From the NCBI GenBank assembly GCA_051294375.1, contig CM119271.1, forward strand, positions 14,266,770 to 14,330,769: a DNA stretch of 64,000 nt, written 5' to 3'. Under the pieces are notes generated by a model. That model saw nothing but the letters and a program-made list of their open reading frames with translations, was not told the origin of the DNA and searched no databases. Below are positions 1 through 64,000 of the stretch, in pieces. A program made the translations under genes and the position numbers. This stretch comes from Paraspadella gotoi (Eukaryota > Animalia > Chaetognatha). Position 1 is the stretch's first letter; each line of letters opens with the position of its first letter.

Positions 1-25
1 GTCTTCGTTTTGGAGTCGCGAAATC

Positions 26-3000
26 TCAAGGACGGGAGGTTCGAGAGGCTCGTCGACGACGGTCAAAGAATCTTCCGTTTTTTGGACCGTAGCTAATAAA
101 ATTTTTACGAGGAAACTGAATATTTTTAACGACAGTATCGGTGCGCGGGAAACGGATCGAAACCCGACCCGCCAAAATTTCTTACCGACATCCCGCGCCG
201 GCGATTGGGTCGACCGAGTCCGCGGCGCCTCTTCCTTTCGTGCTTGCCCGCCTCCATCTGTCGGCGCCTTCTCGGCAGCGACATCTTCGGGTTCTTCGGC
301 AAAGTATTCCTCTTTGTCGGCGAGGGCGAGCGTGACGCGATTGGAGACAAACCTGTCGTGGTTGTGCTCCGTGATGCCTTTGAGGTACATCCCGCCAATT
401 ATCTCGACTTTTCCTGGATGAACATCGAGTGGCCAAACATTTGAAAAATCAATTGAATATTAAAGGCTTTAAATAGTTTCGTCTTAGTTAACAAAACTTA
501 CCGTCGACTAAGGAGGTGGAGAATCGCACGGGGCATTTGAAGGGAGAGTTGACGACTCCCGACTGGAGATTGTGAATACATCGCCAGTCTTCTTTATTGA
601 TCTTCGAGTCGGGATACCTGGACGACATAAAAAGAGATTTAATGGCAGTTTGCGACACATCTTCCAAACCCACTCATTCCCCAATTTTTAAAGCTCACCA
701 TTTGTCTCTCATGAACTCGTAATTGTTGAGGACGCATCTGAAGGAGAAGGTCGTCTTGGCGGACTTGGGGTTGGGGATTTCGAGGCGGACGGGCACGCCT
801 CGCTCGTGCGTCGAATAATCGTAGTAAAACATCGAAGACTCCTTGGCGCGTTTTCGTTCAAGCTTTTGCAAAATATAATGATAAATTTATCATCATCATC
901 ATCGTCATCATCATCGCAGGAGTATCAAGCCACCAAAAGCAAATCGGATCGGAGGCTCGGGCGATCTCCACAGGAAATTGAATCGCCGAATCCTGATTGG
1001 TCAAAGACGAAACCGCAACCGACCAATCAGCTTGCAGAATCATTGGATCTGACAAATTTACCCTTACCACCGATCCTCTTCTTTAGATATAAATAGACCT
1101 AGTTTCTCTTAGTTTCAGTAGCATTGAACAAGACTCCTGCGCAGGGGTGGCGAGAGGGGGGGACACCCTCGCCTCTAAATCTCATCTAGTCAGAAGGTTT
1201 AACAAATTTAAACCCCTCGCTCAGACTAGAGGAGAGGCACAATAATTGTGATTTAAAAAAATGCCAGATTGGATGTCCTGCAGGCAGAAGTTTGAGCACT
1301 GGAGCAATTTTTAAGGCAAAAAGTCAGTAATCGAAAACTAAAATTATGGAGAGCAGGGGGGGGGCCCCGGCCAGAAGGCCAGTGGGGGGGCCCGCCATTT
1401 CTTTCGCTGCTCCTACGTGTGTCTCACTGTCATCCTTAATCTGAGAATAAAAAAATTGTCAGATCCAATGATTCTGCAAGCTGATTGGTCGATTCCGGTT
1501 CCGTCTTTGACCATTCAGGATTCGGCGATTCCATTTCCTGCGGAGATCGCCCGAGCCTTCGATCCGATTTGCTTTTGGTGGCTTGATACTCCTGCGATGT
1601 CATCATCGACCTCACCTTTTTCTGCGCCTTCATCTCCGACTTCTGCGATTCTTTCTCCTTTCTCTTTAACAAGTTTTGTTCCTCTTTGACCCGTTTCCGC
1701 TCCTCTTCCAAGCGGAGTCGTTGCTCTAGTCGTTCCGCTTTTTCAATCTCACGTCGACGTCGACGCTCTTCGTTTTGAGCGTTGGCTTCGTTGGCTTCTT
1801 CGTCTTCTTCGTCTTCGTCGTCACCATCTTCGTCGTCTTCGTCGTCGTTGGCTTCGGCCGCGGAAGCTGCTGAAGCGGCGGCGGCGGCGGCAACGGCGGC
1901 GGGTTTGGGCGGCTCCAAGTGCAAACGCTCGTGTCTGTTGATGCCCTGCCGAACCATCGAGGAATAGGTGCAGTATCGACAATGGAAGGGACGGTCGGGG
2001 CTGCGAGTGTGACCAGGAAGATGGTTGTTGATAGAGAGACCAAAGAAAGGGCAGTGAGGACACTGGAGGTGATTGCGGAGATCCGCAACGGGACCGGAAG
2101 AAGAGACGAAGGACGCCGAAACGTCGTCGTCGTTGGAATCGCCCAAGTGCTTATCCTTGAGACAAAAACCATATTTGCAAAAAAAAAATTAAAGAATTTT
2201 CAAACGCTCTTCATACTAGACCACACTGTCCGTACCTGATCGGCGGCGTCGACGTCAGCCTCGTCAAGCGACTGCAGTCGACGGTCGACTCGACGAGCGT
2301 CGACCTCCTCCAGGACGGCCAGTTCCACCGCTCGTGACTTCAAAGGATCCATGCGTTGAGTCAGGTGCCACCTGGACAATAGAATCATTTGAAGATAAAG
2401 ATCTCTTTCTCCAATCAATTGATTTATAAAAACAATTAATTTACCTTTGTGGAATAAAAGCTGAGAAATCGAGGGAGCGCTTCAAGACCGACGTGGTGTC
2501 GAGATCCTCGCCTGAAATCAGAAATAATAAATATAATTTTATCTTAATCTCACTCACTCACTCACTCACTCACCGTAATAGCCTTCGAAGAGGTTCTCGT
2601 ATTCGACGACGAGTTCCGCCTCCTCCACTCCGTCTCGTCCCCAAAGCGGTTCCTCGCTCTTCGTCCTCTCCACCCAATCGAAGATGGCAGCGTCGTCGAC
2701 GCCGGAAGACGGCGCCAAGACGAGCGGCGCCGCGAGGAAGACGACGGCGACAGAGTCCGTGGAGGTGGGAACGAGGGCGAGAAGGCGGCGCCGCGAGGTC
2801 GACGACGCCGGCAGAACCTCCGTCCTCGAAGGAGCCTCGACGACGCCACGGGTCTCCTCCACGACCTCGTCGGCGAATCCCGCCTCGAGAAAGCGATGGA
2901 GGAAGCGTCGTTTGAGAAGAGGCCAGTCGGCGAAAGGATCGAGATCCGAGGGAAGGAGGGAGATTAGGAGGGACTTGAGTTCCGAGGAAGAGGGGGAGTT

Positions 3001-5752
3001 TTTGTGAGATTCGGCGAAGAAAGGAGGGAGGGCGAGGAATTGGATCTCGTTTTCACCTTCTGTAAAAAAAAAAAAGGTGTTTAAATTATTATTGAATAAC
3101 TATTTCCTGATATCCCATTTCTCCTTGATAATAAAACTGACCAGTTGTATCTTGGTTGGCGTCCAAATTGAGGTGGAACTCGTTTCCTCTTTCGTCGCGG
3201 CACAAAAACGGAATCGTCTTGGAGTCGGTTTCTATTTTCGTCTCACGGCGATCGTCGTTTCTTTCGCCGTTGTCATCGTCACTGTCTCTGTCTTCAGTTT
3301 GACCTTTCATTTCGTCTTTTGGCTTTGAATCTAACTCCTCATTATTCACCGGAAGTGGAGCGACGACGAAAAGGCGCTCGGCGATCGACGAGTCCGACCT
3401 TAAACGAAACCAAAGCTCGTATTATTAATCTGATTTGCTAAAAGTAGCATACATAATTTACAAGCGAGTCTTGATTGAAAGCTTGCAGAGACCTACCTAC
3501 TATGTCATTATCAAGTAAGAGTGATGGAGGCCTTAAACTACCAAAGCCTGTCCAAAGTCAGGGGCAAGATAGCTTATTTATTAAACGAATGGATAATTTT
3601 TATATTGGTTGTATCAATTTCATACGATCACAATCACTTTTATCTTCATATTTTGGTATAATGAATGGTACGCCCACCTGTAATCCACGACGCCCTTGAT
3701 CGAAGCCACGAGGCTCAACTTCTCCTCGGTGGGTTCCAAGGCGCAGGCGACGGCGGCGGCGAGAAGGCGGGCGCCGCAGCAACCGGCGGGCAGCGCGTCT
3801 ACCAGCGTGGCAGTGAGCAGAGAGAGGCCGGAGATGCGGCGAAAAACTGCAGTGCGGTCGCCCGTCGATCGCGCCATCTCCAAACGCTCTTTTCCTCGCT
3901 TGAGCGCCCGAACGACGACGTCGACGATGATGTCGAAGACGACGTCGGAGCCGAACTGACGATGCAATGCGGCGACGATGAGAGCGACGACTCGGGCGTC
4001 GGCGGCGAGAGACGCCATCTTGGCGACATTGGCGGCGAAGTTGGCGTAGTCGTCGTCGTGGCTCAGTTGGAGGGGAATCCAGAGGGAGACGAGAGTCTGA
4101 TAATCGAGGGAAAAGAAAATTGAGTACGAAACATATCTACTATCAATTACAAAATACACCTTTCAAAAATTCTCTCCTTCTTCCCTTCTTATTCTTCCCT
4201 TTCCTCCTTTCCCTCCCTTCTCCACTTTTCAACCTTGACACAAGCGCATCCCGCGTCGTCCGGATTCGTCAAAGCGTCCGTCAGTGCGACCGTCGCCGCG
4301 TGCCACGCTAACTTCCGTGTCTTACGTCGGCGCAGGAAGAACTCGACGGCGCCGACGCGTTCGCAGCAGCGCAGCGCCGCAGACGACTTGGACGTGAAGA
4401 GCGAATTCAGCTGCGCAAAGTTTTTGGATTCGACGGCCAGGAGGATTTTGAAGAGGGTTAGGGCGTGAGTTCCTGGTAAGAAGGGGAAAATTATAAAATT
4501 AAGATTATAAAAATAATTATCGATATTAATAGGCCTCACCGGCTAGCCCGTTTCTCTCGGGGTCGGCGCTTCGCATGAGATCCACGATTCCGGATGCAAG
4601 ATGAAAGTTTCCGGCGGCGGCAAAGCGAAGTGCGGCGGCGGCGGCGAGCGGCGCCTGAAGCGTGGTCGATAAGAAGGCGTTGGCCTCATCGGCTTCGACG
4701 ACGTCGGCGTTGATGGCGCGGCGGAGAACATCGGAGGATCGAACGAGGGAGGGGAAGGAGGAAAGGAGGAGAAGAACCTGGACGAATGGGACAATTCATT
4801 TTGACCTATTTAATTACTTTTTCCCTCTCCTTTTTCACTCTCCTTTTTCCCCTTTTCTTTTCACTTTACTTTTTTGCATTGCTGTTTAACTTTACTTTCT
4901 CTCTCTATTTTCGCCCTTTACTTTTTAAAGTTACTTTCTCTACTTTCTCCGTCTACTTTTTCTTTTTACTTTTTCCCTCTACCCCCCTCCAACTAGTTTT
5001 TCACTTTAGTTTCTCCCTTTACTTTTTCACTTTATTTTCTCTCTCTACTTTCGCCCTCTACTTTCTTCCTCTCCCCTCTCCCTCTACATTCTCCCTCTAC
5101 TTTCTCTTTTTACTTTTTCACTTTACTTTTGCCCTTTACTTTTTCACGTTTCTTTCTCTCTCTACTTTTTCCCTTTACTTTTGCCTTCTACCTTTTCCCT
5201 TTACTTTTTCACTTTACTTTCGCCCTCTACTTTTCCCTTTACTTTTTCACTTTACTTTTGCCCTCTACTTTTTCACTTTACTTTAGCCCTTTAATTGCTC
5301 CCTTTACTTTTTCATTTTACTTTCTCTCTCTACTTACTCTTTTTAATTTTCCACTTTACTTTTGCCCTTTAATTTGTCACGTTACTTTCTCTCTCTACTT
5401 TCGCCCTCTACTTTTTCACTCTACTTCACCATTTATTTACCTTCCCAGTTGCCGTGGGTTGCATCGGCTCCACTGCCTTCACTAACTCCATCAACTCCTC
5501 CCGCCCCCGCTCCCCCAAATTTTTCCAGCCGACTTCATGTCCTAGTTTCACGACAGAGATTAAACATCTCCATAGCAAAAACGCGTCGTCAAGGACGGCG
5601 ACGTCACTGCCGGCCGCACGTCGGCCACAGATTTCTTGGAGACGTTGGTAAAAATGGAGGAGGCGAGCTCGAATATCGGTCGACGTCGAGGCGGGGATGA
5701 GGGGATCGGGGAGAAGGGAGGGGGAAGGGAAGAAGGGACCTTTACGGTTCAT
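26..5752 (-). CDS. Multi-exon uncharacterised protein: helical N-terminal region, two C2H2-type zinc fingers, acidic/coiled-coil stretch, C-terminal FLYWCH/WRKY-GCM1-like finger
   Basis: GT-AG exons join in frame from ATG 5752 to TGA 26-28 (approx. exons 5752-5441, 4778-4540, 4473-4234, 4106-3678, 3398-3142, 3059-2574, 2512-2444, 2371-2236, 2155-1616, 862-698, 617-502, 413-186, 92-26). Fingers: CPHC..H...H and CRYC..H...H. FLYWCH-like pattern: LNNYEF..KW..WRC..(KC)..EHNH. Confidence 0.65.
913..1598. mobile_element. Mutator-like MITE inside an intron
   Basis: About 145-bp near-perfect inverted repeats (913-1057 and 1454-1598) flanked by an identical 9-bp direct repeat GTCATCATC (904-912, 1599-1607). 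Long TIRs plus a 9-bp TSD are typical of MULEs. Confidence 0.85.
4815..5425. repeat. Degenerate pyrimidine-rich minisatellite (TTTCACTTTACTTT / TCTCTACTTT units) in an intron
   Basis: Visible imperfect tandem units; accounts for the spurious F/L/S-rich ORFs here. Confidence 0.85.
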
Positions 5753-7217
5753 CACGATACTAAATTTTTTCTTTCACATTGCGTTGTGGGCGCGAAAAAG
5801 AATCGGTTCCAGTGCTGCCGTCTCACTCCATGGAATTCAAGGAACCCCCGCCTTGAGTTGTGTTTGTCAAAGAAACTTTCTAGGAACCGGAGTGAGTCAG
5901 ATAATCATTTTTTTAAACTAAATATCAAATATTAAAACATTCTTATTTAAATATTTAGTGTATTGACGCGAAAGTACATTGATAATTCGTAACTTTTCGA
6001 CCTTAAAGAATAAAAATGTAAATGTTTCCTTTTCTATTTTAACTTGATTCGACTGAAAGAGAGAGAGAACGTGGAAAACATTTCTAAACAAATGCTATAA
6101 TTGATAAATAGTAAAGAATACAAATATTGTGAGGTATACAAATAATTACGTCAAGAAAAAGTGAATCTTATAGTTGTAGAATAATACTCTCGGAAAAACA
6201 AACAAAGACGTAAAGATTCAATTTTAAATCGGTAAAATAAAAAGTTATCACAACGGAATGCTTTTATAGAAATACGGCCATACCAAAGCCGATTTTCGTC
6301 TTAAAATAAAATAAGGCACATTCATTGTGTTGGAGCGTAATTCTTCCGGTGATTCTCCATGAAACCACCCACAACACATTGCAAAAAAAAGAAATTAACT
6401 AATCTAACCATAAAATTGTTCAATTTTAAGAAACGCAATAACTTATTACGTCAGTCTAAAGCAAAAATACTTTAGTTCTATCTCCAAAGTCGACTGGTAC
6501 ATTTGTACTTCCTGGTAATTATTAACTTTAGGGGTTGACGACATTTAGAAACTCAAAGAAGTAAGAAATATGGTTTTGAGACGTATAGGCTATATATAGC
6601 TTAGAATCCAATAAACAGCAAAACATGATTTTGAGGATAAGCTTATTAAGCATACCATACATACAAAAAAGTATAACAATTTTTTTTTTTATTCAAAACT
6701 CATTATTTCAATTAAATGCTATTTATGTAAATATTTTGAATACTTAAAAAATTTGACAATCACTTTCAAGAAATACCAATGATAACGTTCAGAAAAGTAT
6801 TCTGCAATTATGGACTACTGTAGCAGATTAATTTGTCTGAAAAAAACAAACTTTTCCTTCTTGGACTATTCATAATAAGCATAATAACGTAGGCGAATGA
6901 CTCCGAGAGCGGAATATGAGCACGGCAAAGCCCGTTACTAAACGTGTAAAAAGCACAAAAGTGCTGTTTCAGTTGAGATACAGGAACAGGATTGAAAAAT
7001 GAGATCACAAAGTTTGACTAGAAAAAATAGTTAAGGAATAAGGCCCAAATGTATGTCGTTGCGACGAAAAAAACGGCGCCATTGAGAGATCAAAAGCGAA
7101 ATAGAGAGACCACGATTAACATTAAGTTTTTGAATAAGACGAAACGCAAAACAAAGGCTTCGTCTTACTAGTAATTTTTTTTTTTATTTTTCCCTTTTTT
7201 TTCCCCATTTTTTTCCT

Positions 7218-9572
7218 TTATAGACGCACGAGCTTGGCGCTGGCGGCCCAGAGCTCCTTGGCCAACTTGCGGTCCTTGGCGCGGTCGGACGGCTCCTTGA
7301 CGCGACAGTCGGCGTAATAGAGGCCGGACTCTTCCTTGGCCTCGTCGCTGACGGCGCAATGGATGGTCGTCTGCGCCCCTTCCTCCCAGGTCTTGAGCCA
7401 GGCGGAGATGCAGGGACACTTGATGCTCGTGGAAAGCCAGGCGGGGGCGTGGCGACCCAACTCCGTGAAGGAGACGCCTGTGTGGACCGCGTAGGCGTTC
7501 ACTCCCTTGCCTAGCAAGAGAAGAAATGTAATAATTAAGTACTGCTTAAACTTAATTAAGTAGTTTAAAACTAAGTTTTAAGTTGCGTCGAGTTTTGCAA
7601 ACTAGTAAATCTTTCATTGTCATTGTTAACTAATATTCTCTTTCTTATCTTCCCATTCCTTCTCCTCCTCTTCTTCCTCTAGGCCGCTTTCTTATTGTAA
7701 ATCTAAAAACCCAAAATGAAATCTCCCCCCAACACTTTTTGTCAACGGACAGAGGGAGAGACAGACATCGCCCTGACCTTTGAGTCGTTTGGCCAATTCT
7801 TTGGTGAACAAGACGTTGGCCATTTTGGTTCGCTGGTATTGGCGGACGCCGTTGTAGTTATTCTCCATCATGAGATCCTTGAGGTTGATTCCGCCTCCCT
7901 TCTTGTGCGCGCTGCTGGTGATGGTAATAACGCGAGATCCCGGGCCGGACGCTCTCAGCTTCGGCAGCAACAGGTTGGTGAGCAGAAAATGACCCAGATG
8001 ATTGACGGCCATCTGCAACTCGAATCCGTCCTCGGACTTCATCGGTGACCACATCAACACCCCCGCGTTGTTGACGAGAATGTCGAGGCGCGCTTCCTCC
8101 TCCTCGTACTGGGCGACGAATTCGCGAACGGAGGCCAGTGACGCCAGGTCCAGCCTCATAAATTTGACGGCGTCGCTCCCTGAACAACAACATTATCGGC
8201 CTCTGTCAAAGAGTAATTTGTAGTTAATTGTAAATGATACAAATGGAGTAAATCAAACTCATTTGCATATTGTTTTGTTTGTAATGAATGATGAGTGTAA
8301 AGACTTTTTTTTTATTATTTTGGACTTATTGAGGCTAATTCAGATTGAACAGAGAAAAACGGACATTTTAATTATAGAAAGTGTATCATTTTTATAAGCA
8401 GTATTTTTAGTTGCGACGCGAGAACTCGCGGAACAACTCAATAAGTCACTTTTCGGTCGGTCGGTCTGTTATTATATCCTATTTATATTTTTAATGCTCA
8501 TTTACATATTGCAGTATTAAATCTAAATGTGTCTATTTTCATTTTGGATTTTAATATTAGTTATGTTTAACGGTTAACTTGCTTATGTTTAATGATTCCT
8601 TTATTTGTTAAGAAGTTTAACCATTATTCAGCTATGGTTTTGGGGATGCATTCTCTTGTTAAAGTCCGTTTCTCTTTATCAGAGCTCAATCAAATTAACA
8701 TCCTTAACAGTTAATCATTAATAATACTAAATTATGTTCAATAAGGTCTAAGCACAATATAAAAGAGATCAATAAATAGTGTTTAATTATGTTTCCATTT
8801 TTCTACTTCAGGCAAAGCTAACTAGCTATACTTATCAACGACCAAACCAGTTTATATAGTTTATATAGTTTATATAGTCAGCGAGCATTCTTCACTGATG
8901 CCAGGTCAAGTCAACATTCCATCAAGTAAGATATTAATAAAATGATTAACTGTTTACACTGAACCTTTTGGTACCTAATTATATGCTTATCTTATCTTAG
9001 GCAAACATACCCTCTTATACTCTTTTGTTATTTTTGCTCTCATGGAAAAAACCTCGAAACTAAACAACTGCTAGTGCTACCCTTTGTTTTTAAAGAAATA
9101 GTATAAAAAATAAAAGAGTAAAGATTAAATTCCGATGCAATGATTGTCAACATATTGGAATAACCGTTCTTGTTTCAATTTTAACTCCTTTTCCAAATAC
9201 TTGGATTTTGATACGGTTAAATACTTTTTATTAAAGGAAGCTTCGTACTTAGATAAAAATATGTTAGCCATATTCTTACACGCACTAAAAAACAGAATCG
9301 TCAAACGCGCAAAGAACTATATCACCATCAGCATCTAATAGTCAAATACCGCTGCGCTTTTTAACATCCTCAACGGCTGGGAGGGCGCGGTCCTCGTTGC
9401 GACAAGCCATGATGACCCTCGCGCCCCGCTTGGCCAGGTCGACGGCAGTTTCCTTTCCGATTCCCGTGTTACTGCCGGTCACTACGACGGTTTTCCCGTC
9501 CAGTCGCGCCTCGCTGCTGCACATCACGCTGCCGCAACAGCACCGGTGAAGGGCGCTCGAACAACAACCCAT
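7218..9572 (-). CDS. Retinol dehydrogenase 11/12/13/14-like short-chain dehydrogenase/reductase
   Basis: Three exons (9572-9350, 8179-7778, 7510-7218). Motifs: TGSNTGIG Rossmann, [20 protein letters not shown], catalytic [15 protein letters not shown]. Confidence 0.93.
8404..8468 (+). mobile_element. Probable end of a non-autonomous Helentron/DINE-1-like element
   Basis: TTTTTAGTTGCG...CAACTC.ATAAGTCACT followed by (GGTC)n repeats resembles the common invertebrate HINE 5' end; no matching other end was found. Confidence 0.4.
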
Positions 9573-10812
9573 TTTTTTAAAAATTCGATAATATTGGTTT
9601 TGAAAAATAAAACCTAATAAACAAAACTAAAAAGAACTTATTTTTAATAACTACAGAAGAAACGTCAATAAGAAAAACGACTATTAAACACAAAATAACA
9701 CCTAATTCCACCTAATTCAAAGAAATAAATTTATTTTCGCAGCCTCTCTTCCAGATGTTCTTTTCGTTTAATTTATTTTTATTTATTTAAACTTTTCTTT
9801 ATTTCTTTCCTAAGACTTAGGCCAAGTTGTATACTCCAGTTTTTTGTTTGTTTATAGTCAAATTTTGTTTTCCATTTAAACGTAAATTCGTAAGTTTAGA
9901 TGAGATGAGAAAGACTCGACTCGACGACCCTCTCCTTTCTCCGCGCAATTCGAAGAAAAACTCAGTTGTTTGTCTTCATCATCATCAATCATCATCATCT
10001 CTGTAAAAATGAAGGCGTCTGACTTTTATTGAGCCGGAAATTTGTCCATCAAATAAATGTATTAACAACAAGAAATAAATGCGAGAAGACGAAACAAAAC
10101 ATTTTGGGCGTCAGATGTTTAAATTAAAAACGAAAAATGACTGGATTAAGCGGAGATTAAGTGGGCCATCCCGTTATTAAATTAAAGACAAAATTAATGC
10201 AAAAAAAAAAATACGGAGGTGGGGCTTTATCAATAATAATATCATAAAAATATAAATGATATATGCCAAGAGACTCATTATCAACATAATCGTAACTCGT
10301 AAGTGTCGTTCCGAAAAGTAACGGTGCTCGATCCGTTAGCGGACAGTGTTTTTAACACCATATAAATATAAAACAAGCTAAGACTAAAAATGCCAACACC
10401 CTTTCTAATAACAAATAAGTTCGATGATTAATCGATGGAAGTTAAAGTCAAAAATAACAATGAGACAAAAAAAGCCTAAGATAAAAACGTTTAGTATAAT
10501 GACTAAGCCATTAAAAAAAAAGAAGGTGCGATGTTAGCGCAGCGTGCAGTCCCTCTCCGAATAATGGATCTTTTTTAATGTTTCATCTTTAAAAATCAGA
10601 AGTTAGAAATAAATGTTGCATTGTTGCATGATTTTTATTTATTAGTAAAGAAGGCAACGGAATGTGAGAGGCCGCCAGCGGTCCTCGTTCCTTTTCTCTC
10701 TTTAGATTGTCGCAATTTTCGCTCACAGCTCGAGTCCAATTCTTGCCCGATAAAATAATACAGTTTAAAGAGTCCTTAGTTGCCCCCCCCAATATTCTTC
10801 CCCCCCTCGTCT

Positions 10813-13275
10813 TCATTCTCCCACGTCGGCGTCCCCGTCTCCGACGAGCCAAAGAATTTCGAAGGCTAAGGCAAGAAGCCCCGTGCCGAGGAGGTCGCCA
10901 ACGGCCGTCACGTAAGGGATGGCGCAGTTGTCGGGATCGTCACCGCTACGCCACAGGCGATGGATCAACCAGGCGGAGAAGTAGAGGAGGACGATCACCT
11001 GACGAGAGGATTGGGAAAGAAGACGATGATGATAATAATGAATCTTTAAACTCTCTCCATTCAATAGGGTCACCTGCAAGAGAGCGGCCCCGAGATAGAC
11101 GAAGGCGAAGACGAGGGTGATGGAGGTGTGGCCGGCTTGAAGGTGGGAGATGGTGTACATGAATATGAGGTGGCCTGGAAGGACTAGGAGGAGGAGGACC
11201 CGGTGGCAGCGCGCGTCGGCGTTGGAACCGAAGAAAAGCTTCAAAGGGTTGGGACAGCCTTTCAAAGCTCTCGCCGGTAAAGACCCCAAGGCGGCGCCGC
11301 TTCGATGAAGCGAAGTCGAGATCCTCGACGCCTGAACTGCGACGAGATTTCCTCCGACGCCGTTCATCACCGGCTGGAAGACTGCGATTCCCTGTGACGG
11401 GGGAAGAGGGGGGGAGAGATGTAAGGGGGGGAGAGAGTAGGAAAAAATAAACATAACATGAAAGACAAAGTTAAAGGATGAGATTAAAATAGGGAAAAAT
11501 GATATCATAATCATTTAATATTGGTTGCACCAAATTCAAAAGAAGGGGGAATACGAGTAGGAAGAAAGCACCAGTCTTAAAACCAAATACTCACCTTGAA
11601 TCCCTTCACGGCAAAATCGAGAATGAGGCCGCCGACGCTCGAGATGCCCATGGCGACGACGACGGGCGACCAACCGTTGAAGAGAGCGTCGCGGACGAAA
11701 GGATTTCTGAGGGAGAAGTAGAGGCAGAGAGGAGCGACGACGACGCCGAAGAAGACGACGACGACGGGAGACAACCAGAGGACGCGAGACTCGAAAGCGG
11801 ACCAGAGGAGGGAGGCCGTTAAGGAGAGGAGGCCCAATGTGGTCAAATCGCCTTTTATGAGAGACGGGGTAAGGGTGAGTCAACTTAACTTACTACCTAT
11901 TACGTAGTATGTATTACTTTTTAATGACTAACCCAGCGAGGCGGCGATGGGCGTGGCCACGTTGTCCGGATTGATTGAGCAGCGTCGGGAAACCACGATG
12001 ACGGCGACCATAATCAAACCCAAACCTGAGAGAGACCACAAAAAAAAAAAAAAAAAGCTCATCAAACCCTCGCGTGACGAGTTCGATCTAAATGAAAGAT
12101 CCGGACCGAAAGATGCGACTGAGGCGGTGAGAACCGCGGCGGCGCAGAGCAGAAGTCCGTGATTGGCCACCCACGTTCCCTCGGGGATCCAACCGAAAAC
12201 CATCGCGGCCAGAGAAGCCAAAAATCCGACCACGATCGCCTGGAGAAATCACAATTGACTAAATTTAAATTGATTTTCCTTAAAAAGTTTAACGACGAAT
12301 GTTAACGTCACCTGCAGTTGTATAAGCGCGAGGTTTCCCATCACCATGGAAACGAAGGAAGCGCGGGAATCCATGTTGCCGAGGTTGGCTTGCGTCGAAA
12401 GGCGGGAAGCTAATGTCATTTCCAAGTTTCCTAGGGAAATAAAAAATATTACCATAATTCAACGAACATAAAAACAATATTCTTCTCAACCAAAACATCT
12501 CGATCAACAGCCTCAAAACCTTTCAACCCGAGTAACGATGGAACGAGGATAAATAGTTCGTCGACGACCACGAAAACTCTCCAGTGTTGGACAATGTCTA
12601 AAACGACTCCGGCTCCAACCATTCCCAGTCCCGCCACCTAAATGAGAGCAATTGACAACGGCAATGGTTTCTGGGGAAAAGACGGGTTCCAAGGACGTTG
12701 AGGACAACAAGAGGGACGCGGTTAAATCTCCCGATACGAACCAAATATGGAAAAAGGACTTGAAGAGTGATGGAGAATGAAGTCTCGGAGTCCGAGTCTC
12801 CGTCGCCGCCGCCGCCGTCGTTGGGCAGCAGCGCCGCATTCGTCGAATCGTCGCTTTCGACGTCATTGGTTTCGTTGTCGTCGTCATAGTTGACTTTGTA
12901 GTGGCATCGACCGTTGGCGATCTTTATCGTCGCGAGATCCTTATCGTCGTCGAAAGTAGTCCTGAGATCGACAGTCGAATGATCCTTTGTTTTAATAAGG
13001 CTGTCTTCGACGATCTCAGAGTCTTTAGTCTCGTCGATAAACCGACGTTTGTCTTTGTCGTCGTCGTCGTCGTCATTTCGATCGTCGTTCGGCGACGTCG
13101 ATAACGACGACGGCGCCAATAATGCAGAGTCGACCTCCGTCGTCGCGGATCGAGGGTCGACCTTGTCGTCGAGCATCGGCGACGACGACAATGGCGACGA
13201 CGAAGCGGAAGACACGACGGTGACGTCTCCGAGGGGAAAGTAGCCGCGTCGCGACTCATTGGCGAACGGAACCAT
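10813..13275 (-). CDS. SLC41A: Solute carrier family 41 Mg2+ transporter (two MgtE-like domains)
   Basis: About eight GT-AG exons. Motifs: [78 protein letters not shown]. The start codon is tentative. Confidence 0.95.
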
Positions 13276-15658
13276 GACGACGACAAAGGAAAACGAAATG
13301 GCGGAAAATTCCCAGAGATCAATTCGTTGTTGTTTAATAAACAATGTTTATGCTTATTAGTGTTTATTTCGATTAACGCACAACCGAATTTCGTTAAAAC
13401 AAAATTTTCACCCTGAATTAAGCTCAAAGTTTTCTTTGTTTTTCCGACAAATGCAACAAATTAGGGGAAAATCGTCCCATCTTTTTGTGGTTTCGCCTGA
13501 AGGTTGTAAAATTCATTGATAAAAGAAATTAATTAATTTCCCCATAGTCTAAAATAAAAAAAAATTAAATAAAATTATCGAACTTAAGATTTTGGAAAAA
13601 AGGATTTTTTTACAAGTGATTTAACTACTTGATTTGGACGTTAATAAATATTTTTTCATGCTTTCAGAAATAATAATTATGATTTGGAACCTGGTGAAAA
13701 TTTTCATGAAATAATTTATGCAATTACTGGCGCCTTATATTTTTTTAAAATTGCATATAGTAACGGATAAGCATTTTAAAAATATTTAAATTTCCTTGAC
13801 CTAAAGCCGTTTGAAAAATTTAAAAGAAAACATATATAACTAGGGGTAGCCTAACTCAGTATGGTGGTTAAGAAATTTGAATGAAGCACCTCTCAAACGA
13901 AAATTTAGACTTTTTTAAAAATTTGAATAAAAAAAAAAATTTTAATATTTCTCTATAACCCATATATTAATTTTATAATATTTATTATAACATGAATGGC
14001 TAAAATTTTTTTAAATATTTTTTTATTTTTAAGATTAGATTCAAGTAGCTTGCAAAAAGTTATCTACACAAAGTATAATTCTTTTCTAGATATTTTGATC
14101 ATAAGTGGGTGAAAAATATGTAAAACTATTAATAATAATCATCATATTTCAATAATTTTATTACGTTTTCTTAATTTTAATCAAGAAAACATAGGAACTT
14201 TTGAAAGTTGTAGTTATACTTTTTATTTAACTTTTTATGCTTTATTAGAATCCATCAAAAAAAGTTAAGATAGATTAAAAAAATATTTTATTTTTATATA
14301 GTAATATTGCAATTTTTATAGCAACAATAAAAGCATTAAAATCGAACTTTTTTAAAAAATTGTTTTTTTTAACTGAAAGTAGACTTCAAGAAGAAAGTTT
14401 TGAACCCCCGCCCCTATTGAATTTAATTTCATAGTAGATTGCTAATATAACGCGGTGAGTTGGTGTTTTCAGATTTTTAAAAAAATATGACATGGTGCAC
14501 ACAAGAAATTGATAAATTGAATAATCTCATTAACAAGAGGTAGAGTGACTGCACAATATAACAATTAAGGCGGACCAAAATTTATTACTTTCTTTTTGAG
14601 TTCTGAAATATATTTTTTCCCCTTTATATTCAAGATCAATACGTACTAAAACTTTTTCAATAAATAAAGCATATTAAAAAACGCAAGCATTTAAATATTT
14701 TATTAATGCAAAGGTAATAAAAAAAATGTTTAGATTTAATACTGCAATATGTAAATGAGATTGAGAGATTCAATCTCATTTAAGATCATATTAAATAATC
14801 ATCTCTTTCATTCACAATTATACTTTTCAAGCTATCAGAATCCATTATCGAAAATTAGTGAGATAGTGAGTTTTATCATTTTTCTTTCATTATTGTTACT
14901 ATCATTATGGAAAATACTTTAACATTATTTATATTACAGAACTCAGTTTTCAGCTTCTTCCGCCCTAATAACGAATTCTAGAAAACAGTCGAAGCACAGC
15001 ACATTTAACAGTCTCGCAAAATATCACATCAAAACCTTTTACGTCTGAAAAGACTTCAATACAATTTACTAATTAAAAAAAAGGATTGCATCCCGATCCA
15101 AACAATTTCTTTCATCTTTATCCCGTTCAAATGATGGAAAATTACAATGGGGAGGTTGGGAGAGTCAAAAAAAATAAACTGGTGGTTGAGTATTAATTGC
15201 AGATTCCCGCTATGCAAGCTCCAAAGCGAGGTAATTTTGAGCGTAATGTATTTTACATTCAATTTCCTTTTTTCATAAAATGCTATCTTGATGTTTAGAA
15301 TTTCCTAGCCTTAAAAATACCCATATAATATTTTAGGTTAATAATATACTCACAGCATGGATCTTGACACCATGATTCAACGAATATTAACCACAGTTTG
15401 GCTTTTTAGGAGGCATTCGCTGTATTATAATTCACCGACTGGAAACATAACGTAACAAACCGTGGCAAACCCAAGCTAAGATAAATTAGCCCAGTATTTT
15501 TCAAAATGGAACAAGCTGGAAAAAATTGCAAAGAGGACATGGTATCCAAACCATTTCCGATTCAAAGTCAGAAAACTTGGAAAATGCGCGAAAAAACAAG
15601 AAAGCGAAATAAATTAATGGACCCCACTCCAACTCCCTCTAACTCTGAACCGCCGAAT

Positions 15659-17972
15659 CTATTTGGAAGAGCCGTTTATTCCGCTGTTGCCAGCGTTGCC
15701 CGATATGGATAACGAGGGAGAGGAAGGGTGGCTACGACCGGATCCCGGCATCGGGGCGCTCCAGTCGGGGTTCGGGGCGGCCATCTTATATCGCTTGAAG
15801 GAAGTTTTGTTGAAGATGGGAAGGAGCTCGTTGGCGTCGGTGGAAAGAGTCTTCAGGAATACGACAGCGTTGGTGCCGAATCCCTCCACGGAATTGACGA
15901 CGAGATCCCCTGAAGGTAAGTTATAAAAATAATTAATAATATTATCTTATTTTTTCGGCCATGAAGTAGAATTTACCTTGAAAATACCGCGCGTAGAGCC
16001 TCGAGAGGGGAAGTCCGTATCCGTAACCGGCCAGAGGGGCGTGGGTCTGTCCCGAGGCGGCGCCCGCCCCAGGTTTCGGAGCCGTAGAGTACATGTAGTT
16101 AAAGAGGAGCTCGAGCTGCGAACGGGGGATGCCGCCGCCTTCGTCCGACAGCCGTATGGTTAGATCCTCACGACCTTTTACGACCATCACCTCCAGCGAA
16201 GGGTAGGTAGCGTCTTCGCTGTTAGAGAAAAGTAAAGAAATAGGTGGGGGTCAAGAAAACAATCCAAAAGAATAAAAGCCAATAAATCTTACTTGTCGTC
16301 GTGCTCCTCCACCACGGCGCGCATAGCGTTCTTGAAGAGTTCAAACAGGATATGATAAAGATGCGAAGGGACGTAAGGGACTTGAATCACTCCCTCACTT
16401 TTGCAAGCGTCACGTCTAAACAGTTTTAACTCCGGTGCCCCGGCGTAGTAATGCTGTAATAACAATTTTTAAAATGCTCAAATTTACTGGCCTCAATTTT
16501 CAAACTCGGCAATGTCATTCAATTATATTCGAGCAATGAAGAACATTAATCACGAAGGCACTCACCTCACACAAGTACTTGGCGTTCTCGTAGGCGTCGT
16601 TCAGAACAGCGATGACGTCGCATGCCGGATCGATGGCGCCGATGTGACGCGGGTTGTTTAGTTGGTCGCCGAAAAGAATCGTGTGTTGGTTGATCAACAT
16701 TCTGGCGAAATTGAACAAATTGTAATTAATGAAATTCAAAAGGTTTCCTTTGAAGAGACAGTAATTATTGTTATGAGTTAGTGATAGAACCGTTCAATAT
16801 AAGCAGTCCCTGAGCTTCGGATCAGGCTGTAACACCATGTTACAGGCGGGTTAAGCGCCCCGTCCCTCTTAACTGGCAGACGACCACCGGGCTAGAACCC
16901 TGGACCTTTGGGTTGGGAGGCGAATGACTTGCCTCCGGCACCAATGGCCGCTGATGAACGGTTGGTGGGTTTTGGTCCACCATACCTTATGGATTGAATC
17001 CCGCCCAAATTATTTTTATTTAGACTTCACAATTACGATTAATTTCTGTTTATAAAGAAGACTTGTACCGGAGTCATTCGCCACATTTTGAGTCGTCTTC
17101 TCTCAGTCGCGACTTGAGGCCGACGACTACCAACCATCGCAATGTTTTTTCTTATCCTTGACTAAAAATTTAGCAAGACAACATTAAGTAAACTAGCGAA
17201 GTTTTAATCTAATTTTAATCTCTATCTTTGTACAGCTCCTACGCGACAGACAAATCTACCCATTTCCTCTCGCACCTGATGGAGATCCGGCTGATGTAGA
17301 ATCGGTCCAAAAAGTACTGGATGTTGTGCTCCATGACGTGGTCGATTCCCTTGACGTCCTTGAGCTCGATAACGCCCTGCGCCATCGTCTCGACGACATT
17401 GGCGTGACGATGACTCACCCGCGCCAGCGTCTCCGTGAAATCATCGAGGGTCGATTCGTCCGCGACGTCGCGCGACTCAAAGTTGATCATTTCCAGGAAA
17501 CTCTGCTGATACCTATTGGCTCAAGGGATTATAAATATTAAACTGTGGCTATCATCATATCATCATCCAGACAACTCACCATTGATCGAGCATTTGAACG
17601 GAGGGCGTCATTCGAAGATAGTCCGGTAACAAACTTAACTCCTTCATGATGTTCGCCAATCGAACGGGAAGTTCCTTCCTGCGTTAGATTAATAGAATTA
17701 AATATTTAGATTAAAAGAAACATAGGGCAATGTATTAAAGTTAAAATATTGTCGTTACGAACTGATTTCTTAGCCTATAGAAATTACCTCAGGAACAAAA
17801 AAGACTTTTTAGGACAAGCGTTTTCTCGAGACCCGAAGCGCATCATCGCTTCGAGGGAGAGAGGCGATGGGTTGTAGGCGGAGAACTTCTCCAGGGCGGC
17901 GGGGATTTTGGCGGCGCCGGCGCGGGAGCCCAGCCCCGCCAAGGCCAGGCAAGACTTGGTCAAAGCCACCAT
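15659..17972 (-). CDS. PDK: Mitochondrial pyruvate dehydrogenase kinase
   Basis: Seven exons. Motifs: [77 protein letters not shown]. Confidence 0.97.
16751..16984 (-). mobile_element. Dispersed ~230-bp repeat containing a tRNA(Gly)-like segment, copy 1 (PDK intron)
   Basis: Near-identical inverted copy at 61770-61997. Confidence 0.8.
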
Positions 17973-20195
17973 TGCCCGATGGGGAATGGAATGACGATGA
18001 AAGGAAGATTCGAAGGAAACGAAAATACGCAAATACGTTTAGTCTTTTCTTTTCTCTTTTTCTTTCGTTTATATTTTTCGTTTTTTCGTGGTGAATGTAG
18101 AATGAAGAGAGAAGCCGGCGGCAAAAGATTCCTTGTCTCTTCAAGAATCGATGAAAACGATCGATAACGGTCGATGACACGGTCGATACGACGCTGCTCA
18201 ACGAAAGTCAAGTCAGATAGAAAGGAGCGACTGACATTTAGTTACAAGGTACTGACGCGACAAAAGTCTTTCCAAAGCAAAAGAGAAAAAGGTCCGGCGA
18301 AGAAAAAGCGATATATCAAACAGACAGGTGACCAAAGCTGAGGAGCCTTAGAGTTTCGTAGAGTTAAGTAGATACTATGTATCCAAGACCAGCGAGTTCG
18401 ATTTTTTCCCCAAAAAAACCAAGCGAAAAATTTAGACGAAAATTGTTAGACGGGACGACGACGACGACGATGACGGTGTCTCTATGGGAGATTCGGGTGA
18501 GGCAGCATCGAGCAGCGGTGACGACAGAAATGACCGTCTCATGATTATCCGCGGCTTCGTTCCGACGGGGCAGCGAGTGCTGCGGCAGCTGAAAAAATAG
18601 GATCGATGACGTTGTACATCGATCGAAAAAAAATTGGAGTCTTTCACTTCGCGCATCACAAATTTACAGTCGATCGAGTTTCGCTTTAGTTGCTACTTTG
18701 GTTTTTATTTTTGTTTTATTTACCATTTTTTTTGCGAAAATACATTCAAAAAGTTGAAAAAACCTGCAAGAAAACAAAAAACGAGATAAAAATTAATAAA
18801 ACACATATCGTTAAAAGGTTTCGTGACGTCGAAGAAGCCCGAGACAAAACAAGACAAAAAGGACAAAACGAGACTCGGAAAGCAAAACGAAACAAGGACA
18901 AAGCAAGAACGAAACCAAGGAAAAAACTCAAAGAGAAACGTTAAATGTGAAACAATCAATGAATATTTTAAATATTTTACTCTCCTAAAAACTACAATTC
19001 TAAGAGAAAAAAGGCTTCTTGCAACATAGTAAAGAAACAGGAAATTTATTCTAAATCACGTAAAGAAATAAATCTATAACTTATAGTATAAGTTTGGAAA
19101 GAAATTATAATACAATATTTATGAAAAGCATAATTTTACGATCGAAGCTAATGATGCTAGTATACATAAGTTATACGCATATAAGACAGAAACATTCCAT
19201 ATTTCAATGGTAAGTTGGGCTTCGTTCAAGAAATACTAAGCAACAAGAAAAAAGATTAGAAAAAAAGAAGAGGAATTAGTAAAGAAGAAAAAAGGACAAA
19301 AGAAAAAAAATGAGCAAACTAAAAGTTAATTACGGCCGAAATATAAATAATAATTCTGAAAGAAATAGTATTAAGCAGAAAATTGAAATATATTCTTTAA
19401 AATATTAAGTTGTAAAAATTATGGATTGGAAAAAAAAGGGGGATCGTATATATAGACAATAGTACATAAAAAAACAATAAAAAACAGAAAGAAAACGACG
19501 ACTTTCAACAAACAAGAGTCGGTGAGATCACAGCTAAAGAGGCATTTCCAAGAAATGTCGCGAGACGAAAGTTTTGTTAAGTACTAAATAACACAATTTC
19601 GCCATCATCCAACAATTCCTAAATATTTAAATATAATATAAGTTGATTTAATTTAAACGACGAACGCGTCTTAGGTTGCGGAGGCGATAACTCAAAAAGT
19701 GCACCATAATTATCACGAGAATGAGACAAAAAAGACAAACATCAATGACGTGAAGCAATTGGCATAACCGAGTCAGAAAATATATGTAGAGGATCCGATT
19801 TCATTAACGATGAAAAACTCTCTCTGTTTTCCACGCCGGAGAATTCTTAAAAATGATCACAGTTGGGAGAGGGAACTGTCGCAGAGTAACATATGGTTCA
19901 TTTCAAATGAGAGAGAGTTCATTAATCTCATTTGCATAGGATAGCAGTTTAGATTACTTCTCATATCTTTTGATTCGGTTTTCTTGGAAGTTTTCTTTTA
20001 GTATTTTAAGGATACTATTAACATGGATTAATAATGTTAATGATTTTCGAAAAAAAACTTTTTTTTCTTGGTCTCAGGGTCAATGGTCATTTAAAACTGA
20101 AAGATGACCATTAGTCAATCCAGTTTTTGGTTTTTTTGTTTTTTTTACGCCGGCCAAAACCAACTCCGTCTAGGTCTTTCCACTTTTTTTAAAAT

Positions 20196-22662
20196 TCAAC
20201 TCTGAAACCTTTGAATGAGGAGACGCAGAGATCGATTGGGCGTCAACGTCGACGACGCCAGTTCCGAGTTGGTCATGGGGCTGAGCAGTTTGGCGCCGCC
20301 GGATTCTCCGGGCCTCGCGCCGGATCGGAGCCAGGCCTCGATGGCCCCGCGCTCGTAGGAATATCCGTCGGCGGCGATGACGGGGTCCGTCATGATCTCG
20401 TGGGTGATGGGGCAGAGGTACTCGTCGGGAATCTCCGCCGACGACGAGGGGAAAGCCAGGTAGGGGTGGGCGAGGAGCTGTGGGAGTGGAGATAGAAAAG
20501 GAGGAAGAGTGAGTTAGTGAGAAATTTAAACATAAAACAATACAGAGGAAAAGAAAGAAAAATAAGAAATCCAAGTCAATAGCATGGCCCACCTTCTGCA
20601 AGGCTCTCGTAATCTTGTTGCGGTGACCCAGAGCGGACACTCCCAATTCGATCAGCGCTTGATTGTCGAGATTCGCTAACTCTTGACCATCGATAGCGTT
20701 GGTGCGGAAAGTCTCCGCGTATTCCTGTTTATTTGTTATACTATTATTTCTGTAACACACACTTCATGCTCTCTTTCACTTGGTAATCACCTTCAATCCT
20801 TCCGTCCCGCGCATCCATTCGAAGACCTCGTCGACGGTCCACTCCGAGATCCTCTTCTTTCTCTTCGCCACCGGCGTCCCCGCCGGCGTCTTTATCGTTT
20901 TCGTCGCCGGTTTTCCGGGGTCGACTTTCCTGGCGTCCGACTTGGAGGCGGCGCCACGCTTGGGCGACTCGATTTCTTTTCCCTCGCGAACGATGCTCCA
21001 TATCTTGACAGTCTTGTCATTGCTGCCAGAGGCCAAGAGGAGATCAAAGTCGTCGTCGATTTCTTGGTCATCGTGGCGTCGCGGGTGAAAGGCGCACGAG
21101 GTCAAGTAGCGCGAGTGGGCCTCCCAATGAAGGAGAAGTTGGCCTAACGATAAAGGTTTAGTTCTATAATCTAATCTCAAAATCTAATCTCATTTAGATT
21201 ATTGTTCGTACTTCTTGATTGGTTTTCTGAAATGACTTCAGAAAACTTAAGTAGAAACATACCGGAGGCGACATCCCAAACAGCAATGGTCTTATCCGTG
21301 GAGGCGCTGGCGAGTGTGTCGCCTCGTGGGGAGAAGGCGACGGAGGAGACGCTGCTTACGTGGACGACCAACTTGCGAATCCGAATAACCTAAGGACGGC
21401 GGAAATTTTAAAAGTTTTTAAATAGTTAACATATCGATCAAAAACAATCAAAATGCACTCACCGAAACGGACGGAAATGTAGAAACGCTCCACAATGTTA
21501 CGGTGTTGCAATTTCCCGCCGACGCCAACATAAAGGGGGCCTGCAAGTAATGGGAAATCAAACGCTAATTTTTTTAAAACTCACTTTCACTTTCCACCCG
21601 AAACTCACCCTCGCAATCCCGCTTCCTCCACCTTCCACTTGCTCTTCCGTCCGTGGCGGCGTCGGCGGCGCAAACACGCACACGGTGACGCCGAGATCGT
21701 GGGCGTCGTTGAGTTCGAGAAGAGGCGGATCGTGGCCGAAGAGGGCGTCCCAGAGACGAACGTCCCCTGGTGAAAAATAAATAAATAAAATGAAAAGTTT
21801 GCGAGTTTAGATCAACTTTATTCTTTCCTTACCGTTGCTACAACCGGAGACGACGAGTTCCCCGTCGGGACTGAAGCAGGCGGCGAAGATGGTTCCCTCG
21901 TGGCCAACGAAGGATCGGAGATGACTGAAACGGAATGAGGAAGAAATTTGATAATCTAAAATCACTCAATGGTTTTAAACAAATCATGTTTGAACGAGCT
22001 ACCTAATCGCGTTCTCTTCGGCGGATTCTCCGGCGGCCAGCGCCTCGTAGACCGCAGCGACGTCCCACAACGCCAGCGTTTCGTCGTCACTTCCAGTGAG
22101 AAGGCGTCGTCCGTCGGGAGAGAAGCAACAGATCTTGATGCAGGCGCGAGAATCGTGACTCAATTCCGTAACGGACCCGCCTAAAAAAGGGTTGGGGTGA
22201 GGTAAGTGTATCTCACGAGAACTCATTTATTATTTTTAGAAATATAAGTTCATTGTTCAGTTTGCATTGAACATAAACGTTAAACACTTAATCTTTAAAA
22301 CAACATAAAAAATATTCCTCTATATTTAAGTCTCTCATTCGTTTACCGTTTTGAACGTTCCAAAGAATGACCCGCCCGTCCGTGGATGAAGAGGCGAGAA
22401 GTCGACCGCACGGAGAAAAGTGGCAACAGTGGACGTAATAAGTGTGACCAACCAAAGGCGACGCCGAATCCGATTCTATCACTGAATTAGACTCCATCCT
22501 CCAAAGTCTGACTGTCTTGTCGGCGGAACACGTGGCCAGAGTCTCTCCCTTGAACGAACACCAGTTGACGTCGCTCTTGTGGACGTCGAGAGTCTGCAGC
22601 AGCTTAGGCTGCGCCAGTCGCGGCGCCGGAGTCGACGTCGCTTCTTGGCCGGAAGACGCCAT
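20196..22662 (-). CDS. WDSUB1: WD repeat, SAM and U-box domain-containing protein 1
   Basis: Multiple WD40 repeats (GH...WD/WN), a SAM domain (EWTVDEVFEWM..IDGQEL..LGHRNKI) and a U-box (IPDEYLCPITHEIMTDPVIAADGYSYER..SPMTN). About nine GT-AG exons. Confidence 0.95.
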
Positions 22663-22995
22663 CGCGCCGCGCTAATGATTATTACGCTTATCGAATTACT
22701 TAGTATTAAGGGTCCATAGATTGAGGCGATCTCATGGTTTGGGCGTTTTTTTCGCGCAAACCAAGCGTCAAACATAAAGTGACGACGAAATGTCTAAAAT
22801 TAAAAACAAGTGAGCAAGGATAATTCGATTAACGTTGTAAAATTTGTAAAGAATTTAACGTCAAAAATTTGATAATTATGGTAAAGTAATTCATAGGCGC
22901 ATTTCCAAGTTATAATCTTCTGTAAGGCAGCGAAGAATAAAGCCCTGAAAACTGGTTTCGTGCTCGGTACTTCCCGCCAATTTTTTTTTTTCTTT

Positions 22996-24860
22996 TCAAA
23001 AAGTTCCCCTTTCGTCGAGAAACAAATCTAGGATTTTTCTGGCCGTCTTGTAGAGGCCGACCTCTTGTAGATTAGCGATCATGGCCACCGCCACGCTTTG
23101 GTTCGGATCATCATCCTCTTCACCGCCGCAACTTTCCCCCGCCACCGCCATCACTAAGACGCTGCTGCCGCCGACGGCGCCGCCCGTGTGACCGACGTAC
23201 ATCGGAGTCTTTCCTCCTCCTCCGCTCGCGGTCCCTGTTCCTCCCACGGCGGGACCACCGGGCACGACGGTCCACCCGAGGCCGTAGCCGGCGCCCGGCA
23301 CATCCTTGGCCCATTCGGTGCGAGTGTTGGGAACTGGGGACCAGAGGAGGCGGAGAGTAGAGGGGGAGACGAAGCCATATGAACCATCGGTTCCTTCTCT
23401 TCGTCGGAATGCGTAGACGTGGGTTTGCGCGAATTTTAACTGACGGAAAACAAAGAGTTCATTTTGATTCATTTTGCGGTTCCATCTCATAGTTATCTTT
23501 TACTTTAAAACATCGAATCTCTTAAAATCAAAATGACCCACCAGATCCCCCACGGTCGATACGAGGCCACCACCCGCCCACTTGTACGAGTTATCGACGT
23601 ATGGCGCGTTCCGCAACACGTGGCGCTTGTCACGCCGATAATGTCGCGCCCGATAGGGCAGGAGCGGCGCGTGCTCCTCTAAGTGCGTCTCGTCCATGCC
23701 GAGTCGCGCCAGGTGGAGCGAGAGAAGCTTGGAAAAGGGCACGAATGGAGACTGGCCCGATGATTGCGAAGACGACCGAGATGGCACGCATTCCTCTCCG
23801 GTATCCTCGTCCCGCACCCTTTTCCCCTTTTCCACCCCGTTGGCCGCCGCCTCCACCACCGCGCTGAGCAAAGTGTAGCCGTGCGTCGAGTAAAGGAACT
23901 TGGTTCCCGGTTCCGAAGTCAGAGGATCGTCCTTAAAGAGGACGAGAGAGTCGGTGACCGAATCGAAGTGATCCTTGATGTAGTATTCCTTCGCGTCGAA
24001 CTCCGACTTTTTCTTATTTTTGTCATCCACGTCCGATTCTTTCTTTCCTTCCTTTTTTCCCTCCCGTTTTCCTTCCTTTTCTTTTTTTCCTTTTTCTTGC
24101 GTCTTTTTTTTCTCTTCCTCCTTATAATGCCTGATCCCGCTCAAATGCGAGGCCAGCATCCTCGGCGTGATCGACACGCAGCGGCCCTCCCAACTCTTCG
24201 TCGGAAAGTCAAGAAAAAAGTCGGCGATGTCGGCGTCGAGATCGAGGCGACCGTCGTCAACGAGCGTCGCTAGGAGCGAGACTGTGATTGGTTTGCTGAT
24301 GGAGGCGATGCGCATCACTGGTAGAAAACGAAACAAGAGTCAAAACGGGCAGATACCAAAAAAAAATAAGAGTTGCAATCACCCGTTTCGGGTCCACAAG
24401 CGACTCGATTTTCGACGTCGGCTAATCCAAATCCTTCGCGCCAAACGACGGCGCCGTCAACGCTGACGCCAATCACGACGCCGGGAGCGCCGCTCTCAAT
24501 CTGACCCGAGAAACAAAAAGAGAAAATGAACAACTTCCATTTTGACCCCTCTTCCCATTCCTTTTATCTACTGCCCCAAATACCTGCCTGAGCGAGTTCC
24601 ACGATCTTTCTCGCCTCCGCAATCGCCGAATCGAATCTCCTATTCTTCCTCTTCTCATCCTCACACAACGTCTGCTCTTCCGCCGCGTTCGCCCGCGGCA
24701 TCCAGCGGCGAATTAACGACGAAGGCCGATCCTTCGTCGCGGATTCGTCTCTGGCGCGAAAAGAAATGACGCCGCCGACGACGACGGCGGCGGCGCCGAT
24801 GACGGCGCCGACAGTCGACGACCGAAAACGAGAGCGACGGAAAAAGGGGCGAAGGGCCAT
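22996..24860 (-). CDS. LACTB: Mitochondrial serine beta-lactamase-like protein
   Basis: Four exons. Motifs: GAPG, MRIASISK (SxxK), HLSGIRHY, YSTHGYTLL, DNSYKWAGGG, HTGGAVG. Arg-rich transit-like N-terminus. Intron 1 needs a GC donor. Confidence 0.95.
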
Positions 24861-25242
24861 CTCGATCGGAGAATCAAAACGAGTTTTTATAAAATCGGCA
24901 GCTAAAGTTTGTTCGTCCCCGCCCGAATAACATTATCGAGGGAGCCTGAGGTAACGGAACGGGAATCGTGCTCATAAATTTAATGGAAAAGAGACCTCTT
25001 TGGTTAAATTACATTGCGTAAGTACTGTAAACAACGAAATCACCTGATACGAAATAATTTACATCAATTTTGAAAAAATCAATCGTGAAAATAACTAAAC
25101 TAAGGAGGAAAAACTAGAAAATAATGACCAGAGGAATTTACAAAAAATCACGAATGACGACCATGCGTATCAAGAGTCACCTCTCATCAACTGTACGCAA
25201 AAATTGTCTCACAACAGTCAACAGGGAGGACTTGCCCCGTCA

Positions 25243-28236
25243 TCATCCAATGAAGGGGATGTTGCTGTAACAAAGCTTGAGAGTGAAAGTGGTTGGTCTT
25301 TTGCCGGGGAGGACCGAGGAGGCGGACTGCTCCAGCTTGATGTGGTTGCAGAGGCACATGGCGTCGTTGGCGTCGGACTGCTTCACCCATTGAAGGAGGC
25401 CGGACGAGTTTTTGCCGTTTCTTGAGGGCAAAACATTTTATTATTATTATATGTAAGTTAGTACTATTATTAATTATAAATAATAATATTATCAATACCT
25501 AGAACCCAAAACTTTGACCCTGTCGGGCAGAGTGGCGCCGTGTTCCTCCATCGCAGCCATCATCTGCGTCTCGTCGAAACCGGGCGGAGCGTTGTAATAA
25601 TGGACGATGGTGTGAGGCGGATAAGGCTTCGCCAATCCTACCTTCGGGTCCAGGAATCTTTTGTGGGGGTGAGGAAAGGTGTGGATATTAACGCCGCAAC
25701 TCGTTAGGTAGCGAAGCAACTTTCGTGGAGATTCGTCATTGGAATCTTATTCGTTTTGAATGTTACTTTGTTTAAATATAAAACATTAAATTAAGCGTTT
25801 ACTCATTCATTTATCATTCTAAGATCGTTCGCTTATTATTCAATGATTATGATTTATTGTTTACTGCTTTCTCCCGGGCGTTTAAACTTTAATTATTATA
25901 GGAGAGGTGTTGGGTTACAATTAAGTTATCAGTGGTTACTGATCAATGATCATCGTTGTGTTTCCCATCTGAACTATAACAGGGTGGATTCAAGGGTGCA
26001 TAGAATGTATTGTGAATAGAATTCACGGCTGCCCGTAATCAATCTGTCCTCAGGTTATAGGAAGAAATTCTGCCACGCCAAGACTCGGTGACACCCCTTT
26101 GGCCACTCCCCACGCTCATATCTACTATCTAGGAAAAAAGTATATGACATTTTTTATAAAGGATATCTACTCGAAAATTTATTTAATTTAAAAAAAATTA
26201 AAATGTTTTCAAATCTAAATTGAATTTTATTTCAGTAGCGTCCCTCCATTTGTTACAGGCAAAAAAATATTACTTCAAATGAAAAATAACGAAATTATTT
26301 GTTTTTATTTTAAATAGAGTTAATTATTTTTTTAATATTTTTTTAATTTGGCAATGCTAAAGGCCTTGCACCTTTTTCTGGTTCAAAAAAGTATTATTAT
26401 AGCTCTCAGAAAAGAGGGAAAGATGCGCAACATTAACATCGGGGCTGAAAAGAATTTCGTTAAAAATGTCAAAAAATATTGCCAAAAGATGCTAAATATT
26501 GAAAATGTTTTACCCATGTTTTGTATACTTTTTATTGAATAAATGAATTATGTTATATACTTTTTTCCTAGATAGTACCCGTTAGGGGGTTCGCAGGATT
26601 CGCCCCCTAATAGTGGTGCATCGTCCTTACATCCCTTAATTCGACAAATCTCCTACCGGTTGCACTTATTGCCTCTGAAGTCCTTGATGGCCGGCGAGCC
26701 GTCCTTGAGGAGCTGACCCTGACTAAGGTCGGTGACGAAGGGCTGCTTAGACCGAGTCAGTCGAAGCTGATTTCCGAACACGCACAAGTTGTTCAGATGA
26801 TCAATGGCTTCTTGGACGCCTAAGGATAATGATAATAATTAAATAAATTAAATTAACTACCGTCATCATTATTATAGTAATCATTCTTATTCTTTAAGAT
26901 ACTTTTATAATTTGAAAGCATAAGTCGGAAAAATACGGTAATACGCTAATGAAATTAGAGGACTATCTCATTCCACATTAAATCACAACTATATCCTACA
27001 ACAAAACAAACCCTAAATTAAATTTAAAATACAATTCTCCCCGACTAAACCGTGGAGACCTTGCTGATCGCCCATCTGGATCATGGCGGCGTCTTCCTTG
27101 CTACGGAAGAATTTGATCCTGACGACATTGCCGAAGAGACAGACGAGATTGAAGAGACGATCGCAGTTCATTTCTTCAGGATTGACGCCGTACAACTGCG
27201 GAAATCGATCAAAAACATCATTTCTCTCGATTTTAAATATGCAAATGAGATTAAAGATAAGAGTACGTTGCCAGTTTCGACATTTTAAAGTTATATTAAG
27301 CAAAAATAACTAGTAATATAAACTATTAGGGTTGTTTTCTTGTAATAATCGAACCATCATAACGCAGTTAGGCATCTCGCCGCTCGCAGCCTTGGCCATC
27401 ATGTCAGGGTGGGCATAATGGCCACCGCCGTAGCCCGGCGGCCCCGAAGGGTAAGCCCCTAAAACGCCGGCGCCGTAGCCGCTCGAAGATTCGCCGTAGC
27501 CATAGCCATAAAAATGCGCTCCCTGCCGGATAAAAAAAAAACAGTTGTCTTCCTCTAGAGGGCGAAATTGAAGCAAGGAAAACGTCAACGACGTCGTAAT
27601 CTCACCGAGCTTCCATTTTCTCCATTGCTACCATGAGACGGCGGCGGAGGCGGCGGCGGCGGATTTCCCCATCCGCCCATGAAATGAGATTTTCCACCGC
27701 TGGCATTTCTCGCGCGAGCTCCGTTAAAGCTCTCGCCGTAACCGCTGTAAAATCCGCCGCCCTCGCCGCCGTAACCGTTGTCGTCATCTTCCCCGATCGC
27801 TCCGCCGGGCCAAGCGTCGTAAGGGGGACCGCCACGCCCACCGGGCACGCCATCCCACAAAGAGGCCGAAGGATTGGGCAAAAGGACGCGAGGTTTGCTG
27901 GGGGTGGCGACGGGGGGTTCCGGGGAGTCCACGCTGAAGTCCCAACTGTCGGCGGAGTTTTGTTTTACCTAAAGTGGATCGTTTGCGCACTAATGAAGAT
28001 TTTTTATTGGAGACGATTGGAGGAGAATTATAGTGGCTATTTTGAGCTCTTTCTTAATTCCTATATTTCACTACAATCTTTACTTATCTATCCCTCTAAA
28101 ATCTCAATTTTCAACTTCTCAATTTCAATTTTCAACTTTTCAATTTCAAAAATTAATTTATTTCAATTTGTTATTAAACAGTTTCCATTATCTTTATCTA
28201 TGTTGTTCATTGCTCAAATGTAATTATTTATTTATT

Positions 28237-28296
<60 letters not shown>

Positions 28297-30209
28297 GAAG
28301 GCTCGTACTGTGAGCCGAAACATGTCTGCTCTTGTAAAAATAAAATTTGTTGCAAAAATAAAATCAAACTTTGTTAATCTCTCAAACAACGAAAAAAGAA
28401 AGGATAATTACCATGAAGTGGCTATTTTAAAAACGGCCACTCCAGTGCGGAAACCTAATTTACAATTTACATAAGCGAGCCGACTCACGGTTAGCTTATC
28501 GGGTTTGGCATAATCGACTCGTAATCCGCAACATCCGGTGTAAATGAAGGTCCCGTTGAGGTTTCTCTTCGCGTTGACGGCTTCATCCTGTTCGACAAAC
28601 TCCACCATCGCTTGGAGACCTGAAAATGGACAATCAGCGGTCGACAGTGAGCAATTAGAAGAGGCGACCCAACGATGGAGCGATTGGGGCGACAAATACA
28701 TTCAATGAATTCGTGCAGATGGAAGAATCGGATTGAAGAACCTGCTTTGCGGAAGATGACGATTCTGGCGACTTCGCCGTAAGGTTTGCATATCGTGTGG
28801 AGGACTTTTATAGTGATCGGATAACAGACATTCTGGAAAATGGTAATGGAAAGGATGAAAGGATTATAATTTCAAAACAAACAAAACAAAACAAACAAAC
28901 CAACGAGTAAAGCCAAAATAAAATCATGAATGATTAAATAGATTGATTTTGCTACCTGCGAAATTTTGCTAATTATCCAGCTAATTATCATTCATCATTC
29001 ATCAATCTAGTCTAATGGTAGAACTTTAAGGCCCAAAATCTATTGCGCTCTGTCTCTCACTCTCTCTCTCTCTCTCTCTCTCTCAAACCATACCTGTATG
29101 GAAAGGAGCAGGACCTTGTTTATTGGCTTGTCGCCGGACCCAGTTCCCCCAGGGACGATGATCTTCTTGCTCTTGGAAAAGGTGCAGAAGGAGGTGGAGC
29201 CGCAAACGCGGACGCCGGAATCGCGGGAAGCCGTCACCAAATCTGTGGCTGCTGAAATGGAATCAAACTCGACCAATGCCTTGACGGACGAAGAATCCCG
29301 GGTTCGTGGCCAGTTGATTGAGGTTTTTTTTTTTTTTGTTTTTTTTTGAGAAATGGTGAATGGGGAATGCAGGGAAGGGATGAGTGAGGAATGGGGAGAG
29401 AAAGAAAATTGATTGTTGACTGCTGATTGGAGGCAAGTGGATTAATTAGATTGAATATTGCGGGCAATTAATTCACTGTCATTTTTTTTAAGACATGCTC
29501 CAACCGAGTCGTCCCATACATGTCAGTTTGCAATTTTGTTGACTGACATCGTCATACTAAACAAATTCTGAGCGGACCCTTTGATTATAACATGATTTTA
29601 TCTGGTTTATTAAAAGATAATTTATTAATTATTATCAATAGCTCGCTTTAATTAATGTAAAAAGAAGGATATCGAATGCCTTCCGAGTTGATTTAAACAT
29701 GGTCCATGAAATGAACAACCGGGGCAACTTTCATTATGGCCTTTTCACCTGTCCAGTGGCCTTGATCATGAAGACGTTTACAATGTTTCCGAATCGGTTC
29801 AAATCGCTCCACAAATCCGCTTCGATCACGTTTTCGTTCAAAGATCGAATGTGCACAACGGGGGAAGGGTCCTGATCGACCGGCGGACCGGATGATCGAC
29901 GCTCGGTGTCTGGGAAGGGAAGAAGGGAAATGACGAAAACACGGATAATAAAAAACAGTGCAAGTTCGACATGAACCGCATCCGAGTACTCGCGGCGCAA
30001 CTAATTTAATAATATAATTTAGTCGATGAAAGAGTTAAATATGTACAAGACAGACTAATATTAATAAAAATAACGTTGGAATGGACTTCTTACTCGAACT
30101 TACTTTTCTCTTTCTCGGCCTCGAAATCGTATCCTTCGGGACGGAAGTTGGGATAGGAAACGTAAGCCATCCGCGCCTTCTTCTGTGTTGGACCTTCTCC
30201 GCTCTCCAT
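25243..30209 (-). CDS. HNRNPL: hnRNP L / smooth-like four-RRM protein
   Basis: About eleven exons. Motifs: SPVVHIRSL, ALVEF, NKVLLLSI, YPIT..LHTIC, LQAMVEF, GCCGLRVDYAKP, Gly/Pro/Tyr linker, MNCDRLFNLVCLFGNV, HYYNAP, FTLKLCYS. Confidence 0.92.
26125..26575. mobile_element. Tc1/mariner-type MITE in an hnRNP L intron
   Basis: About 26-bp TIR CTATCTAGGAAAAAAGTATAT(G/A)ACAT with TA on both flanks (26123-24, 26576-77). Confidence 0.85.
28241..28292. repeat. (TC)n microsatellite
   Basis: Perfect dinucleotide run; shorter runs near 29060 and 50094. Confidence 0.95.
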
Positions 30210-30317
30210 CGTCGTCGTCGTTCGACAATTAAGAATTCTCGTTCAAAAAAAAATAGAAAGACGAAGAAAAAGAAAAAGGATTTTCAAAAAGAATCCCACC
30301 GCTGCCACCACATTTAA

Positions 30318-31373
30318 GGTCCGGGATCACTCAATTCAAATTATAATTAGGCTAAAACCGAGCTCGGATTTCGAAAGGAGAGCTCCTGACGATTCCGAAA
30401 ATGTATTCACTTTACTATTTTTTCAAAGGCGTTATCGTTTTTTCGATTTTTTTTTACAATATAAAATAAAAGAAACTATTTGAAGAGTTGCAGCCCAAAC
30501 GGTAAGGCGGTTTCTCATGAAATTTTGCATGGATTACTTTTAGGTCACGAACTCCAATTCTATGAAAAGATACTTTCAAAATTTGCCTTCCTTCATAGAA
30601 AATTTGATTATTTTAGTCAATTTTTGGGATAAATTCTTGATATCTTTGAAACGAAAAACATTTTTCCAAAAACGCGCTCATAGAATCTCCCCCACCTTTC
30701 CTTTCTTGCCAAGATATATTCGTTTTTAACTTCACTTCATCAAGAAAGTTAAATTCTGTACTCATTACTTTTGCAAGATTCACTACAACATAAACAAGCA
30801 CGGGATGATGGAGTTTGTTCAACGCCGATGTTTTAAAAAAATGGCTTACTGTTTTTAATTTTTTTAAATTCAGATTTGATTTTTTTTTTCAGAGATTCCC
30901 TAGAAAATAGGGCAACTATTTTATGATATAAACATTTACATAAATAAAAAGTCAAATTGAAATAAATTCGATAAGTTTTTTAACTCATAAAACTCATAAA
31001 AGCATAAAAACCCATCTGAAAAATGTGTAGAGTAGTTTGTTTTAGACTTATTAGTGATACAACTCCAAGTATGGATTTGTACCAAAGGAAGAATTAAATA
31101 TAAGAAGTAGAAATATGAGCTTACTGTAAAGAATCAGTTTTAAGTTAAAAATTTGGTTGTAGAAATTTAGCTTACATTTAAACAAATATTTTTCTATTGA
31201 AAATCTAGTTTTACCGAAGAAAAAAATTTGTTTAAATTTTTATGAACATTTTAGATAGATTTTTAAAAGTTTTCGATTATTTTTTAATAGAAAACCTCTT
31301 ACAAGATGTGGGAAATTGATTAAGATACAGTAAATTAAGATTTCTACAATATTAGGTTGAGTGATCCCTGGCC
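30318..31373. mobile_element. ~1.05-kb non-autonomous DNA transposon with TTAA flanks (Kolobok- or PIF/Harbinger-type termini)
   Basis: TIR GGTCCGGGATCACTCAA vs TTGAGTGATCCCTGGCC; TTAA at 30314-17 and 31374-77; no coding capacity seen. Confidence 0.75.
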
Positions 31374-31493
31374 TTAAGTAAGTAGACAGGGATTTGAACA
31401 TGAAACCAAAGTGGAATTTATTGATATAAAAACAGATATGAAGACGGTGTCAATTTTGGACAGAATACTCAGATACAAAATCTACATCTATTT

Positions 31494-31704
31494 ATACAGA
31501 GCAAGTGGATCAGAGACGTGGGTAAATTTTACAGCCTCTTCGCTCATTGGCCGCTTCCATTTGAGTCTCGACCAATCAGAGAGCTTGATTCCATTCTGGT
31601 AATTTCTTCCCGCGCCTCCGATCCGGTTCCGTCTCTATATCAGAGAGCTCGATTCCATTTCGGTGATTTCTCCCCGAGCTTCTGATCCGGTTCCATCTCT
31701 GTAT
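31494..31704. mobile_element. Small inverted-repeat element with an internal ~63-bp tandem dimer, related to the 913-1598 TIRs
   Basis: Imperfect TIR ATACAGAG..GGATCAGA / TCTGATCC..CTCTGTAT; shares the motifs GATTCCATTTC, CCCGAGC and CCGGTTCCGTCT with the Mutator-like MITE. Confidence 0.5.
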
Positions 31705-33196
31705 CTTCTGTGATGGTAAACTGGTAAAAAAAATCTTAAAAGCAATAGGATCGTCGCAATCGCATAAAAAAAATCTGGATTGATAACAAATTTTTATACT
31801 AAAAAAAAAAATCAAATTTGAGAAAAGAAAAAGAAGAAAAGAATAAATATAAAGACAGAATAGAAAGGAAAGAAAAATTCCATCCATTAAAAAAAAAAAA
31901 AAAATTGTCAAAGCAGTGATTTCTATCGAGGAATTCAGCAAAAAAACCACTTTGCAATATTGCTAGAATATTACTACAAAATTAATTAAATTTGAACCCG
32001 AAGACAAAGTGGGCGAGACTATGGATTAATTGAAATCATCTGCAGCATTTTTTAATCAAGATTCAATATCATTTTTGCTACTTTTAATAAAAAAAAATAT
32101 GTCCATTTTGACTTTTGTCTTGAGATTTGAATGACAAGATGGTTTGAGAAATATTTGTTATTTCGGTTTTCGGATCCTTTTTATCTTCCTTACCACTGAG
32201 TCAGTTCATATTCAATTGAAAATCTATTGTTTGCCTTTGAATTAATTTTACAATTGACTAGTCAAAAACTCACATTTTTAGTTTTTATTACAATTTGTTA
32301 AACAAAAATAGTTTGATTTACTTACAATTCTAGGCAAATATTCCTTATCAACTGAGCTTCCAACACCTAAAAAATTATGGCAAAATATTCAATACTTTGG
32401 CTGTAAAAAAATTTTTAAACCAACTTTTAAATTGTGAGGTTTTGTGAGGTGCATTTTTTTAAAACTAAAACTCGTTTTTTAACTAATTTTATAGTTTCAT
32501 CAGATGAGAAACACACTAATGTTCAAGTTTTAAAAAAAACCGCATTCTTTTAATGTCATGGGAATTGTCAGGACATTTTTTTCTCCCAATCGACACGTTT
32601 TTGCGGAAAAAATTTCCGCAAAAATCTGTTGATTTTTTAAATCTGCTAGGCAACCAAACTTCCGCTAAAATCTTGCACTACCCTATTTTTTTCTTACAAT
32701 ACATTTGAAAGATTTGAAAAATTAGTGAGGAGAAAAAGATAAGAGAAGCAGAGTATGGGTAAAAAAAAAGGGCAGGGAGGGAGAACAAGTGGAAAAAAAA
32801 TATTATATGAGGAGAAGAGGGAGAACGAGAATGATTAAGAGAAAAAAAAAAAGAAAGAAGGAAGAAAGAGAATCAGAGAGGGAGAGAAAAGCAGAGATAG
32901 AGCGGAAGGGAAATAAAGATAAAGGAAGAAAAGAATGGATGACACAGATAATTATGAGGAGAGAAAAGTAAGAGAAAGGGAGAAAGACAGAGAGAAAGAG
33001 AGAGGGACAGAGAGAAAGTTCAAAAGAGAAAAGTAAATAAGTTGGTCTTACGCCGACGCCGCCGACGACGACGACGACGCCACTTATGGGCAAAAGCGTT
33101 ACAATATCGTCGCAAACGCTTAGCGATTGCGACGATAAAAAAAAAACAACAATGGCACGAGATGAAACTAATGGGAAAACGAAACAAAACATTTGA

Positions 33197-35836
33197 CTAA
33201 GTGGGATACTCGGCGAGACAAATCGTTTCCGTTCCCTCCTTCCCAGGCACGAAGAACTTCAATCTCTGCCACAACTCCTCCGTCAAAAAAGGCATGAAGG
33301 GATGAAGGGCGCGCATGGAGCCTTCCAAACAAAAGGCCAACACGGACATCTTGACGTGACGTACGTCGGTCTCGAGATCGAGGAGAAATGGCTTGGAGTG
33401 TTCCAAATAGTCGGAGCAGAGTTGCATCCAGAAAAATCCATAGACGGCGCCGGCGGCTTCGTGGAGGTTGAAGGAGTGGAATCCCTCGTTGCAGGCGTCG
33501 ACCATCGAGCGAAACTCGGAGAGGATCCACTCGTCCTTCGCGTCGAGATCATTGAGCCGAAAGAGGAAGGGAGCGGCGTCGTTGTGAATGAAAAAGAATC
33601 GCGTCGCCTGCCAGATCTTGTTGCAAAAATGACGGTGATGATGGATCTTGAGGACGTCGATGTTAATGTCGACGGCGCCGACGTCCTTGTGGCAAAGAAA
33701 GTATCTTAAAGCATCCGTGCCGCATTCGGGGATCCCCTGAGGAAAGGATTTTCTCTGTCCATCTTTGGCCTTGTTGATTTCCTTAGAGTCCAGCCCGGTC
33801 TTCTCCAACTTCTTGGCCAGAGCCTCGAGACCGAGGCCGGTGACCACATCGAGAGGATCGACGACGTTGCCCAAACTCTTGCTCATCTTGCGTCCGTGGG
33901 CGTCGCGCACCATCCCGTGTAGAAAAGCGCGGTCGAAGGGCAAACGGCCCGTCAAGTGACGCCCGAGCATCACCATTCGCGCCACCCAGAAGAAGAGTAT
34001 GTCGTGACCGGTTTCCATCACGGAGAGAGGATAAAGGCCCTCCGAGTCGGTCCAAGGAACGTCGGCACTACTTCCCTCGGGCCAACCCAAAGCGGCAAAG
34101 GGAAAGATGGCGGAAGAGAACCAAGTGTCGAGGACATCCTCGTCTCGCTCCAGAGAAAATTCCCCCACGGAAAGACCCGTTGCAGCGGAGGCTTTGATCG
34201 CGGCTTCCGCTTCGTCTCTAGCGACGACCCAGGAGGAGGATGAAGAGGAGGAAGTGGAAGAGGAAGAAGAGGTTTTGACTCGATAAGCGGGAATCCGATG
34301 TCCCCACCACAACTGACGAGACACGCACCAATCGTGATGCTTCGTCATCATGTTATTCCAAATTTTTGCCTGAAAAGCAGGAAACAATTGTAGATTTCCC
34401 TCGACGACATCGTCGACGGCCCGTTGCGCCATGGCCCCGCAATCCACGAACCACTGTTCCTTCAAGAGATATTCCACCACGTCCCCGGATCGAGAACAAA
34501 CGGGAAGATTCATGGGATGATCCCTTTCCCCGCGAAACAGGCCGAGCGATTTGAGGGCGGCGACGACCTTCCGTCGAGCGACGTAGCGCGGCATTCCCTC
34601 GAAGGGGCCGTCCGCGCGAATGACGCCTTCTTCGTCGATGACGCCGACGATCGAGAGTCCGTGACGCCGCGCGATCTCCAAATCTCGACGATCGTGAGCC
34701 GGCGTGATTTTAACGGCGCCGGTGCCGAAGGAAGGGTCGACGGAATTGTCGGCGACGATCGGGATTTCTCTCCCGTCGAACGGACATATTAACTTTTTTC
34801 CGACGAGACGTTGGAACCTCGAATCCTCTGGATGCACCGCCACCGCCACGTCGCCCAGCATCGTCTCCGGTCGCGTCGTCGCCACGACCACTTCGGGCGT
34901 CATCGACGTCGCCTCAACCAGCGAGTAGGCGAACGAAGTGAGAACGCCGAAGGGGATTTTCGAAGTGTAACCGGGAACGGCGACGAGAGTCCGCCCTTCG
35001 AGGGGACGAAGCTCTACCTCGACGTCGGAGATGGTGGAACGAAGATGGCAGCACCAGTTGACGAGCATGTTGGTGCGGTAGATGAGACCGTCCTCGTAGA
35101 GACGGACGAAGGCTTCGCCGACGGCGTCGGACATTCGTTCGTCAAGAGTAAAGACTCCTCGTCGCCAATCGAGTGAGGCGCCGAGACGTCGGAGTTGAGC
35201 GGAGATGGCGGCGACTTTTTCATCCTTCCAACGCCAGATGGCAGCCTCGAGCGCGGGCCGCCCGATTTCTGCCCGCGTCTTGCCCTCTTCCACCTTCAGC
35301 TTCCTCTCGACGACCGACTGCGTGGCGATGCCAGCGTGGTCGTAGCCAGGCACCCAAATCACACGGTCGCCGCGCATGCGTCGCCAACGGCAGAGGGCGT
35401 CTTGCACGCTGACGGCCATCGCGTGGCCGATATGCAGATTGCCGGTGACGTTCGGGGGCGGGAGAACAATGGAAAACGTTCGTCGCACATCGGGCCGTGC
35501 CTGCGGCTGTTGCTGCTGTTCCTGTCGCGGTTGGATTGTCTGCTGCTGCTGCTGCGGTGGAGATGCGAAAAAACCCTTAGCCTCCCACCATTCCCCCCAC
35601 GCGGCCTCCACGTAGGCGGGATGGTATTTGTCGGGAAAGAAACTCGTATCCTTTTTTCTTCCATCGCGCGGTCCGTCGTAGGTAACGGGGACGGAGATTT
35701 TCTTTTCTTTCTTTTTCTTTTTTGGAGCGACTTCCTCGGCGGCGGAGGCGGAAGCGGCGGCGGCGATCTGACGTGTTTTTGGAACAGAGTTTAAGTAGAT
35801 CGACCCAAAGTTAAGGCGGAGAATATGTGGGCGCAT
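33197..35836 (-). CDS. VARS2: Valyl-tRNA synthetase, probably mitochondrial; single exon, C-terminally short
   Basis: Uninterrupted ORF with PPPNVTGNLHIGH, DHAGIATQ, ATTRPETMLGD, WCVSRQLWWGHRIP, DVLDTWFSS, KMSKS, PFMPFLTEELWQRL. The N-terminus is transit-peptide-like and has no GST-like domain. Confidence 0.9.
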   Translation of the reverse strand: MRPHILRLNFGSIYLNSVPKTRQIAAAASASAAEEVAPKKKKKEKKISVPVTYDGPRDGRKKDTSFFPDKYHPAYVEAAWGEWWEAKGFFASPPQQQQQTIQPRQEQQQQPQARPDVRRTFSIVLPPPNVTGNLHIGHAMAVSVQDALCRWRRMRGDRVIWVPGYDHAGIATQSVVERKLKVEEGKTRAEIGRPALEAAIWRWKDEKVAAISAQLRRLGASLDWRRGVFTLDERMSDAVGEAFVRLYEDGLIYRTNMLVNWCCHLRSTISDVEVELRPLEGRTLVAVPGYTSKIPFGVLTSFAYSLVEATSMTPEVVVATTRPETMLGDVAVAVHPEDSRFQRLVGKKLICPFDGREIPIVADNSVDPSFGTGAVKITPAHDRRDLEIARRHGLSIVGVIDEEGVIRADGPFEGMPRYVARRKVVAALKSLGLFRGERDHPMNLPVCSRSGDVVEYLLKEQWFVDCGAMAQRAVDDVVEGNLQLFPAFQAKIWNNMMTKHHDWCVSRQLWWGHRIPAYRVKTSSSSSTSSSSSSSWVVARDEAEAAIKASAATGLSVGEFSLERDEDVLDTWFSSAIFPFAALGWPEGSSADVPWTDSEGLYPLSVMETGHDILFFWVARMVMLGRHLTGRLPFDRAFLHGMVRDAHGRKMSKSLGNVVDPLDVVTGLGLEALAKKLEKTGLDSKEINKAKDGQRKSFPQGIPECGTDALRYFLCHKDVGAVDINIDVLKIHHHRHFCNKIWQATRFFFIHNDAAPFLFRLNDLDAKDEWILSEFRSMVDACNEGFHSFNLHEAAGAVYGFFWMQLCSDYLEHSKPFLLDLETDVRHVKMSVLAFCLEGSMRALHPFMPFLTEELWQRLKFFVPGKEGTETICLAEYPT

Positions 35837-37233
35837 TCTTTGCGGGGTTGGGGAAGAGCGGGAAGTCCCAATTGCGATAACCACTATTTCATTTTGATTT
35901 TAAGCGCCGCACCGTCATTACTAATCCCCATTTGACGATCGTTTTTGGACATCTCCAAAAAATAATTAGTCGCTACTAATACCATAACATCAAATCTTGA
36001 GTGTCAATTAGGAATCGACGATCACAACTTTTGACCCTGGAAGAAAAGGGGTAGAAAAAAATTTAACCGTGCCATGTCGAAAAGTCACAGGTTGCATTGA
36101 GTTTAGTTAATGTAAAATATAAATAATTATGGCAAAGTAGAAATTAGCGAAAGAATTCCAACGAATAAAGAAGTCATAAAAATTGTGTCATCGCTGCGAT
36201 TTTTTTTTCCTCAATTCTTTTCTCCGGAAGAATTTTAATCATTTCTTTTTTAAAAATGTCATGCTCATAAAAAAAAGTTTACATCCCGACCTTGCGAAGA
36301 AATAAACCGGAAATGGAAAGTTACGTCAAATCATCCGGAAAACTCGCGTCGCCAACGAAACGACGACTTCTGAATCTGAATCTAGGATGTTCTTTCTTTT
36401 CCCCGGAAATTCAATTTCACCGTAAGAAAATCCGAGGCGGTTGGGCAATGGCCATCCGAAGCATGTATGAAACTTATACTATGGCATTAATTAGAAGAAA
36501 TAAAATAACCTATCGCTCTGGATTAACGCTTGTGTCTATTATTCTTAACTTTTAAGAGATATGAATTAAACCATAAGTTTATGTCCAACATCCTAACAAA
36601 CTCTTCGGATGGTCCATTCAATCAGGTACTTCGGACCCGACTGCTCGAGGTTTACGCAAAACTATCGTCCATCTAATGAAAATTTTTTAGCAGTGAAAAA
36701 GCGCTGAGGCAATTTGATAAAGACTATTGTCAGGGCAATTAAAAATATTTTTTAACCTAATCGCTAATTTAATAATTTAATTTTCTCTACAGATTAATTG
36801 AATAACCGAGTTTTGAGAAACAACACGACTAGGGGGTCAAAAGATAATGTTTATTGTTTATTAAAAATGAAAGCATAGCTTACAAATAGGCAAGAGCAGT
36901 TTAAAAACGAAAAAAAAAGGTCATGATTAAGTTATCGAAGACAAAATGAAATGAAATTTTAATAATCTTGGCGATTTTGATCTTAACTTAGTCTGAGAGA
37001 GTGAGAAAATGAAAAGAATGATGGATAGGAGGAGAGAAGAGTGGAGAGGAGCGGAGAGAGGAGAAGAGGAGAGAGGAAAGGAGGGAGTGAGAGGATGAGG
37101 GAAGGGAAAAAGGGAAAAGACTCGGAGGAGGTGAAAGACAAAAAAAACCTGACAAAAGGCGGGGAACAGTCTATAGAATGGATGGTTTCAAGGGGATAAA
37201 AAGGGGAAAAAAAACCCCGAAGGAAAGTCAGTA

Positions 37234-42420
<5,187 letters not shown>

Positions 42421-42960
42421 CGGAAATAAAGGGGAGGGTGACGAGGGGGGGAATTTCGGAGTAGACTACGTCACCATCGATTGGGAAAGGATTGAGTCAT
42501 TCGATAGGAAACTGGAAAAATAAACAAAATCAATGAATGGATTATAGCGACGAAGATTTCGAGAAAGAAAGAAAGATAAAATGAGACCCAATCGGGGAAG
42601 AAAGAAAAAAGTTAAAAAGGCTTGTCGAAAATAACAAGTTATGAAGATAAATTAAGTTGAACCCATAACAAGCCTCACGGACGAAAAATTCACAATCAAG
42701 TACGTATAATTTGTGCAGTTCTGTAGACATTTAGTCCATCACAAAGAGATTTCGGAAACACCATAACTTTTCCAACAATATTATTAATCTGTTATCGATG
42801 ATAGTGGCAATTACAGTGCTGGCTTAAAATCAACTTCACAATCACCACCAATAAGCAAAGAGGAATAAAAAAATAAAGGCAACGAATGTAAAAAAAAAAG
42901 ATCACTTTAGTGGGATTTGTCGAGAGAGTTCAAGGAAGTCCTTTGATTCAGACGCTATGA

Positions 42961-44256
42961 TTATAAGACCAACCCCTGTTCGTCGGCGCCGCAGGAGCCC
43001 TCACTTTCCGGCACCGTCACGACAACGTTGTTGGCGACGCGCGCCAGCAACGCCGCCGCCGCGTCGACGCCGATCGACGGCTCGAGGATTTCTTCCCAAC
43101 GTCGCGTGATAAAACGTTCCGCTTCCTTCATCCGATCAACGTCCATGCCGCCGCCACTCAACGCCCCTTCCGCAACGAGGATAAAATAAGTGTCTTTGAA
43201 AGGGGCGTTCTCGTGGTCGGCGAAGGAGTGCAACAACAGCGCCGTTTGAGGCTGAAGGAGATCGACGCCGAAAAGGACGACGGTTTTCCCACCGGCGTCG
43301 AGATGAGAACGAAGTTCGTCCTCGAGGCGATTCTTGGCCGCGAGGGGACTCATCGACTTTAACTGATTTCCCTCGACGAGCAGCGGCGTCGCGACTGAAT
43401 CGTTGGTCAGACTCGGCAGCAGTCGCGCCGTCGCGGTGGCCAGGCAGCGCGCCGTCGCCGCGTGCCCGGCCAGGACGACCACGGCCGGCTCCTCGCTATT
43501 GACGCCGTCGCGAAAAACGCGCCGTATCGGGGCCTCGAAGTTGCTCCAAACGCGCGCCGGTTGCGAGGGAAACCGTCGTCGCGTCGCCTCTTTGAAGCGA
43601 AGGTAAGCCTGGTGAGCTGGGGACGAAGCAAGTAGGGGTTTTTCACGCGAAGTGAATACGTAAAATAAGACACAGATGGCAACGATCACGACCAAAACAA
43701 AGATCACGAAGAAGTTGGGCGAGTCGGCGTCCTTCGGTCTCGCTTTCGCAGAAGGAATGTCCTCCTGAGACGAGCAACCTTTTGGCGAAGAGGCAACCTC
43801 GTCGGAAGGCGACATGTTGGAACGATAGCGGACGGTCTTGGAATCGGAATGACTAAAGGAGAACGATTTGACATTTTTCGGGATAGACGCGAAGTTGTCG
43901 AGGCCTAGGTTTTTCAAGTCGGGATATAATCCTTGCGCCGAGAGAGGAGAGCGTTGAGGAGATGGACGATCGCTTATGTTGGGGAGATCAAGGTCGTTGT
44001 CGTCGTCGTCATCGTAGTCGCTTCCATCGACGATCAAATCGTCTTTGTCCTCATCCAAATCGTCTCCGGCCCGGCGCCGATAAAGCTGCGAAGTTTGAGA
44101 GGAGGCGCCGCCACTTTGAACGGAAGGCTCGATCCGTTCGCCGATCCGTTCGCCGATCCCTTCTGTCTCCGCTGCAGTCTTTTGCTCAAATTTGCTTCTG
44201 ATCGGCGGACGGCGCTTCGTAGCCATGGCGTCGAACGGACGCGATCTGCTGCACAT
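42961..44256 (-). CDS. Torsin-1A-interacting protein (LAP1/LULL1)-like membrane protein
   Basis: Single ORF: disordered N-terminus, one transmembrane helix, then an AAA-like domain with FPSQ..RVW, PAVVVL, LLHSFADHENAPFK and the terminal LLARVA arginine-finger motif. Alternative ATG at 44226. Confidence 0.8.
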   Translation of the reverse strand: MCSRSRPFDAMATKRRPPIRSKFEQKTAAETEGIGERIGERIEPSVQSGGASSQTSQLYRRRAGDDLDEDKDDLIVDGSDYDDDDDNDLDLPNISDRPSPQRSPLSAQGLYPDLKNLGLDNFASIPKNVKSFSFSHSDSKTVRYRSNMSPSDEVASSPKGCSSQEDIPSAKARPKDADSPNFFVIFVLVVIVAICVLFYVFTSREKPLLASSPAHQAYLRFKEATRRRFPSQPARVWSNFEAPIRRVFRDGVNSEEPAVVVLAGHAATARCLATATARLLPSLTNDSVATPLLVEGNQLKSMSPLAAKNRLEDELRSHLDAGGKTVVLFGVDLLQPQTALLLHSFADHENAPFKDTYFILVAEGALSGGGMDVDRMKEAERFITRRWEEILEPSIGVDAAAALLARVANNVVVTVPESEGSCGADEQGLVL

Positions 44257-44794
44257 TGAAAGCGGAGATCAAAGATTTAAATCGCCACGCCCACCAGAGT
44301 TTCACCGATAATAACTTCTCTCGGGTCAGTAAAGTTCTTCGTCAGAGTCTCATCCCGTAAGCCTCTTATTCCTTTCAAAAGTTTGGCTTCGACATTGTGT
44401 CGTCCTAAAAAATACGTAACAAACAAACCAGTGTAAAATTTTTTTATAGATAATATATATAAAAACAAGGCACCAGAGATACTTCAACCGTAAAACTAAA
44501 AAAAAAATACGGTGCTCGTTGACTGGAACGGACATACTAGTCCTACTTGCAAAAGGTAAATAATCCAAGGCCGCGAAAACAAACAATAAAACCTTGTAAC
44601 GAAACTACATCACGATATCCCAACCTCAAATAAAAACAAAACCAGGAAAACTGGAAACTGCAAAATAAAAAATCCAAGAAAATACAAATACAACCAAAAT
44701 GAATCGAGTGAAATATAACCATATTAACTTAGATTTGAGTTGCCCCAAGCAAAGATTTTTTTTTGTCTCGACCGAAATTTTAAAAACGAAAAGA

Positions 44795-46466
44795 CTAGAA
44801 GAAATCCTCGAAAAAGATTTTATTGCAATCGGAGGAAGACGATGATGAAGAGGACGACGACGAAGAGGACGACAACGAAGACGACGAAATGAACGAATAG
44901 TCGTCGGCGTCGAAAAAGTTGATTGAATCCCAGTCGACGGTCGACAATCGAGCCACGACCTCCTCCTCCTCTTCCTTCTCCTCTTCCTCCTCATTCCTTC
45001 TCAGCTGCACTTCAGCGTTGGTGACGTCGTAGAGAAAAGACCATCGCGTCGATTGCGTCTTCAGCGGCCGCAGGCGATGCGCGATCGTCCTCGCGTTTGT
45101 CGGCAGCGGAGGCGGCTGCGGCGGCTCGTGCGTCGTGACGATCCGCAGCGCGTCGAATGTCAGACGCTGACGAGATAAGCCGTCTTCGTTGTTGTTATCC
45201 CCTGCGCCGACGTCATCGTAGTTGACGTCGGGAAGAAATGCAACGTGCCTTTGTTCGAGCCTGACTCGGCGACGTTTGGTGGCGTGGCGCCACGGCGTCA
45301 AATCCACGACGCGATCGGGCGACGATGAAGACGACGAATAGGAAAAGACCAAAAGGGTCGCTTCGTCGTCTTCTTCTCCTCCTCCTCCTCCTCCTGCTGC
45401 GTATCCCGCTCCGTAACCACCTCCTCCCCCTGCGCATCCTCCAACGCCTCCGCGAAGAACGAAGAGCTTCCCGCCGTCGCGTCCGCACCACCAGAACCCT
45501 GTGGCGCCCTCCACCGTCCAGAGAGAATCGAATCGACTTCCGTCGACGCCGAGATCGAAGGCGACGACTCGACGAATGGTTTGAACGACGAGGATGGCGT
45601 CGCCGCAAAGGCGCGACCGGACGAGTCCCTCGATATTGTGGAATGTGGATGGAAGCGGCGGTTTTAGTGTCTTACCTGAAAGGTAAAAAGAAAGTTGGGA
45701 AAGGGGAATGAGATAAAACGAGAAATTTCGCGGAATAAGCAGAGGTAAAAAGTTGAATCTGACCTAGGACGGACCAGCGAACGACCGAGAGCATCCCAGG
45801 ACGCAATCTCGTGACGAGGAAATTGGGACGAATCCCGACCAACGTCGCCGACGAGTGACATGGGAGGCGAGTCAGATCTTCGTCTTCGTTATCTGAAAGG
45901 GAATCAGGTCGTAAACAATTGTATTACGTATGTAAAACAAGAAATTATATTTCTAAAAGTTTACCCAAACTATCGAGTCGGGCGATGACGAGGCGGCCTC
46001 TCGACGACGCCGCCTCCGCCTCCATGTTATCGTCGAGTGTCTTAAAGGCGACGAGGCGATGGACAAAGTCGACGGTGAGGCTCTCGCAGCGGGCGGAGCC
46101 GAGCGGGCGAAGAAAAGCCGCGCGTGGACGGTGGAGGCGGAGCCGTTTTGGCAAAGCAGTCAGGCGGAGCTGGAGGCGAACGGCGGCGGAGCGGAAGACG
46201 CAAGGAGGCGGGAGCGACAAGGAGTCGTCGGAGTTTGAGTCGGTGCCGTCGTCGTCGTCGTCATCGGCTATCAGAAGTTTTTCCAACTCCTGCTCCAACC
46301 TGTATCCCTCTTTCTCCACCAGGCGGCGCAATCGACTCTGCCATAAAAGGCTCGAGTGTTCAAGGAGGCGGCGCCATTTGCGGCAGACCTCCCCGCTCGA
46401 GACGAGGTCGTCCACGCCGAGGAAGGAGAAGATCTTGGCGAGGAGTTCCGCGGGGCATGAGTCCAT
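44795..46466 (-). CDS. F-box protein with an unassigned C-terminal region
   Basis: F-box consensus MDSCPAELLAKIFSFLGVDDL..VCRKWRRL; three exons join in frame (46466-45965, 45892-45764, 45675-44795). Confidence 0.8.
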
Positions 46467-46562
46467 TTGGAGGAGGAGGAGCAGGAAATGGGCGTGGCTG
46501 AGGTAGAGAAAGGCTCAAAAAGAAAAAAATATTGGGAGATAATTCTAGCAAATAAATTAAGT

Positions 46563-46572
46563 NNNNNNNNNN
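46563..46572. other. Assembly gap with near-duplicated flanks
   Basis: Ten Ns; AAATATTGGGAGATAA(T/A)TCTAGCAAATAA occurs on both sides. Confidence 0.95.
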
Positions 46573-47753
46573 AAATATTGGGAGATAAATCTAGCAAATA
46601 ATATCCAATAAATTAAGTGTAAATTATTTTAAACTTTACTTGATAAAAAGCATACTTTAATTTCAATAAAAGGAAATATATATTCATGTACATCTCCGCT
46701 CATAACAAAACAAAAACCCGACGCGAAAAGAAAGCCAATAATGTAATAAATAAAAAAACCAAAAAAAAACACAATCGTCGAAGCAAAAACAGTAAAGTAG
46801 TAAAACGAAAACGAAGGGAAAAAACTCAGCCTCGTCAGCACCCGTCAGCCAAATCCGATGATACGGAAAGAAACCACTGCCGTACTTTACTGAGTTGAGA
46901 TAGACTCAGATATATATACTTTGTGTATAAATTTTATTTTAATCAATTATTATTAACAACTTCAAATCTAATTTCTCACAAAGATGTTGTGATTAAACAT
47001 GATGGTAAAATCGCCAAATTGTCGACAAATCGTATTTGTTAAAAATCGAGGGCAATGAACAATTTTGTATTAAGTTTTTAAGGCAGTGTTACAGATATAT
47101 TGGTTTTTTTTTTTGCCCATAAACCTTTTGGTTCTTGAGAGAATGATGCTCTAGCCTTTATTCAGATAATTCTAGCTGGCTGACTAAGCAATTTCCAAGA
47201 CTGCTTATTTGTGCCAAAATATTATTGGCAAGATGGAAGATGTCTATTCACTGCCTATAATTAGCTTGTCCTATATTGAAAAACTAAAGAAAAAGGAGTG
47301 CTTATGATAAGACAATTTAAAAAATTGGTAATTTAAGCTCGATAAAATGACCAGTGAATCACAGCATCCGCTGCATAAAAGCTTTTTAAGTTAATTTTTC
47401 AAAAAAAATCAGTTCGAAAATAGGGGATATTCCTTAACAATCTTATTTTTTTCTTTTGGTGATTCAGAACTAGAAAGGTTTGTAAGCAGAAACCAAAGTT
47501 GTTATGAGCATTCAACTTTTGTAATAGTAAAAAATTAGAGCTGCTTTTGGACAAGGTTTTTTGCTCCATGAAGAATTTTTTCTAGCGATGCCGAGTTTTT
47601 TGTACTGGTTTTGATAGCATTTTGAGAATGTTTTAAAGTGTTTTTAAGCAATGTTTTGAAATTTTTAAAAACGTCAATAATTTTTCTTTCATTTGTTGTG
47701 ATAAATTTTTCTTATTGGCATATAGTTTACGTTTAATGATTTTTTCTTTCGTA

Positions 47754-49002
47754 TCATCGGATTTGGCTCACGGGGTAGGCTTTCTCGAATCGTTTGTTCT
47801 GGCGTCGGACGACGTTGCCGTAACCCATGCTCATCTTGGAGCGCATGTGAACCTTGAAGGCGAAAGCGCGGTCGTCGCTCTGCTCCACCTTGACGCCCTC
47901 TAGTCTATTGAGGTTGGGCATCGCTGAGCAGAAGCGTTGGAAGACGGCGTCGAGGTAAGCGTGAGTCTTTCCCTTGGAGGAAAGTTAGATTGAAAATTGG
48001 GATTATTAATAAAACAGCAGTTAAACTTTAACTTAAAGAGATTATCCTTGGAGGAGTCCCCATTAGCCTTTTGTTTTTAACTTTTTCTCTCTCGCGAACC
48101 AGTTCGGATATGTCAAAAAGCGCTCGAAATCTAGATACGACATTCCCAAAATTCAAATCTTTTCCGCCTCCCAAGGCCTAACTTAACTTCGCAGACCTGA
48201 TCTTTCCCCGCTCATTTCTCTTCACCTTCCTCAACAGAGCCTGAGGCGAAAAGACGAAGGACCTGGCGCCGGCTCGGCGCCCGACGTCGCAGAGGAGCGA
48301 ATCGAGGACGCGTCGAGCGACGGAGTTTTTGGAAAAGTCGGTGGATTCGTCGGCGGCGACGATGAACTCCCACTTGTGATTCCCGCGGGTGAATTTAGAC
48401 TCGATCCAGGAAAGATCGTCGTCGACGTCAGTTTCGGCGGCGGCGGTGCCGCCGCCATCGGCGAGAATGATCGGCGTCGGCAGTCGCTCCATCTTGATCG
48501 CCGATTCCTCTGGCATCAAAGCTGGGGAATCGTCCTCGATGAAAATCGGATCGTCGTCGTCGTCGTCGTCTCCGACCTTGACGAGTTTGCGAAAATTCGC
48601 TCCGTCGACGTCGGTTAAAGATGTCGGCGAGGAGCGTTTACGACCCACACATCCGGAGGACGGAAGAGACGCGGCGGAAGTTCGTGGATGTTGCGAGGAA
48701 AAGATCCGCGGCGGCGGCGGCGGCGGAGGCGGCGGTTTGACCTTCAAAGAAAATCCGGCGTGACCTTCGAGCTCCAGTTCCAAATCCTCGCCCGAATTGA
48801 CGAGGCCACCGCGATTGAAGGCGTGGCAGAGATGGCTGGAGCCGGCGAAGCGCCTCCCTTCGGGCGTCTCCACGAGGAAGAAGACGTTGGATTCGGTGAG
48901 AGAAGTCAATTTGAGCGCGGCTTCGATCAACACGTGCGTGAGTGACGATTCTAGATTCTGAAGTTGATTCATTAGTGTGTAGAGAGTTTCCGCAGACCCC
49001 AT
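47754..49002 (-). CDS. Tandem family paralogue A (MADS-like N-domain + one C-domain)
   Basis: Exons 49002-48226 and 47972-47754. N-domain LIEAALKLTSLTESNVFFLVETPEGRRFAG; C-domain DLSWI..DFSKNSVARRVLDSLL..MPNL..FKVHMRSKM. Confidence 0.8.
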
Positions 49003-50705
49003 GGTCAACTCGAGAGAGAGTTATTGAGAAAAGTACATAGAATCTGAACATAAAAAACTAAAGGGAAAGTAAAAGCTAACATTACAACGGCTTACATCTT
49101 TCATCTGTCTTTAATACATCTGTCTTTTTTTAATACATTTCGTAGCCCGGAGCAAAAACGCTCACGGATGTGAGTTTTGAATGCATAAGAACAAGATGCT
49201 CTTGATTTTATTCGCTTTCCAACCAAACAAGCTAAGTTGGGCAGCAGGGACAACCATTTTTTTAAAACGGTGTCAAGAACCCACTTTCGCTTCTTGGTAG
49301 TGATGTCGCTCCAACTAAATTAAATCAATATAAGTATGTTGACGATAATGCTTTAGCCTCAGCCAATAGCCATGTAAGTATAAGGTTTTAGAAAAAAAAA
49401 GCCAGAAAAAAATATAAAACGTTTCAATGTCCAGTTTTTTTTATTTTCTACGTTAAAAAGCCAAGGTAAAACTCCTATTAAAGAATAAAGAAAAATAAAA
49501 TTTGAGCCTTAACAAAAAATAAAGGGTCAAATATATTGCAACTGTTGGACAAACTCTCGTCATGATCCGTCGTTCTTATTCGCCTTTTGTAAAGCTGTTT
49601 AAAAATATAAACAATCGATGTTTGTCTACAAACAATACAGTTCATTGTTATTTCATTGCTTTGAATAATCATGATTCTATTTCATACAGATTGCATTAAT
49701 GTTAGTTGGCCATCGTCGGGGTTTATACGGTTTATTTATACGGTTTATTTATATGGTTTATTTGTATGTTTGTTTATTTGAATGGTTATTGGTTCATACA
49801 GTTCATTTGATTAGTGGCTAGGCCGAGCTTACCTGAGTGATCATTGTTGTTTCTATCATTAACCGATGCTTGCCTTTTTGCTTACCTCTAGTTCTTGATC
49901 TCTAAAGACTCATGAAATCTTACGAAATAGATACTCTCAGAAGGGTGAGCAACTGACGGAAAACCCCGCTCATTACAACAATTATCCAAAGTTATTGGAT
50001 ATCGGGATGGTCTGCTGTATCGTCTCGTTCTTCTTTGATGTCGTCGACAGGATCAACGATACACTGAAGCTTGAAACCTGATCCGTCATTGATCTCTCTC
50101 TCTCTCTCTCTCTCTCTTTGCTGCTCGTAAAAGGATCAGCTTCGTCGTTACATATTACATATTACATCTTTAGGATGTGTGGATTTCTTAAAAACATTCG
50201 GCGTTTGAACGAAAACCTTTTTCGGTCTCGGCGGTTCCACACAGACGTCAGACGATTCTCTGAATCCTCTCCAAGACTGCGAAGGCCAGGTTCCATTGAA
50301 GATCTGCAAAAACAAAAAAAATGGACTCCTAATCTGAGCCCATACTTGTTCCTCTCTCGAAGGAAAAATAAAATTAAACCTGTCTTTAGAAAAAAGTGAA
50401 GACTGATGCCTGATGAGACGATAAATGAAAATAAAGCAAAATGAACAAACGATTCACGGAAAGTTTGTCCCCCCACAAAAAATGCCAACGTTAAAATAGG
50501 AGTTTCTATTGGACATCATTTCTACTATAATTTCATTCATGATAAAACGAAAGTTATTTTACAAATAAAACTACGTATTAACTAACTTTTTGGTTTAAAA
50601 AAATATTTTACCAACTATATTTTAGCACTTGATAAAATTAATGAAAGCTTAATAAAAACTCATTTATTGTCAACTCAATGGCAAACGCAAGAAGAACGTT
50701 CAAAC

Positions 50706-51814
50706 TCATTTCTTGATTTTCATTCTAAACCCCTTGATCATTTTGGCCCGAGCATGATCGGCGAACCGAAGGGAAGTTTGGTCCATCTGCCCCACATTAA
50801 TCTTTGCTAGTCGTTTCACGTTGGGAAAGAGAAAACACCACTTGATGAAGACGGCGTCGAAGAATCGACGCCGGAGTTGGGGTGCGCCGAGGCGTTGGAA
50901 AGAAGAGGCCGCATGGCGACCCACGTCGAGGAGAAGAGAGTCCAAGATCTGGAGGGGACATTTATTCAATCCGTCAGTCAATCTACAATATCATCTCCAG
51001 TCCGTCTAACCTTGAGGGCGACGTTGTTTTGAGAAAAGTCAGTATCTTTGTCGGCTCCGGCGATGAACTCCCACATGGGATTCCCCCGCGAGAAATTCTT
51101 TTCTATCCAAGTCAAGTCGAATTCATAGGCGGCTTTTCCGGCGAGTCGGCAGTTGCGGATTCTTTCCAGCTCCGTCGTTATATTGGCGTCAGAGTCGAGC
51201 TCGTCCGAAATCGTTGGGCAGTCGACGCCGGCGCCATCGCTTAAGCTCTCGGCGTCGCCTCCCTCGTCCAGTGCCAGCTGCGGCGAAGAGGATACGCGTT
51301 TGATTTTGGAAGGCGGCGCGGCGGCGTTTTCGGCGACAGCGGCTGAGAAAGAAGAGGCGCGTTTTTGACCGGTCGGAGTAGACGGGTGGACGGAGCGATT
51401 GGCGGATGCTTGATGACGGAGCGGCACAGGAAGCGGCGGCAAGGGTTTGGCTTTCAAGGTTGTGAAATCTGGGGAACAGTCGAGAGCGAGTTCTAAGTCG
51501 TGGCCAGAATTGCTGAATTCTCCATGATTAAAAGCCTGAGGAAATTCGTCAATCGAAGGACTATAATGTTTTCACGAATGTAAGCAAATATATTAATGTA
51601 CGAAAAAAGCAGAGATTCGACTAGACCCTTACCCGACCTGACAAAGGTGAGGGGATCCGACGAACCGCCGACCCAGGGGAGTTTCGACGAGAAAGAAAAA
51701 ATTGGACTGGGTGAGGGCGGCCAACTTGAGAACGCTCTCCATCAACACGTTCGACAGCGTCGACTGGTTTATTAAACAGAAGACGGATTGCGACGAGGGC
51801 ACCGCCGAAGTCAT
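50706..51814 (-). CDS. Tandem family paralogue B
   Basis: Exons 51814-51638, 51535-51012, 50948-50706 join in frame; same two domains. Confidence 0.8.
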
Positions 51815-52094
51815 TTTGTTTTTGTTTTTGTTTTTTTTTTGGTTTTTAATCGAAAAACTTGAATGAAAAATGAGGGACCAACAATCATAAAATAAATGAG
51901 TCAATAAATAGATGGCGCGACTGAAAAGGGAAAGAGAAAGAGTGGGGAGGGAAGGGGGGAAAGAAGCGGAGATTCGATTTCCGACTTCCGAATATTAAAA
52001 TGAAGTTGACTAGCGAGATTAGATGATCGAGATCGACACGGCACGTTGCTAAGCGACCGAGAATCTTTTTACTTTTTTCTCCTTTTTTTTTTAA

Positions 52095-53570
52095 TCAAGC
52101 GGGAAAAACTTGAATGGGGCCGGCGGCTTCGGCGGCGGCTGCTTCGGCGGCCCGGGTACGTTTGTTCAGTTTGGCGACGACGTTGGCGAATCCGGTGCTG
52201 AGCTTCGATCGCGCGTGAACTTTAAAGGGAAAGGAGCGGCGCTCGCTCTGCTCCACGCGCAGTCGTTCCAAGCGGTGCAAGTTGGGCATCAACAAACACC
52301 ATCTGGTGGAGGAAAAAAAAATTTAAATACTTGAAGAAAAGAAAAATATCGTAATCGTATAATTTTAACGGACCTGTGAAACACGGCGTGAAGATAAAGC
52401 GGACGCTTGATGCCTGACCAGCGCACGGCCGCCTCTCGACCCAGATCGTACAGCAGGGAGTCCAGCACCTAAACGAGCGAAACGTCGAAAGTGAGAACAG
52501 AATTTTCATCAACCTTCCCGATTTTTTGTTGCCCACAATCCCCCTTCCTCCAGCGACGAACCTTTCGAGCTACGCAATTTTTAGAAAAGTCTGTCCGTTC
52601 GTCGGCGGCTGCGACGAATTCCCACTTGGGATTTCCCCCGGAGAAAGCGGCGTCGACCCAGGACAAGTCGTGAACGCCGTCGTCGATGGGGGAGCCTCTT
52701 CCGCCCTCGTCGTCGTCCTCGGCGACGGAAAATCCGGCGTCGGTCGCATCAACGGCAAATGGGGGGTCGACGGCGAAAGCGGCTTCGCTAATGTCCACCG
52801 GATGAGGGGCGACGCCGGGCGGCGGAGACGCCAACTCCGTCTTGACTTCGTTGTCGACGAGAGAGAAGACGTCCTCCATGAAGACGGCGGCGTCGGCGTC
52901 ACCAAGTTTGGCCACTTTGGCCGGCGTGGATGAAGAAGCCGACGTCTTGGTCTTGAAGGCGAACTTCTCGGCGCCCGCCGGGATCTTTCTCTTCCGGCCT
53001 GGCTTCCTACCGGGGAGGTGAGGGGGACGAAGCGGGCGGGGCGCGGATCGGGAGGGGGAGCCGAAGGAGAGGGGAGTGGGAGACGGTTTCGCCTTCAAAG
53101 CGGACAAGTTGGAATCGCAGTCCAAGTGGAGTTCGAGGTCGGAGCCGGTGTTGAAAAGGCCGCCGTGATTGTAGGCCTGGAGGAAAAGGTTGAAAAGGTA
53201 AAAGGTTGAAAAGGTAAAATGTTGAAATAGCTATTTTGTCATTAGAAAATCGAAATTAAACTATATATTAAACTAAGAATAAAGAACAATATCCAAATAC
53301 GTCTATAAGATTCGCACCGCTATAAATGAAGCCTAATTTTAACCAATAAGATGTCATCTCATTTAATACACCCGAGAAGTGTCCAACCTGACACAAATGA
53401 TCCTTGCCGACGAAGCGGCGGCCCTCGGAGGTTTCGACTAGTAAAAAGACGTTGGACTCGGTCAACGACGTCAACTTGAGGGCGGCCTCCATCAAGATGT
53501 TTGTCAGCGTCGTCTCCATGTTGTGGAGTTGGTTGACGAGGCCGAAAAGAGAGTTGTTGGGCGAAGACAT
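52095..53570 (-). CDS. Tandem family paralogue C
   Basis: Exons 53570-53388, 53176-52562, 52468-52374, 52302-52095 join in frame. Confidence 0.8.
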
Positions 53571-53947
53571 CGTAATGAGTTTCTGATTTTAAATTCGAAG
53601 CTAAAAAAACGAAATGAAAATAAATAATTAAGGGGAGGGGATAAAAGGAACTGGAAATAAAGAGAAAAGAAGAACAGGAATATAGGAATTTGGAATTTTT
53701 TTCCATGATGTACTCCTGCTTGAGACGTTATAATTAAAATCATGGGAGGTGAAAAAAAAACACGTTACTTTCACTTATGGAATGAATCTGGTCATCAAAA
53801 AAAACTTGAGTCGTCAAATTCGAACTTATTCTACATGAAAGTTTGTCGGATAATTGATTAGAAGATTTAAATCACGAATGAAATAAGGCTAAAATGAAAG
53901 GAAGAAACGACTTTTTATGCTCCTCTCCTCTCCTCTCTCTCTCTCTC

Positions 53948-55049
53948 TCACGAAATCGCCACGACCCCATTGACTCTCTTCTTCCGAAACGTCCCGTAGC
54001 TCTTCCTCATCGTCCACCGCACGTATCGCTTGAAGAGTCTCTGCGACTTGTCGGCGCAATCGACCTTCCACCCGCGCAGCCGCTCAAAGTTGGGAATGGC
54101 GCGACACCATCGATCGCAGGCGCCGTCGAGATACTCCTTGGTGGCGGCTTCGACGTCCGGTCGCCCGTCAAAGGGAAACCGCAATGCAGCCTCTTTGCCC
54201 AACTCATAGATGGCGGAGTCGAGCACCTTTCGCGCCATCGAGTTTCGGGAGAATTCGGCCGAGTCATCGATGGAAGTCACGAAGCGAAACTTTTCGTTGT
54301 CGACGAGGAAATCTTCGACCCAAGAGACGACGTCGCCGTAGAGTCGAGAGTCGTCCTCGACGACGCCGTCGTCGCTAAAGTCAACGACGCCGACGGAATG
54401 ATTCTCCGCCGGGAGGACGAAGCAGTCGGCGTCGACGCCGTCGATCGGCGCCGGGACAAGAGAAGTCGTCCCTTTCTCGGCGGCGTCGAGATCGTCATCG
54501 GTGTCCAAGATCAAGACGTTTCCGTCGTCGTCAAATCCGGATCCGGAATCCGGCGTCTCACGCTTGAATCTCTTGGAAACGAGAGAAGATCCGGCGGAGG
54601 CGTCGGCGGATCTTTTTCCGGAAATATTCCGCGGAGTCGACGTGGGCGTGGTCGTCGTTCCCGACTGCGACGCGTTTTCCTGGCGACACTTTTGACGAAT
54701 CGAGGAGACGAAGGGATCGCATTCCAATTCGACGTCGGCGCCGGTGTTTTGGAGCACGCCGAAGTTGTAAGCCTGAGAGCAAGAGATTTATATATATATA
54801 AATACAGATATATGGTCCCACCCCTGTATACAGCAAATATCATTCCATTTCAAAACCATACATCCTCACCTGGCAAAGATGATCGTTCCCGGCAAAGACG
54901 CGTCCGTCCGCATTTTCGATGAGAAAGAAGACGTTGAACTCGGCGAGAGAAGAGAGTTTGAGAACCGTCTCCACGAGGACCGTCACCAACGACGTCTCGA
55001 AACTCTGCAGTTGCGTCACAAGGCCCAAGAGGCTCTTCGTCGTCGCCAT
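53948..55049 (-). CDS. Tandem family paralogue D
   Basis: Exons 55049-54870 and 54772-53948. Confidence 0.8.
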
Positions 55050-55228
55050 TTTATTTTTTCAAATTTAACATCTGAGATTTAAATGAGTGGAACAAACTAT
55101 GACAATGAGATGAGAATAAAAGCAAAGAAATTATTTTAAATAAGTATAGAGATCATTGGGGTTCTGCTTGGGCTGCTTGGGCCGATTCCGAACGAGTTTC
55201 GGTTGGTTTTAACCTTAGTTTAAAAGAA

Positions 55229-57181
55229 TCAATTGCTAAGTTTGACTTTCTTTCTTTTAGGCTTGACCAGCGTCCTCATGAAGGACCTTCGCATGCATCT
55301 TCTCACATAACCGCGAAGTTTAACTAGGCGCTTGTAAGACTCCTTCAACTTGATTTCCCGCAGTTCTTCAAAGTTGGGCAGGGAGAGACAAACACTTTCG
55401 GTAATTGCGTCACGTAAGGATTGATAATATCCCTGCAAAAACGGAGGTAATGGAGAAAAACGAATCATATGACAACTTGGATTCAGAACATCCATGTACG
55501 TAAACAAAACTAATCAGTAATCAGTAATCAGTAATCATTCACGAAGAAAATGGCATCTTCACTTTCTCTTTACACAATTCATCCAATCGGACGAAATCAA
55601 TTCTCAACGGCCCCAGACCAACCTGTCATCTGCCGACAGTCCGTGACTCATAAATCTCAAGCCGGCTTCCCTTCCCAATTCGTAAAGGAGAGAGTCGAAG
55701 GCTTTGCGTTCCATTGATCCAAAGTCGAAGTCGGTCTTCACCGTCGCCTCAAGGAGAAAGTCGAAATTGGGATTTCCTCGCACGAAATCGTTGACGATCC
55801 ATGAGACATCGAGCGTCGAGTTTATGGTTATGGCGGTTGACGCATCGGGATGAACCTGATGTGGAAGGTTGGGGACCCTGGGTCGATGCAGGGAGTCTTT
55901 TGCGCTTGACTCGATCGCAACATCGGTAAGCGATGAGCGTGATGAATTTAAACTAATGTAGGAGAAATCATGAAGAAATGGAAGATTAAAATTAGACAAT
56001 AAAAGTTCTTGACATAAGTTATATTATAACCAATCCTCACCCTTTTTTCCTTTTCTCCTCGTACTCAAAGGCAGACTCGAACCCATCGTCGATATTCGTC
56101 CGTACGTGACGTTCAAAATACAAAAACGCAAAATCGTCCCTTCGCTGATCAACGAGAAATCTTCTCAACTTTTCGAAATGCGGCAACGAGAGACAAAAGC
56201 GTTTGGCCAAAAGTTCGAGCCAAGCGTCCTTGTCGGACTCGGCCAACCCAAGGGCGATGAAGCGGTCGCCGGCCTCTCGGCCCAACTGATAGAGCAGACG
56301 GTCCAATGAGCGACGAGTCACGGAGTTAAGCTTGAGTTGGGATTCGCGCATCATGCGACGGACGACGTCGTAGTTTGAATTGTCGCGGGTGAATTTCGAC
56401 TCGAACCAAGAAAGGTCCAAGTTGGAGATGGCGCTGGAGATAGGATCCGACGGGTTTTTATCAAGGAAGAAGATGGGCTCAGTGAGCTTAGGCTCGAAAG
56501 GGGTAATATCCTCGTTGTGAAATTCATCCGAGTTCTTGTCATTGGCAGCGACATACGTGCCTGGTAAAGCTTTCGTATCTTCGTCACAAAAGTCGATCTG
56601 AGGTTCGATGAAATCAAGATGCATCGAGTCGAGTTTCTCCGTCTCTGTTTTAATTCTCTTCGAAGGCGACACAAAAGACGCCGCCGATGGAACCAACGCC
56701 GCCTCTCTTTTCCGATGTGGTCTCGATTTCGGCTCTGCGATGGACGTTGACTTTTTAGAAGATTGATTTTCGCTCTGAGGCTTATCAGAAGACAAGGAAT
56801 TCTCAGCTTCGCCAGCTTCATTGTCAATGAGTGACAAATACTCTTGGTCTTTAACTCTCAAAATTCCAGAGTCGCACTCGAGTCGAACGTCGCTTCCCGA
56901 GTCGGAAAGAGATCCCTCCACGTAAGACTGGAGGAGAAAAAAATAGTAAATCCAAAATTGAATAATGAAAACGAAATTCATATCTTGCCCACGTGGCAAA
57001 CCTTGCAGAATCGATCCTTCCCGGCGAAGACTCTACAGTCGCTCTTTTCGATCAGCAAGAAGACTTCGAGTTGCGCCAGAGAAGAAAGCTTCAACACGGT
57101 CTCCATCATCACATCGGCCAAGGAGGATCGACAGACGAGACTTCGCGGAAACCGCGGTGGACGGCGGGCGTCGTCGCACAT
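55229..57181 (-). CDS. Tandem family paralogue E (two C-domains; apparent 1-nt frameshift in the last exon)
   Basis: Exons 57181-57002, 56927-56041, 55952-55623, 55432-55229; the homologous frame shifts near 55411. Confidence 0.7.
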
Positions 57182-57356
57182 CCGAGGTTTAGGTTACGGA
57201 TATTATTTTTCGCAAACAACTATGACATACATGCAAACAAATTTAGAACAAAAAAATATGAATTCGAATTCCCATTTGCCTTCTTAGACATAGAAAAGAG
57301 TTTTTTTTTTACATCTTTCAAAAGTTTTTGCACCATTTTAACAACATTTTGTATTT

Positions 57357-57392
<36 letters not shown>

Positions 57393-57436
57393 GCAACAAT
57401 TTGCTTCTTTCTCAATCTAATGAGTCTCCCACTTGG

Positions 57437-60046
57437 TCACTTTTTTTTCAATGAATCCATGTTCCTGCTGAATCCCTTCCTGGTGCCTCTTTTGATATAA
57501 GACGCAAGGAGCAACTTGAAAGCTCCGTCTTGCAGCTTTATATTTTTAAGTTCTTCGAAGTTAGGAAGGCAGAGGCAAAACTGCTTAGTTACCGCCTCAA
57601 CGTAAGCGGTGACGAGTTCCCTGTGAAGAGAAGTTGGATCACTCAAAAAACATAGTACTACTATTAGTTACTACGTAATGAAAAAAAGTACCGCATATAA
57701 TTAACTTCACCAATCCACATAAAACTGTCAATCATCAAACGAAACGAACCTGTCATCATCCGCAAATCCCTCATTGAAGAATTGAACGCCGGCCTCCTTT
57801 CCCAGTCGGTAGATCAAAGCTTCAAAGACTTTTCGTGATTCGGAAGGGTAAGCGAAATCCGTCTGCGCCGAAGTCTCCGCGATCAGATCGAATCGCTCGT
57901 TATTGAGAATAAAACTGTCAACGATCCAAGCTAAGTTAAATTGCTGAGATGTATATTTATCATGATTTCCCATTCCATCCGTGTCGTCATTTCTCGGAGG
58001 CAAAGGATCCTTTTGTCGTAAGCCCAGAGCCCTGCAAAACAGAAATTACGCAATTTACGTAATAAACTTTGGGGAAATAATCGAAATTACTACTGTAAAA
58101 ATACTTGCCTTTTTCTTGCATACTGCAAAGCTCGAACCAAGGCCTTTCGGACGCCTCTTTTCATAAAGGAAGTAAAGAGCAAATTCGTTAGCCCATCTTT
58201 CATCTTAATTTCAAGTAGCTCATCGTAATTGGGCAAACAATGACAAAACTTCTTCAAAATTGCTTCAACATATGGACTGAAGAATTGACTGTAAAAATTT
58301 ACGACAAAATCAAACTGGTTACTGTATTATTGCAAAAACTTACTGCACCAACCTGTCTTCGTCAGAGTAACCCAGATTCATGAATTGAACGCAAGCTTCC
58401 TTTCCTAGTCTGTAAATCAAAGCTTCCAAAACTTTGCGCGATTCCGAATTTTTGCTAAAATCTGTTTCTCCCGTTGCCTCCGAAAGAAACTCAAATCTAT
58501 CATTGTTGACAATGAAGCTGTCGGCAATCCAACTAACGTTAAATGGCCGTAAAACTTTTTTAACTTCTTTTTTAATTCCTGGAACGTTGCTTTCCAAAGA
58601 GTCGTTGGGTGATGTCAAATTTGCTTCGCACTCCTGGCTTTCATTGACATAGGTGGTTTGAGATAAACAAACCTTCTGTCGTAAGGAAATGGCCCTAAAA
58701 TTAGTACAGTAAAATAAAAATTATCTTGGTTTACGCGAGATTATACAAGATTATAAGTAATAATTAGCTTTTCAGTCCAATACTCAAATATTTCCTTCAC
58801 TGCACTCACCGCTCTTTTTTTTCACGATGAACAAAGGCGAATTTGAAAGCCGTCTCGATGGTCGATCTCACATGATCGTAAAAATTCCGCGAAACTGAAG
58901 GAGACTCGGCGACCCGAAATTCACTCACTTTTCTAAAGTTGGGGAATGAAAGGCAAAAGGCGTTGGCCACTTGATCTACGCAAAAATCGCCTTCCGATTC
59001 TGCCAACCCAGAGGCGATGAATCGATCGCCAGTCTCTCTGCCCAAACGGTAGAGCAATCGATCGAAAGCCCGTCGCGTTACAGAGTTGATTCTCAACTCG
59101 GACTCGAACTTTAACTGGCGGATTTTGTCGTAATTAGGGTTGTTGCGGAAAAAATGAGATTCCAGCCAAGAGAGATCGAAAGATGATTCGTCTAAAGACA
59201 ATTGAGAGACGGAGGTTGCAGGTGTTGTCATTAGATATCGGTTGGAAGGAGATTGGTCAGTGAACGAGATTCGCTCGAGGGATGAGTTTCGATCTTCATC
59301 GACGGTTCGGTCGACGAATGAGATTCCGCCAACGATCGAAGTTCGATCCGCGGGTGAAATGAGATCGGCGGAATCCACGTCTTCCTCCCAATTTTCGTCT
59401 TCCGCAGAGTCGAACGCGTTGAACGACATTTTGTCATCGATGAAATTCAAATCCGGCGGCGTAGCGTTCGCATCATCAGCCGCAGCAGACGCCTCCTCCG
59501 TCTCCACCTCCGCCGCTTCTATTTTGATCAGTTTGACGTACGGCTCGAACGTGTCGTCCGCGCGACGACGTTTCGAGGGGACTTTGACGGGAGAGGATTT
59601 TTTAGATTTGGATCGCGTGACAGCGTGACTTCCGCTCTCTCCCTCGATGGGATTCTCTCTTTCTTTGACCCTCAAAGTTCGGCGATGAAGATCGCAATCG
59701 AGGCGAATGTCTCGACCGGAATCGGCGAGGGATCCTTCGACGTAAGACTGAAACGAGGGTTTCAACATCAAATTAAATTCCTTTCAACCCCTTGATAACC
59801 GTAGAAGGAACATTATGTTATCATATTACCATAATTTTCTAACTCAAAGTCACAAACCTGGCAGAATTTGTCTTTTCCGGCAAAGACCCGGCAATCGTCC
59901 TTTTCCATAAGCAAAAAGACGTCGAGTTGAGCCAAAGAGGAGAGTTTCAACACAGTTTCGAGGATGACGTCGATTAAAGAAGAGCGACACACGAGAGAAC
60001 GTGAGAACCGCGGCTGATGGGAGGCTTCTGCCAACGAGTGCGACAT
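57437..60046 (-). CDS. Tandem family paralogue F (three C-domains)
   Basis: Exons 60046-59858, 59747-58810, 58694-58353, 58288-58109, 58031-57750, 57620-57437 join in frame, using one GC-AG intron. Confidence 0.75.
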
Positions 60047-60437
60047 GGTTCTCTTTTATTTTCAGCCAGAGAAAATACTGTAGTGGTTTAGGATTTTTAA
60101 CACGGCTGGGCGGGCGTCAGTAGTAGAGGGTAAATTAAAATAAAAGTAGGACCCGGAAGTTTTTTTTTAAATTTATAAGAGTTTCTGGAAAATTAATAAT
60201 ATAAATATTAAAAACAAGTGTAAACAGACTAAAGATGATATATATTTGCGATTGGTTAAATATGAGTATTTTACGAAAAATGATTATTCCTCCGAAAACA
60301 GAAAAAAGTTAAACTTCAAAAAATTTTTTTTTTCTCTTTCTTTGAATCACTCCAAGAAATTAATTGGCGATATGGCAGTATGGCTAATTGGCTATTCGTT
60401 ATGATGCACTGTGGTCATGACAGGTCGGTTTCATTCG

Positions 60438-61391
60438 TCAAAGTTTATTTACGTCGATTACAAAAAATTGTTGTTGTTTTTTCGTAGTTTCGTCTCCGAG
60501 GTCTCTTTTCCTTTTGCGAATTCCCTCGTTGAAACGTCTTCGTAAGGTCGACCGAACGTAAACCTTGAATTTTCAAATGAGCCCAAAAAACAAAAAAATG
60601 ATGTAAAACAAACTACGTCTACGAATCTTATTTATTCGATATAAAAAACCGAATTTACGTAAAATATAAGCGAATCACTTTTGGCTCGTGCAAAGAGACC
60701 TCAACACAATAGTCTCCCTTCATAAGTCCCAAGGTGCCTCTCACTTTGAAAGACTCCTTCTTGATGTCGCTGTAGTCGATGGCTTCGTCCCTCAGCGACG
60801 CGAGATTCGGGAGAAGTTGAAACCAACGTCGCGAGATCTCGTCGAGGTAGGACTTGGTCGAAGCCTCTTCCTCGCGACTCCCGAAGAGAGGGTAACGCAA
60901 TCCCGCCTCTTTCCCGAGCTCGTACAGGGCAGAGTCTAAAACCTGGTCCCGCGAATACGTCAAATGTTTCTTTAAAAGTCGTACAACCAAATACGAACGA
61001 CGGATTACGACGAGAGTTTATGTCCAACAGTAAAAATGATCCCTTAATTTATTAAATTAGCTATTTTGCCCCCGACTTTGGACGGGCTAAGGTGAGTTAA
61101 GGCCTCTTATCCCTCCTACAAGATAACGCACTCACACACTAGTTAACTTTAAAAAAAAAAATGGCTTCCCTATCAATGAAGTAGGATAATGTTTTTATGA
61201 ACCGTTACATTTTTTTTTATGAATCGTATCATTTATTGTAGCTTCCATTAACTGTACCTTCCTAAGAACTGAGTTTCGCTCGAGGTCGGCAAGTCGGCGG
61301 GCGGATCGAAGGAACTCGAGCTTCTTTGCGTTGGGGACTTGGTCTCCGATCCAAGAGACGTCGAAGCAGAAAGAGTCATCCAACTCCAAGG
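60438..61391 (-). pseudogene. Tandem family member G: C-domain only, no 5' exon or start codon found
   Basis: Three intact in-frame exons (61391-61258, 60942-60745, 60563-60438) encoding FDVSWI..NSVLRKVLDSALYELGKEAG..LPNL..FKVYVRSTLRRRF. Begins at a splice acceptor. Confidence 0.55.
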
Positions 61392-61396
61392 CTGAT

Positions 61397-61508
61397 ATTA
61401 AAGGAGGGAGAAGTTTTCTTTATTATAAGAGTAAAAAATATTAAAAATATTAAAATATTAAAAATATTAAAGGAGGGAGAAGTTTTCTTTATTATAAGAG
61501 TAAAAAAT
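61397..61508. repeat. Local ~44-bp direct duplication separated by ATTAAAA(A)T repeats
   Basis: TATTAAAGGAGGGAGAAGTTTTCTTTATTATAAGAGTAAAAAAT occurs twice. Confidence 0.9.
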
Positions 61509-61769
61509 TCTGAATTCAAAACCTGACCATGAAATTTGTATAGGCTAACTAATATAGAAATTTTTCCAAAATCCATTCAAACATTAATCATTAATCAGTC
61601 TATTATGCCTTCTGACTTTGGACTAGCAACTTTGTTCCGAATTCAATTTTTCTCGATTCTTGGCAGCAAATTTGTAAATTTAAAATTTGTTTTTCCCCTT
61701 TTTTCGATTTCAGGTTTTACGGCGAGCGATACGAGAACTCCTTTGGCTTTAGAACGACAAAGTAACTTT

Positions 61770-61997
61770 TATGGTGGACTAAAATCCACCAACCGTTTAT
61801 CAGTGGCCATTGGTGCAGGAGGCAAGTCATTCGCCTCCCAACCCATAGGTCCGGGGTTCTAGCCCGGTGGTCGCCTAGCAGTTAAGAGGGACAGGGCGCT
61901 TTACCCGCCTGTAACACGGTGTTACTGCCTGATCCGAAGCTCAGCTTATATTGAACGGTTCTGTCACTAACACATAACAATAATTACTGCCTCTTCA
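61770..61997 (+). mobile_element. Dispersed ~230-bp repeat containing a tRNA(Gly)-like segment, copy 2
   Basis: A-box-like TGGTGCAGGAGG, anticodon-arm-like TTCGCCTCCCAA and B-box-like GGTTCTAGCCC at 61805-61873; inverted match to 16751-16984. Confidence 0.8.
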
Positions 61998-62281
61998 CTT
62001 TCATTTTATAAAACGAGACTTCTGTGACGATAAAAAGCTTACAAAGGTATGTTAAAAACCAAAACGTTGCCGAGTGTTTAAAATAAATAGAACATCAAAT
62101 TTTATGAACCAAGCAATATTGTATTCTTTTAAAAATCATTCAAAAATATCACATTTAAAAGACTAGTTTAACATAAGAGTTTAACATAAGAGAAAAAGAA
62201 AAAGTTTCCTAATCTGTTGACTAATTCTAACAAAAAACTAAATGTTCATACAATGAACGAAAGAAACTGACAATTAACTTA

Positions 62282-62998
62282 CAGAAGGCTTCATATTATA
62301 AAATGTGGTACCCTTTTTTGTGACCAGAACACGTTCCTAGAAAACTACTGAATAGAATTTAATGAAATTTTGCATGCGGAGTACCAGTAGTGATACAAAT
62401 GGAACTATCGAGGCGAATTTTTATATTCCACCCCTAAACTGAGATAAGGGGCCCTAAGGGGGCAGCCCCTGAGGGCCACAAATAGTCAAAAATTTTTTTC
62501 AAATTTTTTTATTATTTTTGTTTTAAACAGTTGGACTCCTCCACAAAAACGTATTTATTACCTCAAAAATATTCATTTACCTTAAGTTTTAGCTTCATGA
62601 ACATCAGCAGTTAAAGTCAGATTTTTAATAATTTGGGAAAATTGGAAGTAAAACGATGAACCATGCAACTTTAACTATACTTAATTATTGCAAATTTATC
62701 AATTTTAGTTCTAAAATGTTTTTTTCTTATGTTGAAAACGTCAATGCACCTGATGCTACTAAAAAATTTGGAAAAAAAAAAAAAAAAATTTAGCATTTTT
62801 TGGCCCCCCAGGGGTCCACCCCCAGGGCCCTGTATCTCTTGTCAGGGGTTGAATATCAAAATTCGCCTCGATAGTTCCATTTATATAGTCATTAGCACTC
62901 TAAATGTAAAATTTCATTAAATTCGATTGGGTAGTTTGGTGGGAACAGATTCTGGTAACAAAAAAGGGGTACTACATTTTATAATATGAAGCCTTCTG
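62282..62998. mobile_element. Tc1/mariner-type MITE with long TIRs
   Basis: Perfect terminal CAGAAGGCTTCATATTATAAAATGT inverted repeat, extending imperfectly for about 220 bp; TA on both flanks. Confidence 0.9.
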
Positions 62999-63118
62999 TA
63001 TTTGGTAAGCTATTATATGAGGCAAAAATTAAGTTTTATAGCTTGGATTAAAATTCCATTTCTTGACGATAAGAAACGATCGAGTTTCTGGACGAAACGA
63101 GGCTTGAGAAAGGCATTG

Positions 63119-63996
<878 letters not shown>

Positions 63997-64000
63997 TTAT

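Follow-up and report, generated by a model that had tools for sequence, protein, structure and literature searches.

A tandem gene family of Paraspadella gotoi with a predicted SRF/NRF1-like N-terminal module and repeated helical C-terminal domains

To our knowledge, animals hold very few MADS-fold proteins, and a tandem array that the initial annotation had read as MADS-box derived raises the question of what kind of protein it encodes. The array lies in a 64,000-nucleotide stretch of Paraspadella gotoi DNA (the window, to which all coordinates refer) and forms a minus-strand cluster at 47754–61392, with six whole genes, A–F, and one partial gene, G (Table 1).

Gene models, transcripts and selection

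Of the seven paralogues counted initially, the six genes A–F indeed share an N-terminal domain, while the seventh, G, holds a C-terminal domain (C-domain) only: neither an in-frame Met nor an N-terminal domain (N-domain) was found in its exons, and the gene is longer than first drawn, a third exon carrying it to a stop at 60438. The models of A, B, C, D and F are open frames with GT-AG introns, intron 1 falls at the identical codon in B–F, a further intron is common to B, C and G, and in the window DNA at large introns are short and AT-rich and exons GC-rich. No upstream exon was found for the C-domain remnant between genes A and B. Between this remnant and gene B, exon-like minus-strand frames at 49950–50290 are interrupted by a microsatellite; with a psi-K-x-E motif and an acidic stretch, they may represent the linker of an eighth paralogue in decay. 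The tRNA-Pro that ARAGORN calls at 58371–58465 falls within one of the coding exons of F and is most likely due to chance; Rfam gave no match in 46600–63200.

Table 1. Features of the array (positions in the window; exons in the direction of reading)
Feature	Position	Strand	Description
Gene A	47754..49002	-	331 aa; exons 49002-48226, 47972-47754; N-domain, linker, one C-domain
N-domain of A	48742..48993	-	residues 4-87; model used for fold searches
C-domain remnant	49104..49319	-	second half of C-domain; profile match E 9e-6
Gene B	50706..51814	-	314 aa; exons 51814-51638, 51535-51011, 50948-50706; open frame, GT-AG introns
Gene C	52095..53570	-	366 aa; exons 53570-53388, 53176-52562, 52468-52374, 52302-52095; open frame, GT-AG introns
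Gene D	53948..55049	-	334 aa; exons 55049-54870, 54772-53948; 97-nt GT-AG joint in RNA-like run
C-domain of D	53951..54352	-	134 aa modelled; model pLDDT 90.5
Gene E	55229..57181	-	exons 57181-57002, 56927-56041, 55952-55623, 55432-55229; N-domain, linker, two C-domains
Gene F	57437..60046	-	704 aa; six exons; N-domain, linker, three C-domains
Gene G	60438..61392	-	5'-incomplete; exons 61392-61258, 60942-60745, 60563-60438; C-domain only

Sequencing run X9 (one study) is RNA by guess only; its contigs skip GT-AG introns. Among the joints listed, they skip the intron of D and, in RNA-like contig 29, introns 1 and 2 of F where modelled, a piece of contig 29 ends at the intron-3 donor of F, another ends at the donor of A (48225), and a piece over G ends at 60561, two bases from the modelled last acceptor. 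These joints and ends document, in part, the splicing of A, D, F and G; the little RNA-like cover over B and the low cover over C in X9 carry no evidential weight. One RNA-like contig runs unbroken over 59858–60561, from the last exon of G through the intervening gap into the first exon of F, and may represent read-through, overlapping UTRs or a polycistronic transcript. X9 also has loose ends at 51727 and 53390 and shares one joint with run X3; read by hand, these give N-domain sequence from one or more additional paralogues that lie beyond the window. The one-base frame break near 55411 in gene E is likely an assembly error, since all four runs show two indels relative to the window at 55393/55396 and an X1 contig over 53959–55427, with three gaps (the place of the third is not displayed), exceeds the window sequence by one base. 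Variant classes, drawn from 40 of 135 differences with the 16 lying outside genes A–G set aside, gave 4 non-coding, 14 synonymous and 6 non-synonymous among the 24 variants within the genes, and between N-domains pN (0.11–0.44) is below pS (0.58–0.85) in 15 of 15 pairs. The genes are under purifying selection, and the family is real, transcribed and apparently unnamed.

The N-terminal domain compared with SRF, MEF2 and NRF1

The N-domains of A–F are 37–77% identical in pairwise comparison (E and F 77%, the other 14 of 15 pairs 37–63%), and 14 columns of their exon-1 alignment are invariant. The N-terminal motif quoted earlier for gene C is present; the domain measures some 80 aa, as opposed to the 60 first proposed, and runs into exon 2. 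A profile built from ten outside homologues only recovers all six first exons at E values from 7e-34 to 3e-13 in a search of the window's 2382 six-frame segments, and the family is therefore not an artefact of self-comparison. The model of the A domain (mean pLDDT 63) comprises a helix (2–32), two strands (38–43 and 46–51), a second helix (53–60) and a low-confidence tail, which is the helix, beta-hairpin, helix topology of MADS proteins; the N-domain fold is predicted to resemble that of SRF and NRF1. In the structural search with this model SRF and Mcm1 head the list numerically, structural alignments to MADS chains have 7–22% identity, and no zinc-binding pattern occurs in the domain. A homodimer prediction for the A domain scored 0.02, with the alignment not used and the fold uncertain, and is evidence for neither side.

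Membership of the MADS-box family proper is a different matter. The best Pfam SRF-TF (PF00319) match reaches 11.8 bits (E 0.18), far under the gathering cut-off of 26 for this family of SRF and Mcm1 (type I) and MEF2 and plant MIKC proteins (type II), and it occurs only in homologue P0005 (1 of 19 rows, 1 of 5 rows for the same protein and 0 of 11 across three scans). The gap-free SRF alignment put forward initially lacks a significant profile match, although its register does fit the ranges of the structural alignments. At the positions that we presume, by SRF numbering, to correspond to the DNA contacts on helix 1, an invariant Glu takes the place of the DNA-contacting Lys of SRF, and no Lys or Arg is found in the ten positions around it in six of six genes. 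Upstream of this Glu, A–D have 0–1 K/R and lack the basic N-terminal arm of SRF- and MEF2-type proteins; E and F hold 5 and 3, so that the earlier wording, 'neutral or acidic', is too sweeping. Where MADS factors have the arm, the first helix is prolonged by an amphipathic stretch that is conserved and may lengthen a dimer interface in replacement of it. Unlike MADS-box factors, the family furthermore adds a conserved C-domain. On sequence and on DNA contacts the family fails MADS-box membership. The N-domain might also be unrelated to MADS and NRF1, a small helix-hairpin-helix module that arose by convergence in generic nuclear or cytoplasmic scaffolds; we judge this unlikely.

NRF1 provides the closer parallel. 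In the structural report (PMC10810270), NRF1 is described as an SRF-like dimerisation domain which a flexible linker joins to a DNA-binding domain of its own, helical in structure, and the family has the layout of NRF1, Erect wing and P3A2 (PDB 8K4L), that is, a dimeriser-type N-domain, a linker and a second domain. The region of NRF1 with which the N-domain aligns is the one required for dimerisation. According to that report, the NRF1 linker is about 28 aa long (110–160 aa here) and the NRF1 dimerisation domain retains contact with the DNA backbone, in contrast to helix 1 of the present family, devoid of basic residues; the C-domain here, moreover, is some 120 aa, occurs in up to three copies, and the family is tandemly expanded. 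Four Pfam scans at E<=10, in which HMMER filters drop most matches above 0.1, returned no NRF1 family, and judged by sequence the family is not an NRF1 member. We favour, at a probability of roughly 0.48, the interpretation that this spliced, conserved two-part family joins a MADS/NRF1-like pairing module to one to three helical C-domains and acts as NRF1-like dimeric nuclear regulators. A tentative and somewhat doubtful alternative is that the family constitutes a third animal MADS-fold lineage besides SRF/MEF2 and NRF1, with a portable, DNA-free dimeriser that serves one invertebrate group, much as ZAD serves insects, for private nuclear regulators based either on a DNA-binding fold not seen before or on RRMs.

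For the NRF1-like regulators, pairing would bring together the N-domains of two identical chains through antiparallel helices and a four-stranded sheet, as in SRF and NRF1. Homodimerisation through the N-domain is most likely for each protein, and heterodimers of E with F are possible. Broad mixing is argued against by ZAD paralogues which, according to PMC7913770, do not heterodimerise at 46% homology. This precedent also bears on the combinatorial function proposed initially, in which DNA-binding-dead MADS decoys would heterodimerise and titrate SRF or MEF2. The predicted MADS-like topology, the loss of basic contacts on helix 1, the side-by-side paralogues and the high ranking of SRF and Mcm1 are all in keeping with such decoys; nothing points to titration itself, the identity to MADS chains is low, 14 of the 15 window pairs lie in the range around the ZAD example, and a conserved and repeated C-domain would be needless for a decoy, for which reasons we consider this reading improbable.

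Linker, C-terminal domains and relatives

The 110–160-aa linker is poorly conserved and carries acidic and basic patches, of which the latter may import the protein into the nucleus. The psi-K-x-E motif is an established SUMO site, and all five instances listed initially are present (IKME A169, VKTE C172, FKRE D129, IKTE E152 and IKIE F137). Five of six linkers contain one (none in B), where shuffling yields 0.79 on average (P=0.001, 5000 shuffles), as do 7 of 10 homologues beyond residue 90, the latter count being without control. Were these sites SUMOylated, as the motif suggests, repression or chromatin scaffolding would come into view.

The second conserved domain is helical as had been described, although longer than the ~110 aa given for it, at about 120 aa, and repeated: there are ten copies, two of them in E and three in F, plus the half-domain remnant, at 22–59% identity among each other. 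The copy of D, which is free of introns and was chosen for folding, is modelled as a bundle, for the most part of helices, that includes a short hairpin and whose last helix is long and basic. Fold searches with it gave no clear match, and BEN, DUF4806 and the NRF1 DNA-binding domain are absent from the rows listed; the lead to BEN and DUF4806 is presumably one of motif likeness. ENTH-domain rows were rejected at TM 0.15–0.21. A Pfam scan of 24 rows indicated no clear family, and a language-model search no usable match. The C-domain is a likely, putative nucleic acid binder. Its basic last helix would read DNA, and the repeats in E and F would raise valency, such that a homodimer, through its long tethers, would offer DNA two, four or six C-domains.

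Homologues were retrieved by three word-seeded searches, which returned 1 of 1426, 8 of 7991 and 5 of 7995 candidates and together at least 12 distinct clusters; the taxonomic range rests on these searches, of about 8000 candidates at most, and may miss distant invertebrate relatives. None of 28 cluster members covered for P0001–P0008 is named, and P0032 is labelled hypothetical. Of 10 longer homologues, 7 are matched by a C-domain profile built solely from window sequences; the match is strong in P0004 and weak in five others. In P0031, on a long branch with the helix-strand-strand motif kept, the N-domain is re-used in front of several RRMs, a block which may resemble SPEN/RBM15. One might suppose that promoter DNA is not the target and that the family acts on RNA or RNA–DNA hybrids, in silencing or in processing during transcription, with varied nucleic-acid readers attached to the dimer module; RRMs are found in only 1 of 12 homologues, and the Z and E values in question lie inside the tool's stated background for helical bundles, so that we regard this as quite improbable next to regulators that read DNA.

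In trees of the N-domains (fragments P0030 and P0032 left out) and C-domains (P0005, P0008 and P0030–P0032 left out), E groups with F as its sister (100/99), as do the first C-domains of the two (100/99), the second and third C-domains of F pair (99/99), and the C-domains of A, B and C group at 94/92. A single origin of the six window N-domains is neither shown nor rejected (p-AU 0.18). We infer that the array arose by local duplication and the second and third C-domains of F by internal duplication. Relatives were not confirmed in viral contigs (146 pattern matches) or metagenome contigs (133 and 590 pattern matches), nor found in plasmids. A literature search, judged from titles and abstract starts, with subscription papers mostly outside its scope and supplements not included, gave no paper describing the family; the main text of an article on an invertebrate genome with tandem expansions (PMC12460157), as far as accessible, has no MADS or SRF, and we draw no link from this article to the window.

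Surroundings of the array and wider meaning

The neighbouring open reading frames presumably encode a valyl-tRNA synthetase-like and a PI4-kinase-like protein and, directly next to the array, an F-box protein (below) and GDP-fucose synthase (above). The first is a 900-codon uninterrupted frame at 33197–35899 on the minus strand of an otherwise intron-rich genome. At 46841–47774, where DNA depth is very high, lies a MITE-like element whose 33-nt ends are inverted repeats (88%), its right arm supplying the last codons and stop of gene A, and an element of about 720 nt with 40-nt inverted ends (95%) at 62280–63000, between G and the GDP-fucose synthase gene, sits where the missing 5' exons of G would be expected. 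Two opposite copies of a high-depth repeat lie at 49551–49973, between B and A, and at about 60990–61194, in the first intron of G; a GC-richer plus-strand stretch at 61790–61880 resembles, on inspection by eye, the head of a tRNA-derived SINE and is unreported by ARAGORN and Rfam.

Such MITE-like repeats in and around the array, and the frequent transposon origin of lineage-restricted animal DNA-binding families (PMC10027918), invite the view that these are accessory genes from a DNA transposon or virus, either domesticated or mobile to this day. Within the window nothing marks them as transposon accessory ORFs: no inverted repeat pair brackets any gene or the array, no transposase was recognised by eye among the ORFs, introns occupy shared positions, and X1 DNA depth, a weak measure, is flat at 25–46 over 50065–60954 against 1000–9760 in repeat-bearing bins. 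A mobile origin is accordingly very improbable.

BTB is an N-terminal dimerisation module that follows the same modular logic as proposed here for NRF1-like regulators. ZAD proteins likewise place a small N-terminal module before a disordered linker and interchangeable nucleic-acid-binding domains and have undergone lineage expansion (PMC7913770). Both have an unrelated fold, and with no C2H2 arrays in the present family the analogy is one of logic only. If our interpretation is true, the family shows how the NRF1 design, a dimeriser with a separate reader, can arise and multiply, and it adds a confidently folded domain of about 120 aa, with no clear known fold, to the candidate nucleic-acid readers. 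Transcription-factor counts based on Pfam miss these genes entirely, and lineage-specific regulators of such a type would therefore be invisible in current genome surveys.
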